IMG/VR virus record: IMGVR_UViG_3300037882_003354
Location: 124,001 to 188,000 of that record
Reading direction: 5' to 3' (one strand)
DNA: 64,000 nucleotides
In this document: in pieces, positions 1-64,000 of the stretch
Layout of the letters: each line of letters begins with the position of its first letter
How positions within the stretch are numbered: position 1 is the first letter of the stretch
Position numbers and translations under genes: made by a program
The notes under the pieces: model-generated
Databases searched by the model: none
What the model was told of the DNA's origin: nothing
What the model saw: only the letters and a program-made list of their open reading frames with translations

Positions 1-17
1 TTGAACCTGGAATCCTG

Positions 18-242
18 ATGAATCACAGTCCCATTCTGCAGTGGACAGCCACTGCCGTGACACTGCTGGGCGCCATGCTCACAGCGGCAGCTCTGGATCC
101 CTGGAATGTCTACTGTCTGAATGCCGGCAGTGGCCTGTGGCTCATCTGGGCCTGGCGGGTGCGCAGCCGCAGCTTGATCGTGGTCAACGCTGGCCTGGTG
201 CTCATATACATGGCAGGCCTGGTCCGAGCCTTCTTTGCTTGA
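18..242 (+). CDS. small membrane protein
   Basis: 74 aa, three hydrophobic segments; TGA stop lies inside the next TTGACA. Confidence 0.7.
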   Translation: MNHSPILQWTATAVTLLGAMLTAAALDPWNVYCLNAGSGLWLIWAWRVRSRSLIVVNAGLVLIYMAGLVRAFFA

Positions 243-266
243 CAATCTGGATCATTGTGCTATAGT
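239..266 (+). promoter_or_regulatory. early sigma70-type promoter P1
   Basis: TTGACA-16-TATAGT with TGn extended -10. Confidence 0.8.
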
Positions 267-296
267 ACTGACATCGCAACACAACAAGGAAGACAC

Positions 297-554
297 ATGA
301 AGAAAGACCTTATGACCCGTGACCTGAAACGGCATGCCCTGGTACAAGACACCGTGACTGGCTTTGTGCAGGCTCAGTACGAATTGCATGACAGCCATGC
401 CTACGCCACCGGCTACATGGAGAGCCTGCTGGTGCAGATCTTGACCTATCACGTGACTGAGGCCAACCGTGCCCGATTCCTGGATGAGCTGGCTCGCAGC
501 GCCGACAAGGCTCGGGTGGAGAGCACCTACAGGGCATTGACCCTGGCTGCGTGA
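297..554 (+). CDS. hypothetical early protein
   Basis: AAGGA SD before ATG 297; open ORF. Confidence 0.75.
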   Translation: MKKDLMTRDLKRHALVQDTVTGFVQAQYELHDSHAYATGYMESLLVQILTYHVTEANRARFLDELARSADKARVESTYRALTLAA

Positions 555-733
555 TGACTGACTACCAGTTCTGCATGATCCTCCGCGATGGCGGCCATCG
601 GATCATCACCGTGGGGGCGGAGAATCAGGATCACGCCCATGACATGTTCCATCGCATCTACGGCACGGACCTGCCGGCCTTCCTGTACCAGCACCCGCCG
701 GCCTTTGTTCAAGAACTGGTTGACAACTCCTGA
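551..733 (+). CDS. hypothetical early protein
   Basis: 60 aa ORF coupled to the upstream stop (GTGATG). Confidence 0.65.
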   Translation: MMTDYQFCMILRDGGHRIITVGAENQDHAHDMFHRIYGTDLPAFLYQHPPAFVQELVDNS

Positions 734-747
734 ACTCCTGCTATAAT
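720..747 (+). promoter_or_regulatory. early promoter P2
   Basis: TTGACA-16-TATAAT. Confidence 0.85.
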
Positions 748-780
748 ACATTCATCACAACGCAACAGGGGAAGCAGAGC

Positions 781-1053
781 ATGGCCTACGTATTGATCAA
801 TCGCAACCAGAAGGGACGGCAAGAAGCCATCCGCACCTATGCCACCTACAAGGGTGCCCTGATTGGCATGCGCGTGAGCAACCGCAACGCCGGCTGGACT
901 CGTAGCAGCCGCTGCTACCTGGGCTACTGCGCCATGGAATGGGGTCATGATGCCGCTGGCGACTACGAGTACGCACCCTACGCCATCATGCACGAGTTTG
1001 ATTACAAGATGCGGCATCAGCCTCTTGACACGGTGCGTGGGGCCGCTGTATAA
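781..1053 (+). CDS. hypothetical early protein
   Basis: AGGGG SD, 90 aa ORF. Confidence 0.75.
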   Translation: MAYVLINRNQKGRQEAIRTYATYKGALIGMRVSNRNAGWTRSSRCYLGYCAMEWGHDAAGDYEYAPYAIMHEFDYKMRHQPLDTVRGAAV

Positions 1054-1054
1054 T
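1025..1054 (+). promoter_or_regulatory. early promoter P3
   Basis: TTGACA-18-TATAAT-acacac-ATG. Confidence 0.85.
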
Positions 1055-1060
1055 ACACAC

Positions 1061-1255
1061 ATGAAGACACAACAGGAGCAACAGATGAATGACTTTAGAC
1101 GGGCCATGCGAGTCATGTGCTCTGCATGTCAAGAATTTCACCAGGTGAAGGATGTGAAATTCATTGACATCCAGGAAGATTATGCCGGCAGGGATCTGAT
1201 GACCTTTGAGTGCTCGGTGACCAGCACCCAACAAAAGGCCTACGTGCTGGGCTGA
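1061..1255 (+). CDS. small zinc-ribbon-like protein (dual start 1061/1085)
   Basis: CSAC...FEC motif; ATG at predicted +1 and in-frame SD-led ATG. Confidence 0.7.
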   Translation: MKTQQEQQMNDFRRAMRVMCSACQEFHQVKDVKFIDIQEDYAGRDLMTFECSVTSTQQKAYVLG

Positions 1256-1259
1256 TCAC

Positions 1260-1287
1260 TTGACAATTGGTGCCATGATGTTATAAT
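1260..1287 (+). promoter_or_regulatory. early promoter P4
   Basis: TTGACA-16-TATAAT-acacac-ATG. Confidence 0.85.
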
Positions 1288-1293
1288 ACACAC

Positions 1294-1518
1294 ATGATGA
1301 CACAACTGGAGCAACACATGAATGAATTCGTAGCATCGGCAGTGGATCGGGTGGAGAGCAAGTTCCTGGTCCACTGCGACACTGATGTTCCAGCCGAGAT
1401 CCTGGCTGATGTCCTGCACTATTGCCGGGTCAAAGGCATTGACTTCGACAACGAGCTGCGCCTGGCTCGTGACTACGTGGAGGCAGAACTGGCTGAGTTT
1501 TTCGGTGTAGGTGCTTGA
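1294..1518 (+). CDS. hypothetical early protein (dual start 1294/1318)
   Basis: 74 aa; ILADVLHYC...GIDFD helical motif; stop inside next TTGACA. Confidence 0.75.
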   Translation: MMTQLEQHMNEFVASAVDRVESKFLVHCDTDVPAEILADVLHYCRVKGIDFDNELRLARDYVEAELAEFFGVGA

Positions 1519-1542
1519 CAACCGGAGCGATCCTGCTATAAT
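1515..1542 (+). promoter_or_regulatory. early promoter P5
   Basis: TTGACA-16-TATAAT-gctgac-ATG. Confidence 0.85.
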
Positions 1543-1548
1543 GCTGAC

Positions 1549-1875
1549 ATGGACAACGCAAAGGAGCAGCAAATGGAACTGAACACACGGCAGGTACGGG
1601 CAATTGCATTGAAGGCAACGGACAAGCCCTTCCACACTTGGACGGACAAGACCAGCGACTACGATGACGCACGACGCAGCGTGGTGTGGAGTTTTTATGG
1701 CACGGGTGGGGCACAGGCATTGTTTGACCTGTTGCAGGCAGAGTTTGCACGGCTGGGCGTGACGAATAAGTTGACGCTCACGGGCACTGCCTATGAATAC
1801 GTGCGCGTGATTGCACCCCTGGGCAATCTGCCTGCCCTGCGCTGGCAGGACTTGCCTGAAGTTTATCCCATCTGA
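1549..1875 (+). CDS. hypothetical early protein (dual start 1549/1573)
   Basis: 108 aa ORF, AAGGAG internal SD. Confidence 0.75.
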   Translation: MDNAKEQQMELNTRQVRAIALKATDKPFHTWTDKTSDYDDARRSVVWSFYGTGGAQALFDLLQAEFARLGVTNKLTLTGTAYEYVRVIAPLGNLPALRWQDLPEVYPI

Positions 1876-1889
1876 TGGTGGCAGGGTGC

Positions 1890-1918
1890 TTGACAACACC
1901 AGCACCCTGCGCTATAAT
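1890..1918 (+). promoter_or_regulatory. early promoter P6 with inverted repeat across -35
   Basis: TTGACA-17-TATAAT; GCAGGGTGCT 1881-1890 / AGCACCCTGC 1901-1910. Confidence 0.85.
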
Positions 1919-1924
1919 ACACAC

Positions 1925-2149
1925 ATGACGACGCAACAACAGGAGAGGCAAATGACGGTGACCCAATACCTGATGACCCAGGGCTGCGGCCAGGAAGAGA
2001 TCCGCACCATCCTGGAAGAGATGGAGTATCACAGGCAGCAGGAGCTCTGGGTGTCCCAGGACCCCCACGGCGATGAGGGCATGGACTGGGATGCGTTTGA
2101 TGACGCGCAGGCCGAAAGGCTCTGGCCAGAAGCAGAAGATTTTGCTTGA
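1925..2149 (+). CDS. small acidic protein (dual start 1925/1952)
   Basis: MTTQQQERQM start; D/E-rich; stop inside next TTGACA. Confidence 0.7.
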   Translation: MTTQQQERQMTVTQYLMTQGCGQEEIRTILEEMEYHRQQELWVSQDPHGDEGMDWDAFDDAQAERLWPEAEDFA

Positions 2150-2173
2150 CATTCCAAACGAATGCGTTATAAT
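2146..2173 (+). promoter_or_regulatory. early promoter P7
   Basis: TTGACA-16-TATAAT. Confidence 0.85.
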
Positions 2174-2206
2174 GCAGACTTACACACAACGAAAGGCGAC
2201 ACTAAC

Positions 2207-3085
2207 ATGGCAAAGGCAGCAATGAAGAACCCCAGCAAAGGCACCAGCACCGTGCTGGAATTTGACACCGACGCTATCAAAAGGCGTGAACAAGAAGTGG
2301 CACTGGAGAGCGATGAGGACATCATCAATCGCCTGCGCGAGCGCTTTGACATCCTGACTGACATGACCAAGGCGGTCAAAGAAGGCCATGTGCGGGCCAT
2401 GATTGTAAGCGGTCCACCGGGCGTGGGCAAGAGCTACGGCGTGGAGGCTGTGCTGGAGAAGGACGACTTGTTCAACAAGTTGGCAGAACGCAAGCCCAAG
2501 TACGAGATCGTCAAGGGCGCCATGAGCAGCATTGGACTCTACGCCAAGCTCTACGAGTTCAGCAAGGCTGGCAACGTGGTGGTGTTCGACGACTGCGACA
2601 GCATCCTGATGGAGGACCTGAGCCTGAACATCCTGAAGGGTGCACTGGACAGCAGCAGCCGCCGCTTCATCAGCTGGAACACCGACAGCCGCATCCTGCG
2701 CGCCGAGGGCATTCCCGACCGCTTTGAGTTCTGTGCAGGTGCCATCTTCATCACCAACATCAAGTTTGAGCACGTGCGCAGCAAGAAGCTCAAGGACCAC
2801 CTGGATGCACTGGAGTCGCGCTGCCACTACATTGACCTGCAGATGGACACCACACGCGAGAAGATCCTGCGCATCCGGCAGATCATCAACGATGGCATGC
2901 TGGAGAAGTACGAGTTCAGTCAGCCGGACCTGGTGCGTGACGAGCTGGTGGAGTTCGTGGTGGACAACCAGGACCGACTGCGTGAGCTGAGCCTGCGCAT
3001 GGTGCTCAAGTTGGCGGACCTGCGCAAGAGCTTCCCCACCAATTGGCAAGCCATGGCCAAGACCACTTGTATGCGTCGGTCATGA
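2207..3085 (+). CDS. AAA+ family P-loop ATPase
   Basis: Walker A GPPGVGKS, Walker B VVVFDDCD, sensor FITN, arginine-finger-like ALESRC. Confidence 0.85.
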   Translation: MAKAAMKNPSKGTSTVLEFDTDAIKRREQEVALESDEDIINRLRERFDILTDMTKAVKEGHVRAMIVSGPPGVGKSYGVEAVLEKDDLFNKLAERKPKYEIVKGAMSSIGLYAKLYEFSKAGNVVVFDDCDSILMEDLSLNILKGALDSSSRRFISWNTDSRILRAEGIPDRFEFCAGAIFITNIKFEHVRSKKLKDHLDALESRCHYIDLQMDTTREKILRIRQIINDGMLEKYEFSQPDLVRDELVEFVVDNQDRLRELSLRMVLKLADLRKSFPTNWQAMAKTTCMRRS

Positions 3086-3360
3086 TCAACCAACTGCTCT
3101 ACGCCACCTGGGTGGAGCGCCTGGTGGCGCTCACCGCCCAGGCCCTGGTGCTGTGGTGGGTGGGTGCCCAACTGGAGGGAGATCACTTCTGGGCCTTGTG
3201 CAGCATCCTGGCCATGACCCTGGTGTTGGAGTACTTGGCCTGGCAACAGGGCATTGCACAAGGCATGGCCATCTACGCGGGACTGACACCACAGCAACAG
3301 GCTGACGTCAGTGCCATCTTAAACTCAACCGACGACACAACTGAAGAAGAACAAAAATGA
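3082..3360 (+). CDS. membrane protein
   Basis: ATGA overlap with the ATPase stop; two hydrophobic helices. Confidence 0.7.
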   Translation: MINQLLYATWVERLVALTAQALVLWWVGAQLEGDHFWALCSILAMTLVLEYLAWQQGIAQGMAIYAGLTPQQQADVSAILNSTDDTTEEEQK

Positions 3361-3587
3361 ACAACCCATGCACCTGGATTGGCCCATACGGACTAAAGTG
3401 TACATGTGACCGACCGGCCATGCCCACCCGCAACTATTGTGAGGATCACATCTGGTTGATCTATCAGAAGGGCACCAACCTACGCCGACGACACAAGGAC
3501 ATTCGAGTGGCTAATGCCGTGTGGGACTGGGAGAGCGAGTTCAACTCAGCGGTGCAGGAACTGGTGGAAGAAGGCTTCGAAGTTTAA
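3357..3587 (+). CDS. small Cys/His-containing protein
   Basis: CTW..C.C..NYCEDH; ATGA overlap. Confidence 0.7.
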   Translation: MNNPCTWIGPYGLKCTCDRPAMPTRNYCEDHIWLIYQKGTNLRRRHKDIRVANAVWDWESEFNSAVQELVEEGFEV

Positions 3588-3595
3588 AAGATTGC

Positions 3596-3623
3596 TTGAC
3601 ATCTCTTGTGATTGTGCTATACT
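3596..3623 (+). promoter_or_regulatory. early promoter P8
   Basis: TTGACA-16-TATACT. Confidence 0.85.
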
Positions 3624-3653
3624 ACATTCATCAACAACGCAAAGGAAGACGAA

Positions 3654-4268
3654 ATGCCTAACTGGTGCAACAATCGAGTGACACTGACCCACACAGACCC
3701 TGTGATGATTGACCGTGCTGTCAAGGCCTACCAACAGGGTCGCTTGCTGAACGAGTTCATCCCTGTGCCACAGGAACTCATGGACACCCAGGCCAGCCCG
3801 GGCACCCAGGAGGAGGCCCTGGTGGCCCAGCGCACAGCCAATACAGAGAAGTTTGGTTTCGCCGACTGGTATACCTTCTGTCTGACCAACTGGGGCACCA
3901 AGTGGGATGTGGGTGGCGATGGTGAGTTCATCGAGCAAGACTCGCCCAATGAGGTCGAACTGGCTTTTGACAGCGCCTGGGCACCACCCATTGCGGCCTA
4001 CGAGCAACTGGAGGGCCTGGGTTTTGAGATTGAAGCCTATTACTTTGAACCCGGCATGGCCTTCTGCGGCGTCTGGACCAATGAGTTCGGTGACGACTAC
4101 TGTGAATACACAGACATGACACCGCAAGAGATCCGTGATCAGATGCCCGAGATTGACGAACGCTTCTGCATCAGCGACATGCTGGAGGAGTGGGCACGAG
4201 AAGAGGCTGAGAATGAAGAGAACCTGGAGATTGACCTGGACGGCGGCTTGAGCGCCACCAACGAATAA
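3654..4268 (+). CDS. DUF1281/YubB ferredoxin-like domain protein
   Basis: MPNWCNN, W..C..NWGTKWD and FDSAWAPP motifs characteristic of this family. Confidence 0.75.
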   Translation: MPNWCNNRVTLTHTDPVMIDRAVKAYQQGRLLNEFIPVPQELMDTQASPGTQEEALVAQRTANTEKFGFADWYTFCLTNWGTKWDVGGDGEFIEQDSPNEVELAFDSAWAPPIAAYEQLEGLGFEIEAYYFEPGMAFCGVWTNEFGDDYCEYTDMTPQEIRDQMPEIDERFCISDMLEEWAREEAENEENLEIDLDGGLSATNE

Positions 4269-4271
4269 AGA

Positions 4272-4300
4272 TTGACAGGGGCTCAGTCCCCTGTTATAAT
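4272..4300 (+). promoter_or_regulatory. early promoter P9 with hairpin in spacer
   Basis: TTGACA-17-TATAAT; ACAGGGG 4275-4281 / CCCCTGT 4288-4294. Confidence 0.85.
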
Positions 4301-4329
4301 ACGACATCAACACAACAAAAGGAAACAAG

Positions 4330-4719
4330 ATGGCAACTCGCGGCGTAATTGGGGTCATGTATGGTGAAGTCTGCAAGAGCATTTATGTGCACTGGGATTC
4401 GTATCTGGGCGGTGTGGGTGCCACGCTGCTGGAGAACTACGGACGAGTGGGTGCTAGCGAACTCATTGCCTGCGGCAACGTCAGCAGCCTGGGTGCCACC
4501 ATTCCGGACACCCGGTTCTTTGACCAAGAAACCGAGTGCCTGACTGCCAACAACTTTGAAGAGTTCCTGGATCAGTGGGGCGACTCCTGGATAGAGTACA
4601 TGTACATCATGGGCATGGATGAGCAGTGGTATGTGGTGCGTGACAACCGCAGCCTGCAACTGTTGAGCGAGGCCCTGGCGGCCGAACGGGCCTTGGACAA
4701 CATGAAGGAGCAAGCATAA
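4330..4719 (+). CDS. conserved phage hypothetical protein
   Basis: MATRxxIG...SIYVHWDSY motif typical of a widespread phage early family; AAAGGA SD. Confidence 0.75.
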   Translation: MATRGVIGVMYGEVCKSIYVHWDSYLGGVGATLLENYGRVGASELIACGNVSSLGATIPDTRFFDQETECLTANNFEEFLDQWGDSWIEYMYIMGMDEQWYVVRDNRSLQLLSEALAAERALDNMKEQA

Positions 4720-4931
4720 TGGGTCTGGAAAAGGTGGTGCTCAGGGACTTGGAAGATGAATCGGTCTATGACGTCTATTGGTCATCAGGCCGCTTGTACT
4801 ACATGAACGAATGGGACTTGCCCACCATTCGTCAGGTGCTCAGGGATCGTTACCCATTGGTGAACCAGGACATCCTGGTGGCTGATACAGATGCTGTCAT
4901 GTTCGATCCCTATGCAACTGTCAACAGCTAG
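4719..4931 (+). CDS. hypothetical protein
   Basis: TAATG coupling, AAGGAG SD. Confidence 0.7.
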   Translation: MGLEKVVLRDLEDESVYDVYWSSGRLYYMNEWDLPTIRQVLRDRYPLVNQDILVADTDAVMFDPYATVNS

Positions 4932-4969
4932 ACACCCTAAAACCCCGCTGCAAGGGTGGGCAGAATCGG

Positions 4970-4998
4970 TTGACAAGACTGAATTTACATGTTAAACT
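4970..4998 (+). promoter_or_regulatory. early promoter P10
   Basis: TTGACA-17-TAAACT. Confidence 0.65.
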
Positions 4999-5049
4999 AA
5001 TGACACTGGACCAATGATGGTTCGGTATTACACACACAAAGGAAATTTT

Positions 5050-5451
5050 ATGACTGACAAGACTTATACCCACGCTGGCGTGAGCACTTTTGAAGGCGTG
5101 ATCAAGCCGCGCTTCACCTGCAATCCCAATCGTGTGAAGACCATGATCAAGGAAGGGCACACTGCCATCGACTTCCTGGAGCTCTTGAAGCCCATGACCA
5201 CGCAGGAGGCCATCGCTTACTTGCTCAAGATCAATTACGGTGACGACGCCACTCGTGCGGCACTCACGGCAGCCCTGGACCGTCGCGTGCCGGCTGTCAA
5301 GGCACCCAAGACCGTCCGGGTCAAGGCTGAGAAGAAGGTCAAGCCCACCTTGTCGTCCATCGCTGCACGTGGCCCCCGCAATCCTGTGACCCAGGTCACC
5401 CGAGCTGAGGTTGAAGCCCAGCTGGCCGATCTGGACGACGCGCCCTTCTAA
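5050..5451 (+). CDS. basic hypothetical protein
   Basis: AAAGGA SD; K/A/P-rich C-half, ends DLDDAPF (SSB-like acidic tip). Confidence 0.75.
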   Translation: MTDKTYTHAGVSTFEGVIKPRFTCNPNRVKTMIKEGHTAIDFLELLKPMTTQEAIAYLLKINYGDDATRAALTAALDRRVPAVKAPKTVRVKAEKKVKPTLSSIAARGPRNPVTQVTRAEVEAQLADLDDAPF

Positions 5452-5456
5452 GCACC

Positions 5457-5669
5457 ATGAGCCAACTGCTGTTCGTTGGCCGTCCCTGGACGGTGTTTGA
5501 CGCCCACAACCGTCAGCACCGCCAGTGGTTCGCGGAGTTCCAGCGCCGCCGCTCCTGGGGCTCCTGTCCTGTCAGGTTCATCATCCCGGACGACGCTGGG
5601 GACTTATTGAGTATGATCCAGGGCCGGTTAATAGAATATTATACCAATAAAGAGTTTAAAATCAGTTGA
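5457..5669 (+). CDS. hypothetical protein
   Basis: 70 aa, FD..N..HR..F..F....SWG.CP motif; stop inside next TTGACA. Confidence 0.75.
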   Translation: MSQLLFVGRPWTVFDAHNRQHRQWFAEFQRRRSWGSCPVRFIIPDDAGDLLSMIQGRLIEYYTNKEFKIS

Positions 5670-5720
5670 CATCCTGACAGATACTGTATACCATAGTATC
5701 AACTGTTTGAATACAGTATC
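5666..5720 (+). promoter_or_regulatory. promoter P11 with candidate operator
   Basis: TTGACA-17-TACCAT; perfect IR GATACTGTAT 5680-5689 / ATACAGTATC 5711-5720. Confidence 0.65.
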
Positions 5721-5736
5721 ACATAAGGATATCAAA

Positions 5737-5982
5737 ATGAGTTTAATCAAATTAACCAAGCCGCAAAACCAATTTCTAGAAGAGCACCTTCGTGGAACTG
5801 GACGCACCCTGAGCGCACGTCAGGCACGGGCCGCCTACGGCATCCAGAACCTCCGCGCTCGCATGACGGAACTTCGTCACGCTGGGTTGCGAGTCACCAC
5901 TGACATCAACAGTCAGGGCCGCACAGTGTATGCCATCAGCAGCCGTGACGTCACCGGCAGTCGTGCTGCCCGCTTTGCCTGA
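5737..5982 (+). CDS. winged helix-turn-helix DNA-binding protein
   Basis: LSARQARAAYGIQNLRARMTELRHAGLRV pattern of HTH_39-like wHTH; TAAGGA SD. Confidence 0.7.
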   Translation: MSLIKLTKPQNQFLEEHLRGTGRTLSARQARAAYGIQNLRARMTELRHAGLRVTTDINSQGRTVYAISSRDVTGSRAARFA

Positions 5983-6200
5983 TGCATGACATCACAGTCG
6001 CCGTGCAGTTGACTGGGCAGGATCTGGAGTTCCTGGACTCGGTGTTGAAGTGTGTGATTGACACCAACACTGAGCAGGAGGCTGAGACACTGACCCTGCT
6101 GCGTGCCAGACTGGCCCATGCCCAGGCAGAGTTGATGAGTGCCAGGGCCATGGCCCTGGCATTAAATACTCAGTCTTATATTAAAGGAGATAGATTATGA
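5982..6200 (+). CDS. hypothetical protein
   Basis: TGATG coupling; 72 aa. Confidence 0.6.
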   Translation: MHDITVAVQLTGQDLEFLDSVLKCVIDTNTEQEAETLTLLRARLAHAQAELMSARAMALALNTQSYIKGDRL

Positions 6201-6430
6201 GCAATTTAGATACTAAAGTATCAGAAGTCACCGCGGAAGTGGTAGTCAGTCAGTTGACTGGCAAGAAGTGGTACCTGTCCAAGACACTCTGGGCCAACGT
6301 GGGCATGATTGCAGCCATCTGGTTCCAGGGCCACTTTGGAGTTGCCATGAGCGTGGAACTGCAGGCCCTAATCATGGCTGGTGTCAACATGGCACTGCGC
6401 ACCATCACCAAGGAACCTGTGGTCTGGTGA
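6197..6430 (+). CDS. small membrane protein, possibly holin-like
   Basis: GKKWYLSKTLWAN followed by two TM helices; AAGGAG SD; late-type TAAATA at 6163-6168. Confidence 0.55.
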   Translation: MSNLDTKVSEVTAEVVVSQLTGKKWYLSKTLWANVGMIAAIWFQGHFGVAMSVELQALIMAGVNMALRTITKEPVVW

Positions 6431-6431
6431 G

Positions 6432-6460
6432 TTGACAAGAACCGCATCACCTGCTATACT
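6432..6460 (+). promoter_or_regulatory. early promoter P12
   Basis: TTGACA-17-TATACT. Confidence 0.8.
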
Positions 6461-6488
6461 GACTCCACATTAACACATGGAGTTGGAA

Positions 6489-6575
6489 ATGCAGCAGGTG
6501 AAATTGGTTCTGGGTTGGATCGCCGTCATTGTCCTGTCAGCCTTCATGGGTGTTTTACTCGCCTGGAGGGGTTGA
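6489..6575 (+). CDS. 28 aa single-TM micro-protein (not in ORF track)
   Basis: MQQVKLVLGWIAVIVLSAFMGVLLAWRG; GGAG SD; own promoter; stop inside next TTGACA. Confidence 0.65.
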   Translation: MQQVKLVLGWIAVIVLSAFMGVLLAWRG

Positions 6576-6600
6576 CAGGACTCTTCTCTGACTGTAGAAT
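6572..6600 (+). promoter_or_regulatory. early promoter P13
   Basis: TTGACA-17-TAGAAT-acacac-ATG. Confidence 0.8.
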
Positions 6601-6606
6601 ACACAC

Positions 6607-6807
6607 ATGAAATACAACATCCAGCAAGAGACCACCCAGTGGGCCAGCCCCACCACTCCCAATCATGTGTACATTTTTGAAGGCACGGTGAGCGGCCGTG
6701 GGGCCAAGGCCATTGGCTACGTCAAGGCTGGCACCACTCACGTGCAGCGATTCCGTGTGCCCATGATGATGGACACTCGCGGCAGGACCTTTGTTGCCTT
6801 GAAATGA
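6607..6807 (+). CDS. hypothetical protein, leaderless
   Basis: ATG 6 nt after -10, no SD, no nearby alternative start. Confidence 0.75.
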   Translation: MKYNIQQETTQWASPTTPNHVYIFEGTVSGRGAKAIGYVKAGTTHVQRFRVPMMMDTRGRTFVALK

Positions 6808-6992
6808 GAAACAGCAGATACGGTTTTGACACCCTGCCAGCCATCCCATTCACCAGTGCGCCCTGGGTGCCTGTGGGTGAAGCCACTGAGATCACCTGGG
6901 CTCAGGCCTACTCACAGTGGAGTCAGGCGCAACGGGTGCCCGTGACACCACAGGACTTCTTGAAGGCCTTCAGGCTTGACTCCGACAGATGA
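6804..6992 (+). CDS. hypothetical protein
   Basis: ATGA overlap; 62 aa. Confidence 0.6.
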   Translation: MRNSRYGFDTLPAIPFTSAPWVPVGEATEITWAQAYSQWSQAQRVPVTPQDFLKAFRLDSDR

Positions 6993-7004
6993 TGCTGCTA
7001 GAAT
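6976..7004 (+). promoter_or_regulatory. early promoter P14
   Basis: TTGACT-17-TAGAAT. Confidence 0.75.
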
Positions 7005-7030
7005 AGATGCAAGACAACAGGAGTAGACGA

Positions 7031-7177
7031 ATGCCATACACATTGATCACTCCACTGGGACAGATTTACACTTTCTATCTCCAGGTGACGGCCCAGACAT
7101 TCCAGCAGGCCTACGGTGGTCACATCCTGACTGCCGATATGCTGCAGACTGAAGCCCAGCCCATACTCATCAACTAA
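7031..7177 (+). CDS. 48 aa hypothetical protein (not in ORF track)
   Basis: CAGGAG SD; MPYTLITPLGQIYTFY...FQQAYGGHI. Confidence 0.65.
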   Translation: MPYTLITPLGQIYTFYLQVTAQTFQQAYGGHILTADMLQTEAQPILIN

Positions 7178-7188
7178 AAGGAAACCCT

Positions 7189-7434
7189 ATGAAAAACTCC
7201 ACTCTTGCCGCCTGGCGCACCGCCGGCTGGGTCTTGGCCATGGTGGCCTTGTGCCTGATTGCTCACCTGACATTCACCCTGGTGCCCGCCCAGGTGCTGC
7301 TCAACAGCCTGTATGCCCTGATGGGCATTGGCGCCGTGGTGGGCCTGTATCATATAGCACTGGCTCAGATTGAGTACCAGCAGGTGGCACGTGACATCGC
7401 CCAGCGTGAAAAGTTCCCCAACATCCAGGAATAA
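7189..7434 (+). CDS. membrane protein
   Basis: AAAGGA SD; two TM helices. Confidence 0.7.
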   Translation: MKNSTLAAWRTAGWVLAMVALCLIAHLTFTLVPAQVLLNSLYALMGIGAVVGLYHIALAQIEYQQVARDIAQREKFPNIQE

Positions 7435-7437
7435 GTC

Positions 7438-7465
7438 TTGACAAATCGTCAGAAGTCGCTATAAT
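7438..7465 (+). promoter_or_regulatory. early promoter P15
   Basis: TTGACA-16-TATAAT. Confidence 0.85.
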
Positions 7466-7472
7466 GGATCAC

Positions 7473-7718
7473 ATGACGACGCAACAACAGGAGCAGAACA
7501 TGGGCTACACCGTAATCGCAGACAAGTATCAAATGGACCAGATGCGCGACAATTACGGTCCACGCCGGGGCTTGGAAGGGCCTTTCAACTTCAGCGGCCG
7601 GGTTCTGTATTACGACGTCCAGGAGGGCAAGTACTATGACCCTCGCAGCGATTTTTATGTGGAGCAGGATGAAATGAACCTGATCAACGCCCGGCTCATG
7701 AACACGCTCAGGGGCTGA
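7473..7718 (+). CDS. conserved phage hypothetical protein (dual start 7473/7500)
   Basis: GLEGPF...GRVLYYD..EGKYYDP..DFY motif. Confidence 0.75.
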   Translation: MTTQQQEQNMGYTVIADKYQMDQMRDNYGPRRGLEGPFNFSGRVLYYDVQEGKYYDPRSDFYVEQDEMNLINARLMNTLRG

Positions 7719-7719
7719 C

Positions 7720-8070
7720 ATGAGCCGGAACACTCGCATCCATGCACACCGCATGATCCAGGTGATCAAGACTGGTGCCCTGGACACACAGAGCACTGAG
7801 TTTGACGCATGGCAGACGCCCACCACAGCCACCTGGCACATCCTGATCCCTGTGGACACGGCCGCCCGACTGCAGGCCTATCGTGACTGGGTCATGAGCG
7901 CCTGCCAGGATGAGACCGAGAACGTCTACGCTGAGGACGACTTGTTCCAGGCGGGCGAGCCCGTGAGCACGGTCATCGTCAATCACGGGCGTGATCACAT
8001 CGCCCAATTGGATGAGTGGCTGGCGCTCTTGGAGCAGACAGGCTGGGAAGTGTCAGTGGATGCCTGGTAA
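7720..8070 (+). CDS. hypothetical protein
   Basis: 116 aa ORF immediately after the previous stop. Confidence 0.7.
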   Translation: MSRNTRIHAHRMIQVIKTGALDTQSTEFDAWQTPTTATWHILIPVDTAARLQAYRDWVMSACQDETENVYAEDDLFQAGEPVSTVIVNHGRDHIAQLDEWLALLEQTGWEVSVDAW

Positions 8071-8073
8071 GGC

Positions 8074-8101
8074 TTGACACGGCCTGAGAAGTCGCTATAA
8101 T
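8074..8101 (+). promoter_or_regulatory. early promoter P16
   Basis: TTGACA-16-TATAAT-gaacac-ATG. Confidence 0.85.
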
Positions 8102-8107
8102 GAACAC

Positions 8108-8212
8108 ATGAAGACAAAAGACCTACTGTTTGAAATTGAAGTCATCCTCATGCTCATCGTGGGCTTTGGATTGTTTTTCGCACTCCTTTACATGGCAGGA
8201 ATGACACTATGA
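8108..8212 (+). CDS. 34 aa leaderless single-TM micro-protein (not in ORF track)
   Basis: MKTKDLLFEIEVILMLIVGFGLFFALLYMAGMTL; ATG at predicted +1; ATGA overlap with next gene. Confidence 0.65.
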   Translation: MKTKDLLFEIEVILMLIVGFGLFFALLYMAGMTL

Positions 8213-8445
8213 GCAAGATGAGTGAACTATTTTACGACCTCCTGGAGATGCTGGAACTGGGCCGCACTGATTCAGAAATCAGCCTGGCCACCGGCTTCCC
8301 GCTGGAAGCCATTGCCATCTGGCGGGCAGATGCTGAACTGCGCCCTGAGAGCGCCAGTGAAGAGAGCGACTGGCAAACCGACACCGGGCCTGGTGATGAA
8401 GAGGATGGCTGGGACGATGACGAATGGTTCATCCAGGCCGAGTGA
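8209..8445 (+). CDS. highly acidic small protein
   Basis: short HTH-like N-half, D/E/W-rich tail. Confidence 0.7.
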   Translation: MSKMSELFYDLLEMLELGRTDSEISLATGFPLEAIAIWRADAELRPESASEESDWQTDTGPGDEEDGWDDDEWFIQAE

Positions 8446-8450
8446 CAGAC

Positions 8451-8768
8451 ATGCGGCCACCACCCCAGAACGTGCCCACCCTGACTGACGTGGTGCATGA
8501 GCCACCACCCAGGTGGGTGGTGCATCAGACTCTGAGCGACCACCAGCTGCCCAAACTCAGCTGCATCATGCTGCACCTGCGACTGCATGAACAGTATTAT
8601 CAGGTGCAGCTGAGCACCTCACGTGGCATCTGGGCCATGATTCGCCTGGCCCTGGTGCCCCTGTCGGAGATTCAACAGGCCAACGACCTGTTGCGCATGA
8701 AGATCCAGAAGTACGGTGACATCCGAGGATATCGCCTGCTGGTGGCGGGTTGCAGGAAAAACACTTGA
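8451..8768 (+). CDS. hypothetical protein
   Basis: fills the gap to the next promoter; stop inside TTGACA. Confidence 0.6.
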   Translation: MRPPPQNVPTLTDVVHEPPPRWVVHQTLSDHQLPKLSCIMLHLRLHEQYYQVQLSTSRGIWAMIRLALVPLSEIQQANDLLRMKIQKYGDIRGYRLLVAGCRKNT

Positions 8769-8792
8769 CATCCTGACGGAAGTCGCTATAAT
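8765..8792 (+). promoter_or_regulatory. early promoter P17
   Basis: TTGACA-16-TATAAT-gatcac-ATG. Confidence 0.85.
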
Positions 8793-8798
8793 GATCAC

Positions 8799-9239
8799 AT
8801 GACGACGCAACAGGAGCACCAGATGGCTAAATTGAACAAAGAACAGCGCGAAGCCCTGGCCGTGGCCGATGCCCAGGCTGAACAGGCCCGGCTGCAGTCC
8901 CTGGTGGACTCCTATCCCCAGCGCCTGATGGACGCTCTGAGCCGGGCCCTGGCCCAGGGTGCTCATGCGGATGTGGATGCCCCGGGCATGTTCTTCAGTG
9001 TGGTGTTCCGTGACTCAGGGCGTGTGATCAATGTGTCCTATGCATGCGGCGGGCCCATGGATGAGGAGTATCTGCAGGACCTGCTGTTCGAGGTGGCCCA
9101 CCTGGAGTTCCTGCGTGAGGAAGAACGCCGCCTGGAACAGGTGCGAGTCACGGCCCTGGCCAAACTGTCGGATGAAGAAATCAAGGTCTTGGGGCTCCAG
9201 TGCGCCGCCCGGGGCACCTGGAACCGCGACTGCTATTGA
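8799..9239 (+). CDS. hypothetical protein (dual start 8799/8823)
   Basis: coiled coil ending ALAKLSDEEIKVLGL. Confidence 0.75.
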   Translation: MTTQQEHQMAKLNKEQREALAVADAQAEQARLQSLVDSYPQRLMDALSRALAQGAHADVDAPGMFFSVVFRDSGRVINVSYACGGPMDEEYLQDLLFEVAHLEFLREEERRLEQVRVTALAKLSDEEIKVLGLQCAARGTWNRDCY

Positions 9240-9253
9240 GCCGGGAGCACCTG

Positions 9254-9469
9254 ATGTACGCACTATTCGCTGGAGATGTATTCTACCCACAGGGCGGCTG
9301 GCGGGACCTGCAGGGAGTGTACCAGACCCTGACACAGGCACAGGAGGCCCTGGCTCGCATACAATCTGAGCCTGATGAGCACGGTGACGTGCCCGATGCC
9401 TTCGAATGGGCTCACGTGGTGGACCTGCGCCGTGCCCATCTGGTGTGGGACTGGCACCGTCAGGATTGA
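9254..9469 (+). CDS. conserved phage hypothetical protein
   Basis: GGGAG SD; LFAG..FYP.GGW.D...WAHVVD motif. Confidence 0.7.
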   Translation: MYALFAGDVFYPQGGWRDLQGVYQTLTQAQEALARIQSEPDEHGDVPDAFEWAHVVDLRRAHLVWDWHRQD

Positions 9470-9493
9470 CATTCAGCACAGGGTGTGTATAAT
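9466..9493 (+). promoter_or_regulatory. early promoter P18
   Basis: TTGACA-16-TATAAT-gcactc-ATG. Confidence 0.85.
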
Positions 9494-9499
9494 GCACTC

Positions 9500-9578
9500 A
9501 TGCGTTCGAACAGTCTGACTGGGGGTGGACGGCGAGGCTGGGCCACATGATGGCCCTCCCTTTCCCTGAAAGAAACAG
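9500..9578 (+). ncRNA. candidate small RNA or 16-aa leaderless peptide
   Basis: strong promoter followed by only 79 nt before the next promoter; hairpin GGGCCA-catga-TGGCCC. Confidence 0.35.
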
Positions 9579-9606
9579 TTGACAAGACGGCACAAGGCGC
9601 TAGAAT
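9579..9606 (+). promoter_or_regulatory. early promoter P19
   Basis: TTGACA-16-TAGAAT. Confidence 0.8.
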
Positions 9607-9613
9607 ACATGAC

Positions 9614-9820
9614 ATGACGACGCAACTTCAACTGGAGCAGAACATGGACATGAACCAACGCCGCCAACTGGCCCTCCGCGCAGCCGCAGCCTTCCGTGAA
9701 GCCTGGGCGCTCATGGACCAGGCCATTGGCTGGGACGCCAGCGGCGCCCTGGCTGAGGATGGCCTGGTCACCATCATCCACGAACTGGAGCGGCAGGAGT
9801 TCGTGGGAGTGGCGGAATAA
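9614..9820 (+). CDS. hypothetical protein (dual start 9614/9644)
   Basis: 68 aa ORF, GGAG internal SD. Confidence 0.7.
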   Translation: MTTQLQLEQNMDMNQRRQLALRAAAAFREAWALMDQAIGWDASGALAEDGLVTIIHELERQEFVGVAE

Positions 9821-9827
9821 GGAGCAC

Positions 9828-10058
9828 ATGATGAAGCGTCAATACAATAAATGGAGTGAGATCCTGAAGGGTGATCTATCCGCCCAGGATCGTCGAAAGA
9901 TTCGGAACTCTGTCACACTATACGTTCAGACCCCCAAGGGCTGGAACAGCGTTGCCGTATGCTATACCCGACAAGAAGCTGAAGAGTTCAAAGAACGAAT
10001 TGTTCGGGGCAGGTTCACACTCAAATACGAGCACGAAAAAGTCTTTAAAATTGGTTGA
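9828..10058 (+). CDS. basic hypothetical protein
   Basis: TAAGGAG SD; visibly more AT-rich than neighbours; stop inside TTGACA. Confidence 0.7.
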   Translation: MMKRQYNKWSEILKGDLSAQDRRKIRNSVTLYVQTPKGWNSVAVCYTRQEAEEFKERIVRGRFTLKYEHEKVFKIG

Positions 10059-10082
10059 CATTCCGGCAGAAGGCGGTATAAT
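10055..10082 (+). promoter_or_regulatory. early promoter P20
   Basis: TTGACA-16-TATAAT-acacac-ATG. Confidence 0.85.
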
Positions 10083-10088
10083 ACACAC

Positions 10089-10532
10089 ATGACGACGCAA
10101 CAGGAGCCAACAATGACTGAAGCCACTTTCCCCAGCTGGGACGACATGACGGACCTGCAGCAGGCCCAGTGCATGTTCTGGGACATGTACAAGGACGCCC
10201 ACGGCTTCCGTCCCCGTGGCGTGGACACCAGCGCCTGGACCCTGGAGGACTTCAGCCGGGAGTTTGACTTCCTGGGGCGGGTGATTGAGCAGCAGGAACA
10301 GGAGCGCATCCTGAAGGAGCAGCAGGCCATCACCCACTTTGAGCGCCGCCTGCAGGAGTTGATGAAACTGGGCGCCCAGGACCGTGAGGACGCCATCCGC
10401 TGGTGCCTGGATGCGGACGATGCCCGGGACCTGGAGGACTTGGCCTGGCGCAACGAACTGCCCTGGAACTACCTCCGGGTTCAGCCCCTGCGTGGTGACG
10501 GCCGCTACGACGCTGAAGTCAGCGACGAATAA
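10089..10532 (+). CDS. conserved phage hypothetical protein (dual start 10089/10113)
   Basis: WDMYKDAHGFRPR motif. Confidence 0.8.
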   Translation: MTTQQEPTMTEATFPSWDDMTDLQQAQCMFWDMYKDAHGFRPRGVDTSAWTLEDFSREFDFLGRVIEQQEQERILKEQQAITHFERRLQELMKLGAQDREDAIRWCLDADDARDLEDLAWRNELPWNYLRVQPLRGDGRYDAEVSDE

Positions 10533-10536
10533 AGGC

Positions 10537-10564
10537 TTGACATTCCGGCTGCGGCCGCTATAAT
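10537..10564 (+). promoter_or_regulatory. early promoter P21
   Basis: TTGACA-16-TATAAT-acacac-ATG. Confidence 0.85.
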
Positions 10565-10570
10565 ACACAC

Positions 10571-11488
10571 ATGACGACAACTACACAGGAACGCAACATG
10601 AAGACAGGCATCATCGTATTCTCCGAAGGCAAGTGGCAGGGTCGTGACGAACAAGGCCGCATCTTGCTCACCAGCGTGGACCAGGACCGTGTGCGCCGTG
10701 TGCTCATGAAAAAGCACGAGTGCACCAACGTCCAGATCCTGGATCAAGCCCAGTCAGAGGCTGCCGAGACCCAGAGCCAGTGGCCCATCAATCAGCGTTT
10801 CGACTTCCTGAGCCAGCTGGTGCGCATGGTGGGACAAGGCAACGCGGTGAGCTTGATTGTCACGGGTCCCGGCGGCCTGGGCAAGACCCACACGGTGCGT
10901 GAGGGACTCCTGGCATGTGGCCTCAAAGAAGCCACCGTGGACGGCGTGAATGGCGAAGGCACCTTCAAGATCATCAAGGGCTACAGCACCGCCAAGGGCT
11001 TGTACCGCGAGCTGTATCAGAACCAGGACAGCGTGTTGGTGTTTGACGACTGCGATGATGTGCTCAAGGATCCCACTGCACTCAACCTGCTGAAAGGCGC
11101 ACTGGATTCGTACGACAAGCGCATCATCAGCTGGAATGCAGACATGCGTGACGACGACCTGGAGCGCAGTTTCCAGTTCAACGGCCGCGTGATCTTCATC
11201 AGCAATCTCAACCGCGATCGCATGGACACGGCACTCAAGACCCGAGCCTACTGCGTGGACCTGGCCATGAGCTTGAGCCAGAAGATCGAGCGCATGCAGG
11301 TGCTGGCTGCGTCGGATGACTTCATGCCACGTGCCCGCCGTGAGCACAAGGCCGACGCCCTGGCTCTGATCCAAGAGCTGGGCCCACGCTGCCGTGAAGT
11401 CAGCCTGCGCACCCTGCAGGCCGTCACCCGCATCCGTGCTGCGGGCGGCGCCTGGCGTGAACTGGCAGAGTACACCCTGACCAATTGA
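10571..11488 (+). CDS. AAA+ family P-loop ATPase, paralog of 2207..3085 (dual start 10571/10598)
   Basis: GPGGLGKT, VLVFDDCD, LNLLKGALDS, RIISWN, FISN, REVSLR. Confidence 0.85.
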   Translation: MTTTTQERNMKTGIIVFSEGKWQGRDEQGRILLTSVDQDRVRRVLMKKHECTNVQILDQAQSEAAETQSQWPINQRFDFLSQLVRMVGQGNAVSLIVTGPGGLGKTHTVREGLLACGLKEATVDGVNGEGTFKIIKGYSTAKGLYRELYQNQDSVLVFDDCDDVLKDPTALNLLKGALDSYDKRIISWNADMRDDDLERSFQFNGRVIFISNLNRDRMDTALKTRAYCVDLAMSLSQKIERMQVLAASDDFMPRARREHKADALALIQELGPRCREVSLRTLQAVTRIRAAGGAWRELAEYTLTN

Positions 11489-11514
11489 CACACCAGGGCT
11501 CCTGCCCTTATAAT
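11485..11514 (+). promoter_or_regulatory. early promoter P22
   Basis: TTGACA-18-TATAAT-gcattc-ATG; IR CAGGGCTCCTG 11494-11504 / CAGGAGCCCTG 11530-11540. Confidence 0.8.
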
Positions 11515-11520
11515 GCATTC

Positions 11521-12255
11521 ATGATGACCCAGGAGCCCTGCATGCTGCAAGAACGAATCCAACTGGTCCAAGCAAAGATCCAGACCCTGATCACCCAGTG
11601 GTCTGCCCAGACTGGGCAGACCCTGCCTGACATCCAGGTGAAGTTTGATCTGCGCGGCCGGGTGGCTGGCTGGGCCGGGTCACGTGGTGGCCGGTACTTC
11701 ATGCGCTTCAACACCGACATGATGCAGAACGCCGCATGGACGCATGTGATCAACAACACCGTGCCACACGAGCTGGCCCACGTCATCTGCTTTGTTCAGG
11801 GCACGGACTCAGGACATGGCCGTGTATGGGTCAGAACCTGCCGCAGCCTGGGCGGTAATGGAGAGCGTTGCCACTCAGAGGCTGTCACATACGCCAAAGG
11901 CAAGACCTATGTGTACACCACCCACACGGGCCGCACCATCCACCTGAGCAGCATCAAGCATAAGAAGATCCAGCAGGGCGCATCCTATACGGGACGCAAC
12001 GGCCTGGGCCGCATAGACAGCCGGTGTGCATATCATGTGCTGGGGCAGACTGTACAGCCCGTGACCCGTGTGACGCCACCCGTGGCAGCACCGCGTGTGG
12101 TCTCGGGCAGCCGTGCGGCGCAGGTGCGCGCCTGGATAGTGCAGGGTCTGACCCAGGCTCAGGTTTATGAGCTGTGCCGGAGCCAGCTGGCTCAGACTGA
12201 CGCTCAGGCCCGACAGTATTGGAGGACCGAGAGTGCCAAGGTGGGCCGTGTGTGA
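11521..12255 (+). CDS. SprT-like zinc metalloprotease
   Basis: LRGRVAG, VPHELAH (HExxH), HG..W....R.LG, RCH motifs of the SprT family. Confidence 0.85.
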   Translation: MMTQEPCMLQERIQLVQAKIQTLITQWSAQTGQTLPDIQVKFDLRGRVAGWAGSRGGRYFMRFNTDMMQNAAWTHVINNTVPHELAHVICFVQGTDSGHGRVWVRTCRSLGGNGERCHSEAVTYAKGKTYVYTTHTGRTIHLSSIKHKKIQQGASYTGRNGLGRIDSRCAYHVLGQTVQPVTRVTPPVAAPRVVSGSRAAQVRAWIVQGLTQAQVYELCRSQLAQTDAQARQYWRTESAKVGRV

Positions 12256-12340
12256 GGGTGGCTCAGGTGGGCAGGGTAGGGTGCCCAGGGCTCAGTCGAC
12301 AAATGCCATCACTTGCTGGACTTTTGCAAGCTGCATGCTT

Positions 12341-12382
12341 TCTTCAAATGATCTTCAAATGATCTTCAAATGATCTTCAAAA
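12341..12382. repeat. 11-bp tandem repeat TCTTCAAATGA x3.8
   Basis: copies at 12341, 12352, 12363 and partial at 12374. Confidence 0.95.
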
Positions 12383-12459
12383 TAAACCATCAAACCTTCA
12401 AAATACCACAGGGGTGTTAGAGTGAATACCTGTTTCTAGACTTCTTAAAAACACAGAAT

Positions 12460-13427
12460 ATTTCTCCGTCGAAATTTCACAGTACCCGGAAAAATGGGGC
12501 CCAGGGTGTTGGCATGACTAGCCCACCCTGCCCTCATGGTGACATCCACCGTGTGTAAAACTTTCACTCACCACAGCATCAGCCCTGGCTGAATTTTTTT
12601 TACCGAATTTTCGGGCTGCCCGGAAAACATGGGGCCCTGTGGTATTCCCACCTGGGAACAACATCCATGATCAGGCCCACCACCATGCACATGCCAGCAC
12701 CAGCACGACCATCACCCCCACCGCATCCCAGATGCCGTTCAGGGGATTGTCAGGACTTCTGCCACCACATCCATCCAGTGGACTGGTACAGTGGGCACAG
12801 CGCGTGGCCACCCATTCAACTTGTTGTAGACATGCATGACATGTGGCCATCCTGCTCTCTCCGTATTAAAAGTGTTAAAAGTTCGGTTGTCATTCTAGTC
12901 TACGCTGGGACGCTGTGATTGTCAACTCAAGAACACCATCGCCCCTGCCAGAATTTTTTTACCCGATTTCTGCCTCACCCGGTAAATATTCCCCAGCATC
13001 ATGCCACCTGATGCCGCCAGGACATGGTCCCAGCCCGTGGATACCCTGAATTCCGTCAGCAGGGTCATCTGGCCTGGCCACGCACGGTTGCTCAGGGTCA
13101 TGCGGTCTCCTGGTCTGATCTACACCTTGTGGGCAATGTGGAGACCGATCTCAGCGTACTAGCACCTGACAAAGTCACCCGGGCACAACGTCAGGTCACC
13201 CAGGGTCGTGTGGAGATGCCCATGGTGGGCATCTGGCCCGACCATTCACTGGATTTAATCGGTGGCAACACTCGTACGGCCGCCCTGCTGGCTGCCGGAC
13301 ATGATCCACAAGTGTGGTTGGTCACTGTGCCCGCCCGGCTGAGTCACCGGTCTTCACGCTGATTAAGTCAGTAGTTTAATTTAAAAAAATCTTTTCCACG
13401 CTTCGCGCTTCGCGCAGTGTGGGGCCC
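12460..13427. repeat. dispersed repeats in non-coding region (T-tract / CCCGG(A/T)AAA / TGGGGCCC)
   Basis: CCCGGAAAAATGGGGCCC 12485-12502, CCCGGAAAACATGGGGCCC 12619-12637, GAATTTTTTT at 12591 and 12951, TGGGGCCC 13420-13427. Confidence 0.7.
13024..13362 (+). CDS. ParB/Srx-like domain protein
   Basis: EMPMV...LDLIGGNTRTAAL resembles the ParB N-terminal GxxR motif; start uncertain. Confidence 0.5.
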   Translation: MVPARGYPEFRQQGHLAWPRTVAQGHAVSWSDLHLVGNVETDLSVLAPDKVTRAQRQVTQGRVEMPMVGIWPDHSLDLIGGNTRTAALLAAGHDPQVWLVTVPARLSHRSSR

Positions 13428-13468
13428 AGACCCGCGCCGGACTCACCGCCATTCTTTTCATCCGGACA

Positions 13469-13474
13469 TAAATA
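13469..13474 (+). promoter_or_regulatory. late-type promoter TAAATA
   Basis: cATAAATA 6 nt before ATG 13481; resembles T4 late TATAAATA. Confidence 0.6.
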
Positions 13475-13480
13475 TTCACT

Positions 13481-14728
13481 ATGAGAGCACGCGAATTCCT
13501 TAGATTACTTGAAGAAGATGCATCATCTTCTGACCCTTTGTACGGGCTAAAAGTCATGATTGCCGGCAAGATCAAAGATCTTCCACCCACCAAAGAAACA
13601 CAAGACGCCCTGACTGAGATTGAAGATCTACTCAGCAATGTGGGCGCTGGTGGACGACTGGGCTTGATCAATCAGACATTGAGCTCCATTCATGATCCCA
13701 GTGTGACCAAGGCACAAAAACTCCTGGCCAAATACATATTGAGTGTTCCCATGACACGGGAACAACGAGATGATCTGTTCAGTCGGTGGCGTAATGATCA
13801 ACTGGTCAACAAGGATCTGTTGTTGCAGACTGGGCAGCATGAGATCAAGGACATCATACTGGGCTATGATGAGAATCCTGCCATCAAGGAACTCACCATT
13901 GATCTGGCACAGGTACAGGCCATTGGACAGGGCAAGGGAGAATTTCTCCTCAGCGTGTTCAGCAAGAGCATTTCCAAATTGCAGAAGGGTGACCTCATGA
14001 TCGATGGTCACCAGATTGAAGTCAAAACCTATGACGTAGGTGGCGGTCGATTCTATGACCAGGAGGTTCGAACAGCACAGGGGTACAGCGCCTCCGTGGA
14101 GAATTTCAGGAACACCTGGGCTGATGAAATCGCCTATGCATTTCCCAGTCTGGCCAAGTCGGGATTGAAGCTGGATGATCTCATACTGCTGTCTGACCAC
14201 ATTGAAGTAAAAAAGAAAAAGAAGTACTGGGAGTCTGTCCGACAGGTTTTCCAGAATCTGTTTCCCGGCCAGGACACGTCGGGCATCATCGATGCCATGC
14301 AGGTGGGCAGCAGTGGCGCTGCCAAGCAACTGTATGCATTGACCAGTGTCAAGTATTACCAGAGTGTCAAGAAGGACGATTACGGCATTATTTTCATCAA
14401 CCTGTCAGCTGCCATACCCACATTCGTATTCTTTAAAGATCCTGATGAGTTGTCCGACAGTGGACTGCGGTTGCATGCATCCACGGCCTATCCCGTGGCC
14501 GCCATGGATCCCAAGGATGCATATCCACAGATACGTATTGTACCCGGCGGTGGTGGCGTCACCACAGCACCCAGTTCACCCACTGCGTCACGCAGCCCAG
14601 CTGCGGCGGCTGCACCAGCAGCACGTAAACCCAAACCTGCACCTGTTGCAGCACCCGTCGCTGCACAACCCGCACCTGCTGCCACCACACCACCATCGGT
14701 GCCGGCGGACACGCAACAGCAGCCTTGA
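13481..14728 (+). CDS. hypothetical protein with PD-(D/E)xK-like motif and Pro/Ala-rich tail
   Basis: GKGE...KGDLMIDGHQIEVKT; low-complexity C-terminus. Confidence 0.7.
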   Translation: MRAREFLRLLEEDASSSDPLYGLKVMIAGKIKDLPPTKETQDALTEIEDLLSNVGAGGRLGLINQTLSSIHDPSVTKAQKLLAKYILSVPMTREQRDDLFSRWRNDQLVNKDLLLQTGQHEIKDIILGYDENPAIKELTIDLAQVQAIGQGKGEFLLSVFSKSISKLQKGDLMIDGHQIEVKTYDVGGGRFYDQEVRTAQGYSASVENFRNTWADEIAYAFPSLAKSGLKLDDLILLSDHIEVKKKKKYWESVRQVFQNLFPGQDTSGIIDAMQVGSSGAAKQLYALTSVKYYQSVKKDDYGIIFINLSAAIPTFVFFKDPDELSDSGLRLHASTAYPVAAMDPKDAYPQIRIVPGGGGVTTAPSSPTASRSPAAAAAPAARKPKPAPVAAPVAAQPAPAATTPPSVPADTQQQP

Positions 14729-14780
14729 TCGATCAGGACATTTAATACACCGGTGGCGATCTTTCCGGTAAATATTTTAC

Positions 14781-15335
14781 ATGAACAAACGAATATCCTG
14801 CCAGGGACAACTGCTGGCCGCCAATCCGGTAAACCCTGCCGATGAACTCTGCAAGGCCGTCATCCTGGTGCTCAGCCACAACCCCGACCGGGCTATTGGC
14901 ATACAGATCAACAGCCCCCTGGAAAATCTCACACTACAAGCAGTGGCCGGTAAATTGGGCATAGAGTATGAAGGTGCAGACCCCATCTGGTCTGGTGGCC
15001 CAGCCGGACCAACTAAAATTCATGTCATACATAGTCTGGACTGGGCCAGCCTGAGCACTGTGCAAATCAACGAAGGAATTGGAGTCACCAGTGATGTGTC
15101 AGTGATTGCTGCACTCAGTCGTGGTGATGGCCCTGAACATTTCCGAGCATGTTCGGGATTCTGGATCTGGGAGGATGGACGTCTGGATCGGCAACTGGAT
15201 GTCCGGTCACAAGAGCCCTATACCTGGGAACTCAGCGCCGCCACCGTGACGTCTGTGTTCCAGGGCGAGGGCACCATGCAGTGGCTGGCCGTTCTGGAAG
15301 ACAGTGCCCAGCTGCAGATAGACAACTGGTTCTAA
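14781..15335 (+). CDS. YqgE/AlgH (DUF179) family protein
   Basis: LLAANP, AVILVLSH, AIGIQINSP, GGP, HVIHS, FRACSGFWIW..GRLD; TAAATA at 14769-14774. Confidence 0.8.
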   Translation: MNKRISCQGQLLAANPVNPADELCKAVILVLSHNPDRAIGIQINSPLENLTLQAVAGKLGIEYEGADPIWSGGPAGPTKIHVIHSLDWASLSTVQINEGIGVTSDVSVIAALSRGDGPEHFRACSGFWIWEDGRLDRQLDVRSQEPYTWELSAATVTSVFQGEGTMQWLAVLEDSAQLQIDNWF

Positions 15336-16822
15336 TCCCGCTCGGGGTTCACATCAGGCATGGTCAACATGCCGCGTATGCTGGCCGGCCGGCTGGATGC
15401 ATTGTTCTTGAACTTGTTGGCACTCATGCCCACAGTGGGATCAATGATCTCCCCAGTGGCATCGTCCACTGATGTGGTGCTGACCACGCTGGTACGCTTG
15501 AGTCCCTGATACGCACTATTACCACCGCCAGTGCTCTGCTGTGCTCGTTGTTGGCTGAAACTACTGGTGTCTTCATCCTCGTTCAAGTCTGTGATGCGCA
15601 GAGTGTCCAGGTTAAACTCCAGATCCACCTTCTGTCCCACACCACTACTGCTGCGTGTCTTCATGAACTGAATCTGATAACGACCACGTTCCTTCATGGC
15701 CCTGCTGGTAAAGATGCCAATGACATTGTCTGCTGTCATGATCTTGCTCAAGCCACCTGAAATGTGACTGTGGTCAAACTCAATCTCCTCCACTGCACTG
15801 CGATTCAACTGACTGGCAGTGACTGTGACACATTGCGTCTCCATGGCCAAGTTTCTGATCTCCTCACTCACGTATTTGTCCTTGACGAACAGATCACTGG
15901 GCGATACCTTTACTGACAGTGGCATCATCAAATCCAGGTAATCTATGAGCAAAACATCAGGTTTTACGCCTTTTTTCACCTGATATTCTTTAAGATATGC
16001 TCTGATATCGTTACAATTCTTGCCACTTGGCATGTACTTGATCTGTATGCTGCCCGCCTTCTTGCCCAGCATCTTGACCTTGAGTTCCACGTCATCAATG
16101 TTCTTGAAGATCTCGCGTGTGCTGATGCCTGTGGTCATGCTGTCCAGTCGCATGGCCACCAGACCCTCGCTCAACTCGAATGTCAGGTACAACACATTTA
16201 GACCCAGTTGCGCCCAGTTGACTCCCATGTTGGCCAGGAACAGACTCTTGCCGCCACCTGATCCTGCACAGAAGATGTTGAGCTCGCCGCGGTTAAATCC
16301 GCCATACAACTTGCGATCAATGCTGGGCCAGCCTGTGCTGATCTGCCCGTTGCCGTCTTTCAACTTGCTCAATCGACTGCGCGGATCTTCAAAGTAGTCA
16401 GTGCCCATGTCCTTGTTCAGACTGATCTGAATGGCATCCTTGATCAACTTCTCCACAGGTCCATAGTCTCCAGCCTCCAGCAGATCACTGCTCTTGATGA
16501 TGGCCCGCTCCAGGCCCTTGTGCCGGCTGAAGTTCTCAAACTCATCCATGAGCCATTCGTAGTTCTCACGGGGCAGGGTAATGGCATCGAAAGTGCTGCG
16601 TGTGGCTGCATTAACAATGCTGGCCTCGGGCATGACCTTGTATTCATCCACATACCGGTTGATAAACTCTGCGGCCGCCTGCAGACGTTGATCAAAGTTC
16701 TCATGATCAAAAATATTCTGACACCTGACAAATGTTTCAGCATCTGACAGGAACATCTCCAAATATAACTTCTGCATGGCAAAGTCATAGTTGGGTTTGA
16801 CCGCGGCTTTATTCTTCTGCAT
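15332..16822 (-). CDS. DnaB-like replicative helicase (T4 gp41-like)
   Basis: STGWPSID..LYGG, AGSGGGKS, LTFELSE, IDYLDLM, TASQLNR. Confidence 0.92.
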   Translation of the reverse strand: MQKNKAAVKPNYDFAMQKLYLEMFLSDAETFVRCQNIFDHENFDQRLQAAAEFINRYVDEYKVMPEASIVNAATRSTFDAITLPRENYEWLMDEFENFSRHKGLERAIIKSSDLLEAGDYGPVEKLIKDAIQISLNKDMGTDYFEDPRSRLSKLKDGNGQISTGWPSIDRKLYGGFNRGELNIFCAGSGGGKSLFLANMGVNWAQLGLNVLYLTFELSEGLVAMRLDSMTTGISTREIFKNIDDVELKVKMLGKKAGSIQIKYMPSGKNCNDIRAYLKEYQVKKGVKPDVLLIDYLDLMMPLSVKVSPSDLFVKDKYVSEEIRNLAMETQCVTVTASQLNRSAVEEIEFDHSHISGGLSKIMTADNVIGIFTSRAMKERGRYQIQFMKTRSSSGVGQKVDLEFNLDTLRITDLNEDEDTSSFSQQRAQQSTGGGNSAYQGLKRTSVVSTTSVDDATGEIIDPTVGMSANKFKNNASSRPASIRGMLTMPDVNPERD

Positions 16823-17807
16823 TTTCCAGTTTCCTCTTCAGTAGATGTAGATTTATCTCTCCACTGACCTTGTAGTGTAATATTGTGGACAACGTGTATA
16901 ACCTGCCGTATCGTTTCACAGCATCAGCCGCATCTTTGACATCTGACTCCCAGGGCGGCAAGCTCACGCTCCAGCCCTGATCGACAGCCACCTTGATCAT
17001 CTTGGCGCCCGCTCGATCACGATCAGGTACCACTATGACCTCCCGACCCAGGGAATTTATTCTAGCGCATTGTGTTTCATTGGGTTCATTGTGCATGATG
17101 GCCACTCCATCCACAGCAATGGCATCAAACTGTCCTTCAACTACTATAACAAATTTACGCTCGTTTGTCTGTCTATCCAGGTTAAAAACATAACCAGGTT
17201 GCGCATCTGTCAGGTACTTGGGTTTGCCGGGTGTAATCTTGCGACCAGTGTAGCCCACAATCTTGCCCTGATGATAGAAGGGAATGATGACTCTATCCCG
17301 GTAACCCTTGGCTGCACTCCAGTGCCAGTTGTACCAATCCCAGCCCATCTTGCGTTCATCCACCAGGTACGTGATTATATCAAGCAGTTCAGCTTCTTGC
17401 ATGCCCTGAGCTATCCATGTGTCCATGGGCAAACAGTCTGCAGGCAGAGGACGTTCCTCCAAGGCCAGTTGCAATGCTTTTTTGGATACAGGTTGATCGT
17501 CTTTGATCTTGAGTGCCAGCAGGTTCAACTTGCCTATGTCCATGTCACTAGCGCCCAACCATTTGAACAAATTTTTGGTATTCTTGCTCAGCAGCTTGCC
17601 CGGGGACCAGCCGGCTTTAAAATTACAGTTGAAACAACTGTATGCCCAGCCACCATCTGGGCTGGTCTTGATACCGCCTCGCTTCCTGTCATCCCTCTTT
17701 TCGCCGTTGTACGAACAACAGACCGAATTGAAACTATCCCACCCGCTGGGTGTGGATTTTCGATTGGGCGGCAGCAGTGAGAACAGGGCGGCCTGTATGT
17801 CGTTCAT
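16809..17807 (-). CDS. DNA primase (T4 gp61-like)
   Basis: Zn finger CC...CFNC, RVIIPF, GYTGR, TOPRIM VEGQFDA, PDRD, KDAADA. Confidence 0.9.
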   Translation of the reverse strand: MNDIQAALFSLLPPNRKSTPSGWDSFNSVCCSYNGEKRDDRKRGGIKTSPDGGWAYSCFNCNFKAGWSPGKLLSKNTKNLFKWLGASDMDIGKLNLLALKIKDDQPVSKKALQLALEERPLPADCLPMDTWIAQGMQEAELLDIITYLVDERKMGWDWYNWHWSAAKGYRDRVIIPFYHQGKIVGYTGRKITPGKPKYLTDAQPGYVFNLDRQTNERKFVIVVEGQFDAIAVDGVAIMHNEPNETQCARINSLGREVIVVPDRDRAGAKMIKVAVDQGWSVSLPPWESDVKDAADAVKRYGRLYTLSTILHYKVSGEINLHLLKRKLENAEE

Positions 17808-17812
17808 GCACT

Positions 17813-17841
17813 ATTTTAACACCTGTAGAGCACTTTGTCAA
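17813..17841 (-). promoter_or_regulatory. sigma70 promoter giving a leaderless primase mRNA
   Basis: TTGACA-17-TAAAAT-agtgc-ATG on the minus strand. Confidence 0.75.
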
Positions 17842-18652
17842 ATGAACCGTAATATGCAGGATTGTCGTTGTCAAATTCAGCAGGTGCAGTGGCTGGCACA
17901 TACATGATTCGAACATAGGAAAAGATGCCGTTGAAGTTTACATAATCAACACCGGTGAAGTCGTCGTAAGACAGTGTTTGTACAGTTACGTATCGATCAA
18001 AACTTTGCGGGCTGTTGTACAAGGTGCCCTGTACATACACGGTGCCACGGAAACCGGTCATGTACATGGCCATGGTGTGCAAGGCAGTGTTACTATTATA
18101 CTCTGGGCATGCATAAACATTACCGCTCTTGTGCTCGTACTGATTGGTAAATGAATTAAATGATTTGTTAAAACTCACGATCTCTTGGCTGGACTGTAGC
18201 ACAGGATTAATGTCTTCGGCCAAGTGAACAGTGCCAGCAACTCCGTAATAGGTGTTGGCGTAAGTGGGCAAATACGTGCCGTCATCAGGATCTCGATACT
18301 TGACGCTGAATTGATAACTGGACTTGGTGAGATCCATGGTGTCGCTTTCCGTCAGGGTCAGCAGGGCCAGTCCCCGTGTGCTGGTGTTGGTCTCAATGAC
18401 CTCCAGTTGCTTCTCCAGCACCAGCCGTTGGCTGATGGTGTCGAACATGGAGAATACAAATGTCTGCGTGTTGCTGATGGACACTCGCTTTTGATCGCTA
18501 TTCTTAAACTGAATGCGTACCTTGTTCTTGATTCCCTTTTGAATCTTGAGATCGTGCTGATACATAACTTGATTGACTCCTCGTACAGTGGGGTACAAAT
18601 CTAATATTACATCCAGATTGTTGTCATATAAATAGATTGGTAAATTTTGCAT
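17816..18652 (-). CDS. hypothetical, likely virion structural protein
   Basis: beta-rich; start MQNLPIY 5 nt after TAAATA (18658-18663). Confidence 0.7.
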   Translation of the reverse strand: MQNLPIYLYDNNLDVILDLYPTVRGVNQVMYQHDLKIQKGIKNKVRIQFKNSDQKRVSISNTQTFVFSMFDTISQRLVLEKQLEVIETNTSTRGLALLTLTESDTMDLTKSSYQFSVKYRDPDDGTYLPTYANTYYGVAGTVHLAEDINPVLQSSQEIVSFNKSFNSFTNQYEHKSGNVYACPEYNSNTALHTMAMYMTGFRGTVYVQGTLYNSPQSFDRYVTVQTLSYDDFTGVDYVNFNGIFSYVRIMYVPATAPAEFDNDNPAYYGSFDKVLYRC

Positions 18653-18672
18653 ACTAGTATTTATTGATAACA

Positions 18673-19056
18673 ATGTCAACAACCACCATCTTCCAAGAAA
18701 ACTATCCCTTTATCACCTGCATCAAGTCAAACGACATTGAATACGTGGGGTTGATCATCAATAACGATACCTATATCACCAGCATCTACGATATTGCAAC
18801 ATTACGTTCCGGTGATGAACGTCGCATTTTTTTGGAAATGGGAGAAGTATGGTGGTGGGAGAGCAACCGTAAAATACCCATCAACATATTTCTTAAAAAA
18901 GAAATGCAATTGTTCAAGTATACCATCAAAACTTTCAACAGCAAGGACACCGTTATAGTCTTCGGACCCACGGTAAATCTCAGTGAGATTGCCGAGAAAC
19001 GCGTCAAGCGCAAATCCATTCAATTGGTCAGGGTTCCCAAGCAGAATCTCGACTGA
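18673..19056 (+). CDS. conserved phage hypothetical protein
   Basis: WWWESNRKIPINIFL motif; TATAAATA at 18627-18634 upstream. Confidence 0.75.
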   Translation: MSTTTIFQENYPFITCIKSNDIEYVGLIINNDTYITSIYDIATLRSGDERRIFLEMGEVWWWESNRKIPINIFLKKEMQLFKYTIKTFNSKDTVIVFGPTVNLSEIAEKRVKRKSIQLVRVPKQNLD

Positions 19057-19618
19057 GGTTTTCACATATCAAATTCATCTGCATGACCACGGCATGTGCA
19101 TAGCCATAGGCATGGGATTTTTTCCATGAGTATTCCACAGTCTTGGTCCAGATGTCTGAGGCAATGGCCGCCCAACCCTGATGCGCACACACTGATATCA
19201 GATGCCGTTTTCCCGGTCTCAGCAGTGCCAGAAACATGGCCAATTGATCGATATTACGTGGCCTCAGTTCAGCCACCAGGTCATGATGACCATTGACATG
19301 AAATATCATGTCGGAAAACTCACGTTGCTCCAATAGTTCCCACATGGGTTCCACGGCCAGCAGCCGGTTGATATGAGTTTCGTCCTTGACATCCTGGTAC
19401 ACACCCACATTCAAAAAGTCTATCTTGAAATAACCCCGAGCCTGAGCCGCACGGTAGTCCATGCTGGCTGTGCCGGTCAAAGGGTTCACGGGAATTTCCT
19501 GGCAGTAGACACCAGTGTTATGACGCTTGACCGTTTTGCCATCATCAATGGTGGCTGGCACATGCTTGATCAACTCAAGTATGCTGTTGCGATCTCCAAA
19601 ATCAATGTCAATGTCCAT
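19028..19618 (-). CDS. miniature DNA polymerase III alpha (DnaE)-like protein
   Basis: MDIDIDF, RHNTGVY, FKIDFL, LAMFLALLRPG, YSWKKSHAYGY match DnaE motifs PDxDxD, HAxG, KxDFLG, AL.RPG, FNKSHA.AY. Confidence 0.75.
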   Translation of the reverse strand: MDIDIDFGDRNSILELIKHVPATIDDGKTVKRHNTGVYCQEIPVNPLTGTASMDYRAAQARGYFKIDFLNVGVYQDVKDETHINRLLAVEPMWELLEQREFSDMIFHVNGHHDLVAELRPRNIDQLAMFLALLRPGKRHLISVCAHQGWAAIASDIWTKTVEYSWKKSHAYGYAHAVVMQMNLICENLSRDSAWEP

Positions 19619-20384
19619 TGAGTGTCTGTGTTAGCTTGGTTAGATCAGCACAGGTGTACTGCTGATATTGTTTCTTTATATTGTCTGGCATGGGTATATA
19701 TTCTATTTTAGCACCATAATGCACGGCAATCGAGCGAGCCACTGCTTCAAATGATCTGGGCTTGCCAGTGCCCACATTCCAGATGCCAGATTCCTTGATG
19801 TCAAAAAACTTCTTATGCACATCAATTACATCATCCACGTGTACAAAATCCCTGAGGTATTGATCCGAGTTTTCAAATAATTTTATCACACCAGTCTCAC
19901 GAGCCTGCTTTTCAAATTTATAATAAGGGCTGGCTTGATCACCTTTGTGTTCTTCATGAGGACCGTGTACGTTAAAATACCGGAACCCCTGCACTCGGAT
20001 TCCGTTAAACTTGTTGGACAGCACATGGCGATCAAACAAATACTTGCTCCAGGCATAGGGGCTCTGTGGGCTGTGCGGTGCCTGCTCACTAAAATTTTTA
20101 CCCAACCCGTACACACTGGCCGAACTGGCATACTGCAAATTCACATTGTTGGTCTGGCAGGCCACCAATAATATGCAACTGAAGTCATGATTCTGTCGCA
20201 TGACTTTCTCAACATCAGTCTCAGTGGTGCTGCTGATGGCGCCCAGGTGTATGACCCAATCCAAACCTTCAAATTCGGGAATGGCATCACCCCACTCGTA
20301 ATAAGTCAGCTGGTGGTCGTCACGTAGTGCTTTGACCATGTTCTGGCCGATAAATCCTTTGTATCCCGTGATTAAAATTTTCAT
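19608..20384 (-). CDS. hldD: ADP-L-glycero-D-manno-heptose 6-epimerase
   Basis: TGYKGFIG, HLGAISSTTE, YASSASVYG, YAWSK, GFRYFNVHGP.E.HKG.QAS, RDFVHV. Confidence 0.85.
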   Translation of the reverse strand: MKILITGYKGFIGQNMVKALRDDHQLTYYEWGDAIPEFEGLDWVIHLGAISSTTETDVEKVMRQNHDFSCILLVACQTNNVNLQYASSASVYGLGKNFSEQAPHSPQSPYAWSKYLFDRHVLSNKFNGIRVQGFRYFNVHGPHEEHKGDQASPYYKFEKQARETGVIKLFENSDQYLRDFVHVDDVIDVHKKFFDIKESGIWNVGTGKPRSFEAVARSIAVHYGAKIEYIPMPDNIKKQYQQYTCADLTKLTQTLNGH

Positions 20385-20797
20385 TTGGTAGCCAATACTG
20401 CGTTGTAAATGTCTTGAACTTTCTTGGTTGTCGAATACAGGTCCAATCGATCATAGAATATGACTTCTTTGCAATGCTCTGCACCGATGATGTGCCGGCC
20501 TCGATAGTCACTGCCCTTGATCATGAGATCCGGTTCAAAGTTTTTTATCAGAGTGTCTAATTCTGTATCTGAGTCAAATATATCCACACGATCCACCGCC
20601 TTGAGCGCAAACAAGAAACTTGATCTTTCAAATTCGTTGTTGACTGGCCTGTGTTTGCCCTTGAGTTGGGCAATCCTTCGATCACTGTCAATAAGAACAT
20701 AAACGTAGGAGTCAGGGTGGCAACGGGCGTATTCCAATAATCGCAAATGGCCCACGTGTAATATATCAAATGATCCATTAACAATTATTTTTTTCAT
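20381..20797 (-). CDS. heptose-1-phosphate adenylyltransferase-like cytidylyltransferase (RfaE domain II / HldC-like)
   Basis: NGSFDILHVGH, SD..I..LKG..RP.N, KGSDY, STT. Confidence 0.8.
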   Translation of the reverse strand: MKKIIVNGSFDILHVGHLRLLEYARCHPDSYVYVLIDSDRRIAQLKGKHRPVNNEFERSSFLFALKAVDRVDIFDSDTELDTLIKNFEPDLMIKGSDYRGRHIIGAEHCKEVIFYDRLDLYSTTKKVQDIYNAVLATK

Positions 20798-21150
20798 TTT
20801 TGACTGTCCCCCGGCATCACTCGATAATTATCCTCCACAGAATCAGGTGTGCTGACTTCTATGATGGTGCCTGCCTGCAAGCAGGTGATACGATGCGGTA
20901 CCAGTGGATCATTATGATGAACACCACCTTCCCCGACAATTTTCTTATTCACTTTGGCAGTTAGGGTGTCAATGACTTCAATTTCAAACAGGCCACTCAG
21001 CACATACCAAGTTTCTTCTTTTTCAGAATGAAAGTGCATGCTAAACTTGCTGCCTGTATTGAAGTTAAGGAACTTGCTGCAATATTTGTCGTTGGTGACC
21101 CAGATGAGTTCTGAACCCCAGCCCTTTTCAACTTTTCCGTCTAATCTCAT
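20794..21150 (-). CDS. cupin (mannose-6-phosphate isomerase-like)
   Basis: KGWG.E, SMHFH..KEETWYV, PHR, EVST. Confidence 0.8.
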   Translation of the reverse strand: MRLDGKVEKGWGSELIWVTNDKYCSKFLNFNTGSKFSMHFHSEKEETWYVLSGLFEIEVIDTLTAKVNKKIVGEGGVHHNDPLVPHRITCLQAGTIIEVSTPDSVEDNYRVMPGDSQK

Positions 21151-21530
21151 AATTCTCCGCTTTCAGCCAATTTTAACATCAGGCTATATTGTTCGTAAGC
21201 CCGTCGTACAGACGGGTATTTTTCTTTCAAATGTTTTTCTTGTTCTTTTTGTTTCATGAGTATCTCAAACATTTGATGATGACCACGCTGTTGCATGTTG
21301 TTAAACACTTGTGATTCAAAATTTGCAATTCGTTCTAGTTCACTTTCTGCGATCTCTATAGTATACAATGGCTCGCTATCAACTACAATGTCTTCGTAAA
21401 CTCGATTAAAATCCGTGGGATCCTTGAAATAATTTACATTAACTTTGTGATATCGACTGGCTCGTTTGTTGGTGTCGATCACTTTAATGCCGTGTTGTTC
21501 ACAAAATGTTCTTAAATTTTCATTTGTCAT
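21147..21530 (-). CDS. hypothetical protein
   Basis: coupled ORF in the operon. Confidence 0.7.
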   Translation of the reverse strand: MTNENLRTFCEQHGIKVIDTNKRASRYHKVNVNYFKDPTDFNRVYEDIVVDSEPLYTIEIAESELERIANFESQVFNNMQQRGHHQMFEILMKQKEQEKHLKEKYPSVRRAYEQYSLMLKLAESGEL

Positions 21531-22228
21531 TTTATACCCACCTCATGACATATTTCTTTGACCAGGGCCACATCAGCCGGGGTCTCTCGGAATTTCTTCA
21601 TCCAGAAGGGAACATCAAATGCCGGTGCAATCATGTTCAACTGATCGTCGCTCATTTTCCTGACCATGGATTGGCCCACTGCGCTGTTCAAAACCATCCA
21701 GGGACTTATGCGACCATGCAGAATGTCGTGCACTGCCTTGTTCAGACTGACGTAGTTAAAGTAGTGAGCGAACTCTGCCTTGTGTTCATCGCCCCACTCC
21801 ATCATGGTCTGCAGGGTACGCTGTACCGCTGACTCAACCGGTTCAATCTTGATCATTTCAAACAAATATTTTTCGTACAGTTCATCTCTGCACCAGTGGT
21901 CCAATTTGACGCCACTCTTGATCACATAGTCAACAAACCTGTCAGGATAGATGGGATTGACGTTGTTGACAAAACTACCGAATTTTACAAACGCATTGTA
22001 ATAAGGGCTGTCGCAGAAGTCCTTGTACAGGATTTTTTTCTTGGAATTGTTGGTCAGTTGCCAGAATCTAATGAAGGCCGAGAACCCAGCCTGCACTCGC
22101 TTTTCTTTTTCCTGAAACGCACGACGCTTCTTTTCACACAGGTGGCTCACAAGTGTCTTGGGCTGACTGAATTTTTTGCCACAATAATCACACTGATGTG
22201 GTTGTGGCATGAGCAGGCTGTTACTCAT
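21527..22228 (-). CDS. hypothetical protein with N-terminal zinc finger
   Basis: CDYCGKKF......HLC. Confidence 0.75.
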   Translation of the reverse strand: MSNSLLMPQPHQCDYCGKKFSQPKTLVSHLCEKKRRAFQEKEKRVQAGFSAFIRFWQLTNNSKKKILYKDFCDSPYYNAFVKFGSFVNNVNPIYPDRFVDYVIKSGVKLDHWCRDELYEKYLFEMIKIEPVESAVQRTLQTMMEWGDEHKAEFAHYFNYVSLNKAVHDILHGRISPWMVLNSAVGQSMVRKMSDDQLNMIAPAFDVPFWMKKFRETPADVALVKEICHEVGIK

Positions 22229-22706
22229 ATTCCTTGCGCTGTTTTTTATCGAACCCCATGCTGTCGAACAACTCCTTGATGTCTTCCTTGGTCATCATTT
22301 TGGCCAGTATTTTAACTTCAGTCATCTTCATGGTAGGGTTCAATTCAGCCACCAGTCGTTCAATCTTGACTGCCTTTTCCTTCTTGGTGGCCGCCAAGTA
22401 GGGATGGTATGCTGGTACACCAGCACCCGTGGCTGCGTATAATTTCCATAGCAATGCCTTGTGATCCTTACTCAGCACCCAATGATTCTTGTTGACATAT
22501 TCGTTGGTGGTTTCCAAAAACCATTCCTGTATGTCACGATCACCCTGCACATTGGCAGTATACCGCATGAGTACATATGGGCTAAATGCCTTGCGTTCTT
22601 CATCGGTCAGGTTGCTGTAAAAATCGTAGTCTTTGTTGTCAACTGCGGCCAGTTCCCGCTTGATGTCCAACACTGGCGGCTTCTTGGGTTTAGGTGTTGT
22701 TGCCAT
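22221..22706 (-). CDS. putative clamp-loader small subunit (gp62-like)
   Basis: KAFSPYVLMRY helical motif; replication context. Confidence 0.45.
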   Translation of the reverse strand: MATTPKPKKPPVLDIKRELAAVDNKDYDFYSNLTDEERKAFSPYVLMRYTANVQGDRDIQEWFLETTNEYVNKNHWVLSKDHKALLWKLYAATGAGVPAYHPYLAATKKEKAVKIERLVAELNPTMKMTEVKILAKMMTKEDIKELFDSMGFDKKQRKEYE

Positions 22707-22938
22707 TTTCCATGCTCAAGTAATACAATATTTTAACACGTTCCAGTGCTGCGTGTAAAGCAGGATCTGTTCGTGCAGCCCGCCTGATGTTACCCCAAAG
22801 TTGATTCTCCATCATGTGTTCATGCAATGGACGGCCATCGGACGTTCGGGCATCCCTGATCAACTCACGTTCACTAGAACCCGATTCACGCTGATAGACG
22901 ATGTTACCGCCATCCGGGCTTTCGTATATCAGGGCCAT
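22690..22938 (-). CDS. small hypothetical protein
   Basis: IYESPDGG..VY.R motif; start reassigned to 22938. Confidence 0.7.
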   Translation of the reverse strand: MALIYESPDGGNIVYQRESGSSERELIRDARTSDGRPLHEHMMENQLWGNIRRAARTDPALHAALERVKILYYLSMENGNNT

Positions 22939-22939
22939 G

Positions 22940-23443
22940 TCACCAGCATTTGGTATAATCCACCAGTTCACTCTGGCGGCTGACTTCTTTGACAAAGTAT
23001 GCACACAGAGGTTTTTTACCTGCATGTAATGGAGTGCACAGCAATTGCCCGGGTCGCATTTTGGGAAAGTACCATTTGACATCTTGGTAGACATCGATGA
23101 TGTCTATCTCCAGTAATTCTGGTCTAAAACTGCTAAGTGGATTGAAACAGAAAGTTTTAAATCCGCGATCGTTAAGACTGGTGAGTGGCAGGATTTCCAT
23201 GTCCGGGCCCTCAGCATCACCCACAATGGTGCACCAATCCAGGGGCATGGTGATCTCGTGTGGTCCTATTTTTAGCACAACTGCTGGGCCTGTAAAACTT
23301 TCCAGGAAGATCAGGGGAATGAAAAAGTGGTCGGGGTTTTGATTGTCACTATTGTCCAGCACAGCAAATCGCAAGTCGTCATCAACTTCATCTGGCAGTT
23401 TATTGAGAAAGAATGTTTCGTTATCGAGCGTGAGTATTTGCAT
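22940..23443 (-). CDS. conserved hypothetical protein
   Basis: 167 aa, TAATG-coupled to uvsW. Confidence 0.75.
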   Translation of the reverse strand: MQILTLDNETFFLNKLPDEVDDDLRFAVLDNSDNQNPDHFFIPLIFLESFTGPAVVLKIGPHEITMPLDWCTIVGDAEGPDMEILPLTSLNDRGFKTFCFNPLSSFRPELLEIDIIDVYQDVKWYFPKMRPGQLLCTPLHAGKKPLCAYFVKEVSRQSELVDYTKCW

Positions 23444-24906
23444 TATTGGTATTTTACTTTCTCTATTGTGAATGGGTATTTGGCATCTTTGTAAAATCGT
23501 TTGCGTTCGGTCAGATGCCGCTTGGCGTATTTTGTGCTGGCAGTGATATCCCAGATGCTGACAAAGTCTTTGTCGTCGGCCTTTCTTATGCCCCGTCCAA
23601 TACTCTGTATAACACGGACAAAACTTTTCCCGGGTTCCAACAGAACCAGATTAAAAATCCGAGGGATATTAATACCCACAGCGGCAACACCATAGGTAGC
23701 CACAATAATCTTGTTATCAGCAGTCTTAATTTCGTCATATTCTTCTTTTCTGTCCTTGGTTTTAACTTCCCCAGAGACAAAAACACTACCTGGTATTTTT
23801 TCCGCTATGGCTCTTCCTGAATCAATTCGATTGACCAGCACCAGAGTGTTGCCACTTGCTGAGATGGTATTTACTAGTTCGCTGACATAATCCATGCGCG
23901 TGTTGTCTGTGACCAAATATTTAAGTTCTTCTGCATAACTGCCAAACTCTTTCCACTCCGCAGTCTGTATGATGTTCACATGACAGTTGCTCAGTACACC
24001 TTTCTCCTGCAACTCATGTGCGCTCACCCGATTGATCACCTCACCCAGGCTGGCACGGATGCTTTGGAATTCGTGATCGGCCTTGGGCACGGTGCCAGTC
24101 AGCCCCCATCTGATGGGAGCATGGGACAGATTGCGTGTCAACAAATTCCTCAACACGTCTGCTTTGGCCATGTGCACCTCGTCCACCATGACTGTGCTGA
24201 CACCTTCCAGCAACTCTGCCAGTGTCAGCAGTTCGGCATCTCTGCTGAAATCCTTGGACTTTTTATCCAGGATGTTCAGACTTTGCCAGGTGCAGATGGT
24301 GTGTGTTTTATCCAGATTTTTTCTATCACCATAGTACACACCCACATCCAGACCGCAGTTGAGGAAGTCTTCTTCAGTTTGTTCCACCAGACTCTTGTTG
24401 GGCACAATGGTGACCGTACGTCCATACTTTTCGCAGATCTTGGCCAGGGTGGCCGTGGTGATGGTTTTGCCAAATCCCGTGGCGATCTCTTGGATGCATT
24501 GTGGGTTCTTTAGGAACATGTTGACCACTTCCACTTGGTCATCACGCAGACGAATTGGTTGACCTGCAAATCGATGACCCACTGGCCATGTTTGCTCGCC
24601 CCAAAAATCTTCAAAAATCTCTTCAAACTCCAGTGCTGGGCTGGTGCGCAAGTCTTCCACTTCCACGTAATAGTTTTTACTTTCCAAGTATTCCAGCACT
24701 GGTTCTAACATGCTCAAGTAGGTGGTACCACCCAGTCCAAAGAAAGAAATGCTGCCATCCCAGCGACCCAATTTGTAACTGGGTCGGAATCTGGCCGATG
24801 GATCCTCGTACTTGAATTTTTTAACCAGAGCCTTGCGTGTATCGAGATCTAGATTCGATATCTTGACATTGACTTCGTCTAGGATTGTTACCCGTGCTGT
24901 GGCCAA
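23443..24906 (-). CDS. uvsW: UvsW-like SF2 helicase
   Basis: LRDDQ, ATGFGKT, DEVH, GLTGT, GINIPRI, IQSIGRG.R. Confidence 0.9.
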   Translation of the reverse strand: MATARVTILDEVNVKISNLDLDTRKALVKKFKYEDPSARFRPSYKLGRWDGSISFFGLGGTTYLSMLEPVLEYLESKNYYVEVEDLRTSPALEFEEIFEDFWGEQTWPVGHRFAGQPIRLRDDQVEVVNMFLKNPQCIQEIATGFGKTITTATLAKICEKYGRTVTIVPNKSLVEQTEEDFLNCGLDVGVYYGDRKNLDKTHTICTWQSLNILDKKSKDFSRDAELLTLAELLEGVSTVMVDEVHMAKADVLRNLLTRNLSHAPIRWGLTGTVPKADHEFQSIRASLGEVINRVSAHELQEKGVLSNCHVNIIQTAEWKEFGSYAEELKYLVTDNTRMDYVSELVNTISASGNTLVLVNRIDSGRAIAEKIPGSVFVSGEVKTKDRKEEYDEIKTADNKIIVATYGVAAVGINIPRIFNLVLLEPGKSFVRVIQSIGRGIRKADDKDFVSIWDITASTKYAKRHLTERKRFYKDAKYPFTIEKVKYQ

Positions 24907-26072
24907 TTGATCTCCATTTGCGCCGGCTGCTTGGAAAAGTTCACCAGATTTTCATGATTGCGAATAAACGCCTTGGTGGTATAATGAGCACTCTCAAAAC
25001 CCAGGTTTATGATACAATTAAATTTCATATTAGATTTTACAACAGTCTTGGGCAGCTTGCAACTGATAAAAACAATTTTGGTGGCATCCGTGATGGGTGA
25101 ATTAAGGTTTTGTGTTCGTACAAACTGGTTAAATTGCTGATGCCGGTCTGATGGCAATCTGAACATCACCGACATTTCTTCATCAGCAAAGCCTGCCTGT
25201 TTTAAGAAGTCATAGGCACACTGCGTGGTTTCAAGTTCATTACTGCCCGGAATAACAAACAGGCAGGGGCTCAGGTGTTTTACAATGTCTGTCAAACTGG
25301 ACATGTCCACTGTTTCGCTGTTGACATGGAATGATTCACCAGGGTCAAGATTTAAAAACTCCCTGGTGATGGGACAGATGGACTGGTTGTCCAACTGGTG
25401 ATTGATTGTTTCGTCCCAGGCGTAAATTCCTGCCCGCCTGCTTTCAAATACTGCTTCCAACACCGTGGTTGCCTGCAATCTGGGTAGGGCAGGACTCACA
25501 TTCTTATATTGTGGCATGCCCTGATCAAACACCAGTGTGGGCACATGTTGTTCAAAATCTTGCAGAATGGTGGAAATTTGAGACATGTAGGATTGTACTT
25601 CCTGGTCGCAAACAAATGCCTCCTGCTCCACCAATCGATTGAGGAAAGTCAGATTGTCTTCACTGACTGAAAATATCCAGGCCTTGTGTTCACCATCCCA
25701 ATGTGCAAAGTCCAGTGACTCCCTGGATTTTCGAATCAAGGCCAAGGTGTCTTCCCGGTAGGGAAATTCCACTTTGATGGCTCGTCCATACATGGGATAG
25801 TCAATCATGCTCAGGGACTTGATGGTGTTAACCGAGCGATGAGGGAATTTATATTGTGGGCAATCCAGGTATTGCTGAATGTCCTGACCCAACAGAGTGG
25901 TCAGTTGACCGGAGTATCGGTTGACCAGTTTTAAAGCCAGAGCAGCCTGCTTCTCTGTGAAGCCCGATTTACGATGGATTTGATCGTAGAAACTGGTGAC
26001 CACGTTGGTGTCCCAACGGTTGCATTTTACACCCAGAGTGGTCATGTACAATACCAAGTCTTCGATGGTCAT
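24888..26072 (-). CDS. hypothetical protein
   Basis: 394 aa ORF in the operon. Confidence 0.75.
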   Translation of the reverse strand: MTIEDLVLYMTTLGVKCNRWDTNVVTSFYDQIHRKSGFTEKQAALALKLVNRYSGQLTTLLGQDIQQYLDCPQYKFPHRSVNTIKSLSMIDYPMYGRAIKVEFPYREDTLALIRKSRESLDFAHWDGEHKAWIFSVSEDNLTFLNRLVEQEAFVCDQEVQSYMSQISTILQDFEQHVPTLVFDQGMPQYKNVSPALPRLQATTVLEAVFESRRAGIYAWDETINHQLDNQSICPITREFLNLDPGESFHVNSETVDMSSLTDIVKHLSPCLFVIPGSNELETTQCAYDFLKQAGFADEEMSVMFRLPSDRHQQFNQFVRTQNLNSPITDATKIVFISCKLPKTVVKSNMKFNCIINLGFESAHYTTKAFIRNHENLVNFSKQPAQMEINWPQHG

Positions 26073-26524
26073 AGTGTGATGTCTTCAAGCCCTGCGGCTC
26101 TGAGTTTGATGATGTTGCTCAATTGCCACTGTTTGATATCCAGGGCTTTAATGATGCCCAGCCACTGATTGCGTAGCATGGCAAATTCGTTGATGATCTT
26201 TTCCATGTCAACGACATCTGCCTCGCCTTCCACGTATTTTTCACAATCACGACTGCTAAGAGCACGTTGATAATTTTCCAGATACTTTTTAAAAGCCTTG
26301 GACCTGATGCGTCTAAGCTCGATGTTCAAATATTCTAGAATGGCTTCAATCTCTTGAAGTTGATTAAAACGCTGTTCAACGATGCCAGGCAAGGCGGCAC
26401 TGGCTCGTTCTACGTTTCCGTAGATCTTTACCTCTTGCCTGGCTACGTCTAACTCTCGATAGAAGTGATCTAAACTACTGGGAAGGTGTGCTATGTCTTT
26501 GCTGACCTTAGCATACCATGACAT
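26069..26524 (-). CDS. uvsY: recombination mediator UvsY-like
   Basis: helical, KYVEGEADV and GIIKALDIKQWQLSNIIKLR; between uvsX and uvsW. Confidence 0.75.
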   Translation of the reverse strand: MSWYAKVSKDIAHLPSSLDHFYRELDVARQEVKIYGNVERASAALPGIVEQRFNQLQEIEAILEYLNIELRRIRSKAFKKYLENYQRALSSRDCEKYVEGEADVVDMEKIINEFAMLRNQWLGIIKALDIKQWQLSNIIKLRAAGLEDITL

Positions 26525-26781
26525 CAGTCGTCCTCGTCTGCTTCGTACGAATCCCAATCATCCTCATCTACAAAATCCGAGGCGTCAGTATTTTCGTCTA
26601 TTACCAATTGGATGGCATGGTCCAGATGGGAATCATATCCCATGATGGCCTCAAGTGCGGAGATTTCAATCGATTGTCCCAGCAGGTAACCAACATAATG
26701 ATTGGCTGCCGTTTCTTTGTTTTTGTCTGTGATGTAGTCTTTAAACAAATCCCACATTTCGATGATCTGATCTTCTTCCAT
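26524..26781 (-). CDS. small acidic protein
   Basis: GAGG SD, TAATG/TGATG coupling; D/E-rich tail. Confidence 0.7.
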   Translation of the reverse strand: MEEDQIIEMWDLFKDYITDKNKETAANHYVGYLLGQSIEISALEAIMGYDSHLDHAIQLVIDENTDASDFVDEDDWDSYEADEDD

Positions 26782-27839
26782 TATGCCTCCTCTGGTTCTT
26801 CTGTAGTTGTTGACATGGGCACCACTGCCGAGTGATCCCACTCCAGCATGATGGTCATCAATTTGTCTTCGGTCCAACCTTTGCGGAATTCAGACATGAT
26901 CTCGCCAGTCTTCTTACTTATATATTGTAGCTTGTTTCCGCTCTTTGTCAACACATTCATCTTCTCAAACATGTCCAGCAGCCCTGATGTGGGGGCCATG
27001 CCTGTTGAGTAGGGAATCTTGACTTGCACAGTCTCAAACGGTTTGGCGTATCGTGTTTTCATGATCTTGCAAGCCGACCGAATGCCCAGTACGTCAGTGC
27101 TCTTGTTACCGTCTTCGTCTTCCTTGAGCTTGAGCTTCTTCATGGCCACTACAATGGAACTTGCATAAACAAATCCCTGCCCGCCTGAAATCTTGTCGTC
27201 AGGATCAAACATGTCCTGTGACGCATAGGTATGATTGGTGGCAATCAAGCCCACGTTGTAACTACCAAACATGTTGACGCAGTTACGTACCAGGGATGTC
27301 AGTGCCTTGGGCTTACGACCCATGTCACCCTTCATCTCACCTGCTTCAAACTGATTGACGTCAGTGGGAGTCAACAACATGCCCAGACTGTCAATGACAA
27401 ACAACACCTTGGGACGTTCATCCGCAGGCATGACTTTGTACTCTTTCATGAATTCTGAAATAGTTTTTGCCACATCGTCAATCATGGCCATGTTAAGTTT
27501 GAGTAGTTTGTCGTCACCAGTGTTCACACCCAGATCCACCAACCACTTTTCGTCCAAGGCATTTTCAGTATCAACCAGGATGACAAAAATGCCCTGCTCC
27601 TGTGCATGACGAATGATGTTTCCGGAACAGATGTAACTCTTTCCAGCACCACTTTCGCCTGCAAACACAGTCACCTTGCCAAGGGGCACTCCCTTGAAGA
27701 AGTCCCCGCTGATAAGATAATTCAGGGCATAGTTTCCAGTTGAAATCCAATCTGTGGGATCGTTAAATCCAATCCCCAGTCCATCAATACTCTTGGTGAT
27801 GGATTTACGGAACTTTGAAATATCAAATGATTTTGACAT
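26781..27839 (-). CDS. uvsX: RecA-like recombinase UvsX
   Basis: STGNYALN, AGESGAGKS, VDTENA, IDSLG, NHTY, SGGQG. Confidence 0.92.
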   Translation of the reverse strand: MSKSFDISKFRKSITKSIDGLGIGFNDPTDWISTGNYALNYLISGDFFKGVPLGKVTVFAGESGAGKSYICSGNIIRHAQEQGIFVILVDTENALDEKWLVDLGVNTGDDKLLKLNMAMIDDVAKTISEFMKEYKVMPADERPKVLFVIDSLGMLLTPTDVNQFEAGEMKGDMGRKPKALTSLVRNCVNMFGSYNVGLIATNHTYASQDMFDPDDKISGGQGFVYASSIVVAMKKLKLKEDEDGNKSTDVLGIRSACKIMKTRYAKPFETVQVKIPYSTGMAPTSGLLDMFEKMNVLTKSGNKLQYISKKTGEIMSEFRKGWTEDKLMTIMLEWDHSAVVPMSTTTEEPEEA

Positions 27840-27848
27840 CGGTTAACC

Positions 27849-28862
27849 TCAAGTGGACTGGCGCTTGCGAATCATGGCAATAATGTCTGCAGCACGGCTG
27901 CCTGCATCACCACTTGCTGCTGGCGCAGCCTCCGTCTTGGGTTCCTCCCAAGGAGCATCTTCAGCATCTTCTTCCACTGGTGCAGGTGCAGCGGCACGAA
28001 CAGGGGCCGCTGGTGCCGGAGTTGCAGCAGGTGCCGCAGCCCGTGGTGCTGAGCCAGTGGCCTGACCACTGCCACCCATGCCGGCTGGCTTGTAGTATGC
28101 ACCCCAACGTTCCATGTCAAATGCATCACCGTCCACAGACGCTTCAAACATTTCCTTGATTACCTTGAGTTCCACATCAGTGGGCTTCTTGGGCAAGAAA
28201 CTCTTGAGGTCAAACAGACCGTGTTGTGCAATGGCTGCATTTTCTACTTCGCTCAGAGCACGTTCACGACGAGCCCAGGTGGAGGTGGAGTAGTCAGCAT
28301 AACCGCCCTTGCTGGTCTTGGCGATCTTGAAATCCAGTCCACGTACCAGGTCAGTGGGCAATTCTTCAATCTCGCTGTCCATGAGCGCGTTCTTGACGAT
28401 GTTAAAAATCTGGCTGCCGATGATGAATCGGCGGATGGGATTCTCAGGAACTTTGCCGTCCTCTTGCAACTTGCTGTCTACAACAAATCCCTGGAACAGA
28501 TAACTTTTCTTCTTCCAATACTTGCGACCCATGTCTTCCAGGCTCTTGTCCTTGAACCAAGGGCGCACCTCTGTCAGAACAGGGCAGGTTTCGCCCCACA
28601 TTTCCATACACGGAACTTGCACAGTCACTGGCTTGGAATTGGTCTCACCCTTGATTCCGGCAAAAGGCAACTTGATCATTGCTCGTTCGATCCAGAAAAA
28701 AGTGTTATTGGGATCTGCATCTGGCAGGAAACGCACTGTGGTAGTGGTTCCTTCTGCTGCATTCCAGTGTGGGAAGATTGCGTTGTCTCCACCTGCTGCG
28801 CCGCCGGTGTTTTGTTGAGATGACGATTGAAGTTTCGCGCGAATTTCTGCTAACGTGGCCAT
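27849..28862 (-). CDS. single-stranded DNA-binding protein (gp32-like)
   Basis: VRFLP, CMEMWGETCPV, GLDFKIAK, YADYSTS, acidic tail. Confidence 0.88.
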   Translation of the reverse strand: MATLAEIRAKLQSSSQQNTGGAAGGDNAIFPHWNAAEGTTTTVRFLPDADPNNTFFWIERAMIKLPFAGIKGETNSKPVTVQVPCMEMWGETCPVLTEVRPWFKDKSLEDMGRKYWKKKSYLFQGFVVDSKLQEDGKVPENPIRRFIIGSQIFNIVKNALMDSEIEELPTDLVRGLDFKIAKTSKGGYADYSTSTWARRERALSEVENAAIAQHGLFDLKSFLPKKPTDVELKVIKEMFEASVDGDAFDMERWGAYYKPAGMGGSGQATGSAPRAAAPAATPAPAAPVRAAAPAPVEEDAEDAPWEEPKTEAAPAASGDAGSRAADIIAMIRKRQST

Positions 28863-28920
28863 AATGTTCTCCTTGATAATGTGCCTATTTTATGCCATTT
28901 TCCTAGAGCCAACTGACTAA

Positions 28921-28959
28921 AGGAAAAAACTGTGCATACATTGAGTATAGCACAGTTTT
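28921..28959 (-). terminator. hairpin terminator overlapping the ssb promoter
   Basis: AAAACTGTGC / GCACAGTTTT stem followed by a U-run; TATACT in the loop, TAAATA 28959-28964. Confidence 0.6.
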
Positions 28960-28996
28960 ATTTATCCCTGCAAGAATTATCTTGCTATATATCGAT

Positions 28997-31900
28997 TTAT
29001 TTCTTCAATCCGGCCAACTTTAAAATATCGGTCAACCCTTCGCTCATACCCAATTTTGCCTTTAGTGCCGCCAACCCTTCTGGGCTGGTGGGACTCTTTG
29101 TTCTTTCTTTTTCCAAATCTTTACCAGTTACTTTCCAGTCGCCACCCTGCGCTTTACGCTGCGCAGCAGGAATGTCGCTTTTGTTGGGGCTTTCGCTTTT
29201 TAATTTACCAGTACGCTCCAAATCATGCAGCATATCTATACGATCGCGGTAGCCGGCAACACCTGGTTTGATGTCATGTGCGGCCATGCGCTGTTGCACT
29301 GTGGGATTGTCTGCGTGTCGCATGGTGGTGTCATACTGATGACTGTGATCTGGATTATGTTCTTCAGAGGACATGATGTTCGTGTTGAAGTCTTCACCGC
29401 CATGGCCTTGATCACCAATGCCTTCCACTTTACCCTTGATTCGATTTAAGATTTCTTTCAATCCATCAATGGTCAATCCATCACCGCCCACTGGCTTGCC
29501 ATGACGCTCTTGGTATTCTTGTGTGAGTTTTTCCATGAACATGCCAGCCATCTGCTCAGCTTGCTCACCTGCTTGCTCGCCAAACATTTCTGAAATCTTC
29601 TTCTTGACGTCGATGACAATGCCTTCTTCGCCACGGAATGGTCCAACGTCTGGATTGTCCCTGTTGTAAAAACTTTTGACAATCTTGGCCACTTCTTTGA
29701 TCATGCCTTCTTTGCTCATCATTTTGGGAATTCCGCTGCCGTCCATATTTTCAGCAGCCGGTGTCGCAGGAGCCACTGGTTCGGCGGGCGCTGGTTCAGC
29801 AGGGGCGGGCTCTTGTGCAGGAGCCTGTGTGCCACTCATGCCCAGGGCCACAGTGAGTTCTGGGTAATTGTCTGTTGCCCATAATTTAAACACTTCTAGA
29901 GCGTTGGTTTCTGCATCAACATTGGCCATGTCTTTGAACTTGTCTTCTAGATCCGAATCCTCAATGCCCAGTTCGTTAAAAAATTGCCAGGCAGTCTGTC
30001 CATCTGGTCCCAGTTTTAATTCTGGACCCGACTGATCTTGTGGCAATTCTTCCAGTGCTTGCTTCATCAGGGCTATTTGATCGTCTGTCAACTTGCCCTG
30101 TTCGGTAGCATCTGCCCAGTCTTCAAAAGCATCGATGCTTTCGGCTGGTGACTTTTCTTTGGACATCTTCTCTGTTTCACGACGTGCTTTGTCACTGAGG
30201 TTAGTCACACGGCCACGACCGTCTTTCTTGGATGATGCTTTCCATTCGCCCTCATCTTTCCAACTGACTACCCGGCCAGTCTCATCTTTGGTCTCTGACC
30301 TTTCTTCCTGAACATAGTCTGCCAGGTCCACCTGGTTGACTTCGCTCATGATGCGGTGCAGCAATGGGAAATAGCCAGCCAGTTCTTCCTGGAAGGAACT
30401 CTGTGTAAATGTCTGCTTGTATTGTTCCATGGTGACCTCATCCATGGTCAGCCCGTCGTCCATCATGTCTTCTTCATTAAATCCCGCCATCCAGGATTCG
30501 TAGTGACTGCGCCGACCCAGGGCGGCCATCTGTGATTTAAGTTCATGCAGGCGGCCAATGGCACGCTCTGTGATGCCAGTGGCATCGTCATGTAAACTTG
30601 CATGCTGTACTTTGCGCTGGAATTCAGCCAGTTGAGCGATCTGCTCGCTCATGCCTATGATGGCCTTGCCTGCTGGATCATGCGGTGTGCCACCATGATC
30701 CACGTGTTGTGCCATGGCAAATGCACCGGCAGTGTGGATGAATGGATACTTGAATCGCTCGCCCTCTTTATTCTGTATGAAGATGGCCTTGATATTTTTG
30801 CGTTGGCTACGGCTGCCTGCATATTCTTCGTCCACTGCATGGGCGTGCCGCACGATGACTTCTGTTTTACCTTGCACGGCGCGGCTGGTTTTCCGGCTGC
30901 TTTTATTATTCCAACGACCTTCTTGTAAGCCTTCTGCCATGTCTTGCTGCCCAGCATCCAATCCTTTGCCGTACAAGGACACAGCGCGAGCGCCTGCTCC
31001 ATAGGGCGGATTTAGGTTGATACCCTGCCGGCCGTGTTCAACACCTATGGTATACCAATCAATTTTATCGGAACCACCAGCCTTTTGTGCTTGCTGTTTC
31101 CAGAAAGTCAAACTGTCCATGCCTTCTGACACGCCTTGTTCAGGATTCTCATCATGCCAAATGTGTTCATTTTCTTCACCATACACCTCGACAAAATCAT
31201 CAAGCGTCATGGTGTCTGCAGAAATCTTCATATCTTCTATTGATACGTTTTCCGACATGCCTTGCTCTGGAAGTTGTCCCGTAGGCCCCGCCATCTTGCT
31301 TCTTGGACTGCGGGTGATTTTGTATTTGGTTAGTCGATTGGTCTTCTTCATATTCGCAACGATGCGCTGGGCCTGGTCCACACTGTGGTATGTTCCTGCT
31401 TTTTCACCGTCCCTATAAATGTGATAGACATACTCCTTGTCAACTGGATGATCCAATGTGTAATTGACGGAACCGTCTGCTGCCGAGCCTTCCGACATGC
31501 CTTGCTGATCCAACATACTCGGCAAGCCCTGTGCCTTACGAGCCATATGACGGGCATAATCTACTTTATCGTCATTAACAACATCAACTAACTCGGCCAT
31601 TTTCTTTGCTATTAAGGCGTGTGCTGTTGATGGCTTATATTTTTTCATATTCAACTTTTTAGCAACATCAATGTAAAGTTGTAAATCATTGCCATCATCG
31701 CCACCGTTAAATCCATCCGGGGCAAATTCATTTAGAGAGCCTTCCGCCACATGGTGTCTAGTTTTTTTATTTTCGTTCATGGTGTTTGTATCCTGTTCTT
31801 TGGGGCCTTGTGTTGCGGCCAAATGTTTGAAATCATTTTTGTCCAGGTTGGTCTTGGCAATGTCCCTGGTGTCAAAACGCAATAGTCTGCGCTTGGCAAA

Positions 31901-32182
31901 ATATCGCATCTCTCTTAAAAAACCATACCACATGCGCCGCACGGGATCATCACGATTTTCAGTGATACCCTGGCTGTAGTAAACTTTTAGACTGCCCAGA
32001 TCCCCCAGGCTGATGCTCACGCGGCCCAGGTTGTTGCCTTCTATGACAAAGTCAAAGTCGAAAAATCTCGCTTGCGCGGGATCAATGGTGACTGCGCCTG
32101 TTTTGTCGCCCATTTCTAAATTACTGAAACGGCTGCGAACTTTATCAAACAGGTCTTGGCTGATTATTTGAATGGCTTCCAT
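28997..32182 (-). CDS. large acidic putative internal virion protein / polyprotein
   Basis: 1061 aa; late TAAATA 5 nt upstream; repeated QG(M/V)(S/A)EG; ends ILKLAGL. Confidence 0.75.
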   Translation of the reverse strand: MEAIQIISQDLFDKVRSRFSNLEMGDKTGAVTIDPAQARFFDFDFVIEGNNLGRVSISLGDLGSLKVYYSQGITENRDDPVRRMWYGFLREMRYFAKRRLLRFDTRDIAKTNLDKNDFKHLAATQGPKEQDTNTMNENKKTRHHVAEGSLNEFAPDGFNGGDDGNDLQLYIDVAKKLNMKKYKPSTAHALIAKKMAELVDVVNDDKVDYARHMARKAQGLPSMLDQQGMSEGSAADGSVNYTLDHPVDKEYVYHIYRDGEKAGTYHSVDQAQRIVANMKKTNRLTKYKITRSPRSKMAGPTGQLPEQGMSENVSIEDMKISADTMTLDDFVEVYGEENEHIWHDENPEQGVSEGMDSLTFWKQQAQKAGGSDKIDWYTIGVEHGRQGINLNPPYGAGARAVSLYGKGLDAGQQDMAEGLQEGRWNNKSSRKTSRAVQGKTEVIVRHAHAVDEEYAGSRSQRKNIKAIFIQNKEGERFKYPFIHTAGAFAMAQHVDHGGTPHDPAGKAIIGMSEQIAQLAEFQRKVQHASLHDDATGITERAIGRLHELKSQMAALGRRSHYESWMAGFNEEDMMDDGLTMDEVTMEQYKQTFTQSSFQEELAGYFPLLHRIMSEVNQVDLADYVQEERSETKDETGRVVSWKDEGEWKASSKKDGRGRVTNLSDKARRETEKMSKEKSPAESIDAFEDWADATEQGKLTDDQIALMKQALEELPQDQSGPELKLGPDGQTAWQFFNELGIEDSDLEDKFKDMANVDAETNALEVFKLWATDNYPELTVALGMSGTQAPAQEPAPAEPAPAEPVAPATPAAENMDGSGIPKMMSKEGMIKEVAKIVKSFYNRDNPDVGPFRGEEGIVIDVKKKISEMFGEQAGEQAEQMAGMFMEKLTQEYQERHGKPVGGDGLTIDGLKEILNRIKGKVEGIGDQGHGGEDFNTNIMSSEEHNPDHSHQYDTTMRHADNPTVQQRMAAHDIKPGVAGYRDRIDMLHDLERTGKLKSESPNKSDIPAAQRKAQGGDWKVTGKDLEKERTKSPTSPEGLAALKAKLGMSEGLTDILKLAGLKK
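30930..31756 (-). repeat. five 17-nt dispersed in-frame repeats, consensus CAAGGCATGTCGGAAGG
   Basis: copies at 30930-30946, 31122-31138, 31248-31264, 31488-31504, 31740-31756. Confidence 0.85.
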
Positions 32183-32193
32183 AGTATTATTTA

Positions 32194-33783
32194 TTAATAA
32201 CTGCTGATATAGATGGGCATGGGCAGGTCGTGTTCTTCCATGCCCTCCTGGTCTCGCATCTTTTCATAGATACTTGGGTCCCAATCCTGCAGGATCATGA
32301 TCATGCGTACAGCCAACAGCAGGCTGGACACCAGGTCATCGTGTTGTCCGGGTTTGGCCTTGAAACTCAAGGCTGCAGACACATATGTTTTGAGTTCACT
32401 GATCAGGCTCTTGCTGTGCAATTTAAGTTTTTTATTCTCAATCAGTTGTTTTAACTTGGCACAGGCATTGATCTTGGCCACATGTGTGGTATTAAATCCC
32501 TTGCGGAACCTGCGCACATGACCCTTTTTAACCGGCTCGCTTAAAAACATGCCAGGGAATGTTTCTTCTCCCAGCTCACTAATGGCCACCAGGGCCGCTT
32601 CACCTATGCTGTTGTTTTCCACACTGTAGTATATGCTGGGCACCAGGCCCTGCTTGGCACATTCATCCTCGATAAATTTCAGCAGATCTCTAAGCACACG
32701 TGCCTGCCCCTGCACCGGCGTGGTATTGTGGTTCCATTCACACACCTGTTCCAGACTGGGCACTTCTATGACTTCAATGGCTGCATAATCTCCACCAGTG
32801 CCCAGACTGGGATCCAGAGATACGATGTAGGTCATGGCAGGGTTCACTCGTTTGTACCATCGGGCCTGCCCCATTTTCATCAAGGGTTCTTTGCCTTCCA
32901 AATTGGACAGGGTGATGCTGTTAACCAAGGTTTCATCGAACACCAGGAATATGCACTCGTGTTCTCTTTGAAATCTTTCAGCCCCCACACGACTGCGTTC
33001 GGCCTCAGCCCAGATTTCGTCACGATCTGGATGTTCACTCCAGATGGCAATACAGGGGTAGAAACCATTCCTGCCCAGTTCGGTCCGATTGCCGTATTCG
33101 TCGAATCTCTTGTTGGCCTCGTTCCAGATCTGTGCAAACTGATCCTCGTCGCTGTTGGGGGTGGATGTGATGATGGCTTTACCGCCAGTGGCCAGGGTAG
33201 GGCTGATACTGGTCCAAAACTCAGTGGCAATGCCAGGTTCCACATAGGCAAACTCATCCAGATAGATCAAGCTCAAGCTCATGCCTCGTCCAGTGGTTTC
33301 AGTGGTAGTCTGTGCCACAATGCGGCTGCCATTTTCAAATTCAATACTCTGCTTGTTGTAACTGGTGACACCCGCACGTATCCAATCAGGGCATGTCTCG
33401 TATGCATAACGCAGACGTTGCATGATTTCCTGCGCACCTGTATATTTGTGCGCAGCAATCAGTATGGTGCTGTCGGGCACAAACATGGCATACCATAACA
33501 GGTAGCCCACCGCAGTGGTGGTTTTCCCCAGCTGACGCCCCAGCATGTTCACACTGAATCTGTGTTTGTGATAACTGTCCAGCAGCCGTTGTTGGTAGGG
33601 AAAGGGGGCGTATTGTATTTTGCCCTTGGTGGGGTGTTGTATAAAAAAGTAATTGGCTAAAAAATATTCAGGGCCAGTGTCAGCATGCTGGCATTTCATT
33701 AGATCCGCAATGTCCTGCTCAGAAAATTTCTGTGTGACATTGGCCTTTTTAACCAAGTTGCCGTCTAAGTTTTTTGATCCCAT
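32194..33783 (-). CDS. terL: terminase large subunit (gp17-like)
   Basis: GRQLGKTT, YLDEFA, ITSTPN, F.REHEC, DPSLGTGGDY, HDDLV. Confidence 0.93.
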   Translation of the reverse strand: MGSKNLDGNLVKKANVTQKFSEQDIADLMKCQHADTGPEYFLANYFFIQHPTKGKIQYAPFPYQQRLLDSYHKHRFSVNMLGRQLGKTTTAVGYLLWYAMFVPDSTILIAAHKYTGAQEIMQRLRYAYETCPDWIRAGVTSYNKQSIEFENGSRIVAQTTTETTGRGMSLSLIYLDEFAYVEPGIATEFWTSISPTLATGGKAIITSTPNSDEDQFAQIWNEANKRFDEYGNRTELGRNGFYPCIAIWSEHPDRDEIWAEAERSRVGAERFQREHECIFLVFDETLVNSITLSNLEGKEPLMKMGQARWYKRVNPAMTYIVSLDPSLGTGGDYAAIEVIEVPSLEQVCEWNHNTTPVQGQARVLRDLLKFIEDECAKQGLVPSIYYSVENNSIGEAALVAISELGEETFPGMFLSEPVKKGHVRRFRKGFNTTHVAKINACAKLKQLIENKKLKLHSKSLISELKTYVSAALSFKAKPGQHDDLVSSLLLAVRMIMILQDWDPSIYEKMRDQEGMEEHDLPMPIYISSY

Positions 33784-33796
33784 GTGAGTATTTACT

Positions 33797-33820
33797 GAAA
33801 AGAATAGCCTCCGAAGAGGC
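33797..33820 (-). terminator. rho-independent terminator, cUUCGg loop
   Basis: GCCTC-TTCG-GAGGC-TATTCTTTTC. Confidence 0.75.
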
Positions 33821-33844
33821 CATCTGGTTCAGGTGTCTAATGTA

Positions 33845-34837
33845 TTAAGCAGAATGTACTGTAGCTTTCTTGCCCTTGGCTTGCAGGCTTCTGGCAATAT
33901 TTTCTGCTTGACGGCGGTCGTCGAATGTTTTCCAAGTACGACCGTCAATTGCCACTGCAAACTTGGCGGGTTCAACTTCGTGACCAAGTTCGTGTTGCAA
34001 TTCTTGTTTCTTAAAAGACCGATGTGAAAGGTCGCCCATGTCGCCTTCAGCGACAAAACGCTTGTACTCGTCCATGAGTGACTCTTCCATGGTGGCAAAA
34101 GCCTTGGGACGGTCACCATCCATACGATCGCCAACACCAGGGTGGCCAGCTGGATCTTGGTTCATACGTCCAGGATCAATCATGGCATCTGCATCCATGT
34201 CTGGTATGTCATCAACGCCAGTGGGCGTATTATCATACTGCCCTTCCTTGGCTTCTTCGTCGTCTTCATCACCAGCGTCATCACCGTTGATCCGGTCAAT
34301 CACAGCTCGCATCTCGTCACCAGCACTGGCGGCAGGACCCATGACTGTCATGGGCTCGGCAGTTAATGTCACAGGTGCTGGTTCTACACCCAGATCATGT
34401 GGCTCAACCTTGTGTACACCAGCCAGGGACATAATGTCCTTGAGCATGTTGCTCAACTCTTCACCACTGCCGGCAGTGATGTTAACACTAGCGGGAGTAT
34501 GAGGGTGTGCCATGTCGGGCATGGGAGACATGCCGCATGCTGACGACCCTTCTGCAACACCTTGGTCTTCAAGCATGTTTGCGTCTTCCAGTTCAGACAT
34601 CACCAGGGTCGACAGGTATTTTAAATCAGTGGGGTTCTTGCCCACCATTTTTAAATATTTCGATACATGATCATCGATATTACCACGATTTATGTTTGGC
34701 ATTCCCATCAATTTTTGTGCTATTTTTTTTGCAGCATCCTCATCCCGCATGCCAATATTGGACGAAACATCTTCTGCCATGTTGGTATTTTTGGCATCCA
34801 ACTCGGCCAGGCGCTTGATAACGTCAATCATGTTCAT
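33845..34837 (-). CDS. acidic putative head/internal protein
   Basis: 330 aa; NMAED, QGVAEG, FVAEG repeats; AAGGA SD. Confidence 0.7.
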   Translation of the reverse strand: MNMIDVIKRLAELDAKNTNMAEDVSSNIGMRDEDAAKKIAQKLMGMPNINRGNIDDHVSKYLKMVGKNPTDLKYLSTLVMSELEDANMLEDQGVAEGSSACGMSPMPDMAHPHTPASVNITAGSGEELSNMLKDIMSLAGVHKVEPHDLGVEPAPVTLTAEPMTVMGPAASAGDEMRAVIDRINGDDAGDEDDEEAKEGQYDNTPTGVDDIPDMDADAMIDPGRMNQDPAGHPGVGDRMDGDRPKAFATMEESLMDEYKRFVAEGDMGDLSHRSFKKQELQHELGHEVEPAKFAVAIDGRTWKTFDDRRQAENIARSLQAKGKKATVHSA

Positions 34838-34839
34838 AA

Positions 34840-35430
34840 TTATTTCCTTGTTTGGGCTGATGCCAACACAGTTCCTGCGTCTGCAGGGGTATCAGTATTA
34901 TACTTGGCTGGGCCGTCTGTGGGGATTTCTTCCCCACGAGCCTTGCGTTGCAACTTTAGCAGAGCGTTGAGTTCTTTGACAAACTCACCGTTGTATTTGT
35001 CACCATAGTAATCTTCAAACTTGGGACTGCCTGCTTCTTTATAATCAGGATCATCAAGCAGTGCACCGGTGCGTGGCTCCACCAGAGTTTGATATTCTTC
35101 ACTGGGCTCGCCAGGACGACGAACTACTAAATTTTGTTTGCTCACTTCTAGGCCAGCGGCCAAATATTCTGTAAGTTCCTGCTGAGTGGTGGGATACTGC
35201 AAGCTGACTTCGTAGATGCTGACTTCGCAATTCTTGACCTGCGGGAAGTCCAAGGGCAGTGCCTGAATGGGAGTCTTGCTCACCTTCTTGAACACATTGA
35301 CTTCAAATCGTTCCAGCATGGATTTCAATTTTTCTTCTTGTTCAGAGGTAAAGTCGCCTGCTACCTTGACTCGAAAGTCATATGTTTTACCAGAGGTAGA
35401 TTCTGAGAGATAGTCGAGGAATGTTTTCAT
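34840..35430 (-). CDS. hypothetical virion-associated protein
   Basis: MKTFLDYLSE start typical of T4-like head proteins; late box upstream. Confidence 0.7.
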   Translation of the reverse strand: MKTFLDYLSESTSGKTYDFRVKVAGDFTSEQEEKLKSMLERFEVNVFKKVSKTPIQALPLDFPQVKNCEVSIYEVSLQYPTTQQELTEYLAAGLEVSKQNLVVRRPGEPSEEYQTLVEPRTGALLDDPDYKEAGSPKFEDYYGDKYNGEFVKELNALLKLQRKARGEEIPTDGPAKYNTDTPADAGTVLASAQTRK

Positions 35431-35437
35431 AGTGCTT

Positions 35438-35920
35438 TTATTTATTCAAATTCTTTAATTTTTCCAGAATACTATTACGGTCAGTGAGAATATAACCCTG
35501 ACCTTCCACAGTTTCTCCGGTTTCTGTGCCATGTTTTTTGTCTATGGCCAGCTTCTTCAGCTGTAGGTCAACCATTTTTAACTTCTTGTCTATCTTGGCA
35601 CTCTTGGCCTGTATGGCAGCGTTCATCATGTTGGCTGCCACTTCAAACATTCTGGCACCATACCGGGCCTCCACATTCATGCCCAGGTCCATGAGATCGT
35701 CGTATGCTTGCTCGGCCTTGGATGCCAGATCGTCAAATTCTTGATCGCTGAGATCGCCCAGACCAGTTACCCTGGGCAATGCTGCAGAAATTTTGTCAAA
35801 TTCTTCCAGTTGATCTTGTAGATTGATTGCAGGTACCACCTCTGTGGCCTTGGCATTGTTTTTAATCAAGGGCTCATTATTGGGCGGTAAATCCAAAAGT
35901 TCTTCTAATTTTCGAGTCAT
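35438..35920 (-). CDS. putative terminase small subunit (gp16-like)
   Basis: helical; ARMFEVA...KLKMVDLQLKK resembles gp16 PRxYEV...KL.DLQ; near terL. Confidence 0.5.
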   Translation of the reverse strand: MTRKLEELLDLPPNNEPLIKNNAKATEVVPAINLQDQLEEFDKISAALPRVTGLGDLSDQEFDDLASKAEQAYDDLMDLGMNVEARYGARMFEVAANMMNAAIQAKSAKIDKKLKMVDLQLKKLAIDKKHGTETGETVEGQGYILTDRNSILEKLKNLNK

Positions 35921-35928
35921 GTGTGTAC

Positions 35929-36372
35929 TTATCGTGTCTTAGCGCCGCCGTGAAAAATATCGCCCTCACTGATAATTCTAAATTTAATTCCCTGCTGCTT
36001 GCACCAGTTGTTGGCCGCCGCCCACTTGGCTTGATTTTTAACAAACTGCGCCTGGTTGTAGGGATTCTTGCCCACTTTTTCTTTCAGAGTCTGGTTGAGT
36101 GGTTTGATTTCTATGAGTTCCACATGCTTGACCTGGTTTCGATCGATGTAGGTGATTAAAAAATCAGGCACATACACAGTCTGCTTGCCAGTCAGCGGAT
36201 CCCTGTAGGGAATACGCACGCACTCACTGGCCCACTGCTGTATGCTGGGGTTATTGTCACAAAACGTCATGAAAGACAATTCCCAACCGCTGCGGAATGT
36301 GGGCTGTCGTGTGCCCATGTATTTGTCTGGATTTTTAACCTTGTATATACCCTGATTAAACTTGAGACTCAT
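35929..36372 (-). CDS. head completion nuclease-like protein (gp4-like)
   Basis: FRSGWE..FM.FCD.NP, WASE..IPY, YVPDF, IEIKP, KW.AA..WC. Confidence 0.85.
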   Translation of the reverse strand: MSLKFNQGIYKVKNPDKYMGTRQPTFRSGWELSFMTFCDNNPSIQQWASECVRIPYRDPLTGKQTVYVPDFLITYIDRNQVKHVELIEIKPLNQTLKEKVGKNPYNQAQFVKNQAKWAAANNWCKQQGIKFRIISEGDIFHGGAKTR

Positions 36373-36749
36373 GCTATGACGTTTCTGACCACTTCCTGAT
36401 ATGGTGTAAATTCCAGCGCGTATCCTAGAAAACTTGTCTTAAACCTATTGAAGTTGACAATCTCTGAAACCAGCGCACTGATTTCCACACTGTCTAGTCC
36501 TTTGAGTGTGTCCAGGATGGTCATGGGATTGTAACCGTCAATTTTTGCCTGCTTCATGATGATCACCGTGATGGATTCTGAAGATGATTCATCAAAACCC
36601 CTGCTGGTAAAAAAGCCCTTGATGGCATCGAAGTTAACTGCACTCAGCTCAAATGGGGTGTCAAAGTAAGCATCAAAGGCACGGAGTGTGACGCGGCTGC
36701 TGTTGGGCACGCTGCTGTTGGGTATGTTGTTGAATTGATTGGTTGCCAT
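36369..36749 (-). CDS. hypothetical protein
   Basis: GGAGG SD before MATNQF at 36749. Confidence 0.7.
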   Translation of the reverse strand: MATNQFNNIPNSSVPNSSRVTLRAFDAYFDTPFELSAVNFDAIKGFFTSRGFDESSSESITVIIMKQAKIDGYNPMTILDTLKGLDSVEISALVSEIVNFNRFKTSFLGYALEFTPYQEVVRNVIA

Positions 36750-36753
36750 GGAT

Positions 36754-38001
36754 TTATCCTCCAGTAATCTTGGATTCTGTGGCAGGTGTTGTGCCGTTGG
36801 TGCTGCTGTTTTTGTCAGCAAAAATATTGATGCCAACTCTGCCAAGTTGTCCTATGCCAGACTGACTCAATCCTTGTTCAGCCGCTCCACGAGTACCACC
36901 TGGTTGATTGCCGGTGGCCTGTATGTTGCCCAGCACCCCGGATACAATACTGTATCCTTCTGTTTTAAGATTTAAATTTTTTGCATTTTTAACTACATTG
37001 ACGCCCTGTACAACTGCTGCCAGGTAATTGGGATCATCACTGCTCAGGTTGCCAAATACTGAAGCCGCGCCCGCCAAGACTCCGCCGGCCCCAAACAGAG
37101 TGTTGGTTCCGTTTCCACCCACACTCAGTGGGCTGGGGCTGGTGTCGTAGTACACTGCTGTAAACTTTGATGACTCATCACCGCTGGTGATTGCCCCAGA
37201 TTTATACAATACATCTTCGTATGCCACAGTCATTTTATTTTGTAATATTTTAGCGCCATCGTTTTGATCCAAATTATCATGAGCCCAGTCTGTGACCAGG
37301 GGATTTATCAATGTTATTTGAGTGAACTTCTGCTGGTGCAACACGTATATGTCTATGCTTTTAAAAAATGGAATGGATTGCGAATTACTCAGACCGTAGG
37401 CATAATCGGTGGTGCCATACTTGGTGTCTCCAAATGCAGTGGGCACACCTGTGGCACCTGAAGTTGCACCTGGCGATCTACCGCGACCACCGCGCAATGT
37501 GTTCAGTACATTGCTGGCTACGCCTTCTAAAAAGCCCGCGGGCTTGTCGCCACCATTGTTTGCCGGGGCCGTGGTCAGCTGGCCGTAATTACTGTCGGAA
37601 AAATAATATCTGTAGTAGTTGATCCATAAATTGTTGGTTATGTCGCTGTTGTCGTCATGGAAATCCATGCTGACTGGTTGATATGTTAGTTTGGATTGCA
37701 CCACGGTTTTTCTGTTATATTGATTCAGCGTCTCTGTGGTAATGTTAAACTTGGGCAAATCAATTTTTTTAACCAGCAACCCAATGTCCTGAACACCGCC
37801 CTTCTGCAACCACTGTGCATTTCCCACTGCCTCGGTGTTGACATTAAAACTGACAAAATATAGGAATCCGTGCTTGGGCGACCGGGCATAGGTGTTCCTG
37901 ACATACAGGCGATCAGCATGTTGATAGTCTTTGAGGTCGCCGGTGGTTCCAAAAAACCCACTGGAAACACCGCTTAAAAAATTTGTGAAGGCATTACTCA
38001 T
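36754..38001 (-). CDS. tail-tube-fold baseplate protein (gp48/gp54-like)
   Basis: LVKKIDLP, NQYNRK, Y.PV.MDFHDD, TLINP tube-like motifs; adjacent to the tube gene. Confidence 0.65.
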   Translation of the reverse strand: MSNAFTNFLSGVSSGFFGTTGDLKDYQHADRLYVRNTYARSPKHGFLYFVSFNVNTEAVGNAQWLQKGGVQDIGLLVKKIDLPKFNITTETLNQYNRKTVVQSKLTYQPVSMDFHDDNSDITNNLWINYYRYYFSDSNYGQLTTAPANNGGDKPAGFLEGVASNVLNTLRGGRGRSPGATSGATGVPTAFGDTKYGTTDYAYGLSNSQSIPFFKSIDIYVLHQQKFTQITLINPLVTDWAHDNLDQNDGAKILQNKMTVAYEDVLYKSGAITSGDESSKFTAVYYDTSPSPLSVGGNGTNTLFGAGGVLAGAASVFGNLSSDDPNYLAAVVQGVNVVKNAKNLNLKTEGYSIVSGVLGNIQATGNQPGGTRGAAEQGLSQSGIGQLGRVGINIFADKNSSTNGTTPATESKITGG

Positions 38002-38015
38002 GATAATATTTAGTC

Positions 38016-38044
38016 AAAGAAAAAGGCCTGGTTGCCCAGGCCTT
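38016..38044 (-). terminator. rho-independent terminator, GCAA loop
   Basis: AAGGCCTGG-GCAA-CCAGGCCTT-TTTCTTT after the tail tube gene. Confidence 0.85.
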
Positions 38045-38061
38045 GGTGTGGGGCGTGAGCT

Positions 38062-38697
38062 TTAACCGCCCACTGCCAGTGTACGTACAGTACGACCAAC
38101 TGATGCACCCAGTCCGGTTGGGTTGCCTGAACCGTCGACTTGGATGGCATTGTCATAGCAAACAGTCAATGCAATGTCCATGATGTCTGTTGACGAATTG
38201 TAGTCGCCACCTTGATAGGTGGCACCTTGTAACCAGCACCCGTGGAACTCAAATGTTTCCAAGGTGTTGGGTGTGTAGGCACCATTACCACCGTCCAGTA
38301 TTTCCACTCTCATCATGAACTTGTAGTCAATACCTGATGCTGCACCACTTTGTTCAAAGAAGTCGAATTGCTTTTGCAGTTGCTCGCCCACTTTCTTGGT
38401 AACTGCGTTGGTAACGTCGTCACGCAGAGTTAATTTGGCATTGGCAAAAGAGTGTTTTCCAGCTATCTTGACAGTGCTGTTATAAACACCCAGTTTGATT
38501 TCGTCAAAAGAAATCTCAGGGCGTGTGACATTCATCACCTGTTTGGTTAATTCCGTAGTAGGAGTACCTGCCACACCGAATCCATCCATGGTCACGCGAA
38601 AGCGATACTTGAGTTTGGGCATGAGCAGACCCTGAGAGGTTGAACTCTGATTGGTGGCTAATGGTACTGAAAATTTGCTTAGACTTGAGATTGGCAT
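38062..38697 (-). CDS. tail tube protein (gp19-like)
   Basis: PKLKYRFRV, VTRPEISF, IAGKH, LRDD, GCW, YDNA; follows the sheath gene. Confidence 0.85.
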   Translation of the reverse strand: MPISSLSKFSVPLATNQSSTSQGLLMPKLKYRFRVTMDGFGVAGTPTTELTKQVMNVTRPEISFDEIKLGVYNSTVKIAGKHSFANAKLTLRDDVTNAVTKKVGEQLQKQFDFFEQSGAASGIDYKFMMRVEILDGGNGAYTPNTLETFEFHGCWLQGATYQGGDYNSSTDIMDIALTVCYDNAIQVDGSGNPTGLGASVGRTVRTLAVGG

Positions 38698-38727
38698 AAA
38701 TGCTCCTTATTCTTTATATTGTTCTGA

Positions 38728-41700
38728 TTAACCTAAATTTCCAGATGCTATTTCACCAGTGTTGAGCAATCTCAATGGAATGTAAATAAATTCCACTGCT
38801 TTGACTGGTTCAATGGCAACGTCCACCCAGAGTTCTGATCGGTCAATTCTAGCAGGCGTATTGTTGGAAGTGTCGCAGACCACAATGAAGTCGTACAATG
38901 CGCGTTGTCCCACCAATTCCACCAGTAGACTTTCCACGGCTGCTTTAATTTCATTGCGCGTTTGTGCATCGTTGGGTTCAAACAAGTAAGGCTTGGCCAG
39001 TATGCCCAGTTGCTGACGTAGGTAGCAGACCAGTCTGGCCACATTGATACGATCCAGGGACGATGCATTCTTGGCGCGTGTATACTGACCAAAGTTAACA
39101 AGTCCCACACCTGGCAATGTTGCGATGGGGTTGATCTTGACATCGTGCATGACATTGCGCAGGCCTTCATACAAGGATGCAGTCTTGAACTCACCTTCGC
39201 TGGTGATGTATCCCACAGATGTGGCATTGTCAACACCGCCGCGGCGAGTACCAGCCGGTGCAAACCATGGATAACTGACATTGTCGCTGTTAAGGATGGT
39301 GCGCAATATCATGTGACTTGGCGGAACAACAATGTTGTTGCCTGCGTTATCTGTGGTGAATCCGCTGGGGTAGAACATGCCCATGTAACTGTCATAGCTC
39401 ACAGCACCATCGTCGCCGTTGTCAAAAGCCAGGGCTGCATTGTTACCCCAGTTGCTTAGTTCAGTGGCAGTGGGTTCCAATCTAAATGGGGTGTCGCCCA
39501 CAACAAATGCAGTCTGTCCACGGTCTGTGTTGAATGCCACCATGTTCTGTATGACTTCTGGATAACCAGGACAGGCAATCAAGTTAAACATCAGCGCGTC
39601 GGTGTCTCGAACTGCTTCGTTTGTATCAATGGTGGCCTTGAGTTTGGACACCACATATCCGCGTTGGGCAAGACGTCCAAACTTACCGCTGCCGTCTTCA
39701 TTGTTGGCACTCACTGTGACCCAACGATCTGGGGAATAGCCGGCCATGGGATCGTTTGCAAATCGAAGGTTTGATCCGTTGTTGGCGTTAACGTTGATGT
39801 GGCCAGCCATGAACTGTTTGACATTAAATCCGCTGCGACGCAGATTCCACAGTCGTGTGCCCCTGGGGTACAGACGTGGGTCCACGCAATCTGGATCCAC
39901 ATAGTTGCTGGACAGCAGGTCAGTAATGGCCGTCACCGTCTCTGGACCGGTCGCACCAGCATCGCTCCAACGTGCATCTGCAAACACCCAGCCGGTGGGG
40001 CTGGTCTGATCTGCAACATCCTGCAGCACCCATTCGAGCAAATCTCTGTCCCAGACATAGATATGACGTCCATACATGTCAGGATCTGATGTGTCAATCC
40101 AGATGTCACCAGTCACTAGATCGGTTCCATCGCTTTGTACAGTGGGCTTGGTGGCGCTAATGATGGGGCCGTTGGGATCAGAAGTGGCAAATGCATTCCG
40201 ATACCCAATCCAACGGGTGCCTTCATTGTACATGATGTCCACAGATTCCATATTGCTGTCATACCACAACTTGCCGTCAACTGGTTTGGTCGTGGGAGTA
40301 GTACCCGTCGCCTGGTAAACCAATGGCTTCCAGTTGCTGGCTGAGAAATCATACCCATCACCCTGAGGTGCCTGATACAAATTAACTGTTCCTGATTTGT
40401 TCACAGGATCGTATGCAGCAAATCCCGCAATGTCCAAGGGCGTTCCCACGCCGTCCAGCAGTTGGAAATCGCCGCCCAGCTTGTGCGTCAGGGTCAATCT
40501 GTTGGTCACAAGATCATAGTTAGCGGTGATATTTTGCAGTGCAGAGTTGCTAATGCCCACTGTAATTTGCGAGGCTACACTGGCAATACTTGATCCGGGA
40601 ACAGTAATAACAATATCATTGCTCCAGTCGGTGTCACTGGCCAGTGTTTCCCTGATGGTAAACTCTGATGAAACTCCATTTGTGGCTGTGGAAGCATCGC
40701 TGACTATCACAGTGGCGCCTGAATTACTTCTTCTCCAGAGTTTAAATCCTGCGGCTGGACCAACATCCAGACCATAGTGCTCAGGATCAGATTCAACAAA
40801 CAGTGTGCCCACTGCAATATTTTTGCCGCCGCCTGCATAGTCGATCTTTTCCAGTGCTTGACGAGCGCTGTCGTAGACTGGTGCATTGATACTGGTCCAT
40901 GCTTGTGTGCTGCCATTGTAATATTTCACCATCCAGTTGGCACCAAGGCCCGGCGTGGTTGTCTTGATCCACACGCTGCCAGTTACAGCTGAGTTGCCCG
41001 TGCTGGTGGTGAAGTCAGGATAATCATAATGCGGCGCAACAGTCAACTTCTTGGTGGCCGATTCGTCCCATAAATTTCCAGTATTCGATGAAACTTCCAC
41101 CCAGTTGGTGGCAGTCCTGTAGTAAAGTGCATTGGTGTTGTTGGATGTGACCACCATGGCGTAATCGCCGCGGTTGCCAAAACCTGACTTGGGACTATAC
41201 ACATCGGAAACTAGGTCAGCAACCACATCCTTGTTACTGTCATCGATGATCAAGGGCGTCTTGGTGGTAAATTTTTGTGTGACTGCGTCCCATTCGTTGA
41301 TACCAAACAGGCTGTTTTTAGTGTCCACCCAATAAGTGCCGCTGACTGGATCCCCAGCCGGCACGCTGGTGGTGGGCGACAATTCGGCTAGGTCAACATC
41401 GGCACGAACTACATATGCTCTGGAACTAACACCCAGCAAACTGTAGGCAGTCTGCAATCCGTATTCATTCAATTCACCGCCGTGAATTGGGTTGCCGTTA
41501 TTGGTGTAAAACAGCGGAGTACCAAATGTATCGGAAAGATCACGCTGACTGGTGATGGCCCAAACTTTACCCAAATTAGCAGCAGTGGTGCCTTGGGCAG
41601 TGCCACTGGCTGATGCATTGCTCTTGTCTTGCGCAGTTGCAACAAAGATGAGTGGCACTGTGCCGGGGGCTGCGGGGGTGTAAAAACTCTCGTCAACGAC

Positions 41701-41736
41701 TGTTACTTGTACGCCGGGTGAACCTAATGTGGCCAT
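38728..41736 (-). CDS. tail sheath protein (gp18-like)
   Basis: SPGVQVTVVDES, PWFAPAGTRRG, INPI, LDRINVARL, FEPND..TR, PVKAVEFIYI. Confidence 0.93.
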   Translation of the reverse strand: MATLGSPGVQVTVVDESFYTPAAPGTVPLIFVATAQDKSNASASGTAQGTTAANLGKVWAITSQRDLSDTFGTPLFYTNNGNPIHGGELNEYGLQTAYSLLGVSSRAYVVRADVDLAELSPTTSVPAGDPVSGTYWVDTKNSLFGINEWDAVTQKFTTKTPLIIDDSNKDVVADLVSDVYSPKSGFGNRGDYAMVVTSNNTNALYYRTATNWVEVSSNTGNLWDESATKKLTVAPHYDYPDFTTSTGNSAVTGSVWIKTTTPGLGANWMVKYYNGSTQAWTSINAPVYDSARQALEKIDYAGGGKNIAVGTLFVESDPEHYGLDVGPAAGFKLWRRSNSGATVIVSDASTATNGVSSEFTIRETLASDTDWSNDIVITVPGSSIASVASQITVGISNSALQNITANYDLVTNRLTLTHKLGGDFQLLDGVGTPLDIAGFAAYDPVNKSGTVNLYQAPQGDGYDFSASNWKPLVYQATGTTPTTKPVDGKLWYDSNMESVDIMYNEGTRWIGYRNAFATSDPNGPIISATKPTVQSDGTDLVTGDIWIDTSDPDMYGRHIYVWDRDLLEWVLQDVADQTSPTGWVFADARWSDAGATGPETVTAITDLLSSNYVDPDCVDPRLYPRGTRLWNLRRSGFNVKQFMAGHINVNANNGSNLRFANDPMAGYSPDRWVTVSANNEDGSGKFGRLAQRGYVVSKLKATIDTNEAVRDTDALMFNLIACPGYPEVIQNMVAFNTDRGQTAFVVGDTPFRLEPTATELSNWGNNAALAFDNGDDGAVSYDSYMGMFYPSGFTTDNAGNNIVVPPSHMILRTILNSDNVSYPWFAPAGTRRGGVDNATSVGYITSEGEFKTASLYEGLRNVMHDVKINPIATLPGVGLVNFGQYTRAKNASSLDRINVARLVCYLRQQLGILAKPYLFEPNDAQTRNEIKAAVESLLVELVGQRALYDFIVVCDTSNNTPARIDRSELWVDVAIEPVKAVEFIYIPLRLLNTGEIASGNLG

Positions 41737-41837
41737 GTTTTAAATCTCCTTAATTGGATTACTTTGTTTTATTTAGCAACTATGTTCAAAAATCTCTGGA
41801 TTAAATACCCAAAAAGGTATACAAAAAGGGCGCATGT

Positions 41838-42176
41838 ATGAGAAAATTATGTAAACTGTGCAACGAACGTCCACAAGCCATCAACTACCACAAGCATGGG
41901 GTGGTGCACTACAGATCAAAGTGTGATCATTGCAACAGCGGACGAAAGAAAGGGCGGTCGCCCTGGGAGTTGTCGGGATATAAGAAAAAGTCAATATGCG
42001 AGAGGTGTGGCTATCTGTCCAAATATTCCGAACAGTTTAATGTATTCCATATTGACGGACACTTGAACAATTGTAGGTACACCAACCTAAAAACAGTATG
42101 TGCCAATTGTCAGCGTATCTTGCATCGTGACGGTGCAAAATGGCGGCAGGGCGATCTAGTCCCTGATAAGATTTAA
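41838..42176 (+). CDS. HNH-like zinc-binding protein
   Basis: CKLC, CDHC, CERCG, VFHIDGHLNN...NLKTVCANC. Confidence 0.75.
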   Translation: MRKLCKLCNERPQAINYHKHGVVHYRSKCDHCNSGRKKGRSPWELSGYKKKSICERCGYLSKYSEQFNVFHIDGHLNNCRYTNLKTVCANCQRILHRDGAKWRQGDLVPDKI

Positions 42177-42914
42177 CCGCAGTTTTTCTACGAAACAATA
42201 ATTCACGTAGTGATTAGTTTTAGTGTCCACGATATAATTCAGGATGGCTTGATTGGATGTTATCCATCGTTCAAACGCATACCTGTAAGTGGGCCCCACA
42301 GGCTCGTAATATGCTTCGGTATCCAGTGGATCTGACAGTGTCCGAATGTGACTTGATTTTGACCACCAGTAGTTGCCACTCATCACAAGATCACTAGAGA
42401 TGGCATCGCGAACACCTGATACATCATGGTCCTGCAACTTTCTCACATGATGTGTCCATTCTTTGATGACAAAATGGTCCAGTACTTCTTTCCAATTGGT
42501 GGTGGTGGCCACTGGAGAATAGTTGGTAATACCCTTGCTGTGCAGGTAAAGAAAATATGCATCCACTTGGCAAGCGCGTTGTTGTAGCAATTTTAAAGTT
42601 TTACCTTCATACGTATTGGGCTCTGTGACGTCGCAGATGTCCACAATATTAACAAAGGGATACCTCAGGTTCACATATTCACGGATCTTGTCTTCAAAAG
42701 TCAATATCACGGATGCGTCGTCGTTTTTGGTCAGTGAAAATCCTGCAATCTCTGTCCAGTGCTTGGGCATGGTGATGGACAGGTTGACATTGGATATTTC
42801 TAATAATCTGGATTCAGCAAGTTGTGCAATAAATCCGTCTAAAAAATGCGACCATAAACAGCACTTCCAGTCACTGGGTATGTATAAATGATAAAAAATT
42901 TCTATGGGATGCAT
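42156..42914 (-). CDS. glycosyltransferase-like hypothetical protein
   Basis: YE..TL, LYLHSKG, SGNYWW...HI, R...ERWI motifs seen in phage GT-like proteins. Confidence 0.55.
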   Translation of the reverse strand: MHPIEIFYHLYIPSDWKCCLWSHFLDGFIAQLAESRLLEISNVNLSITMPKHWTEIAGFSLTKNDDASVILTFEDKIREYVNLRYPFVNIVDICDVTEPNTYEGKTLKLLQQRACQVDAYFLYLHSKGITNYSPVATTTNWKEVLDHFVIKEWTHHVRKLQDHDVSGVRDAISSDLVMSGNYWWSKSSHIRTLSDPLDTEAYYEPVGPTYRYAFERWITSNQAILNYIVDTKTNHYVNYCFVEKLRLNLIRD

Positions 42915-43540
42915 CAGGGCGCAGACATGATCAGGGATTTGAGTTGTAAAAATAACTCGTCAATGGTGCCATCGTTGGACACCGCATGATCGATGGCACC
43001 GCCCACCCAGGAGGTCTCGCTGGCATGAATGCCCAATTGTGACAATTGCCGACTGCAATCAAGATCACCGGAATTGGCTGCAACCGCCAGGTCAAACCAT
43101 GCAGGATCAGGACCCCTCTTGGTGCGAATCACCACACCCCCTGCATTATGAATTGCCTTGATTTCGTTGGGGAAACGAACATCACTGATGACAATACTGT
43201 CGTTGGTCTTGCGCATCTTGTTTTCCAGGCTGGCGATCCAGATGTCGTCGTGAAATCCTTGACGGCAAACTTCAGTGCCCCAATGTTGTAAAATCCAGCG
43301 TGGAGTTAAGTTGGGCAGGTTCAATCGCGCAGACCACCAAGGGTCCACCTGCTCTCGCCAGGCACGTGACTCTGATGTTCGCCCCTCTAATAGAGTTCGA
43401 TCCCAACCAAATATCACGCTAACCGCGTCTTTGAGAGTGTTGGCAAAACTATCACGACGAAAGCCGTGTACATTGCAGAGGTAATCTGCTGCTGTGTCTT
43501 TTCCACTGCCGATAAAACCAACTAGACCTACAATCATCAT
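42914..43540 (-). CDS. deoxynucleoside monophosphate kinase (gp1-like)
   Basis: GFIGSGKDT, SFA..LKD, PRWILQ.WGTE..R, ISDVRFPNE, HASE. Confidence 0.9.
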   Translation of the reverse strand: MMIVGLVGFIGSGKDTAADYLCNVHGFRRDSFANTLKDAVSVIFGWDRTLLEGRTSESRAWREQVDPWWSARLNLPNLTPRWILQHWGTEVCRQGFHDDIWIASLENKMRKTNDSIVISDVRFPNEIKAIHNAGGVVIRTKRGPDPAWFDLAVAANSGDLDCSRQLSQLGIHASETSWVGGAIDHAVSNDGTIDELFLQLKSLIMSAP

Positions 43541-43557
43541 ATCCCCCGTATGGGTAT

Positions 43558-43586
43558 ACTATATTGCATTCGTATTACATAGTCAA
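43558..43586 (-). promoter_or_regulatory. sigma70 promoter for the dNMP kinase
   Basis: TTGACT-17-TATAGT. Confidence 0.7.
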
Positions 43587-43603
43587 TGAGTTTTTAAAAT
43601 ATT

Positions 43604-44362
43604 TTATCCAGTGACCCAGGTGAGTGGAGTCGAACCTTCTTTGTAATTGATCAAATCTTGTTCCAGGGCTTCCATTTCAGCCTTGCCCTCTCCCTTGAGT
43701 GCAGCACCGTTGAGTTGGGTACCGCCCTGTGGGCTGGCGATGGTGGCAAATTTTTCACGAGCCTCGCCCAAGATCACCTTGCAGTTGGCCAATGCGTAAT
43801 CTTTCAACCACTGACCCGCATAGTTGTCCTGCAACAGATTGAAGTCTGGGCGATAGTTGTACATCCAGACCAGCAGTTCTTCGTCGGACCTGGGACGCTG
43901 CATGATGGTCAGCATGCGGCTGGTCTTGTTGAAGGTAAAATTAATTTCTGATCCAAACATTTTACCCACTTGCTTCTGATAACTGGCAAATGCATAATAT
44001 GTGGCCAGACCGCCCATGTTGGTGGAAGTCAACAGATAGGTGTTGGAATATGCCAGGTTAAACGGCTCGAACAGGCTGCCACCATCGCCGCCACCTGATC
44101 TGGAGCCAATACTACGACGGAACAACTGCCGGATTTCCATGACTTCCTTGGGCATGATGTAGTCATTCTGGTCCACCTGTATGGTCAGGAATCCAAAACT
44201 TTCTTCCACGGCATTGCTACTGCGCTGGCGGTACTTGGCCAGGGCACGATTTAATGCAGTTTCATAATGAATTGGGTCAAGTTCTACATCCACCATGCCG
44301 GAACCCAGCATGGCTTGCACGTACTCAACTACTTGTCGGCGAGAGTTTAGTGTTTCATCCAT
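43604..44362 (-). CDS. neck protein (gp13-like)
   Basis: LG.GMVDVEL, WLKDYALA..K..LG..R.KF, P.GG..LNG; start reassigned to 44362. Confidence 0.8.
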   Translation of the reverse strand: MDETLNSRRQVVEYVQAMLGSGMVDVELDPIHYETALNRALAKYRQRSSNAVEESFGFLTIQVDQNDYIMPKEVMEIRQLFRRSIGSRSGGGDGGSLFEPFNLAYSNTYLLTSTNMGGLATYYAFASYQKQVGKMFGSEINFTFNKTSRMLTIMQRPRSDEELLVWMYNYRPDFNLLQDNYAGQWLKDYALANCKVILGEAREKFATIASPQGGTQLNGAALKGEGKAEMEALEQDLINYKEGSTPLTWVTG

Positions 44363-44425
44363 GTCAATATTTAGTCTCAGATGTGGTCTTTCCATCTGTT
44401 ATCACTCGATTCAATAAATATAACT

Positions 44426-45625
44426 ATGCCAAGACTCAGCCTGTACAGATCAGAAAAAGGTGCGGATTTCCGATTCATTGACCGCGTGATCAATGAAGAA
44501 TTTCAAGTGGGAGGTGTGGACATTTTTGTACACAAATACCTGGGCCCAGTGGATCCACTGGCTGGCGAAAGCACACCCAGCACACCTGTCAATTCCAATG
44601 CCATACCGGAACTGGGCATCCAAGATATAATCTTCATGGAAAACCGAGATCGGCATTATGATCCAGATGTGTATGTCATGCGTGGCATATACCAGATGCA
44701 GGATTTGGATTTCAACCTGAGTCAGTTTGGTCTGTTTTTACAGAATGACACTGTGATGTTGCACTTCCATCTGAGGAATACCGTGGACACCCTGACGCGC
44801 AAAATCATGCCAGGTGACGTGGTGGAAATGCCTCACTTGAAAGATGAGTATGCCCTGGACGACCACATGGTTGCGCTCAAGAGATTTTATGTGGTGCAAG
44901 ACGTCACACGACCTGCCAATGGATTCAGCCAGACCTGGTATCCGCACCTGTTGCGTGCCAAGTGTGTGCCCCTGGTGGACAGTCAGGAATTTAAAGAAAT
45001 TCTGGACGGCGATGCCGGTGACGGCACACCGCTGCGCGATTTGCTCAGCACTTACCAGAAAAGCATTGAGGTCAATGATCAAATCATTGCCCAGGCTGAG
45101 GCAGATGTTCCGAAAAGTGGATATGATACCCAGAGTTATTTTGTCATACCCACAAGAGAATCAGGATTGGTTGATAATGCTGATGCATCCTCCGTGGACG
45201 AGGATGCCAGCATAGACCAAGCCATCTACGACGCCAGTGTGGTGTTGAGAAGTCCCAACAGAGACCTGTATGTGGGGTACATGACCGGAGACGGAGTACC
45301 GCCCAACGGTGCTCCATATGGTTTCGGAATCACTTTTCCCAATAATCCAGTAAATGGATCATTTTATCTCAGAACCGATTATTTGCCCAATCGGCTGTTT
45401 AGATTTAATGGCAACAACTGGATCAAGTTTGAAGACAATGTTCGCATGACAGTGAACAACTTTGGTGCAGGCGATGTTGCTGGCGGTGCCAATGCAGGCA
45501 AGGACATCCGACAAACTCAGAAACTTGGATTCATTAACAACACAAACACCTCCACCATCGCGGGCGAGGTTGTACAAGAGCGTCAGGCGCTGAGCAAGGC
45601 ATTGAAACCCAAGGCGGACAATTGA
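44426..45625 (+). CDS. neck/head-closure protein (gp14-like)
   Basis: LSQFGLF, PGDVVEMPH; start MPRLSLY 5 nt after TAAATA. Confidence 0.65.
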   Translation: MPRLSLYRSEKGADFRFIDRVINEEFQVGGVDIFVHKYLGPVDPLAGESTPSTPVNSNAIPELGIQDIIFMENRDRHYDPDVYVMRGIYQMQDLDFNLSQFGLFLQNDTVMLHFHLRNTVDTLTRKIMPGDVVEMPHLKDEYALDDHMVALKRFYVVQDVTRPANGFSQTWYPHLLRAKCVPLVDSQEFKEILDGDAGDGTPLRDLLSTYQKSIEVNDQIIAQAEADVPKSGYDTQSYFVIPTRESGLVDNADASSVDEDASIDQAIYDASVVLRSPNRDLYVGYMTGDGVPPNGAPYGFGITFPNNPVNGSFYLRTDYLPNRLFRFNGNNWIKFEDNVRMTVNNFGAGDVAGGANAGKDIRQTQKLGFINNTNTSTIAGEVVQERQALSKALKPKADN

Positions 45626-45626
45626 C

Positions 45627-47015
45627 ATGAGTGACTTTTTCTATGACGCGCAGGTAAAACGTTACCTGACTCAATTCATGAGAATCATGAGCAGCTTCTC
45701 CTATAAAGATGCCAAGGGCCAATTGGTACGCATACCAGTCAGATACGGAGACATGAACCGGCAAGTGGCCAGCATACTGAAAAAGAACAGTGAGAACACC
45801 ATTCCCAGTGCGCCATTCATTGCATGCTATATCAAAGAACTAAAGTTTGATCGTTCACGATTGCAAGATCCCACTTTCGTCAGCAAAGTGAACATCAGGG
45901 AACGGGCATTCGACGCCGCTGGTAATGAATATTTGAATTTACAGGGTGCAAATTACACAGTGGAGCGCATCATGCCAACTCCATACTTGATTACCTTTGC
46001 GGCAGATGTCTGGACCACCAACACTGATCAGAAGTTGCAAATATTTGAGCAATTGGCGGTGTTATTCACACCCAGTTTTGAACTACAGACCACTGACAAT
46101 TACATTGACTGGACCAGCCTGAGTGTACTTGAGCTGAGTGATCAAGGTTCGTTCAGCAGCAGGCAGATACCACAGGGTGCAGAACAGGATATAGACATCA
46201 TGAACATGATCTTTACATCTCCCATCTGGATCACACCGCCGGCCAAGGTCAAACAACTGGGCATCATTACAAAAATTATTTCCAACATTTTCGCAGTGCC
46301 CAGTGGCACAGTGGCGTCCTTGGAAGGTGGCTACGGAGATGCAATCTTTGGGGATACCCCTGAAACAGTGGTGGTGACCCCAGGCAACTTTGACCTCTTG
46401 GTTCTGGATAATGTGGCCAAATTAGTGGGCCCAGCAGTGCCCGACGGAATTGTCAATATTGGTGATGTGGAAAATAATACATCCTGGCTAAGGGTGCTGG
46501 ATCTTTATCCCGGCAGGTTCAGAGCAGGACTGAGTCAGTTGCGTCTGGCCAAGGAGGGCGGCACTGAGATTGTGGCCTACATCAGCCTGGATCCCATGGA
46601 TGAATCCAAGATGATGTTGAATTTTGACAACGACACCCGACCAAGCGACACAGAAATCGCCGGCAGGAGCACCATCGATGCCATCATCAATCCAGAAACA
46701 TTCAACCCCACTGGGGTGGTGACCGGCACACGATACTTGGTACTGGAGAACATCAATGAGTTTTACAACCAACCCGGATATGATGGCCCAGTTGCCTGGA
46801 AGAATGCCAATGCCAGTGATTTTGTGGCTAATGCCAACGACATCATAGAATGGAATGGCACCGCATGGACTGTTGTGTTCAATTCACTGGCAACCACCAG
46901 CATTGTTTATATAACCAATTCATATACAAACGTACAATACAAATGGGATCAGGGATCATGGTCCAAGAGCTTTGAGGGTATATACTCCAAAGAACTTTGG
47001 CGACTGATACTTTGA
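45627..47015 (+). CDS. tail terminator / sheath stabiliser (gp15-like)
   Basis: FFYD.Q..RY, IPVRYG, PTPY, QKLQIFEQL..LF.P. Confidence 0.75.
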   Translation: MSDFFYDAQVKRYLTQFMRIMSSFSYKDAKGQLVRIPVRYGDMNRQVASILKKNSENTIPSAPFIACYIKELKFDRSRLQDPTFVSKVNIRERAFDAAGNEYLNLQGANYTVERIMPTPYLITFAADVWTTNTDQKLQIFEQLAVLFTPSFELQTTDNYIDWTSLSVLELSDQGSFSSRQIPQGAEQDIDIMNMIFTSPIWITPPAKVKQLGIITKIISNIFAVPSGTVASLEGGYGDAIFGDTPETVVVTPGNFDLLVLDNVAKLVGPAVPDGIVNIGDVENNTSWLRVLDLYPGRFRAGLSQLRLAKEGGTEIVAYISLDPMDESKMMLNFDNDTRPSDTEIAGRSTIDAIINPETFNPTGVVTGTRYLVLENINEFYNQPGYDGPVAWKNANASDFVANANDIIEWNGTAWTVVFNSLATTSIVYITNSYTNVQYKWDQGSWSKSFEGIYSKELWRLIL

Positions 47016-47437
47016 ATCAAATTGTTTGCAGCGGCGGATTATTCTTAGCCAGAGACACTCGACGTTTTTTGTTCCTGTTGAGAACACAGGGAAAAACAGC
47101 TGGCACCTGGGGCATAGTGGGGGGCAAAAAAGAGCCTGCAGACACCACTGCATATGATATCCTTACTAGAGAGATAGCGGAAGAAGTGGGTCGCACACCC
47201 ACTATTAAGAAGGTGATTCCCTTGGAATTATTCACCAGCAACGATCAACAATTTCAGTACAACACCTATGTACTAATTGTGGAAAAAGAGTTTATTCCCA
47301 CTCTAAATGCAGAGCATGCTGGGTATGCTTGGTGTGATTTTTTGCGCTGGCCCAAGCCCTTGCACCAAGGTGTGAAAACCAGCTTGAGCAGTAAATCCAA
47401 TCAAGTTAAATTGGAAATGCTACTCGAGCTGGTTTGA
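46997..47437 (+). CDS. NUDIX hydrolase
   Basis: W.IVGGKKE.......LTREIAEEVG Nudix box. Confidence 0.85.
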   Translation: MATDTLNQIVCSGGLFLARDTRRFLFLLRTQGKTAGTWGIVGGKKEPADTTAYDILTREIAEEVGRTPTIKKVIPLELFTSNDQQFQYNTYVLIVEKEFIPTLNAEHAGYAWCDFLRWPKPLHQGVKTSLSSKSNQVKLEMLLELV

Positions 47438-47455
47438 CGTCCTGACGGGTTAAAC

Positions 47456-47758
47456 TTATGGTGTCAGTAGAGCCTTGATGCGATCATAAAGTATCTCGTC
47501 AGTCCAAGTGCCGCGAACTGCCAGGTATTCTGCACCTTCCCAGACTGTCATTCTGCGCTCGACATAGGGAACATCGCTCAACACCACCACAGCCATCACG
47601 CTGTTGGGGCGGCCAGGGGCGCGGCGGCCAGGTCCGTCTGTGTTGTCTTCTTCCCATCCGTAGTTTTCCTCAATGTAGGTCACTCGGAATGAACTAGTGG
47701 TCAAGGCATCGGTGGCTGCTGCAATGGTGTAGGGTTGCGTAAGTGAAATTGTTGTCAT
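47456..47758 (-). CDS. hypothetical late protein
   Basis: AGGAG SD; TAAATA upstream near 47791-47800. Confidence 0.7.
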   Translation of the reverse strand: MTTISLTQPYTIAAATDALTTSSFRVTYIEENYGWEEDNTDGPGRRAPGRPNSVMAVVVLSDVPYVERRMTVWEGAEYLAVRGTWTDEILYDRIKALLTP

Positions 47759-47807
47759 GTTTTATCTCCTAAGGGGTTACAATGATAATGTATTTATTTA
47801 TCTACAA

Positions 47808-48260
47808 TTAAATGCTCATTAAATGCGACATTTTTGGGTTATTTGCAATATAGGCACCAATTATTTTTGCCCAACTCTCAGCATCTTTCTCTTTGACACG
47901 AAAGTCGTAGTTTGTTGGCGGCACAAAAACACGATTGGTATCCTCAAATCTACCTTCCTTGATGGTGTCCATCCAGATGGTCCAGTGAGCGTCAAGGTTT
48001 GTCCTCATCTCAATCAAGGGCGCTACGAAATCGCAAACCACAAAATCTTTTTTTGACGCATCAGCCAATTCCCGCATGCGCAGACTCTGACGTATGCGTC
48101 CTTGGTGGCTGAAATCCCAATCGTTGTATTGTTCACGAACAACATCAGCATTTAACCATAATACATTAGGAACAAGCCCGGCTACGAGCAGCGCGGCCAG
48201 TGTGGTCTTGCCTGAGCCTGGTAGACCCAGTATTAGTATTCGTGTTGGCGTTTTAATCAT
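47808..48260 (-). CDS. adenylylsulfate (APS) kinase-like
   Basis: GLPGSGKTTLA, NAD.VR, DFS..GR..Q..RM, FVAP, F.PP. Confidence 0.75.
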   Translation of the reverse strand: MIKTPTRILILGLPGSGKTTLAALLVAGLVPNVLWLNADVVREQYNDWDFSHQGRIRQSLRMRELADASKKDFVVCDFVAPLIEMRTNLDAHWTIWMDTIKEGRFEDTNRVFVPPTNYDFRVKEKDAESWAKIIGAYIANNPKMSHLMSI

Positions 48261-48283
48261 GATGACAGTTCCATGTGTGGTGG

Positions 48284-49147
48284 TCAAAGCCGACGATTGC
48301 TCAAGACAACTTTGATGGCCTTGGCAAAAGAGAATGAGTTCAACAAATCTTGTAGTTGATATTTTGCAATCACTGGAGAACCAACACCACCCACCAGACA
48401 AAGATTGGCTAGATCGTCTCCCCATTTTTCCGCAAATACATCGAAGTACTTTTGATTGCGTTGATTAATTTGTTGTTGATGTTCAGGACCTGCCCAGGTG
48501 CTCTTGCCGGCAAAGTGCAATATATAACTGTGACTGTAGTATTTTACCGGAAAATTATGGGAGATGGCGCGTATGCGATAGTCCACATCTTCGCCCCCGC
48601 CCACACCAAACCTCTCATCAAACAATCCCACTTGGTTGTACACCGTGGCAGGCAATACAAATGCATAAAAACCCATCAACAGGCGTTCGAAAAATCCCGA
48701 CCGCAGCCGGTCCCGGTGTGCCTGAGCAATCTTGCACAGATCAGCATATTGATTGTTATACTCATCCAGGTTCATGGTCTGCTGCAAGGTCAGTTGACCG
48801 CTGGCGTACAAATGAGTTTGGTTGCAACTGGGCATCACAATGGCATCTGGATGTTGCGTCAGTTCATGGGACCAGCCGGGGGTGAATACGATGTCGTTGT
48901 TGAGCACAATCAGAGTTCTGCCACGCGCAATGCCAATCATGTTGTTGACATTCTTGGCAAAACTCTGGGGTGTTGTATTGGATATCACGCTGGCTTGAGT
49001 GTCGTATGTGCCCTCGTTATCATTGTCAATCAGGTACACCTCATCCCCTGTGCCCAGCCGTGTGCTGCTAAAAAAAGAATCCAGGGCAAGTTTTGTGTAA
49101 AAATTAGAACCCCGGGTGGTGATCATGACGTATACATTGCCCATCAT
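48284..49147 (-). CDS. GT2 family glycosyltransferase
   Basis: LIDN, SFA.NVN, LNNDI, VGLFDERF..GGGEDVDY..R. Confidence 0.85.
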   Translation of the reverse strand: MMGNVYVMITTRGSNFYTKLALDSFFSSTRLGTGDEVYLIDNDNEGTYDTQASVISNTTPQSFAKNVNNMIGIARGRTLIVLNNDIVFTPGWSHELTQHPDAIVMPSCNQTHLYASGQLTLQQTMNLDEYNNQYADLCKIAQAHRDRLRSGFFERLLMGFYAFVLPATVYNQVGLFDERFGVGGGEDVDYRIRAISHNFPVKYYSHSYILHFAGKSTWAGPEHQQQINQRNQKYFDVFAEKWGDDLANLCLVGGVGSPVIAKYQLQDLLNSFSFAKAIKVVLSNRRL

Positions 49148-49944
49148 TTTTTATTCCAAAAATCCAAACTCAACGATCGATAGTATTCGGTCAATTCTGT
49201 TCCAATCACTTGTTCAGCAGGTGGACTGGCTCGTTTTAATTCCGGCCTAATGTCATGCAAGCCCATCAATCCATATGCTCGATCATTTTCTGGTTTGGGA
49301 GTCAGGTGCGCATGATTGAGATTGATAGAATTTGGTATTTCTAAAAAATCAAATATTCTACCCACGGTTGTCACAGAGTTTTCCACAATGTCACCATAGT
49401 CTAAAAACAACATGCTGGTGGGAGCATACTCCCAACCCAATTTTAAACTGGTCCATGGGATGTTGATATACTTTTCCCATAATAGTCTGCATCTATTTTG
49501 ATTGTTCACCGGCTTGTTTGTGTCAATTAACTCTTGATCAATATATGTGATCGTGTGGTTGTTTCTTTCTATTAACAGAATAAAACTGCTGAGAATTTCT
49601 GGAATGTCTCTGACTGTGCAGATGATCTTGGGCGGCTGGCCGTGTAGCTCGGTTAGAAACTTTATATGCCGCGGCCACTCTCTGTGTTTATCTATGATGT
49701 TGGTCTGGGCAACATGCCGGTAACTGGATTCAAATACTCCGTGGACAATGTTGTTCAACTGTCTGGGATCTTGATCCACCAGATGGCCAGTGATACCTGG
49801 CCACCTGTTTTTGATGACATTAATAAGATCCAACACTGGGCTGGTGGTGGTAGTGTAAACATCGGGATGCTGACTCAGCATGCTGGCCAACACCGTGCTA
49901 CCGCTTCTGGGCAGACCCGATATCATGAACACACGTTTATCCAT
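49144..49944 (-). CDS. sulfotransferase
   Basis: 5'-PSB motif SGLPRSGST, DK.R.W, VRD..EILSS. Confidence 0.85.
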   Translation of the reverse strand: MDKRVFMISGLPRSGSTVLASMLSQHPDVYTTTTSPVLDLINVIKNRWPGITGHLVDQDPRQLNNIVHGVFESSYRHVAQTNIIDKHREWPRHIKFLTELHGQPPKIICTVRDIPEILSSFILLIERNNHTITYIDQELIDTNKPVNNQNRCRLLWEKYINIPWTSLKLGWEYAPTSMLFLDYGDIVENSVTTVGRIFDFLEIPNSINLNHAHLTPKPENDRAYGLMGLHDIRPELKRASPPAEQVIGTELTEYYRSLSLDFWNKK

Positions 49945-50857
49945 ATGCCCGTATGGTGTTAAAAAATTGTTGCCATTCCAATTTACGCTGTTCCCAGGAC
50001 CAATAGTGATTGTAATGTGTGGACTGGCGATGTATGTGGTATTGAGTGCTGACCTTCCAATACTCTGCAATGGCCAAATCTAGTTCCCGCGCAAATCTAG
50101 ATGCCAATACCTGGCGATGGTTTAGACCCACCGGAACCATGCGTGCCCAATCGCTGCATGTTTCAGGCAATGCACCATGGCTGGTGGTCACCTGCAGGCA
50201 GCCGGCGGCGGCAGCTTCTATGGCTGCCAGGCAACTGGTTTCTTCAAAAATACTGGGATATGCAAATACATGCGCTTGTTGCAATGCTGCCCTGACCACA
50301 TCGTTGGGTTGATATTCGTGGAAATTTACACCAGGTGTGTTTTTTGTACGTTTAAATATTTCGTCAAACCTGCCCTGGGTTATTTTTACAAAATGATCCC
50401 CGTATATTTTGGCACTGCTGTACACATCGAGTTCAATGTCTGTTCGATCCAGTAACTCAACTGCATCTAACAATATGTCCAGACCACGCCAGGGGGTGCT
50501 GGTGTAGATCAACTTGGTCTTGCCTTCACATCTGGGCATGAACTGTATGGGCTCAATGGCATTTTTTATGACAATACTCTTGTATGCCGGTACATTGAAC
50601 ACTTGACAAAATTTATTGTACTGCCAGTGACTGACAAATACAAAATAATCCACACGTTCTATAAACACTGGATTGGACATCAGTGCCACTTGTTCTTCGT
50701 TGGTGTTCAAGTGTTGCCATACCACATTGATCTTGTTGGGGTCAATTTTTGCATGATCGCACGAACTCAAGATCAGGTTCACTCGGTCCTGCCAGTCGGT
50801 GCCCACATGTTTTAACATGTTGAAATACAGTATCTCACTGCCGCCCATGGGATTCAT
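49937..50857 (-). CDS. GT4 family glycosyltransferase
   Basis: GGSE, VFVS.WQ, I.NAI, YTSTPWRGL, YPS.FEETSC...IEA.AAG. Confidence 0.85.
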   Translation of the reverse strand: MNPMGGSEILYFNMLKHVGTDWQDRVNLILSSCDHAKIDPNKINVVWQHLNTNEEQVALMSNPVFIERVDYFVFVSHWQYNKFCQVFNVPAYKSIVIKNAIEPIQFMPRCEGKTKLIYTSTPWRGLDILLDAVELLDRTDIELDVYSSAKIYGDHFVKITQGRFDEIFKRTKNTPGVNFHEYQPNDVVRAALQQAHVFAYPSIFEETSCLAAIEAAAAGCLQVTTSHGALPETCSDWARMVPVGLNHRQVLASRFARELDLAIAEYWKVSTQYHIHRQSTHYNHYWSWEQRKLEWQQFFNTIRAYG

Positions 50858-51504
50858 AGACTCTCCGCAAATTTCATCAGGGTATCGTATATCTTGACCT
50901 TGGGTTTGAGCATACGATAAATGGGATTTTCCAGACGCTCACGGGCCTTTTGCCCCTTGCCAGTCAACACCAGCACAGGCGTGGCGCCTGCTCGCTCGGC
51001 CATGGTTAGGTCTTCTATGGTGTCGCCAACATAGGCGCCGCCGGCTATTTTGACGCCAGGACTGTTATTTTCCGCATGTTTAAACAGTCCCAGATTGGGC
51101 TTGGCATAAACATCATCCTTGCGTGAACTGGTGTTGTACCAGATGCCATCTATGCTGGTGCATCCTGCCTGCCCCAGCAAATTCAACATGTGCCGGTTGC
51201 AATCTTCCACTTGCTCCACAGTGACCTTTCGGTGACTTACACTGGGCTGATCATATAAGAAAAGCACCCGGTGTCCCTTGCTGCGTATGATGGCAACAGC
51301 ACGAAATGCATCTGCTATGGGAATAAATTTGTCAGGACCAGTTATTGCATCATGACATTCGCACACCACACCGTCCCTGTCCAGAGCAATGGTGAATTTA
51401 TCAAAAGTCGCCGGCATGACCAGGGCAGTAGATGTTGCAATACCGGAGTTCTCGCTCACCGCGGCATTGGGCAACATGTTTTTGTCAACACTAAATCTGC
51501 CCAT
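50854..51504 (-). CDS. D,D-heptose 1,7-bisphosphate phosphatase-like HAD (GmhB-like)
   Basis: LDRDGV, KP..G.F, VGD...D, LVLTGKG. Confidence 0.75.
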   Translation of the reverse strand: MGRFSVDKNMLPNAAVSENSGIATSTALVMPATFDKFTIALDRDGVVCECHDAITGPDKFIPIADAFRAVAIIRSKGHRVLFLYDQPSVSHRKVTVEQVEDCNRHMLNLLGQAGCTSIDGIWYNTSSRKDDVYAKPNLGLFKHAENNSPGVKIAGGAYVGDTIEDLTMAERAGATPVLVLTGKGQKARERLENPIYRMLKPKVKIYDTLMKFAESL

Positions 51505-51507
51505 GAT

Positions 51508-52233
51508 TTACTCGTATAGTGATTTAATATCTTGCGGCGTGGAGACACGTTGTTTTATACCATCCAGCCATCCTGGGAAATCAGCAGTGAACAAATTGTT
51601 GGTGTTTTGTGAACAGGTGGTGGTGGGCCATGCCCAGATGTCTATGCCCAGGTCCTTGAGTTTGTTGCACAGCACCTGACTCTCATTAAAGAATCTGCCG
51701 TATTGTGTCTGATGCTCAAATACCACCTTGACATCATTGTTGTTTTCATCTGTGATGGAGACGTTGCTGTTCATCAAGGCTTGAATCACAGGCCGGTCCA
51801 GCTTCATGCAGGCTGTGCTGGCATAGGAAACTTTAAGGAATCCCTGCTGATCAAACTGCAGATTGGATTTGTCAAAATCAATGTCATATATCACACTGTT
51901 GGTCTTCTTGCTGATCACTGGCAGCACCACCACCGGCAGGTCAGACATCATGATTCGAACCATTTCATTGGCATCCCAGGCCAGATCATGATCAACAAAC
52001 ACCAGGCTGTCCACTTCCTGCTCAAATGCTATCTTGAGCAAATCGTTTTTTGCCATGGGAACAGACCGATCGTTGCCGATGAAAACCGGTATCACTGTGA
52101 TGCCCACGCTCATGGCAGACTTGATGGTGTCTGACAGACTGTGTACATAGAATACATCAAGTTTACTTTCCCGGGCCACAGTGGCCAGGATTACAAGTTT
52201 GGATTTTAGTGCTGTGTTATTTGGTGTCATCAT
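51508..52233 (-). CDS. GT-A fold glycosyltransferase-like, divergent paralog of 52230..53009
   Basis: AKN.L, FVDHD, degenerate ED motif. Confidence 0.6.
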   Translation of the reverse strand: MMTPNNTALKSKLVILATVARESKLDVFYVHSLSDTIKSAMSVGITVIPVFIGNDRSVPMAKNDLLKIAFEQEVDSLVFVDHDLAWDANEMVRIMMSDLPVVVLPVISKKTNSVIYDIDFDKSNLQFDQQGFLKVSYASTACMKLDRPVIQALMNSNVSITDENNNDVKVVFEHQTQYGRFFNESQVLCNKLKDLGIDIWAWPTTTCSQNTNNLFTADFPGWLDGIKQRVSTPQDIKSLYE

Positions 52234-53009
52234 ATGCCTTTGTTGTTGATATATCTATTGAGGTAGTTGTTGCCGTAACTGGTGCGGGCGGCTGGTGGTG
52301 TTTGTGTTGTAGCAGGTGTGGCGGTGGGTCTGGTCTTGGCCAGCCAGGCATCAAAGTTTCCAGTGTACTTTTTAAATCCAATATGGTTGCAGGTGATGCT
52401 GGTGTCCAACCAGGTTTTAAATCCCAGTTGTTTGAGTTTTCTGCACAGGTGGATGTCTTCGCTGATCAAGCCGCCATTTTCCACAACCACCTCGAACACC
52501 CAGCGTCGGTCTTTGTTTTGGTCCAATTCCACATACACTGGACTGGCATCCCATATGGCATCCACTGCACGACGACTGAACCTGAGAAAACCAGTGCCTA
52601 GCCCATCAACCTCCAATAAATTGGTCACAGGGTCCTTGGCAGCGTATGGATCATCCATCTTGGCCACATATAGTTCAGTCTCACCCTTCTTGGGGTAAGT
52701 GCCGCCCACAATGTCCACGGGATAATTTAACAGTCGGTAGAACCATTCAGGTTCCCACTCAATGTCATTGTCGATGAATATGATGTCGTCGCAATCCAGT
52801 TCCCTGACCAGAGCAATAGTGTCGTTTCTGGCTCTTTGTACCAGGGCATCATAACTGACCCAGATGGGGATGATTTCCACATTCATCTCTGCGGCTAGTT
52901 TGACGGTGTTGACCAGACTGTTCACATACCATACATCAATGCTGCCATCATAGCAGGGTGTTCCCACCATGACTCGTCTTTTCTTTTTTATTTCCATCAT
53001 GCCATCCAT
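52230..53009 (-). CDS. GT-A fold glycosyltransferase
   Basis: TPCYDG, VQRARN, FIDND, GG.YPKK, GTGFL, SED..LC, CNHIG. Confidence 0.75.
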   Translation of the reverse strand: MDGMMEIKKKRRVMVGTPCYDGSIDVWYVNSLVNTVKLAAEMNVEIIPIWVSYDALVQRARNDTIALVRELDCDDIIFIDNDIEWEPEWFYRLLNYPVDIVGGTYPKKGETELYVAKMDDPYAAKDPVTNLLEVDGLGTGFLRFSRRAVDAIWDASPVYVELDQNKDRRWVFEVVVENGGLISEDIHLCRKLKQLGFKTWLDTSITCNHIGFKKYTGNFDAWLAKTRPTATPATTQTPPAARTSYGNNYLNRYINNKGI

Positions 53010-53821
53010 AACATTTGTCGCTTGATATGGTCAAAATCATATTTCCAAAAACTGCTGGTCACATATGTTTGCCATAGGTCTGCAGGAATAATGGGCTTCC
53101 TGGCCTTATATTCTACACGACGACGAACAGTATGTAAACCAGAAATATTGGCCTGCTGATCAAATTCGTCGTAACTGTCTTCCACATTTTCAAAGTCGTG
53201 TTCAAACCAGGGTTCATTGATAAACTTATAAATTTGTTGCATGGTTTCCCTGGGACGTTTGGTCAACACATCATAATCCACCACACACAACATGTCTTTT
53301 TCGTTGCCATACATGGCTTGCTTGGTACAAGCAATGGGGCCGCTGACGTAACCACCGCCACCATCCTGGCTCATCAGCATGTTCACTCGATTGAACACCG
53401 TGGGCAGGTCCTGATGCTGAAACAATGCCTTGATGGTGTAGGGATTCCTGGCGTTCAACTGCTCGAAACTGTCCAGAATCCAGGGCACATCCCTAATGCA
53501 CACTATGATCTTGCTGGCGGGAAACAAGTCGCGCACCATGGGCGTTTGTGCACACCAGGCTCGATTGGTGTTAAAGCAAACCTCAGGTCCACCTTGGTAA
53601 AATGTGGAAAATAATCCGCGTATCAATGCTGCCCGTTTTTCCACAGGAACTGCCGACTCCATGCCCACTGCGGTGTGCGTCACTTGCAGTATGTTCCTGG
53701 AATAATCCTGCAATGGGTCAGAAATACTTGCATGAAACCTGGGGTTTTGTTTCAATATGGCACTGAGCAAGGTGGACCCACTGCGTGGAAGTCCGGATAT
53801 GAAGTGATATTTTTGCATCAT
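52997..53821 (-). CDS. sulfotransferase
   Basis: FISGLPRSGSTLL..IL.QNP, IRD..WILDS, GLH.VR. Confidence 0.85.
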   Translation of the reverse strand: MMQKYHFISGLPRSGSTLLSAILKQNPRFHASISDPLQDYSRNILQVTHTAVGMESAVPVEKRAALIRGLFSTFYQGGPEVCFNTNRAWCAQTPMVRDLFPASKIIVCIRDVPWILDSFEQLNARNPYTIKALFQHQDLPTVFNRVNMLMSQDGGGGYVSGPIACTKQAMYGNEKDMLCVVDYDVLTKRPRETMQQIYKFINEPWFEHDFENVEDSYDEFDQQANISGLHTVRRRVEYKARKPIIPADLWQTYVTSSFWKYDFDHIKRQMLWMA

Positions 53822-55521
53822 TCTTTCACCAACAATTTACCCAGATCAGGCAGGTACAGATACTTTATATCCGACTTGAGCAGAGTGTTGATGGCGTCAA
53901 CCAGGGTTTCCACCAAGGGTTCCCCTGCCAGGTTGAAACTAGTGTTGAACACCATGGGAACCGATGTCCGGGTATAAAATGCCTGGATCACAGCATGGTA
54001 ATGAGAGTTGTCCTGTGCGTTGACCGTCTGCACTCGACAGGTGCCATCCACATGAGTCACTGCCGGAATCTCACCCAGTTTGTCAGTGGCCACATCAATG
54101 GCGTACATCATGAATGGGCTGGATTTTAGACCTCGCATGTCAAACCAGGTGGCAGCCTGTTCTTCCAGTATGCTGGCAGCAAATGGTCTAAACCATTCCC
54201 GACCTTTAACACGGTTCACACGGTCCTTGCCATCTTGAACACGCGGATCAAACAACATGGATCGGTTGCCCAGTGCCCGGGGGCCGCCTTCTGCACGACC
54301 ACTAAACATGGCCACGATGTTTTGGGTGGCCAATAATTCTGCAACGTCGTCAGCCAGGGCATGTTGCATTTTAAGTTGCGGCACTTGTGCCAGCAACTGA
54401 TCCAACATCTGATAGTTGGGTTGTGCGCCCAGGTACACATGCTTGAGTGGTCTGACCACTGAGTCCTCACTGTGCAAATGCCAGGCCAGTCGTGCCAGCC
54501 CCAGTGCAGTTCCGCCGTCGTGGCTGATGGGATCCACATAGAGATTGATGTCTTTACATCTGTCCAGGAGGTAATAGTTGGCCACACAGTTGAGTGCATA
54601 CCCACCAGCCAAGACAACATTTTTAATGCCAGTGGCAGCCACTGCTCGTTCGATCAGGATGCCCAGGAGTTCCTGTGTTTCCTGTTGCACATGGAAGGCC
54701 AGGTCGCGGTCCATGTCGGTGACTTTACTGAAGTCCCAGTGCCATTCCTTGGGGTCTTGTTTGCGTCGTAGATCAGGGAATCTATCCTCATCAATAAATG
54801 CACCAGCAGGATACATGGGCAACAGCAGGTTTTTATTGCCGCGGCCTTCTACGAAAAATGCAGGGATGGCTGCGTTGCGTTTGCCATAAGGCGCCAGCCC
54901 CATGGTTTTGCCGGCTTCGATAAATCCAAAACCCAGATACTGACTGACTGCTTCGTATGCCTTGGTGATGGTGACGGAATTGTCAAATTCCTGCAGGCCA
55001 TTGTTGAAGTAGGGAGTGCGTCCGTCAGAATATCTCTTGTACAAGGGCTCAAATGCAGCTGGGTAACTGCACTTGTAGACACTTTCTGTCTCGTATCCGC
55101 CCACCGGTGTACCAGTACCGTCTGGACCTGTGGTGGTGGACACCATGCTGCCGGCACCGTCCACCACAATGGCCAGGGCTTCAGTAAATCCGCTGTTGTA
55201 GAACGCACCAGCGGCATGGCCCAGGTGATGTTGGTGTCCTAGATTGGTGACCTTGACACCAGGATTGAATTTACGCACCAGGGCCGAGTAACTGTCCTCA
55301 CCGGTCCAGGGCAAGATGGCCAGTTCTGGATTGGTGCCACCAATCACCAGTTCGTCAATACGGTGACTCTGCAGGCATTCCAGCATGGCACGGAAGGGAT
55401 TGCCGTCATATTTCATGCGACTCAGTCGTTCTTCTTCTGAATAATAAACCACTTCACCGTCCACCACCAGGCATGCGCTGCCATTGTGGCCGGGATTTAT
55501 AGCAAGTATTGAATACGTCAT
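53818..55521 (-). CDS. O-carbamoyltransferase (NodU/CmcH/TobZ family)
   Basis: GHN.S, EEERLSR.K, HHLGHA, VDGAG, GKTMGLAPYG, GG.ALN, EGGPRALGNRS, RE.FRPFA, NTSFN. Confidence 0.92.
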   Translation of the reverse strand: MTYSILAINPGHNGSACLVVDGEVVYYSEEERLSRMKYDGNPFRAMLECLQSHRIDELVIGGTNPELAILPWTGEDSYSALVRKFNPGVKVTNLGHQHHLGHAAGAFYNSGFTEALAIVVDGAGSMVSTTTGPDGTGTPVGGYETESVYKCSYPAAFEPLYKRYSDGRTPYFNNGLQEFDNSVTITKAYEAVSQYLGFGFIEAGKTMGLAPYGKRNAAIPAFFVEGRGNKNLLLPMYPAGAFIDEDRFPDLRRKQDPKEWHWDFSKVTDMDRDLAFHVQQETQELLGILIERAVAATGIKNVVLAGGYALNCVANYYLLDRCKDINLYVDPISHDGGTALGLARLAWHLHSEDSVVRPLKHVYLGAQPNYQMLDQLLAQVPQLKMQHALADDVAELLATQNIVAMFSGRAEGGPRALGNRSMLFDPRVQDGKDRVNRVKGREWFRPFAASILEEQAATWFDMRGLKSSPFMMYAIDVATDKLGEIPAVTHVDGTCRVQTVNAQDNSHYHAVIQAFYTRTSVPMVFNTSFNLAGEPLVETLVDAINTLLKSDIKYLYLPDLGKLLVKE

Positions 55522-56459
55522 TATTTCACCTGTTTTTCTATGTCTGCGACAATCCGGTTGTAGATGTCCACAATCTCAGCCTCGTCAAAATCCATCATGC
55601 GATCATTATGGCGGTCTGCCAGTGTGCTGTCCAGACCAGTGATGCGTATGGGGCTGTATTTCTTCTCACCGGCTTTTTCTATGATCTGGAAAAAGTCAGG
55701 ATAACTGGTGTTCACAGGAAAGGTGGATCCAAAAATCACAGTGCCTGGCGTGTCAGTGGCCCGGGCCATGTGCTGTCCCACGGAATCCACACCCACAAAA
55801 TAATCAGCACAATCAATCAGGGCTGCCCACATGCGCAGGTCAGTGTTGGGTTGTAACTTGGCTGTGTATGTGTCTGTGACAATCTGGAATTGTTGTTCGC
55901 CAAAGAACACCATGTTGTATTTGGCTGCCAGTTTTTTCACCAGACTGATGTAAGCATCTGCTGACAGACTGCGACTGGCCGGATCCACCACGTCTGACCG
56001 ATCCAGAGTGGCACCGCGACCGAACGGCTGTATGACTATGGTCTTGTTCTTCTGCTGTGCCTGCTTGACGTCGGCAATGGTGTTGGCGGCCCATTTTTCT
56101 TCAGCCTTGTTGAATATCAACTTGGGTATGGTTAGATCACTGTGATCAGTGGTCATGTTGATCTCGCGATCAAAACCTTCCACCAGGCTGATTTCCTGTC
56201 GGAAATAGGCAGGCAGTCGGTAGGGCTCGGGTGTTAGAATACGATCTGCCTGTGACACCACGTTGTCCCAGAGCCCCTTGGTGTCGGCTCCGTAGGTCCG
56301 GTCCTGTAGTTCGGGTATGCTCCACAACAGGTAATCCCAGGCTGGAATGATGATGTTCCAGTCGGCACCAGGGTTCAGTCGGTGAAATTTCAGCAGGGCG
56401 GGAATGGCTGCAATCACTCGGCCAGCCCCGCCGTCTATGTAAATTATGGTCTTTGACAC
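55521..56459 (-). CDS. GT9-like (ADP-heptose heptosyltransferase-type) glycosyltransferase
   Basis: GG.G..IAAIPAL, IVIQPFG, ALI..ADYFVGVDS..QHMA.A...P..VIFG. Confidence 0.7.
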   Translation of the reverse strand: MSKTIIYIDGGAGRVIAAIPALLKFHRLNPGADWNIIIPAWDYLLWSIPELQDRTYGADTKGLWDNVVSQADRILTPEPYRLPAYFRQEISLVEGFDREINMTTDHSDLTIPKLIFNKAEEKWAANTIADVKQAQQKNKTIVIQPFGRGATLDRSDVVDPASRSLSADAYISLVKKLAAKYNMVFFGEQQFQIVTDTYTAKLQPNTDLRMWAALIDCADYFVGVDSVGQHMARATDTPGTVIFGSTFPVNTSYPDFFQIIEKAGEKKYSPIRITGLDSTLADRHNDRMMDFDEAEIVDIYNRIVADIEKQVK

Positions 56460-56474
56460 GTTGGATCCTCTTGA

Positions 56475-56513
56475 GTATATACTTAATGTATATACTTAAT
56501 TATCCTGTGTCAA
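56475..56513 (-). promoter_or_regulatory. promoter region of the modification operon with a 13-bp tandem repeat
   Basis: TTGACA-17-TACATT; ATTAAGTATATAC x2, each containing late-like TAAGTA. Confidence 0.55.
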
Positions 56514-56527
56514 TGGCGATGCATGAT

Positions 56528-59119
56528 TTATTTGGTGGTCATCAATGTTTCAAGTTGTTGTTCAAGATTGTGTATTTTGATGTCTAGATCCTGAATGGCC
56601 TTGACCATGATGGGCATGAGTTTGCCAGGATCAGCATATAACTGTTCTGGATTAGCATCATGCGCCAGTCGTATGTGGTCTTGAACTCCATATTTCTTGA
56701 TCAATTCCAACAGGTCTTGAGCCAGGAATCCTGAATCTGGTATACCCGTTCTGTTGCCATCGCGAGTGGCCCAGGTGAATTGTACTGGTTTGACTTCCTT
56801 GATGAAATCCAGACCCACTGGTATGCCACTGATGCCAGTTTTATCTCGACAATCTGACAGGGATGTCCAGGTGGCACTGGGTGCATATTGGCTGGTGTAT
56901 GCGGTGGTTCCCAGCACTATACTATTGCATGATGTGGTGGTTGGCGCTGCTGCCAGATGGCCTATGATGATGTTGCTGCACCCCACAGTCAATGTGACGC
57001 CTGCACCTGCACCCAGTGCAATATTACCGCCCGATCCGTTTGAATTATACAACGCACAGCAACCAATGGCTATGTTGTTACATCCAGTGCGGTTGTTGGA
57101 CAGTGCGCAAATACCAATGGCCACGTTGTTGTTGCCAGTGGTGTTGCCATACATGGCACGTTCGCCCACCATGAAGTTATTGCAGGTAAGGATCGGCGAC
57201 GCCGTGCCGCCAACGGCGCGGCCAATGCCCACGTTGTTACATCCTCGAACGCATCGCATGGCGAACCGTCCAATGCCCACATTGGCATCACCATAAACGT
57301 ACGCGAGTGCACTCCAGCCAATGGCCACGTTGTCACTTCCTGTTGCCTGGAGCATGGCATATGGACCAATGGCCACATTACAACATCCATTAATCAGGTT
57401 TCCCATGGTAGACTGGCCGATGCCTACATTTAAAGCCGCAGCCACCGCACTTGATAGAGCACTATCACCTATGGCCACGTTACCATAACCACCCACCTGA
57501 CTGCATAATGCATTGGATCCAATGGCTATACCTCCACCGCCGTAAGTACTGGCCGCTAATGCACCTGCTCCCAGTGCCACATTGTTGCTGCCATTTATCA
57601 ATCCGGCCAGTGACTTGCACCCAATGCCTATGTTGCCAGTGCCGTAATTATAGCCATATTCTGCATCGCCTGTTCTTCTTAAATTATATAATGAACATAT
57701 GCCTGCAGAAAAATTGCTGTTGTTTCCATAATCATTACAGTATTGTGATTTGTATCCCTGAGCAAAATTCTCACTGCTTGATATGTTATTATACATGGCC
57801 TGTTTACCCAGGGCCATGTTATTATTGCCAAAAGCGTTGTTGTATAACGAACAGTAACCCACTGCCAAATTATTAGAACCCGAACAGGCACTGTATAATG
57901 AATATGTTCCAATGGCTATATTGCAATTGCCAAACACGCTCTTGCACAAGGAATAGGCTCCCATGGCTATGTTATCGCAACCCAAATTGTTTCGTAATGC
58001 AAATGTGCCAAATGCAGTATTATTACATCCAGTAGAATTACCTCTGCCTGCAAGACATCCCATACTAGTGTTGTTGCATCCGGTAATGTCAGTATTGCCA
58101 GCAAGACATCCTATGTGGGTGTTGCCATTACCAGTGGTATAACCAAACACTGATCCCAATGACGTGGGTGTGGCTGGTGTACTGGCGCCTCCGCCTGCAC
58201 TGCCAGTATAGCCCACGCTTCCATTATATCCTGATCCAATTGAACCAGTGTATCCCACACCGCCAGTGAGCAGGGTGTTGTTGACATACAAGCCAGTGGC
58301 ATCAACTTTTATTCGTTCAGTGGTACCAGCACCTATCAACACGGTGTCTGACAGTCCTGCAGTGGCCGGCAACTGACCAATGATGGTGTTGTTGGCACCT
58401 GTGGTTAGAAGGCATCCTGCGCATGTACCAATGCCAATGTTATTGCTTGCATCTGAACATTTGAGTGACAGGTAACCAATGGCGATTGAACACTGGGGAG
58501 TCTGTCCATAAAAGAGAGAATTCACACCAAGGGCCACGTTGTTGTTTCCGCCATGATTGGAGTACAAGGCTCCGTACCCCATGGCCATGTTACAACTTCC
58601 GGTGTCGTTACAGTAGAGAGCGATAGCGCCAATGGCCGTGTTGACTGCGCCGCTGGTGTTAGCGCGTAGTGCATACGATCCCACCGCAGTATTTGCACTT
58701 CCCGATGAATTACCGATTAACGCACCGTAGCCCACGGCTGTGTTTTCTGTTCCCTGTTGGTTGCTATTCAGTGACAGTGAACCCACGGCTGTGTTGAAGG
58801 CGCCAATGGTGTTTTGTTCCAGTGACAGGTAGCCAATGGCAGTATTTTGGCGGCCGGTGGTATTGCCGTAGAGTGACTCGTAGCCAAGGGCCACATTACT
58901 ATAGCCACAGGTGTTATATGCAAGTGCGCGATTTCCAATGGCAACGTTACTATAACCATTGATATTACGTTGCAATGCACAGACACCTATGGCCACATTG
59001 TTCTGGGCGCTGACCGTCACGCTGGACAAGGCACATTGCCCCACGGCCACGTTGCCATTGAGTACGCTAGCACCCGTGATATCGGGGATAACGGTGTTAC
59101 CAGAGAGTTTTATTGCCAT
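56528..59119 (-). CDS. tail fibre / adhesin with 14-aa NxAxG repeats and C-terminal S74 intramolecular chaperone
   Basis: (AL..N..G..N.A.G)n, GYTGS repeats, SDCRDK...G+.AQ++ chaperone motif and coiled coil. Confidence 0.85.
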   Translation of the reverse strand: MAIKLSGNTVIPDITGASVLNGNVAVGQCALSSVTVSAQNNVAIGVCALQRNINGYSNVAIGNRALAYNTCGYSNVALGYESLYGNTTGRQNTAIGYLSLEQNTIGAFNTAVGSLSLNSNQQGTENTAVGYGALIGNSSGSANTAVGSYALRANTSGAVNTAIGAIALYCNDTGSCNMAMGYGALYSNHGGNNNVALGVNSLFYGQTPQCSIAIGYLSLKCSDASNNIGIGTCAGCLLTTGANNTIIGQLPATAGLSDTVLIGAGTTERIKVDATGLYVNNTLLTGGVGYTGSIGSGYNGSVGYTGSAGGGASTPATPTSLGSVFGYTTGNGNTHIGCLAGNTDITGCNNTSMGCLAGRGNSTGCNNTAFGTFALRNNLGCDNIAMGAYSLCKSVFGNCNIAIGTYSLYSACSGSNNLAVGYCSLYNNAFGNNNMALGKQAMYNNISSSENFAQGYKSQYCNDYGNNSNFSAGICSLYNLRRTGDAEYGYNYGTGNIGIGCKSLAGLINGSNNVALGAGALAASTYGGGGIAIGSNALCSQVGGYGNVAIGDSALSSAVAAALNVGIGQSTMGNLINGCCNVAIGPYAMLQATGSDNVAIGWSALAYVYGDANVGIGRFAMRCVRGCNNVGIGRAVGGTASPILTCNNFMVGERAMYGNTTGNNNVAIGICALSNNRTGCNNIAIGCCALYNSNGSGGNIALGAGAGVTLTVGCSNIIIGHLAAAPTTTSCNSIVLGTTAYTSQYAPSATWTSLSDCRDKTGISGIPVGLDFIKEVKPVQFTWATRDGNRTGIPDSGFLAQDLLELIKKYGVQDHIRLAHDANPEQLYADPGKLMPIMVKAIQDLDIKIHNLEQQLETLMTTK

Positions 59120-59164
59120 CTTTGCTCCATTTATACTTAATTAAAGTTCCGTCATGCTGCTCAT

Positions 59165-62100
59165 TTAGGAAAGTTTCTCGACCAGCGCATCTATCTGTGC
59201 CTGTTGCTGTTTGGCTGCTTCTATCAGGAAGGCTATTAAGGGCAAATAGTTGACCGTTTTGAAGTTTTCAGGGTTGGTATGCACCAATTCTGGCAAGGTC
59301 TGCTCAATTTCTTGAGCAATCACACCATAACTCTTGCGAGCCGTGTCACGCCAGTTGAAGCCCACCCCGCGCAGGCTGTTGATTACCATCATGGGATGCT
59401 GAATGGTCTCAATGTTGTCCTTGAGATTGCCGTCTGATGTGGAATTCAAGTCCACCACGGTCAGTTGACCAGTGCTGGGGTTGAAGGACAACTTGGAGGT
59501 GCTGATGTACGCAGTGGTCAGCGTGCCAGTGGTGGCTGACGACATGGTGGGGTAATAACTGGCGTTGGTGGCGGTGTCGTTGGTGACCGTGCTGGATCCG
59601 GAGCCGGTGAACAAACTACCGTTGACATACAAGCCTGAGCCATCAACTTTTATTCGTTCGGTGATACCTGCTCCGATCAACACGGTGTTTGACAGTCCGG
59701 GGTCACCTGATAGTGAACCAATCACAGTGTTGTTTGTGCCAGTGGTTATGCCTTGCCCGGCCTGGTAGCCGATGGCCACGTTGTTATAACCTGTGGTGTT
59801 ACCGTAGAGTGCAGCATAGCCCTGTGCCGTGTTGTTGCAGCCAATGGTGTTGTTATATAGTGCTGCATAGCCTTGCGCGGTGTTGCGCTTGCCAGTGGTG
59901 TTGACTATTAGTGTACTGTGACCCTGGGCAGTGTTGCCGTAACCGGTGGTGTTTTCGTAGAGTGAATCAGCGCCCACAGCAGTGTTGCTGTAACCGGTGG
60001 TATTATTTTGCAGTGAAGATACGCCAACTGCTGTGTTATAATTACCACAATTCAGATGTAATGAGCCATAACCCATGGCTGTGTTCGAGCTGCCGCCGAG
60101 GTTGTTACGCAGCGCGCAGGTGCCCACTGCCGTGTTGAAACTACCGGAGATGTTGGACTCAAGTGCACCCATGCCCACAGCGGTATTACAGCAACCAGTG
60201 GTGTTTTTACTCAGTGCGCAACTGCCTATGGCCACATTGGCGCATCCTATGGTGTTGCTATAGAGAGCACATGTACCCACGGCGGTGTTGAAACAACCGC
60301 GGGTGTTGTTATAAAGTGCACTGTGACCTTGGGCCGTGTTGTTGCAGCCAGTGGTATTGTTATTAAGTGCACTGTTACCCTGGGCAGTATTATTACTACC
60401 GCCGGTGTTGAGATTGAGCGCTCGGTGTCCCACCGCAGTATTAGTGTTGCCAGTAATGTTGCAGCATAGTGCACCCACTCCTTGTGCTGTGTTGTAGCTG
60501 CCAGTGGTGTTGTGGTACAGACTGTTGAAGCCCTGTGACGTGTTGTTGGTGCCGTCGGTATTGCTCAGTAGTGCGCTGGCACCGAATGCTGTGTTTGAAT
60601 CACCTCCACGGTTGGCATTGAGTGCCAGGGCGCCCACGGCTGTGTTGTAGCAGCCAGTGGTGTTGGATTGGAGTGCCAGAGTGCCAATGGCTGTGTTCCT
60701 GAAGCCCATGAGGTTGTTGCGCAGCGCCAGATATCCAATGGCTGTATTTTGATAACCTGTGGTGTTACAGCTCAGTGTTTCCAGTCCCACAGCCACATTG
60801 CCATCGCCAGTGGTGTTGTTGAACAGTGCACAAGTGCCCAGGGCCACATTGTGGATGCCCTGAGTGTTACCATATAGTGTTTTGAAACCCAGTGCAATGT
60901 TGCCGCATCCGGCATTGGCGCCGGCCGCCATGGCGAGAATGCCTATGGCTGTATTACAGCAGCCAGTGGTGTTGTTGGCCAGCGCACTGAGACCGATGGC
61001 TATATTGTAGCTGCCAGAGTTGTTTGACAGGGCTGTGGGTCCCATGCCAATATTATAACAACCGCCGTAGGAATTTATCATGGCATCAGCGCCAATGGCC
61101 ACATTATCGCTGCCGTAGGTGTTGTGGCCCAATGCTCTTGACCCCACCGCCACGTTGCTTCTACCAGTGTTGTTGGCACCTAGACGACCATAGAGTGCAC
61201 ACCACCCCATGGTGACATTATAGTCTCCTCCATGAAAATGCGATGTTTGAATACCCACGGCCACGTTGTAGCTGCCCGACTGATTGCAGAATAATGAACC
61301 AGCGCCCAGGGCAATGTTGTTACCTCCAGACACAGTGTTCAAGAGTGCATATGTTCCCACAGCTATGTTCTGACAATTGCTGGTACCTTGATGGCCGGCG
61401 CAGTAACCCAGGGACACATTGGGTGCGGGCTGGCCCGAAGCATGTGGAGGTCCTATGGGGGTACAAGCATATACGGTGCCCAATAACATGGTCTGGGCTT
61501 GTGGTGTGAGACCGGACAGCAGCCCACCGTTGATGTACAATCCGGCATCGTCCACACGCAGTCGCTCACAAGTGCCAGCACCAATCAGCAAGGTGCAGGT
61601 GAGACCAGGCGTGGCTGGCAATGATCCAATCACAGTGTTTTTAAAGCCAGTGGTCAGGTTGCAAGCTGCATTAAATCCAATGCCTATATTGCTCAGAGCA
61701 TTTGAACATTTCAGAGCACCCACTCCCACTGCCACTGCACAACGATTGCATGCGCCATAGAATAAAGAACATGTGCCAATGGCCACATTCACACAACCGG
61801 TGGTGTTGCCGTAGAGTGCAGTATAGCCCTGTGCCGTGTTGCCGCTACCGGTGGTGTTGTTCTGTAGTGCAGCATAGCCATGTGCCGTGTTGAGATCGCC
61901 AGCGGTGTTGCGGCCGAGTGCTTGGGCGCCTACTGCTGTGTTGGTGCCGCCGGTGGTGTTGCTGCTGAGTGCGCCGTAACCAATTGCCACGTTTCGCTCG
62001 CCGGCGGTGTTGTTGAGCAGTGCTTGGTAACCCAGAGCACTGTTCAGACTGCCAAGGGTGTTTGAGTATAGTGCAGAGTTGCCAATGGCCACGTTGTTGT

Positions 62101-64000
62101 CGCCGGTGGTGTTACTGCGCAGTGAATCGGAACCCAGGGCAATATTACCGAATCCCGCAGTGTTTAAGGTCATGGCCAGACTTCCAATGGCTATATTTTT
62201 ACAGCCAGCGGTGTTGCTACACAATGCACGTTTGCCTATGGCCGTGTTTTCATTGCCATGTGTATTTCTGAACAGTGCTCGCTCACCAATGGCTATATTG
62301 TCGCAGCCGGTGACATTGCCGTAGAGTGCTCGGTATCCCTGGGCCACATTGTTGTTGCCGAGAGTGTTCAGTGCCAGAGACTGGTGCCCCTGGGCAATGT
62401 TATTGACACCTGTGGTATTGCTGCATAATGTGCATGCACCGATGGCCACATTGCGGTTGCCCTGGGTATTGGCAGTTAAAGCCTGATGACCCAGTGCTGT
62501 GTTAAACGAACCTTGGACGTTGGATTTTAACGAGTTGCATCCAATGGCTATGTTGTGTGATCCTGTTGTGTTGGCTGTTAGACCATAGGCTCCCAGTGCC
62601 ACGTTGCCACCGCCGTCGGTGTTGCTGACCAATGCGCATCTGCCCAGCACCAGGTTGTCCTGGCCGGTCTGCGTCATGTTACCCGAGCAAAAGCCCACAC
62701 TGATGTTGCCTAGGTTTGATGTGGTATATGCATACACCGCGCCCAGTACCACTGGTGTGGCTGCTGTGGATGTGCTACCAGCACCCCCTCCAGTAAATGG
62801 GCTACCGTTGATGTATAATCCGGTGTCATCAACCTTGATACGCTCGGTGGTCCCTGCACCAATCAACACCGTGCCCACGCAATCAGCAGCGGCTGGCAGA
62901 CTGCCAATCACAGTGTTGTTCACACCAGTGGTTATGGAACAGCCTGCCAGGGCGCCCACGGCTAGGTTGCCGCCGGTGGCATTGGCATTAAAGAGTGCGC
63001 GGCATCCCACGGCTGTGCTGTTGCAGCCAGTGGTGTTGCTTTTGAGTGCCCAGGTGCCCAGGGCTGTATTATTGTCACCAACAGTGTTGCTGCACATGGC
63101 TCGATAACCCTGTGCAACGTTGAAATTACCATCCCTATTTTTGTGTAGCGCATCGTAACCGATGGCCACGTTCAAGTTGCCAGTGGAGTTGCACCTCAGT
63201 GCATTTGCACCCAGGGCCACGTTGGCTTGGCCCGTGGTGTTGTCCAAGAGGGCATTCCAGCCCACAGCCACGTTAGATTGACCCGTGGTGTTGTTGTAGA
63301 GTGCACCGTAGCCCAGCGCAGTGTTCTGACTGCCAATGGTGTTTTCGCGCAGTGTACCGGCACCCACGGCTGTATTTTCCACTCCCACAGTGTTAGCGTA
63401 GAGTGCCCTGCTGCCCACAGCCACGTTGTCGTAGCCATTGGTGTTGCTGTAGAGTGCTGTGTAACCCTGGGCCGTGTTGCCCACGCCGGTGGTGTTGCCG
63501 TAGAGTGCTTGATAACCCTGGGCAGTATTGTTAATACCGCTGGTGTTGTTGGCCAGCGCGGCATTGCCCACGGCTATGTTGTTGTAGCCGGTGGTGTTGC
63601 CGTAGAGTGCATTCATACCTAGAGCAGTGTTGCCGGTGCCCATGGTGTTGTTGGTAAGTGCCGCCCGTCCAATGGCTGTATTGCCGTATCCTGCTGTGTT
63701 GCAGGTGAGTGCGCGATCGCCCACAGCAGTGTTCTGGCAACCGGTGGTGTTACGGTAGAGTGCACCGTAGCCCTGAGCTGTGTTATTACAGCCGGTGGTG
63801 TTGCAGAACAGTGCCAGTGTACCCTGAGCGGTGTTATTACAGCCGGTGGTATTTTTACACAGCGCCATGGCTCCCAGGGCCGTGTTGCATTGGCCAAAGG
63901 TATTACCATAGAGTGCTTGATGGCCCACGGCTACATTATAACAACCAGTGGTGTTGCATTTGAGTGCCAGTGATCCAATGGCCAGATTGCAACTGCCCAG
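59165..64000 (-). CDS. giant tail fibre / adhesin with NTTGxxNTAxG repeats and S74 chaperone (5' end beyond window)
   Basis: frame stays open to 64000; SDGNLKDNI, GVIAQE+E..LPELV, V.Y..LI..LIEA.K. Confidence 0.85.
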   Translation of the reverse strand: MGSCNLAIGSLALKCNTTGCYNVAVGHQALYGNTFGQCNTALGAMALCKNTTGCNNTAQGTLALFCNTTGCNNTAQGYGALYRNTTGCQNTAVGDRALTCNTAGYGNTAIGRAALTNNTMGTGNTALGMNALYGNTTGYNNIAVGNAALANNTSGINNTAQGYQALYGNTTGVGNTAQGYTALYSNTNGYDNVAVGSRALYANTVGVENTAVGAGTLRENTIGSQNTALGYGALYNNTTGQSNVAVGWNALLDNTTGQANVALGANALRCNSTGNLNVAIGYDALHKNRDGNFNVAQGYRAMCSNTVGDNNTALGTWALKSNTTGCNSTAVGCRALFNANATGGNLAVGALAGCSITTGVNNTVIGSLPAAADCVGTVLIGAGTTERIKVDDTGLYINGSPFTGGGAGSTSTAATPVVLGAVYAYTTSNLGNISVGFCSGNMTQTGQDNLVLGRCALVSNTDGGGNVALGAYGLTANTTGSHNIAIGCNSLKSNVQGSFNTALGHQALTANTQGNRNVAIGACTLCSNTTGVNNIAQGHQSLALNTLGNNNVAQGYRALYGNVTGCDNIAIGERALFRNTHGNENTAIGKRALCSNTAGCKNIAIGSLAMTLNTAGFGNIALGSDSLRSNTTGDNNVAIGNSALYSNTLGSLNSALGYQALLNNTAGERNVAIGYGALSSNTTGGTNTAVGAQALGRNTAGDLNTAHGYAALQNNTTGSGNTAQGYTALYGNTTGCVNVAIGTCSLFYGACNRCAVAVGVGALKCSNALSNIGIGFNAACNLTTGFKNTVIGSLPATPGLTCTLLIGAGTCERLRVDDAGLYINGGLLSGLTPQAQTMLLGTVYACTPIGPPHASGQPAPNVSLGYCAGHQGTSNCQNIAVGTYALLNTVSGGNNIALGAGSLFCNQSGSYNVAVGIQTSHFHGGDYNVTMGWCALYGRLGANNTGRSNVAVGSRALGHNTYGSDNVAIGADAMINSYGGCYNIGMGPTALSNNSGSYNIAIGLSALANNTTGCCNTAIGILAMAAGANAGCGNIALGFKTLYGNTQGIHNVALGTCALFNNTTGDGNVAVGLETLSCNTTGYQNTAIGYLALRNNLMGFRNTAIGTLALQSNTTGCYNTAVGALALNANRGGDSNTAFGASALLSNTDGTNNTSQGFNSLYHNTTGSYNTAQGVGALCCNITGNTNTAVGHRALNLNTGGSNNTAQGNSALNNNTTGCNNTAQGHSALYNNTRGCFNTAVGTCALYSNTIGCANVAIGSCALSKNTTGCCNTAVGMGALESNISGSFNTAVGTCALRNNLGGSSNTAMGYGSLHLNCGNYNTAVGVSSLQNNTTGYSNTAVGADSLYENTTGYGNTAQGHSTLIVNTTGKRNTAQGYAALYNNTIGCNNTAQGYAALYGNTTGYNNVAIGYQAGQGITTGTNNTVIGSLSGDPGLSNTVLIGAGITERIKVDGSGLYVNGSLFTGSGSSTVTNDTATNASYYPTMSSATTGTLTTAYISTSKLSFNPSTGQLTVVDLNSTSDGNLKDNIETIQHPMMVINSLRGVGFNWRDTARKSYGVIAQEIEQTLPELVHTNPENFKTVNYLPLIAFLIEAAKQQQAQIDALVEKLS

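Follow-up and report, generated by a model that had tools for sequence, protein, structure and literature searches.

In phage T4, MKTYQEFIAE serves as a capsid targeting sequence: any protein to which it is attached becomes packaged, and the sequence itself is removed by cleavage (PMC8442874, PMC5694885), and the internal protein genes of T-even phages are, as summarised in PMC3012670 (citing Repoila 1994), polymorphic, with diverse cargo and only the targeting sequence conserved. Polyvalent proteins of phages and conjugative elements are predicted to enter the host with the DNA, and their processing into units has been proposed (Iyer et al. 2017, PMC5512222). In giant phages, head proteins can carry N-terminal propeptides, 111-254 residues long, which are cleaved at multiple motif sites, with the small fragments exiting the capsid (PMC10052503, PMC5694885). 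Finally, integron gene cassettes offer an analogy at the DNA level only. Here we describe a locus that has features in common with each of these systems.

The window (the whole stretch of 64,000 nucleotides that we analysed, from IMG/VR record IMGVR_UViG_3300037882_003354) encodes on its minus strand a 1061-aa protein, hereafter the carrier, that matches phrog_13484 ('virion structural protein', PHROGs) and has >2367 homologs, including gp278 of phage PA5oct, which is marked ESI-MS/MS in the PA5oct record and whose gene neighbourhood has the order seen in the window. A terminase gene adjoins the carrier gene and genes for UvsX, UvsY and UvsW lie just downstream (PHROGs); the PA5oct and window TerL proteins are 55% identical. 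The carrier comprises the following features, in which an arrow marks a predicted cut:

28997-32182, minus strand: carrier ORF, 1061 aa, intact; homolog of PA5oct gp278 plus four inserted cassettes
31781-32182, minus strand: conserved N-terminal domain (aa 1-134), near-invariant in two alignments
31772-31780, minus strand: MNE (aa 135-137), conserved hydrophobic-x-Glu site ending the N-terminal domain (alignment)
31736-31753, minus strand: joint 1, HHVAEG (Glu147); its 3' part GTGGCGGAAGGC is identical to the family consensus
31490-31741, minus strand: module A (aa 148-231, 84 aa), AT-rich
31487-31504, minus strand: joint 2, QGMSEG (Glu231), exact copy of the 17-nt repeat
31250-31489, minus strand: module B (aa 232-311, 80 aa), most widespread of the module families
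31247-31264, minus strand: joint 3, QGMSEN (Glu311), exact copy of the 17-nt repeat
31124-31249, minus strand: module C (aa 312-353, 42 aa)
31121-31138, minus strand: joint 4, QGVSEG (Glu353)
30932-31123, minus strand: module D (aa 354-417, 64 aa)
30929-30946, minus strand: joint 5, QDMAEG (Glu417), followed by LQE↓GRW, which opens the core
30323-30928, minus strand: conserved core (aa 419 to ~620), the portion common to PA5oct gp278
29000-29050, minus strand: C-terminal GMSE↓G (GMSEG at aa 1045-1049, 12 residues short of the C-terminus) and tail LTDILKLAGLKK

The N-terminal domain is a candidate propeptide or targeting domain, and residues 40-108 of the insert-free homolog P0010 are predicted to form a sheet and a helix (pLDDT ~70-79). 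In insert-free homologs MNE↓S-RW stands directly against the core; E136 and S137 are invariant in 59 of these proteins, while the residues immediately upstream vary, and the site falls in a segment of pLDDT <50, a predicted disordered linker that is the insertion point. The core (pLDDT 72-85 in the insert-free homolog, with invariant columns in the carrier alignment) is recognised in PA5oct gp278 by tblastn over aa 429-614 (E 6e-15). The insertion site is empty (...MNES/RW...) in ~89 of 109 anchored homologs (~80%). A reading of the sequence alone (hereafter the sequence-only reading) had proposed a putative virion polyprotein assembled from cassettes; the cassettes are real, and most homologs lack modules altogether. 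The carrier is not a dedicated polyprotein but a conserved jumbo-phage virion protein with cassettes acquired at its propeptide/core junction. No Pfam family was found anywhere in the 1061-aa carrier at E <= 0.01, a profile search of PDB sequences returned zero matches to the carrier family, and Foldseek against the PDB with an insert-free carrier model gave nothing below E 0.4, the GNAT-like matches being scattered, weak and not significant.

The modules are bounded by five peptide joints with Glu-to-Glu spacings of 84, 80, 42 and 64 aa. The pattern [MVLI][SA]E[GN] occurs six times in the carrier versus 0.32 expected, a count reached by none of 20000 protein shuffles, and its rate is 5.7 per 1000 aa, whereas the window's other ORFs reach 0.16: two further copies lie in an acidic neighbour ORF (see below), and the other 79 ORFs hold just three between them. 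The recurrence of GMSEG near the C-terminus, picked up at first reading, was found again at aa 1045-1049, and IIGMSEQ (Glu513) is located inside the conserved folded core. Of the five in-frame 17-nt repeats initially claimed, all five joints hold as peptides, but as DNA there are four copies and a half-copy, because the HHVAEG joint matches the family consensus only at its 3' GTGGCGGAAGGC. The four copies lie within 3 mismatches and two are identical (0.26 expected in shuffles; 0/100 reach four).

Across the family the canonical joint is QGVAEG (CAAGGTGTGGCGGAAGG), with 17-21 nt of conserved DNA. We found the exact 17-mer in at least 120 IMG/VR stretches, always in long ORFs and in the QGVAEG frame, with at least 150 unrelated flank contexts. 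In loci that were not picked by DNA pattern, the Val codon of the motif is GTG in 24/25 cases (22% elsewhere, P ~1e-15) and the Ala codon is GCG in 19/27 (6% elsewhere, P ~1e-17), counts in which some of the joint copies are non-independent. Conservation of the joint at the DNA level exceeds what the protein requires. At the protein level, the joint profile has Glu at P1 in 371/397 copies (93%), V/M/L/I at P3 in 341/346 (99%; mostly Val or Met), a small residue at P2 and G, A, D, E or N at P1', with P5 and P1' variable. The T4 protease prefers Leu or Ile at P3, which counts against a cut by a protease of that type.

DNA-level conservation by itself would explain the repeat if the carrier were an uncleaved, polyvalent multi-domain protein that works as one chain, with the motif serving as flexible linker and recombination joint. 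The carrier indeed shows the polyvalent-type pattern of several unrelated modules and a core in a structural-gene context, known phage proteins with 2-15 effector domains include GNAT and ParB, with some packaged unprocessed (PMC5512222), and the C-terminal part of the carrier gave a weak, sub-threshold match to LPD15 (E 0.014, 15.7 bits versus a cutoff of 27). A pure linker, however, needs neither Glu at 93% of P1 positions nor a hydrophobic residue at 99% of P3 positions while P5 and P1' vary, and the same module can begin at the same residue after an N-terminal leader of cleavable type (see below). Moreover, the zincin-like metallopeptidase that is embedded in polyvalent proteins and is their usual processing domain was not found anywhere in the carrier in Pfam searches. 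For all the likeness between the two systems, in which many unrelated small domains (including GNAT and ParB-like domains) share one polypeptide, no universal linker motif or DNA-level joint has been described for polyvalent proteins, and the modules of the present system are for the most part new and, with a median of 79 aa, much smaller. We regard a single uncleaved chain as distinctly unlikely.

The joints also mark where close relatives of the carrier diverge. Proteins P0001 to P0004 differ in their cassette sets although their identity to the carrier is 81-95%, and the flanking DNA of loci L002 to L004 is 88-96% identical to that of the window. By blastn, identity to L002 and L003 stops at aa 147.7 and 148.7, respectively, at joint 1; it resumes in L002 at aa 309.3, at joint 3 with an 8-nt overlap, and L003 rejoins at aa 411. 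In L004, the alignment jumps from joint 2 to joint 3 (aa 231.7/306.3; 17-nt overlap) with deletion of module B, and an additional module of 287 nt is inserted at aa 418, at joint 5. Homolog alignment had been proposed as a check on the cassette idea, and it revealed modules that vary in number and identity between conserved flanks of near-identical relatives. The further claim that the repeat is a DNA recombination joint gains support from identity breaking exactly at the motif and from the excess of GTG and GCG codons. Cassette exchange more likely proceeds by the phage's own homologous recombination at the short homology. As in integrons, unrelated cassettes are gained, lost and reordered at a recurring short site; unlike integron cassettes, those of the carrier sit in frame inside a single ORF, with a translated site, and no integrase family emerged from family searches of 54 of the larger ORFs in the window.

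False module combinations could also arise if metagenome assemblers had mis-joined contigs at a short repeat, and the comparison sequences are mostly metagenomic contigs, with the repeat common to many loci. At 17-21 nt, the repeat is probably shorter than the k-mers of final assemblies, which argues against such mis-joining, as do the reading frame kept in all of the at least 150 contexts, the five joints within the single ORF of the window and the agreement of independent assemblies on the flanks. We give this explanation hardly any credence: assembly chimeras were rejected on account of a repeat that is too short and a frame that is always kept.

The inserted modules of 84, 80, 42 and 64 aa are mutually unrelated, as had been proposed: they do not cross-match, and each matches a different set of proteins. 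None of the four had a match in Pfam. Two trivial origins were rejected, namely tandem duplication, since the modules are unrelated to one another, and a coding artefact on the other strand, since plus-strand ORFs are short here. A phmmer search with aa 148-417 retrieved 76 proteins, mostly matching one module each; these are unrelated multi-module proteins that contain as many as 8 QGVAE↓G linkers. Module A, whose AT-richness had caught the eye at the outset (GC 0.37-0.39 versus ~0.48), has 23 homologs, 22 of them in proteins without the carrier core, with edges at the motif Glu (offset 0 or -1). Module B has 36 homologs, none within the carrier family, and its cluster of 48 copies has 20 types of left and 32 types of right neighbour; module C has 8 homologs, one of which sits at the C-terminus of P0184, a protein homologous to the product of the acidic neighbour gene; and module D has 18, with 11 outside the carrier family and edges on the motif. 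In related phages, 399 internal modules (median size 79 aa) fall into 236 clusters, and 111 carriers represent 109 architectures. The expectation that modules recur in other genes was borne out, the same modules being present in many genes and bounded by the same motif. All predictions of the sequence-only reading that were open to computation turned out favourably.

The AF2 model of module B has a beta-beta-alpha-beta core (pLDDT ~85) with the motif in floppy tails, and Foldseek against the PDB found nothing below E 0.4 for this model. Pfam searches recognised GNAT, ParB_N and LysM domains among the modules of sister carriers, and 40 of 48 module representatives have no recognisable function. 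To call the modules effectors is a guess, because most of them lack a recognisable function and the commonest lacks a structural match; an anti-host function is put forward with the same reserve. The modules are under purifying selection, with dN/dS values of 0.03-0.15 for module A, compared to copies in other carriers, and 0.08-0.34 for module D.

Such selection bears on a rival explanation in which the N-terminal domain and the modules are a disposable propeptide, an assembly or scaffold filler that is chopped by the prohead protease and expelled, with no later function. The giant-phage precedent (PMC10052503, PMC5694885) would explain a multi-site N-terminal region without a cargo role; here too, the modules and their multiple motifs lie between the N-terminal domain and the conserved core, and most homologs manage without them. 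SPN3US gp245 and phiKZ gp175 resemble the carrier in having a long N-terminal region with several Glu-ending motifs in a jumbo-phage head (PMC10052503, PMC5694885). Their propeptides, however, are lineage-fixed and presumed discarded, whereas the segments of the carrier are mobile, independently folded, under selection and common to unrelated genes, and the protease family of the related contigs is S77 (T4-type), not S80. Filler needs neither the low dN/dS of module A nor 236 different families, and it does not account for enzyme domains among the modules (GNAT, ParB_N, LysM), for the confident compact fold predicted for module B or for the reuse of modules in unrelated carriers and as single genes behind targeting-type leaders. 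A throw-away propeptide is therefore an improbable reading.

The preferred reading takes the modules as cargo that would be freed by a cut in the head. No protease, capsid or portal gene was found among 54 ORFs of the 64-kb window (PHROGs), and because the window has no head module the link to a gp21-type protease runs through its relatives PA5oct, L036 and L020. PA5oct encodes a T4-like portal, protease, scaffold and capsid protein, with gp331 matching PF03420 (E 5e-24), and the motif-bearing contigs L036 and L020 encode a Peptidase_S77 (PF03420; E 2.9e-26 in L036). A Gp23-type capsid protein is present in L036 (E 1e-99, next to Portal_T4 at E 2e-102 in the same contig), L020 and L056, with a cassette gene just downstream of each capsid gene, and the capsid protein N-terminus in motif-bearing contigs has L-x-E↓G/N sites. 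No candidate protease of another kind was found next to carriers.

N-terminal leaders that resemble the T4 capsid targeting sequence point in the same direction. In motif loci, 67 ORFs begin with M[KR]xx(x)[DEQ]-hydrophobic-hydrophobic-x-E (consensus MRAxEFIxE), a match with a chance of ~3e-4 per ORF by a rough estimate from typical residue frequencies. Moreover, the same module can follow either an MRAxEFIxE-type leader or QGVAE, with the same start residue (leader versus linker: L096 or L100 versus L031; L100 versus L099; L062 versus L010; L081 versus L120). This convergent but indirect evidence suggests that the joint is a prohead-protease site of the hydrophobic-small-Glu kind. The carrier itself starts with MEAIQIISQD, which resembles that T4 sequence only loosely, and its targeting may instead depend on the N-terminal domain or on the C-terminal ILKLAGL tail. 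That tail (LTDILKLAGLKK) is a candidate prohead-binding signal, which a cut at GMSE↓G could remove; a similar terminal motif is found at the end of the L036 scaffold protein (DIKRLAGL), at the end of PA5oct gp330 (LRRLAGIK) and at the start of PA5oct gp281, and within the window it is restricted to the two motif-bearing genes. The second of these genes and its neighbour are as follows:

33845-34837, minus strand: second carrier, an acidic 330-aa ORF; positional counterpart of PA5oct virion protein gp281
34547-34564, minus strand: joint QGVAEG of the acidic ORF
34043-34057, minus strand: joint FVAEG of the acidic ORF
34840-35430, minus strand: 196-aa ORF, phrog_14802; counterpart of PA5oct virion protein gp282

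The acidic ORF has the N-terminal signal IDVIKRLAEL, then NMAE↓D. Alignment revealed that its cassette of ~75 aa ending in QGVAEG is present in the window and L003 and absent from L002 and L004, and that the L004 homolog has a different cassette inserted directly after FVAE. The acidic neighbour gene is a second cassette carrier. The first ten residues of the 196-aa ORF, MKTFLDYLSE (35401-35430), resemble the T4 sequence MKTYQEFIAE. PA5oct gp278 and gp282 (homologs) and gp281 (positional counterpart) are virion proteins marked by ESI-MS/MS, in which head and tail are not distinguished.

These data also bear on whether the carrier could be a cytoplasmic polyprotein unrelated to the head, processed by some other protease, of the phage or the host, or by a rare-codon co-translational mechanism. 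The rare codons of the joint (GCG 6% and GTG 22% elsewhere) could slow translation at domain borders and could alternatively serve translational pausing between domains, and many carrier genes are found away from any recognisable head module. The PA5oct counterparts of both window carriers are nonetheless virion proteins, the carriers and the scaffold protein have terminal motifs in common, targeting-type leaders are interchangeable with the linker and no other protease candidate lies beside the carriers. We consider cytoplasmic processing very improbable.

On balance, we think it probable that the carrier is part of an in-frame cassette system for head-packaged cargo that is released by the prohead protease, where we infer cleavage, packaging and ejection from the sequence. 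According to this model, a carrier built from an N-terminal domain and a core, joined by a disordered linker that holds a Glu-ending processing site, would have acquired in that linker four unrelated mini-protein cassettes, each ending in (Q)(G/D)(V/M)(A/S)E↓(G/N). As protein, the joint would be a site for the T4 gp21-type prohead protease (Peptidase_S77) encoded by this phage group: the cassettes would enter the prohead as parts of the carrier, and each would be freed as a separate internal protein on maturation. As DNA, its 17-21 nt (CAAGGTGTGGCGGAAGG) would provide a common in-frame homology at which recombination could delete, insert and exchange cassettes among many carrier genes and phages.

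The model is closest to the T4 internal proteins (IPI, IPII, IPIII and Alt), from which prohead protease gp21 removes the targeting sequence: a short Glu-ending peptide likewise steers diverse cargo to the core of the prohead and carries the gp21-type cut, and the related contigs encode Peptidase_S77 along with many MRAxEFIxE-leader ORFs. It differs from them in that several cargos are held per gene, in frame and also inside conserved virion proteins, in that the internal joint QGVAE↓G is distinct from the N-terminal leader, and in that the joint is also preserved at the DNA level and coincides with recombination breakpoints, with far larger diversity. Our literature search found no paper that treats phage cassette polyproteins or the QGVAEG motif in phages.

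Should cleavage at the joints take place in the prohead, the T4 capsid-targeting principle would be widened from single tagged proteins to modular, cassette-exchanging polyproteins. It is a reasonable possibility, though short of a likely one, that uncultured PA5oct-related jumbo phages possess an integron-like in-frame system in which a joint of ~20 nt is both recombination and protease site, which moves hundreds of mini-protein families around among carrier genes and which delivers from each virion a customised cocktail of pre-made proteins with the DNA. One short sequence apparently selected both as DNA and as peptide is a rare case. If true, the system would supply a sequence rule (leader MRAxEFIxE, linker QGVAE↓G) to spot packaged cargo in metagenomes, and it would mean that several proteins can be loaded into phage capsids from one gene, a template for designed cargo. 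It would also explain how jumbo phages diversify the proteins injected with their DNA, and the hundreds of small families (236 clusters in a small sample) would be candidates for first-minute host takeover or counter-defence, a large reservoir of likely anti-defence or host-takeover factors.

The four cassettes A-D lie in an intact minus-strand ORF, the carrier, whose sole named relative, PA5oct gp278, is a virion protein by ESI-MS/MS. A second, acidic carrier, the positional counterpart of PA5oct gp281, lies on the far side of the large terminase gene:

28997-32182, minus strand: carrier ORF, 1061 aa, intact
32194-33783: large terminase, adjoining the carrier gene on one side
33845-34837, minus strand: acidic neighbour, 330 aa

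On its other side the carrier gene borders a T4-like replication/recombination block (gp32-like SSB, UvsX, UvsY and UvsW), and the tail sheath, tail tube and head-closure genes are upstream. The nearest cultured relatives are PA5oct-like Pseudomonas jumbo phages (55% TerL identity), and the order tube, head closure, structural proteins, terminase, gp279, gp278, gp32-like is common to the window and PA5oct. More than 2367 carrier homologs were found among metagenomic proteins, and a PDB search by fold and sequence found no relative of the carrier. Elsewhere in the window, two very large minus-strand ORFs (56528-59119, 863 aa; 59165-63928, 1587 aa) encode proteins in which one virion/tail-spike domain is repeated many times internally (phrog_23837, phrog_6002, phrog_4636; 11-19 stretches), with a tail-fibre C-end, and a sugar-modifying cluster among the structural genes (49144-55521, minus strand; Nol-like carbamoyltransferase, glycosyltransferases, two phrog_27463 paralogs) may modify virion or DNA.

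Of the 109 carrier homologs in which both anchors are present, about 89 keep the N-terminal domain and the core just 16-26 residues apart; in about 20 the two are separated by an insert of 97-461 aa, made up of segments ending in (Q)G(V/M)(A/S)E. The insert-free junction reads ...TMNES↓RW..KS... (arrows mark borders or putative cuts), with the Glu and Ser of MNES invariant in 59 insert-free homologs and the preceding residues variable. AlphaFold models the N-domain and the core confidently and gives this junction between them a pLDDT below 50, which, together with the invariant Glu, argues that the cassettes occupy a predicted disordered linker at a conserved hydrophobic-x-Glu site.

In the carrier, the motif Glu falls at residues 147 (HHVAEG), 231 (QGMSEG), 311 (QGMSEN), 353 (QGVSEG) and 417 (QDMAEG), a spacing that matches exactly the module lengths of 84, 80, 42 and 64 aa claimed by the sequence-only reading; the AT-richness it saw in the first module (A) is likewise borne out by composition. 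Of its five 17-nt repeats, four are present as DNA copies with at most three mismatches (two identical; 0.26 expected from shuffles), while the first joint shares GTGGCGGAAGGC only. The peptide pattern occurs six times in the carrier, compared with 0.32 in shuffles and at a rate about 36-fold above that of the other ORFs of the window, and the acidic ORF has two further copies. A further segment at carrier aa 628-680 (window ~30140-30300, minus strand; …GRVVSWKDEGEWK…NLSDKARRETEK…), an extra confined to the query and its closest relatives, is without QGVAE-type flanks here; further carriers, 30 in all, also have it, frequently as their C-terminal module (36 copies).

Module sets differ even among four relatives whose protein identity to the carrier is 81-95% (alignment A1). 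Among the homologous proteins, P0001 has just C and D; P0002 has C behind a different first module; in P0003, A, C and D stand between two extra modules; and P0004 matches P0003 minus A; P0024 includes a ParB-like module in its set, and P0010 has none. Comparison of the window with three relatives' loci revealed flanks of 88-96% DNA identity that breaks precisely at the joints: in locus L002, aa 147.7 is joined to aa 309.3 with an 8-nt overlap, and in L004 aa 231.7 is joined to aa 306.3 with a 17-nt overlap, the repeat itself, deleting module B, with an additional 287 nt at aa 418. Modules thus vary in number and identity between conserved flanks, as had been predicted, and both VAE↓G sites of the acidic gene show the same behaviour (alignment A7). 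Variation also occurs where the acidic gene meets the terminase (L002 2855-5989 compared with window 33783-33845): L002 has two additional ORFs, of 137 and 365 aa, between these genes, and its terminase ORF has 565 aa versus 529 aa in the window. The L004 carrier ortholog (contig Ga0114973_10001078) also has an in-frame stop at 8422-8424 (DSDL*DKFKD versus DSDLEDKFKD in the window) that leaves two ORFs, 807 and 300 aa long; a nonsense allele, read-through and a sequencing error are all conceivable explanations.

The modules also recur in other genes, as the same reading had anticipated. A search with aa 148-417 against 1.84 billion representative proteins returned 76 matches in proteins of 77-2157 aa, usually to one module each and at varied positions, nearly all without the carrier N-domain and core. 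Many are strings of unrelated segments split by up to eight (E/Q)QGVAE↓G joints, and for most closer matches the module borders, when projected, coincide with the motif Glu (offset 0 or -1). IMG/VR has at least 120 stretches with the canonical joint DNA, CAAGGTGTGGCGGAAGG; every match listed falls within a long ORF and is read in the QGVAEG frame, with 150 different flank contexts and no conservation past ~21 nt. When 215 carrier proteins were cut at their joints, 399 internal modules of at least 25 aa were kept (median 79 aa over all 410 internal segments), forming 236 clusters, 183 of them singletons; 111 multi-module carriers had 109 architectures, and 224 of 248 adjacent module pairs were distinct. 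Pfam identifies few modules (GNAT, ParB_N, LysM, DUF6321, GP88, DUF6886), with no match for 40 of 48 module representatives. An ORF between the capsid and cassette genes of L036 (7870-8592) resembles by eye a GIY-YIG-type homing endonuclease, and a similar ORF lies upstream of cassette genes in L005 (309-1088); these putative nucleases could stimulate recombination near cassette genes.

To compare codon use, loci were chosen by protein identity rather than DNA pattern, with the rest of the same genes as background. Codons inside the motif differed sharply from those elsewhere (Val GTG, 24/25 versus 22%, P 5e-15; Ala GCG, 19/27 versus 6%, P 2e-17; Ser TCG, 4/10 versus 6%, P 0.0017; Gln CAA, 24/26 versus 65%, P 0.0013), the copies not all being independent. 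In contrast to the joint codons, 37-45% of synonymous sites differ between module A copies in different carriers. The joint therefore appears to be selected as DNA, and its codon conservation together with the DNA breakpoints fits the use of short shared homology in recombination, a possible alternative being that the rare joint codons pause translation between domains.

The joint also appears to be selected as a peptide, with the profile of a protease site: across carriers P1 is Glu in 371/397, P3 is V, M, L or I in 341/346 and P2 is A, T or S, with P5 (Q, E or K) and P1' (G, A, D, E, N...) variable. PA5oct has a T4-like head module, and parts of it, 39-66% identical, are present on the motif-bearing IMG/VR contigs L036, L020 and L056 (Gp23-type capsid protein in all three, Peptidase_S77 protease and scaffold in L036 and L020, T4-type portal in L036), each with a cassette gene immediately downstream of the capsid gene. 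The N-terminus of the L036 capsid protein has L-x-E↓G/N sites, of which LLE↓GRW resembles the LQE↓GRW that opens the carrier core.

In T4, the prohead protease removes the capsid targeting sequence MKTYQEFIAE, and any protein fused to it gets packaged (PMC8442874, PMC5694885); T-even internal proteins are diverse and defence-countering, with only this sequence in common (PMC3012670). A comparable leader, M[KR]xx(x)[DEQ]-hydrophobic-hydrophobic-x-E (consensus MRAxEFIxE), opens 11 of 78 complete carriers and 56 of 848 other ORFs in motif-bearing loci, with a chance of ~3e-4 per ORF (a rough estimate from typical residue frequencies). These 67 ORFs in 1.1 Mb (L009-L128; e.g. L100 886.., L062, L042, L065, L102), with their near-identical leaders, suggest a greatly enlarged repertoire of head-targeted small proteins. 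The window ORF 34840-35430, counterpart of the PA5oct virion protein gp282, opens with MKTFLDYLSE (35401-35430, minus strand). One and the same module can follow either a leader or a QGVAE linker, with an identical start residue:

Modules found after a leader and after a linker
L100, leader MRATEFITE then AFDKPY...; L031, linker ...QGVAE then AFDQPY...
L100, leader MRSSEFVFE then KWSEKYKSSINC...; L099, linker ...QGVAE then EWSQKYKSSINC...
L062, leader MRATEFITE then DWNKVNKKDK...; L010, linker ...QGVAE then DWQKVNKSDK...

This equivalence is the strongest indirect argument for processing at the linker Glu, of the kind that occurs where the targeting sequence ends.

A (D/E)-I-L-K-L-A-G-L-type motif, confined in the window to the two motif-bearing genes, ends the carrier right after GMSE↓G (29000-29035, minus strand) and opens the acidic neighbour right before NMAE↓D (34808-34828, minus strand), recurring in its interior (34415-34435, minus strand). 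It also ends the scaffold proteins of L036 (6495-6518) and PA5oct (gp330), opens PA5oct gp281 and is found at L001 2992-3030; we infer that it may be a prohead-core binding or docking signal removed by cleavage.

Copies in different carriers give dN/dS values of 0.03-0.15 (module A) and 0.08-0.34 (module D), which argues that the modules are selected proteins rather than neutral spacer. The main rival reading, a propeptide cut at several sites and then discarded, as in SPN3US (PMC10052503), fits the region's position and is at odds with this selection and with module reuse and enzyme content. AlphaFold predicts for module B a confident beta-beta-alpha-beta core, for which a PDB fold search gave no match, with the joint in low-confidence tails, where it would therefore be accessible. 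Remote module B homologs (40-50% identical) in other lineages have their own repeated linker, rich in hydrophobic-x-Glu (P0187, P0190 and P0194; EEVELDEA, repeated five times, as in P0187; DVEQVDE in P0190; E(E/D)VEQVD, repeated three times). An equivalent architecture may exist in other phage lineages, each with a joint of its own. In every lineage, module B homologs keep K-(L/M)-A-G-P-x-G-x-L-P-E, Glu-ending, LAG-containing and more widely conserved than QGVAE, just ahead of the linker (alignment A4, C-terminal part).

The evidence best supports a model in which T4-type prohead targeting and processing underlie an in-frame cargo-cassette system, whose modules would be packaged, cleaved, injected and functional, much like T4 internal proteins. 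The cassette proteins resemble polyvalent proteins (PMC5512222) but are without the polyvalent peptidase domain, and the system adds a universal joint conserved in DNA and peptide, of which we found no description in the literature. In this model, exchangeable mini-proteins are borne at putative protease sites by a conserved virion protein and by one neighbour or more, with the translated joint doubling as a recombination site, and the same cassettes also circulate in dedicated multi-cassette genes and single leader-tagged genes.

What the first reader, a model, noticed from the sequence alone, without database searches (positions are those of the whole stretch)
34548..34785. Same repeat delimits a module in a second head-region gene
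Seen: CAAGGTGTTGCAGAAGG (QGVAEG, 34548-34564) and NMAED (about 34770-34785) flank a 74-aa segment of 33845..34837. FVAEG precedes a C-terminal module (FAVAIDGRTWKTFDDRRQAENIA) that resembles a module of the 1061-aa protein (YHIYRDGEKAGTYHSVDQAQRIV). This supports a shared mobile module pool across genes.
Basis: partly seen in the sequence, partly recalled or inferred. Interest (0 to 1): 0.6.

Follow-up and report, generated by a model that had tools for sequence, protein, structure and literature searches.

The report
Protease-site linkers delimit swappable phage-head modules
In a 322-kb lake jumbo phage, a short peptide (consensus QGVAE|G) marks the edges of small protein modules that are gained, lost and exchanged between two proteins whose genes flank the terminase gene; it most likely is the cutting site of the phage's T4-type head-maturation protease, so these proteins would act as cut-apart cargo carriers.

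Summary
In the 330-aa ORF (33845..34837, -), NMAE|D (aa 19-23) and QGVAE|G (aa 92-97) flank a 74-aa segment, and FVAE|G (aa 261-265) precedes a 66-aa C-terminal module.

- **Enrichment:** [MV][SA]E[GN] occurs 16 times in the whole 322-kb genome, 11 of them in three ORFs.
- **Level:** codons differ between sites, so this is a peptide signal, not a DNA repeat.
- **Indels:** close homologues (81-89% identical) differ by presence or absence of exactly these segments. The 1061-aa neighbour carries four such modules in a ~270-aa insertion absent from a syntenic relative.
- **Sharing:** modules are shared between the two gene families (up to 69% identity over 95 aa) and with many other string-of-modules proteins.
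- **Populations:** lake strains carry an extra ~96-aa module exactly at one linker.

Best explanation (inferred, about 0.65): the linkers are cleavage sites of the genome's gp21-like prohead protease (T4 rule L/I-x-E|). The carriers would enter the prohead through a scaffold-like ..LAGL motif.

Verdict: a new variant of known themes, namely T4 internal proteins, giant-phage propeptides and polyvalent proteins.

The parts
33845..34837 (-). 330-aa ORF ('p330'): carrier protein made of leader, N module, conserved core and C module
   Evidence: It has 523 homologues of 182-568 aa. It lies just upstream of the TerL gene. The syntenic protein of phage PA5oct is a virion protein by ESI-MS/MS and carries a similar ..LAGV motif.
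34772..34837 (-). Leader, aa 1-22, ending M-A-E| (the NMAED site at 34769-34783)
   Evidence: This is the most conserved part of the family (5-mers LAELD and RLAEL in 106-108 of 120 members). In homologues the same position reads [IV]-[VI]-[KR]-E|.
34550..34771 (-).
   Evidence: Present in P0001-P0004 and P0008. Absent from P0005-P0007 and P0056, which share the rest of the protein.
34547..34564 (-). Linker QGVAE|G (aa 92-97) at the start of the core
   Evidence: The equivalent position in homologues reads [LV]-[AE]-E|C-G-M.
34046..34549 (-). Conserved core, aa 97-264, acidic and mostly disordered
   Evidence: Core shared by all 120 listed homologues. Minimal members of 182-183 aa consist of leader plus core only. 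The ESM Atlas model of the whole protein has pLDDT 0.50.
34409..34456 (-). Scaffold-like motif L.DI..LAGV in the core (aa 128-143)
   Evidence: In the whole genome [IL]..[LI]AG[LIVM] hits four ORFs, one an unrelated hydrophobic stretch. The other three carry L.DI..LAG: this one, the C-terminus of the 1061-aa ORF and the C-terminus of the gp22-like scaffold.
34043..34057 (-). Linker FVAE|G (aa 261-265) at the end of the core
   Evidence: K.F[VI][AS]E is conserved at the core end across the family. Many members stop right after it.
33848..34045 (-). C module, aa 265-330; folded part aa 293-329 (33851-33961)
   Evidence: Absent from the syntenic relative L006 and from many homologues. It forms a 17-member module family. 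AlphaFold2 gives strand-strand-helix-strand with pLDDT above 90.
28997..32182 (-). 1061-aa ORF ('p1061'): second carrier, immediately downstream of TerL
   Evidence: More than 2367 homologues, typically about 700 aa. Residues 429-614 match a PA5oct virion structural protein found by ESI-MS/MS.
30932..31747 (-). Four-module insertion, aa 146-417: M1 31490-31741, M2 31250-31489, M3 31124-31249, M4 30932-31123
   Evidence: Absent from L006. It lies between VAE|G and MAE|G. Each module matches independently elsewhere. It sits in insertion hot spot 1 of the family.
29000..29047 (-). C-terminal MSE|G site followed by the tail ..DILKLAGLKK
   Evidence: It mimics the invariant scaffold C-terminus of the clade. 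57 of 121 family members end this way, as does the homologue in the cultured phage Phosso.
34840..35430 (-). 196-aa ORF starting MKTFLDYLSE|S, a leader like the T4 capsid-targeting sequence
   Evidence: It matches PHROG 14802, 'virion structural protein'. The T4 sequence MKTYQEFIAE is quoted from my memory. That the capsid-targeting sequence is the first 10 residues of IPIII, and the L/I-X-E rule, come from PMC9026906.
32194..33783 (-). Large terminase, the context gene between the two carriers
   Evidence: Matches Pfam Terminase_6N and Terminase_6C and PHROG 36964.

Best explanation
The repeat is a peptide linker, consensus (E/Q)-Q-G-[VM]-[AS]-E|G. It separates small, independently folding modules inside proteins whose genes flank the terminase gene.

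Shown:
- The linkers bound segments that are gained, lost and exchanged between the 330-aa family, the 1061-aa family and many other string-of-modules proteins of a large clade of lake jumbo phages.

Inferred:
- Each linker is a cleavage site for the phage's T4 gp21-type prohead protease, which cuts after Glu in hydrophobic-x-E.
- The carriers enter the prohead through a scaffold-like ..LAGL motif or tail and a conserved N-terminal leader.
- Once inside, the protease cuts at every linker. This frees the modules as separate small proteins and detaches the targeting pieces.
- New modules can be inserted at an existing site without harming the carrier, because they arrive with, or recreate, a site on each side.

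Speculative:
- The freed modules stay in the head and enter the host with the DNA, like T4 internal proteins.
For: 1. Strong, gene-specific enrichment of the motif, held at peptide level with varied codons.
2. The genome encodes a Peptidase_S77 (gp21-like) protease next to gp20-, gp22- and gp23-like genes.
3. T4 gp21 cuts after L/I-X-E (PMC9026906). In 77 related loci the capsid protein keeps an invariant L-x-E, with a variable middle residue, about 25 aa before the conserved ILPVIRRV block. I infer that this is the maturation site. The scaffold keeps [LIM]-x-E about 35 aa before its end.
4. At the fixed positions of the 330-aa family the sequence varies but the pattern hydrophobic-x-E stays: IVKE, LEEC, FISE, QEFIAE.
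5. Hot spot 1 of the 1061-aa family sits on a conserved MNE|S / LQE|G site. 39 of 85 insertions have the strict motif within 10 aa of their left end, against 6% of control windows.
6. The linker-bearing ends of the modelled modules have pLDDT below 50, while the module cores reach 85-97.
7. GVAEG and QGVAE are the commonest 5-mers in 74 otherwise dissimilar proteins that share a module.
8. Three ORFs of the genome share L.DI..LAG: the scaffold C-terminus, the 1061-aa C-terminus and the 330-aa core. The scaffold tail is invariant across the clade.
9. PA5oct homologues of both carriers are virion proteins by ESI-MS/MS.
10. Lake strains differ by one whole module at a linker.
Against: - No cleavage has been observed; there are no proteomic data for this clade.
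- The linker mostly has V or M at the third residue before the cut, where T4 has L or I. It is also far more conserved (Q-G before, G after) than any known gp21-type site needs to be. That could mean a different reader, or simply common descent of linkers that travel with modules.
- The two carriers have no sequence match to T4 internal proteins or to any known head-protein family.
- The 719-aa string-of-modules ORF lies beside the DNA polymerase gene, not among head genes.
- The right ends of insertions rarely carry the strict motif (7 of 85), although many end in a looser x-x-E.
Confidence: 0.65

Rival explanations
1. The motif is an uncleaved flexible hinge between domains of ordinary multidomain proteins. 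It looks conserved only because each module carries its own hinge when it is copied or moved.
For: The linker is more conserved than T4-type sites require. The ends of the modelled modules are disordered, as hinges are. No cleavage data exist.
Against: At fixed positions the sequence drifts but keeps hydrophobic-x-E, the same pattern as the conserved capsid and scaffold sites. A plain hinge has no reason to keep an invariant Glu. Many family members end right after the Glu-containing motif.
Confidence: 0.17
2. The sites are cut, but by another protease, either of the host or of the phage, for example after the proteins enter the cell and not by the prohead protease inside the head.
For: V or M at the third residue before the cut and the strict Q-G..G context differ from the L-x-E of the capsid protein. 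The 719-aa ORF is not among the head genes.
Against: No second candidate protease was seen in or near these genes. The motif is concentrated in proteins whose relatives are virion proteins. The scaffold-like tail is preceded by such a site.
Confidence: 0.1
3. The repeat is mainly a DNA-level recombination signal: short shared sequence that promotes exchange of segments, as I recall being proposed for the shared 5' ends of T-even internal-protein genes.
For: Exchanges do occur at these places. One other site in the window matches the 17-mer with 3 mismatches.
Against: Synonymous codons differ widely between sites: four Val, three Ala, three Ser and three Gly codons are used. Conservation is therefore in the peptide. 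An 18-nt patch with several mismatches is a poor substrate for homologous recombination. This rival may still add to module mobility without being the reason for conservation.
Confidence: 0.06
4. Chance or a composition effect in acidic, low-complexity proteins.
For: Both proteins are rich in E, G, A and M.
Against: Shuffles that keep composition give 0.07-0.15 expected copies against 2-6 observed. The motif also coincides with indel edges in relatives.
Confidence: 0.01

Closest known systems
T4 internal proteins (IPI-III, Alt) with capsid-targeting sequence, processed by gp21
   Same: Small, highly diverse proteins are targeted into the prohead by a short conserved leader. The leader is removed at a hydrophobic-x-E site by an S77 protease (PMC9026906, PMC3012670). 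Here there is an S77 protease and there are leaders such as MKTFLDYLSE|S and MKTLREYIDLLE... Some family members end their core in QEFIAE|G.
   Different: In T4 each cargo is a separate gene with its own leader. Here several cargos are strung in one polypeptide, or inserted inside larger virion proteins, with a much more stereotyped linker. There is no sequence homology to T4 IPs. A C-terminal scaffold-like tail is used as well.
Multiply cleaved propeptides and ejection proteins of phiKZ-like giant phages (phiKZ, 201phi2-1, SPN3US)
   Same: Many head proteins are cut after Glu at short motifs. Long propeptides are cut at several sites (PMC9026906, PMC10052503).
   Different: The motif there is S/A-x-E. 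The pieces are described as propeptides that mostly leave the head, not as folded, exchangeable modules. No module sharing between genes has been reported. The phage lineage is different: the capsid protein here is 68-71% identical to those of CBB and GAP32 (which I recall as Rak2-like jumbo phages) and of Phosso.
Polyvalent proteins of phages and conjugative elements (Iyer et al. 2017)
   Same: These are strings of 2-15 varied domains in one polypeptide, encoded near virion genes. They are predicted to be packaged, processed by a peptidase and delivered into the host (PMC5512222). There are weak hits to LPD15 in the 1061-aa ORF and to ParB_N inside an insertion of homologue P0145.
   Different: No embedded peptidase domain and no recognised effector domains were found. 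Modules are very small (40-95 aa). Processing would be by the prohead protease at a uniform linker.
Cargo-loading peptides of encapsulins and C-terminal coat-binding helices of phage scaffolds
   Same: A short terminal peptide shared by scaffold and cargo would dock proteins to the inside of an HK97-fold shell. Here ..[DE][IL]R[KR]LAG[LI] ends the scaffold in 75 loci and ..DILKLAGLKK ends the 1061-aa ORF. The comparison rests on my general knowledge.
   Different: Binding is untested. The one complex prediction gave no verdict.
Viral polyproteins cut at uniform sites (for example picornavirus 3C)
   Same: There is one protease and a repeated short site between functional units.
   Different: Polyproteins of that kind, as I recall them, belong to viruses of eukaryotes and carry a fixed set of essential units. 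Here the units are optional and vary between strains.

Membership tests
Substrates of a T4 gp21-type (Peptidase_S77) prohead protease | The genome encodes the protease | tested here: met
   PF03420 match, 91.7 bits, E 6.8e-27, at genome 203239-203670. It lies between portal-like and scaffold-like genes.
Substrates of a T4 gp21-type (Peptidase_S77) prohead protease | Site of the form L/I-x-E followed by the cut | tested here: inconclusive
   Glu before the cut is invariant. The third residue before it is V 63%, M 23%, I 8%, L 4% in 434 collected sites. These sites were picked with a pattern that already fixes E at P1 and allows only M/V/I/L at P3. The capsid and scaffold sites of the clade are L-x-E and [LIM]-x-E. 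V and M are not in the published T4 rule.
Substrates of a T4 gp21-type (Peptidase_S77) prohead protease | Cleavage observed (new termini, size shift) | not testable with these tools
   No proteomic data. No cultured phage in the collection carries the modules.
Substrates of a T4 gp21-type (Peptidase_S77) prohead protease | The protein is present in the prohead or virion | not testable with these tools
   Indirect only. The PA5oct homologue of the 1061-aa core and the protein upstream of PA5oct TerL are annotated ESI-MS/MS virion proteins.
T4-type internal proteins with capsid-targeting sequence | Short N-terminal leader ending in a protease site | tested here: met
   The 22-aa leader ends M-A-E| in the window ORF and [IV]-x-E| in homologues. 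The neighbouring ORF starts MKTFLDYLSE|S.
T4-type internal proteins with capsid-targeting sequence | Sequence relationship to T4 IPI, IPII, IPIII or Alt | tested here: not met
   No Pfam or PHROG family for the 330-aa ORF, and no tblastn match in 50,697 phage records.
Polyvalent proteins (Iyer et al. 2017) | Several recognisable conflict-related domains in one polypeptide | tested here: not met
   Ten string-of-modules proteins gave no Pfam family except a sub-threshold ParB_N and a stray TAT_signal hit. LPD15 in the 1061-aa ORF scores 14.9 bits against a cut-off of 27.
Polyvalent proteins (Iyer et al. 2017) | Encoded among virion or late genes | tested here: met
   Both carriers flank TerL, downstream of the sheath and tube genes.
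Inteins or other self-excising protein elements | Cys/Ser/Thr at the first residue of the element and of the following segment, and a His-Asn end | tested here: not met
   Modules start with Gly (or Asn/Asp) after Glu and end ..[SA]-E. There is no His-Asn.
   BLASTP E about 2. hhalign P 0.0012-0.0018, probability 15-19%, against P 0.08-0.76 for five control pairs of modules.
   Both models are strand-strand-helix-strand. Their elements (34-38, 41-46, 49-61, 66-70 against 26-32, 35-40, 43-56, 62-68) are in the register of the hhalign alignment. The fold is simple and common, so this does not prove homology.

The most novel reading that the evidence does not exclude
A plug-and-play delivery system. 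A large clade of lake jumbo phages would load an ever-changing set of small effector domains into the capsid as polyproteins. Docking would be through a mimic of the scaffold's C-terminal tail and T4-like leaders. The prohead protease would cut them free at a uniform QGVAE|G linker, and they would be injected with the DNA. The module pool would then be a large untapped reservoir of early-acting (for example anti-defence) proteins. The linker and tail would be portable tags for packing foreign proteins into phage heads.
Probability: 0.3. Interest if true: 0.85.

Novelty: new variant of a known kind. Interest (0 to 1): 0.7.

Why it matters
- **Annotation:** if the linkers are protease sites, one short motif lets hundreds of otherwise unannotatable metagenomic phage proteins be split into their true functional units. 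It also marks them as likely capsid cargo.
- **Evolution:** it would show a simple route by which phages add new packaged proteins. A module dropped into an existing cleavage site is excised during maturation, so the carrier is unharmed.
- **Open question:** it makes a long-standing question directly testable, namely what giant phages carry in their heads besides DNA and how that set changes.
- **Tools:** it suggests candidate tags (leader, linker, ..LAGL tail) for protein packaging.

Even without cleavage, the strain-level module swapping at a fixed peptide is a clear example of domain shuffling in action.

Tried and rejected
- **Complex prediction:** capsid protein with the last 45 aa of the 1061-aa ORF gave no verdict (score 0.02). 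It counts neither for nor against binding.
- **Fold searches:** Foldseek against PDB gave nothing significant for either module. The best hit of the C module was a designed EEHE mini-protein. BFVD returned only uncharacterised small phage proteins. The ESM Atlas shape search gave short superpositions on viral proteins with CTP_transf_like or Zeta_toxin domains, which are leads only.
- **Atlas feature search:** uninformative.
- **Combined alignment:** a MAFFT alignment of all four modules to the 272-aa insertion was out of register. I dropped it and aligned the modules separately.
- **Family scans:** Pfam and PHROG gave no family for the 330-aa ORF. The DUF5854 hit (E 0.067) appeared in only one of seven members.
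- **Cultured phages:** tblastn of the 330-aa ORF and of the insertion against 50,697 phage records found nothing.
- **Literature:** a full-text search for the motif string found nothing about phages. I found no description of this system in papers on T4, giant phages, PA5oct or bS21 phages. The search was limited.
- **Rejected ideas:** a DNA repeat, an intein-like element (wrong end residues) and a lipoprotein signal at the conserved Cys (no signal peptide before it).
Full report
**What the window is**

The window is bases 124001-188000 of a 322,512-bp virus record with direct terminal repeats. The finding lies in a leftward-transcribed block of genes:
- tail sheath-like ORF of 1002 aa and tube-like ORF of 211 aa;
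- several small ORFs, then a small-terminase-like ORF;
- a 196-aa ORF that matches a 'virion structural protein' PHROG;
- the 330-aa ORF of the finding (33845..34837, 'p330');
- the large terminase (32194..33783);
- a 1061-aa ORF (28997..32182, 'p1061');
- gp32-like and RecA/UvsX-like genes.

A T4-type head module lies about 45 kb away in the same genome. It comprises a gp20-like portal, a Peptidase_S77 (gp21-like) protease, a 363-aa gp22-like scaffold and a gp23-like capsid protein. The capsid protein is 68-71% identical to those of jumbo phages CBB and GAP32 (Rak2-like, from my memory) and of Phosso and a Vibrio phage. At least 596 IMG/VR contigs encode relatives of it. Near-identical DNA occurs in lake and freshwater metagenomes from more than ten studies.

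**Checking the observation**

- NMAED is aa 19-23 (34769-34783).
- QGVAEG is aa 92-97 (34547-34564).
- FVAEG is aa 261-265 (34043-34057).
- The stretch from E22 to E96 is 74 aa.

I made a naive call of 369 ORFs over the whole genome. The strict pattern [MV][SA]E[GN] occurs 16 times in about 101,000 residues: six in p1061, two in p330 and three in a 719-aa ORF at genome 269407..271566. At the rate of the rest of the proteome, 0.11 copies are expected in the two window ORFs against 8 seen (Poisson P 5e-13). Shuffles that keep composition agree.

The sites use different synonymous codons: four for Val, three each for Ala, Ser and Gly. The 17-nt string has only one other loose copy in the window, plus one chance-like hit. 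The repeat is therefore held at the peptide level.

**The motif bounds segments that come and go**

A syntenic relative (L006) has the same gene order.
- Its p330 orthologue shares the leader and the core. It stops a few residues after the equivalent of FVAE, so it lacks the C module. It has about 340 aa where the window has the 74-aa N module.
- Its p1061 orthologue runs straight from ..NMNES to KWNQKSSKKTSRAV. It therefore lacks window residues 146-417, which are four motif-bounded modules: M1 148-231, M2 232-311, M3 312-353 and M4 354-417.

The large protein collection holds 523 p330 homologues of 182-568 aa. They share a fixed plan:
- a leader ending [IV]-x-E;
- optional N modules;
- a [LV]-[AE]-E|C-G-M junction;
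- a core ending K-x-F-[VI]-[AS]-E;
- optional C modules;
- in some members a ..DILKLAGLK end.

Minimal members (P0056, P0046) are leader plus core only. Proteins 81-89% identical to the window protein differ by whole modules:
- P0005-P0007 lack the N module.
- P0005 and P0007 have extra C modules.
- P0004 has a different C module.
- The extra C module of P0007 is found on the N side of the core in P0008.

**The pool is shared between genes**

The p1061 family has more than 2367 members, typically about 700 aa. A 121-sequence alignment shows insertion hot spots at p1061 positions of about 134-138, 627-654, 800-814, 990 and 1042-1048. Of 85 insertions of 30 aa or more, 39 have the strict motif within 10 aa of the left end, against 6% of random windows. 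Hot spot 1 sits on a conserved M-N-E|S / L-Q-E|G junction. This junction is still recognisable as V-S-E|S in PA5oct.

Evidence for sharing between the two families:
- BLASTP gives 330 hits at E<1e-4. Examples are P0081:362-455 with P0124:379-473 (69% over 95 aa) and P0024:256-326 with P0146:145-215 (68% over 71 aa).
- In four of the five shared modules printed the matched segment begins at the motif on both sides; the exception is the P0079:P0154 pair.
- Window module M3 is 57% identical to the C-terminal extension of p330-family member P0102.
- Of 64 variable segments in the best 120 p330 homologues, 7 match insertions at five p1061 hot spots.

I searched residues 146-417 against 1.8 billion representative proteins. 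It found 76 proteins, most of them matching a single module, at any position in proteins of 77-1477 aa. Many are strings of modules joined by the same linker, for example P0250, P0245 and P0259. GVAEG and QGVAE are the commonest 5-mers in that set.

**Populations**

I laid contigs of four runs on window 28990-34840 (5,851 letters, within the operators' 6,000-letter limit).
- One 9,998-nt contig of a lake run matches along the stretch. In place of 30926-30950 it carries 313 other letters.
- That place is the QQDMAE|GLQEG linker at the end of M4.
- A run from another study shows matching loose ends at the same two places.
- The loose ends translate to ..AQGVSEGDD and MGNPDRMRGI.., the edges of the extra module seen in P0124.
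- That same module is the one shared at 69% with p330-family member P0081.

Strains 90-99% alike thus differ by one module at a linker.

Contigs of an RNA library cover parts of both ORFs at about 99% identity. This does not prove transcription.

**What the linker most likely is**

T4 gp21 cuts after Glu in L/I-X-E. The first ten residues of IPIII act as a capsid-targeting sequence that is then removed (PMC9026906). T-even internal proteins are very diverse apart from that sequence (PMC3012670).

This genome has the same protease family. In 77 related loci the capsid protein keeps A-L-L-E|G near residue 17. It also keeps L-x-E near residue 40, with the middle residue free (A, S, T, G, I, V, M), about 25 residues before the conserved ILPVIRRV block. 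I infer that this is the maturation site. The scaffold keeps [LIM]-x-E about 35 residues before its end.

The fixed junctions of the p330 family keep hydrophobic-x-E while the letters drift. Some read QEFIAE|G.

AlphaFold2 models were made from the module alignments.
- The C module has a confident core (pLDDT 90-97).
- M2 has a confident core (pLDDT 85-90).
- The linker-bearing ends have pLDDT below 50, as expected for protease-accessible joints.

These points make cleavage by the prohead protease the best reading. Cleavage itself is inferred, not shown.

**How the carriers might reach the prohead**

The pattern [IL]..[LI]AG[LIVM] hits four ORFs of the genome, one of them an unrelated hydrophobic stretch. 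The other three carry L.DI..LAG:
- the scaffold (at its very end, after an ..MLSE|G site);
- p1061 (at its very end, after ..GMSE|G);
- p330 (inside the core).

The scaffold tail ..[DE][IL]R[KR]LAG[LI] is invariant in 75 related loci. 57 of 121 p1061 homologues end the same way. So does the 976-aa homologue of cultured phage Phosso. The proteins upstream of TerL in Phosso and PA5oct carry ..LDLAGV and ..LRLAGV.

In PA5oct both neighbours of TerL are virion proteins by ESI-MS/MS. I therefore propose that the tail copies the scaffold's docking peptide, and that the site before it lets the protease release the cargo. This is inference. The one complex prediction gave no verdict.

Many string-of-modules proteins also start with leaders such as MKTLREYIDLLE.., MRATEFIVE.. 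or MKINDIAE|G. These recall the T4 sequence MKTYQEFIAE, which I quote from memory.

| Test | Result |
|---|---|
| BLASTP | not significant, E about 2 |
| hhalign, C-module family (17 sequences) against M2 family (37 sequences) | P 0.0012-0.0018, probability 15-19%; aligns exactly the two quoted strings |
| hhalign, five control module pairs | P 0.08-0.76 |
| AlphaFold2 | both strand-strand-helix-strand, in the hhalign register |

The two modules may be distant relatives, or two cases of a very common small fold.

**What the modules do**

This is unknown. Pfam finds nothing in ten string-of-modules proteins apart from a sub-threshold ParB_N inside one insertion and a stray TAT_signal hit. Structure searches give no significant match. 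Injection with the DNA and early action in the host is proposed by analogy with T4 IPI and Alt, and with polyvalent proteins (PMC5512222).

**Comparison with what is known, and novelty**

The system combines known themes:
- T4 capsid targeting and gp21 processing;
- multiple cleavage of giant-phage head proteins;
- polyvalent proteins.

It differs from each in that cargos are strung in one chain or inserted into larger virion proteins, the linker is uniform, a scaffold-like tail is used, the modules are tiny and unannotated, and they move between genes and strains. No deposited phage carries the modules. My limited literature searches found no description of it. I rate it a new variant of a known kind.

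**Limits**

- ORFs outside the window come from a naive caller.
- Only the best 120 homologues of each family were examined.
- The metagenomic proteins may include fragments.
- Contig-level read evidence cannot give strain frequencies.

Noticed in passing
window 34840-35430 (-) and 13481-14728 (+); genome 269198-277313 and 210325-210942 (outside the window): Several ORFs start with leaders like the T4 capsid-targeting sequence: MKTFLDYLSE|S, MRAREFLRLLEE, MKILDLIRE, MRSKEFIVE, MILRELF.., MKIFELLRE, MRFSDLL..LQE|G, MRIHDLIIE|N. They may be further capsid-targeted proteins.
   Followed up: partly
genome 269407-271566 (-), outside the window: A 719-aa string-of-modules ORF has six strict or near-strict linkers. 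It lies beside the DNA polymerase gene, not among the head genes. It resembles metagenomic polyproteins such as P0250.
   Followed up: partly
window 29495-29671 (p1061 aa about 837-897): In one lake strain this stretch is replaced by 174 unrelated letters of nearly the same length. This is a like-for-like segment swap away from any strict linker.
   Followed up: no
window 34520-34549 (p330 aa 97-106) and homologues: A conserved Cys directly follows the junction Glu in most family members (..E|C-G-M-M..). Cleavage there would create an N-terminal cysteine. In the window protein the Cys sits five residues further on.
   Followed up: no
window 36369-36749 (-) against L006 2394-3602: The 126-aa window ORF corresponds to a 402-aa ORF in the syntenic relative, which has a long extra C-terminal part. 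This is another size-variable gene in the same block.
   Followed up: no
window 48284-55521 (-): A glycan-modification cluster: a family-2 and a group-1 glycosyltransferase, two sulfotransferases, a HAD-like hydrolase and a carbamoyltransferase. It lies next to 863-aa and 2323-aa ORFs that may be fibres.
   Followed up: partly
genome 37144-37296 (-), outside the window: The phage encodes a ribosomal protein bS21 (PF01165, 41 bits). Unlike the published lake bS21 phages, the gene is far from the terminase and capsid genes.
   Followed up: partly
window 33962-34794 and 29793-30061, 31631-31781: Contigs of a lake metatranscriptome library match p330 and parts of p1061 at about 99%. This hints at expression, but DNA carry-over is not excluded.
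   Followed up: partly
genome 203110-203739 (-), outside the window: The gp21-like protease itself ends ..YLKE|SLLAIIKGLK. That is an L-x-E site followed by a tail loosely like the scaffold's, which would fit self-processing.
   Followed up: no

Follow-up and report, generated by a model that had tools for sequence, protein, structure and literature searches.

A putative heptose, carbamoyl and sulfate glycan operon lies beside the tail-fibre genes of a freshwater jumbo phage

Directly behind its tail-fibre genes, a 322-kb freshwater jumbo phage carries ten coupled enzyme genes that should build a heptose-containing, carbamoylated and sulfated sugar decoration. The core pair of these genes, a GT9-like transferase and a carbamoyltransferase, sits in tail-fibre modules of many other phages, including cultured marine cyanophages, which makes the unexplained "LPS genes" of cyanophages directly testable. 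The predicted chemistry (carbamoyl-heptose plus sulfate) is well supported, while the acceptor is inferred, with a tail-fibre-module protein as our tentative best guess. We analyzed a 64,000-nucleotide stretch of IMG/VR record IMGVR_UViG_3300037882_003354 (positions 124,001 to 188,000; hereafter the window), together with the rest of the genome, starting from a first-pass annotation based on sequence alone. Its observation of a ten-gene operon downstream of the fibres is confirmed: all ten open reading frames are present on the minus strand, and every family label holds. Its interpretation, a complete pathway glycosylating the fibres by analogy with TibC/AAH, is only partly supported. Positions below refer to the window; the two fibre genes and the last three gene features lie outside the operon.

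56459 to 55521, minus strand: g1, GT9-family, GT-B fold, probable ADP-heptose-dependent glycosyltransferase (312 aa, GTG start)
55521 to 53818, minus strand: g2, TobZ/NodU/CmcH-type O-carbamoyltransferase (567 aa)
53821 to 52997, minus strand: g3, PAPS-type sulfotransferase 1 (274 aa)
53009 to 52230, minus strand: g4, viral GT-A glycosyltransferase (phrog_1574); the true start may be ATG 53000
52233 to 51508, minus strand: g5, paralogue of g4, GT-A glycosyltransferase (241 aa)
51504 to 50854, minus strand: g6, HAD-IIIA phosphatase, GmhB-like (216 aa)
50857 to 49937, minus strand: g7, GT4/GT1-type (GT-B) glycosyltransferase (306 aa)
49944 to 49144, minus strand: g8, PAPS-type sulfotransferase 2 (266 aa)
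49147 to 48284, minus strand: g9, GT2-like GT-A glycosyltransferase (287 aa)
48260 to 47808, minus strand: g10, short viral APS-kinase-like P-loop kinase (150 aa)
56513 to 56485, minus strand: putative sigma-70-like promoter element in the 68-bp fibB-g1 spacer
59119 to 56528, minus strand: fibB, tail fibre (863 aa), candidate acceptor
64000 to 59165, minus strand: fibA, tail fibre (2323 aa in the genome; the N-terminal part lies beyond the window end), candidate acceptor
20384 to 19608, minus strand: HldD-like ADP-glycero-manno-heptose 6-epimerase (258 aa)
20797 to 20381, minus strand: HldE domain II-like heptose-1-phosphate adenylyltransferase (138 aa)
21150 to 20794, minus strand: small cupin (118 aa) co-inherited with the heptose genes, candidate sugar-phosphate isomerase or epimerase

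Neighboring genes of the operon overlap by 1-13 nt or are 3-23 nt apart, which is typical operon coupling. Two starts were corrected: g8 begins at ATG 49944 rather than at the longest-ORF start 50070, and g10 begins at ATG 48260. The cluster is not a chance arrangement, as it is conserved in about 50 related IMG/VR contigs, although g9 is present in only part of these relatives and g10 in only 2 of about 50.

The g1 protein matches PF01075 (GT9) at 34 bits against a cut-off of 22 and phrog_8954 at E 5e-75. Its AF2 model (pLDDT 92) has only GT9 enzymes as top PDB folds (3tov, WaaF, WaaC, TibC), and the 20 best Swiss-Prot folds are all heptosyltransferases. The motif D225-S226...H230-A232-A234 is invariant. 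The g2 protein matches Carbam_trans_C at 201 bits and Carbam_trans_N at 72 bits; its PDB relatives are TobZ, GdmN, and the novobiocin carbamoyltransferase (E 1e-45 to 1e-56), and homologues with 41-52% identity occur in cyanophages.

Both sulfotransferases match Sulfotransfer_3 (PF13469), g3 at 55 bits and g8 at 58 bits, and g8 also matches PF00685 at 53 bits; they share 25% identity. Both carry the motif PRSGST, which in g3 is the 5'-PSB motif accompanied by an invariant R110...S118. The g3 model (AF2, pLDDT 90.6) is nearest in fold to TPST1/2, followed by NoeE, NodH, and HS-3-OST, while TPST1 is the nearest solved sequence to g8 (E 5e-5). The g10 protein matches PF01583 (APS_kinase) at 28 bits against 21, aligns to APS kinase 2yvu over the P-loop, LDGD (here LNAD), and FVSP (here FVAP) regions, and is placed by the Atlas in exclusively viral PF01583-positive clusters.

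The g4 and g5 proteins have no Pfam hit. They are paralogues (29% identity, E 5e-30) that carry FIDND/FVDHD DxD motifs (DND at residues 80-82 of g4, DHD at residues 81-83 of g5) and fall in a viral GT-A (Anp1/GT2-like) cluster of the Atlas; g4 matches phrog_1574 at E 1e-24, g5 only weakly. The g7 protein has a GT1/GT4 C-terminal domain (PF13692 at 46 bits, PF00534 at 40 bits; phrog_2170 glycosyltransferase at E 2e-34). The g9 assignment is weak (PF13641 at 29.4 bits against 27), although DND and EDVD motifs are present. The g6 protein matches TIGR01662 at 58.6 bits against 44.6 and PRK08942 (GmhB) at 78.8 bits, below its cut-off; its homologues sit inside heptose-pathway operons next to g1/g2 in other phages, for example at the locus L073.

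The heptose assignment is much stronger than could be seen from the operon alone. Elsewhere, the genome encodes HldE-domain-I-like (kinase; 138 bits), HldE-domain-II-like (TIGR02199, 100 bits), and HldD-like (TIGR02197, 251 bits against a cut-off of 274.6) proteins plus the cupin, which has weak PF01050/PF07883 hits. With g6, this is a near-complete ADP-heptose pathway. The HldD-like protein is 42-49% identical to the P-SSM2 and S-SSM7 epimerases, the adenylyltransferase-like protein is 37-41% identical to its cyanophage orthologues, and the cupin is an orthologue of the cyanophage "cysteine dioxygenase" T4-GC 307, with a 67% identical copy inside the L073 heptose operon. Orthologues of these genes flank the g1/g2 orthologues in P-SSM2, S-SSM7, and AG-345-O18, in L073 and L085, and in 27 of 80 IMG/VR loci. 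However, the operon is not the complete pathway claimed by the first-pass annotation: the HldE-like and HldD-like genes lie outside it, no GmhA and no ATP sulfurylase were found, the kinase and GmhB-like genes are accessory in relatives, and the heptose genes and g10 are missing from complete relatives.

The g1 and g2 genes form a conserved pair. They are adjacent in 64 of 72 IMG/VR loci with room downstream, in 16 of 18 other loci, and in the cyanomyoviruses P-SSM2 and S-SSM7. No g1 homologue turned up in 185,579 species genomes except on phage-like MAG contigs.

The operon starts 68 bp downstream of fibB, with no terminator-like site between them. Both fibB and fibA carry NxAIG-type repeats (81 NxAIG-like repeats in fibA) and a C-terminal Peptidase_S74 intramolecular chaperone domain, and their composition is N 11-13%, T 8-12%, S 7-8%, and G 15%. 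In about 50 relatives, the operon always follows the fibre genes, and in P-SSM2 and S-SSM7 the pair follows tail-fibre genes, including a fibB homologue (PSSM2_298 in P-SSM2, 9 kb upstream of the g1 orthologue). In Vibrio phage K479 and Aeromonas phage HJ05, the g1 homologue sits between large structural or tail genes. ORFs with tail-fibre-assembly PHROG hits lie directly before g1. A fibre-like gene lies upstream in 56 of 58 IMG/VR loci, a count without a matched random control apart from the asymmetry of unusual Cys-rich ORFs, which number 55 upstream against 2 downstream. The physical link to tail-fibre modules recurs across unrelated phage lineages. On the other hand, the fibB-type fibre is common in phages that lack g1, and in other lineages the conserved neighbor is a Cys-rich protein that is absent here, so the acceptor may differ between lineages.

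The fibB-g1 spacer contains TTGACA-17-TACATT with two copies of TTAAGTATAWA. By pattern match alone, this is a sigma-70-like promoter, conserved as TTGAC/T-17-TATAxT upstream of g1 in at least seven relatives. It differs from the late-type TAAATA-type motif before tube, sheath, and fibre genes, and fits early or middle expression at least as well as late.

Taken together, we interpret the region as a phage-encoded cytoplasmic module for glycan building and tailoring. In this view, its ancient core is the two-gene unit: g1 would use ADP-heptose to put a heptose on an acceptor, and g2 would O-carbamoylate it with carbamoyl phosphate and ATP, as Pseudomonas does to core HepII with WapO. In this freshwater jumbo-phage family, the unit would be extended by four more glycosyltransferases (g4, g5, g7, g9) that add further sugars and two PAPS-dependent sulfotransferases (g3, g8) that add sulfate, and in this particular genome also by supply genes: g6, g10, and the HldE-like, HldD-like, and cupin genes elsewhere. 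The most likely acceptor, though held at somewhat less than even confidence, is a protein of the tail-fibre module, here fibA and fibB, which would be modified in the cytoplasm before or during fibre assembly, giving the receptor-binding fibres an anionic glycan coat. The gene content, folds, conservation, and synteny are shown by our analyses, whereas the donor sugars, the order of steps, and above all the acceptor are inferred, and sequence alone cannot decide between fibre, host glycan, and DNA.

Two alternatives raised by the first-pass annotation, host LPS and DNA, remain possible. Host-envelope remodeling is the less unlikely of these: the enzymes may act at the cytoplasmic face on a glycoconjugate that the host then exports (LPS core, a capsule or O-antigen precursor, or a glycolipid), and the added carbamoyl-heptose, sulfate, and further sugars would mask receptors, blocking superinfection or stopping progeny from sticking to debris. 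The closest folds of g1 are LPS heptosyltransferases (OpsX, WaaF, WaaC), the only characterized carbamoyl-heptose is in the LPS core (PMC8005017), the conserved promoter element is sigma-70-like, peripheral LPS-core glycosyltransferases are also soluble proteins, and the cyanophage orthologues have long been annotated as LPS genes. However, cyanobacterial LPS lacks heptose and Kdo (PMC4515613), yet cyanophages keep the pair together with a full heptose pathway, which argues against the canonical LPS inner core as the acceptor of the family, as do the finding of the g1 family only on phage DNA and, for host glycans more broadly, the position inside tail-fibre modules. Also against envelope remodeling, there is no initiating transferase, flippase, polymerase, or ligase anywhere in the genome. 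An exported polysaccharide is disfavored because all ten proteins are soluble and the genome has no polytopic membrane protein that could act as flippase or polymerase. The phage also looks strictly lytic in the window, where no integrase was seen, albeit without a dedicated search. DNA hypermodification to evade restriction appears very unlikely. Multi-glycosyltransferase clusters that glycosylate DNA do exist, and sets of GmhB-like phosphatase, kinase, and nucleotidyltransferase also serve DNA arabinosylation pathways (PMC13326640; Pyle et al. 2024, as cited); T4 beta-glucosyltransferase is also a GT-B enzyme, and the promoter element fits early expression. Nevertheless, the only thymidylate-synthase-family gene scores 345 bits on PF00303, as a canonical ThyA would, no TET/JBP was found in a search without a positive control, the sugar genes match heptose-specific models rather than arabinose or hexose pathways, and the module sits among fibre genes rather than nucleotide-metabolism genes. 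Sulfated or carbamoyl-heptosylated DNA is not known.

Two further readings are also unlikely. In one, g1 and g2 glycosylate a protein, but g3 and g8 are protein-tyrosine sulfotransferases of the TPST/RaxST type that sulfate tyrosines of fibre or other proteins directly. The nearest solved sequences and folds of both are TPST1/2 (E 5e-5 by sequence; E 1e-9 with TM about 0.55 by fold), with carbohydrate sulfotransferases later at E 1e-5, and sulfotransferases and g1/g2 occur independently in other lineages. Yet the similarity is modest (17-22% identity), the sugar-sulfating NoeE and NodH follow closely, and PF13469 is a broad family with few solved bacterial members. In the other, the target is a soluble or lipid-linked small molecule (a Nod-factor-like or antibiotic-like glycoside), or the Cys-rich fibre-module proteins in other lineages and an unknown protein here. 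NodU, NodH, NoeE, and TobZ relatives all tailor small glycosides, and Cys-rich proteins, not classical fibres, are the most constant neighbor outside this family; however, the operon has no scaffold-forming enzyme (no NodC-type chitin synthase, PKS, or NRPS), and synteny points to structural proteins.

The closest known systems are the cyanomyovirus LPS gene clusters (P-SSM2, S-SSM7, S-SM2; T4-GCs 302-308; Sullivan et al. 2010, PMC3037559), whose function has never been established and for which the 2010 paper even considered "stuffer DNA." They share orthologous GT9-like (34-35% identity), carbamoyltransferase (43-44%), HldE-adenylyltransferase-like (37-41%), carbohydrate kinase (40-47%), cupin (32-34%), and epimerase (42-49%) genes, with the adjacent pair downstream of tail-fibre genes. 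The cyanophage clusters lack the sulfotransferases and the g4, g5, g7, and g9 glycosyltransferases, carry GmhA and 2OG oxygenases, and have Cys-rich proteins between the fibre and the GT9-like gene, whereas here the heptose genes are scattered over the genome.

In the Pseudomonas LPS inner core, the same two enzyme families, heptosyltransferases WaaC/WaaF and carbamoyltransferase WapO (PA5005), work together on a heptose to give 7-O-carbamoyl-HepII (PMC8005017). There, the acceptor is Kdo2-lipid A in a cellular LPS pathway, while the phage family is embedded in tail modules and is also kept by phages whose hosts have no heptose or Kdo in their LPS; identity to cellular enzymes is only 10-17% in fold alignments. 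The autotransporter heptosyltransferases (TibC, AAH, BAHTCr), the analogy drawn in the first-pass annotation, share the GT9-type GT-B fold and an ADP-heptose donor and modify repeat-rich, beta-helical surface adhesins in the cytoplasm. The analogy fails on the defining features of that subfamily: g1 has 312 aa against about 400 and a single Cys, so no 4-Cys iron finger, and although TibC is among its top PDB folds, LPS heptosyltransferases are slightly closer. The g1 protein is not a member of that subfamily.

In mycobacteriophage virion glycosylation (Freeman et al. 2023, cited in PMC12619734) and the chlorovirus and mimivirus glycan machineries, virus-encoded cytoplasmic glycosyltransferases encoded beside structural genes decorate virion proteins. 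The mycobacteriophage systems reportedly modify capsid and tail-tube C-termini, whereas here the unproven target would be tail fibres. As far as is known, mycobacteriophage systems use hexose-type sugars, and no heptose, carbamoyl, or sulfate is known on them. Rhizobial Nod-factor tailoring combines the same three tailoring enzyme families on one glycan (NodU for carbamoyl, NodH and NoeE for sulfate), but here there is no NodC/NodB/NodA scaffold, scores lie far below the equivalog cut-offs (NodU 124 against 1000; NoeE 15-21 against 500), and the biology is unrelated.

The operon lies in a 322,512-bp IMG/VR virus record with direct terminal repeats, rated 100% complete by CheckV; the window is bases 124001-188000 of this record. 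The record is a jumbo myovirus: within the window are genes for a 1002-aa tail sheath, tube, large terminase, DnaB-like helicase, and primase. Based on its sheath, the phage is a distant relative (33-48% identity) of PA5oct and of the Rak2/CBB/Atu_ph07 group. Near-identical DNA occurs in lake and freshwater metagenomes from more than ten studies. There are no tRNA genes in the window, and a profile search of the genome for psbA (PF00124) was negative. A megablast search of the operon against cultured phages found no match; only protein-level searches were informative.

The observation made in the first-pass annotation held: ten minus-strand ORFs fill this stretch, they overlap by 1-13 nt or are separated by 3-23 nt, and every family label it gave is confirmed. 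Two starts needed correction, with g8 starting at 49944 and g10 at 48260. Directly upstream are fibB (863 aa) and fibA (2323 aa, running past the window end), which both have dozens of NxAIG-type repeats, are rich in Asn, Thr, Ser, and Gly, contain 4% Cys, and end in a Peptidase_S74 chaperone domain; they are bona fide fibres. The main features of the locus and its surroundings are as follows.

47808-56459, minus strand: the ten-gene operon, with g1 (GT9-like), g2 (carbamoyltransferase), g3 and g8 (Sulfotransfer_3, 25% identical to each other), g4 and g5 (paralogues without a Pfam hit, with DxD motifs and a viral GT-A cluster identity), g6 (HAD-IIIA, GmhB-like), g7 (GT4-like), g9 (weak GT2), and g10 (APS-kinase-like)
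47456-47758, minus strand: d1, a conserved 100-aa acidic ORF directly downstream of the operon, preceded by an ATAAATAAATA motif, without a family hit and present in many relatives (39-80% identity)
46997-47437, plus strand: a NUDIX hydrolase gene next to d1 and facing the opposite way, its 3' end 19 nt from that of d1, so that it converges on the operon end; conserved at this position in almost all relatives (65-92% identity)
56485-56513: in the fibB-g1 spacer, which holds a sigma-70-like promoter element and two copies of the 11-mer TTAAGTATAWA
59128-59140: the third copy of the 11-mer, 11 nt before fibB
19608-20384, minus strand: HldD-like epimerase
20381-20797, minus strand: HldE-domain-II-like adenylyltransferase
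20794-21150, minus strand: small cupin
19028-19618, minus strand: adjacent 196-aa ORF without a family hit
genome 259669-260406 (L062:4001-4738 in our locus numbering), minus strand: HldE-domain-I-like kinase, outside the window and about 80 kb downstream of the operon
genome 190152-192143 (L063:2152-4143), minus strand: a 663-aa protein between fibA and a 2190-aa fibre, with two stretches matching the ubiquitin-activating-enzyme E1 FCCH domain (PF16190, E 2e-11), an odd domain for a fibre module
41838-42176, plus strand: a small Cys-rich HNH-endonuclease-like ORF (weak PF01844 hit), inserted between the sheath gene and a dNMP-kinase-like gene (42914-43540)

The GC content of window positions 1-14000 is 53-60%, against 43-49% in 18000-58000, and our naive ORF caller produced many Cys-rich, probably antisense, ORFs in this GC-rich stretch.

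To assess the predicted function of g1, we combined profile, sequence, and fold searches. The protein matches the CAZy GT9 family profile PF01075 at 34.2 bits against a cut-off of 22, but only residues 198-251 align, and the NCBIfam LPS heptosyltransferase I/III and RfaQ equivalogs score far below their cut-offs. A phmmer search against PDB sequences gave nothing meaningful, so we turned to a predicted structure (pLDDT 92), built from an alignment without GenBank cyanophage rows. This model has a GT-B two-Rossmann fold, and its top 30 PDB hits are 3tov, WaaF, WaaC, and TibC (E about 1e-10, TM 0.5-0.69), while the top 20 Swiss-Prot folds are all heptosyltransferases. GT9 enzymes share an N-terminal G-rich loop and a C-terminal D-S/T-G-x-x-H-x-A donor-binding motif. 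The corresponding residues G10, G11, G13, and R14 and D225, S226, H230, A232, and A234 are invariant across 20 homologues down to 27% identity. However, g1 lacks the defining features of the autotransporter heptosyltransferases TibC and AAH, which are enzymes of about 400 aa with a four-cysteine iron finger and extra oligomerisation elements (PDB 4RAP/4RB4). It has 312 aa and a single Cys, and these enzymes rank 14th-20th in the fold search, behind the marginally closer LPS heptosyltransferases.

The first-pass annotation had inferred heptose from a weak GT9 hit and a GmhB-like gene, and two independent lines now support it: the fold and donor-site motif of g1, and the heptose-pathway genes scattered elsewhere in the genome. 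The kinase scores 138 bits on TIGR02198, the adenylyltransferase 100 bits on TIGR02199, the epimerase 251 bits on TIGR02197 (cut-off 274.6), and the GmhB-like g6 79 bits on PRK08942; all lie below the equivalog cut-offs. With g6, these genes would cover four of the five steps to ADP-L,D-heptose. A search of the genome for GmhA (PF13580) was negative, and the co-inherited cupin might replace it, although this is inference. The complete relatives G002, G003, and G005 lack the kinase and the HldD orthologue.

In g2, the Kae1-like N-terminal domain (PF02543, 72 bits against 24) and the YrdC-like C-terminal domain (PF16861, 201 bits against 27) both exceed their Pfam thresholds, and TobZ, GdmN, and the novobiocin enzyme in the PDB match at E 1e-45 to 1e-56. 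At 123.7 bits against a cut-off of 1000 for the NodU equivalog (NF041651), g2 belongs to the NodU/CmcH/TobZ family but is not a NodU orthologue. The sulfotransferases g3 and g8 score 55 and 58.5 bits against 27, both carry the 5'-PSB motif PRSGST, R13, R110, and S118 (the last two of the 3'-PB motif) are invariant, and the fold matches sulfotransferases only. The g3 model (pLDDT 90.6) is closest to protein-tyrosine sulfotransferases (TPSTs, E 1e-9), followed by the Nod-factor sulfotransferases NoeE and NodH (E 1e-7 to 1e-6) and the heparan-sulfate 3-O-sulfotransferases (HS-3-OST, E 1e-5), so sulfate may go on either sugar or tyrosine. For g10, PF01583 scores 28.1 bits against 21.1, but the equivalog TIGR00455 only 19.9 against 138.7. 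APS kinases have a P-loop, LDGD and FISP motifs, and a domain of about 180-200 aa; g10 has only 150 aa and keeps the P-loop, with LDGD replaced by LNAD and FVSP by FVAP. It belongs to a purely viral clade of short APS_kinase-positive proteins and is absent from nearly all relatives, and is thus at most a supply booster. No ATP sulfurylase or CysD-like gene of note was found, in a search that did not include the ATP sulfurylase family PF01747; a PAPS_reduct search gave only a marginal 23-bit hit far away (genome 309578-309820). A second cytidylyltransferase-like gene (37 bits) also lies elsewhere, at genome 287994-288362.

The g1 and g2 genes form a conserved pair. In the cyanomyoviruses P-SSM2 and S-SSM7, a g1 orthologue (34-35% identity) lies immediately upstream of the "Nol-like carbamoyltransferase" (43-44% identical to g2). 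This pair sits downstream of tail-fibre genes and is followed by orthologues of the adenylyltransferase, kinase, cupin, and epimerase, plus GmhA. The pair is also present in S-CAM1, S-CAM3, Sf-FS3, P-SSM5, and SAG-derived marine viruses. In a wider IMG/VR scan, at least 530 stretches encode g1 relatives. Among the best 80 loci, a carbamoyltransferase gene starts within 2.5 kb (usually 0-30 nt) downstream of g1 in 64 of the 72 loci with room downstream, while 27 loci carry heptose-pathway genes and 26 carry the sulfotransferases. No g1 homologue was recovered from an isolate's cellular genome, in a scan that works through short peptide patterns and is therefore not exhaustive. The genome-collection hits all lie on 13 contigs (L073-L085) binned into MAGs with inconsistent labels: Polynucleobacter, Woesearchaeota, Verrucomicrobiales, Neomarinimicrobiota (one contig of 335 kb), Methanobacteriota, and others. 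Because their gene content is phage-like, they are probably mis-binned phage DNA, and we rejected them as host evidence.

The pair is recurrently embedded in tail-fibre modules. In about 50 contigs of the window's own jumbo family, the cluster always lies between the fibre genes and the divergent NUDIX / sheath-stabiliser / structural-protein block. The core g1-g2-g3 is always in that order; g4, g7, and g8 are usually present, g9 and g6 are variable, and g10 occurs in only two relatives. Outside the family, g1 follows tail-fibre genes in P-SSM2, including a fibB homologue (PSSM2_298), and in S-SSM7, and it sits between very large structural or tail genes in Vibrio phage K479 and Aeromonas phage HJ05. 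In the MAG contigs L075 and L077, g1 is preceded by ORFs with tail-fibre-assembly PHROG hits. Of 58 IMG/VR loci with at least 4 kb upstream, 56 have a fibre-like gene upstream on the same strand.

The most specific neighbour is a class of Cys-rich (8-13% Cys), Gly-rich proteins of 250-1460 aa and unknown function (phrog_4205, phrog_35878), for which Pfam scans returned nothing. In phages outside the window's family they sit almost invariably just upstream of the pair, with 55 such ORFs upstream of g1 against 2 downstream and a median distance of about 550 nt. Examples are P-SSM2 PSSM2_304/306 (L056:8964-10034 and 10763-11830), L073:4094-7864, L077:3786-6842, L121:2343-5486, and many of the loci L104-L152. 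They may be the acceptor or a fibre-tip component. The window's genome has no such protein, and here the fibres themselves occupy that position.

The association is with the fibre module, not with one fibre fold, since the fibB type also occurs in many phages without g1. Co-variation of the operon with fibre type, which had been suggested as a check, would be uninformative, as the fibres are hypervariable (34-59% identity) while the enzymes are conserved (55-84%), so that any correlation would only mirror phylogeny. In a related lake population, g1-g3 are about 97% identical and collinear, whereas over window 57000-58900 fibB matches only in short, rearranged repeat pieces, i.e., the fibres diversify rapidly next to a stable enzyme operon.

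The regulatory sequences call for caution on the acceptor. A sigma-70-like TTGACA-17-TACATT element precedes g1 and is conserved in at least seven relatives, while tube, sheath, and fibre genes carry a TAAATA-type motif instead. No terminator-like site separates fibB from g1, so read-through is also possible. The 11-mer TTAAGTATAWA occurs only three times in 322 kb, once before fibB and twice before g1, against about 0.3 occurrences expected by chance, which hints at a shared control element. A metatranscriptome check yielded three short contigs on g2 and fibB in one lake RNA library, too little to show transcription or timing.

Altogether, the interpretation in the first-pass annotation is partly supported. 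The arrangement is real and non-random, and the proposed chemistry is well supported, with high confidence for carbamoyl-heptose and somewhat lower, though still good, confidence for PAPS-dependent sulfation. The operon is not, however, the complete pathway that had been proposed. While the gene content, its conservation, and its position beside the fibres are shown by our analysis, the use of ADP-heptose by g1 is inferred only indirectly, from co-inheritance with HldE-, HldD-, and GmhB-like genes, and transfer to Ser/Thr of the fibres, the class of sulfate acceptor, and a glycan on virion proteins are likewise inferences. The acceptor is not established. A fibre-module protein is the best single hypothesis, held tentatively, based on the recurrent embedding in tail-fibre modules of several phage lineages, the phage-only distribution in these searches, and the lack of any export machinery. 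All ten proteins lack transmembrane segments, and the whole genome has no polytopic membrane protein that could flip or polymerise a lipid-linked glycan, which favors a cytoplasmic, non-exported acceptor.

Remodelling of host glycans is the next candidate, held with lower confidence, and other acceptors and DNA follow. Against the canonical LPS inner core as the family's general acceptor, cyanobacterial LPS lacks heptose and Kdo, yet cyanophages retain the pair with a complete heptose pathway; on the other hand, LPS heptosyltransferases are the marginally closer folds of g1. Against DNA, the only thymidylate-synthase-family gene scores as a canonical ThyA, and the sugar genes match heptose-specific models, although GmhB-like, kinase, and nucleotidyltransferase sets are also used for DNA arabinosylation. 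A genome search for TET/JBP (PF12851) was negative but had no positive control, so it says little.

It remains possible, although somewhat less likely than not, that tail fibres or fibre-associated proteins of abundant aquatic myoviruses, in both the freshwater jumbo family and marine T4-like cyanophages, are glycosylated in the host cytoplasm by a phage-specific heptosyltransferase/carbamoyltransferase pair, and that in the jumbo family the glycan is elaborated into a sulfated oligosaccharide. If so, this would be the first glycosylated, and the first sulfated, receptor-binding organelle of a phage of Gram-negative hosts, and heptosylation, carbamoylation, and sulfation would join the short list of phage virion modifications. 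Host recognition and adsorption in very abundant lake and ocean phages would then depend on a phage-made, anionic sugar coat that genome-based host-range models ignore, as might resistance to proteases or grazers and stickiness to particles. It would also give a function to the cyanophage "LPS genes," unexplained since 2005-2010, and explain why cyanophages, whose hosts' LPS lacks heptose, carry a whole ADP-heptose pathway. Even if the target proves to be the host envelope, the conserved pair would be a compact module for making carbamoyl-heptose, found only on phage DNA in these searches.

Literature searches for phage sulfotransferases, carbamoyltransferases, or heptosyltransferases together with tail fibres found no prior description of this module or of the pair's link to fibres. 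The "moraphage" jumbo lineage is described with core glycosyltransferases (PMC12619734), but nothing ties that lineage to this one. The analogy with AIDA/TibC is functional at best. The pairing of a heptosyltransferase with a NodU-family carbamoyltransferase has one characterised counterpart, the 7-O-carbamoyl-HepII of the Pseudomonas LPS core, made by WapO. With the mycobacteriophage-type virion-glycosylation systems, the locus shares the genomic arrangement, glycosyltransferases embedded in a structural module. The module thus belongs with virus-encoded glycosylation machinery and with the cyanophage "LPS genes," whose function Sullivan et al. left open in 2010. Of the latter set, all six co-occurring genes (T4-GCs 302, 303, 304, 305, 307, and 308) have orthologues in this one genome at 32-49% identity, with GmhA (T4-GC 306) absent, and because cultured cyanophages such as P-SSM2, S-SSM7, S-CAM1, and S-CAM3 carry the orthologous core, the system is unusually testable.
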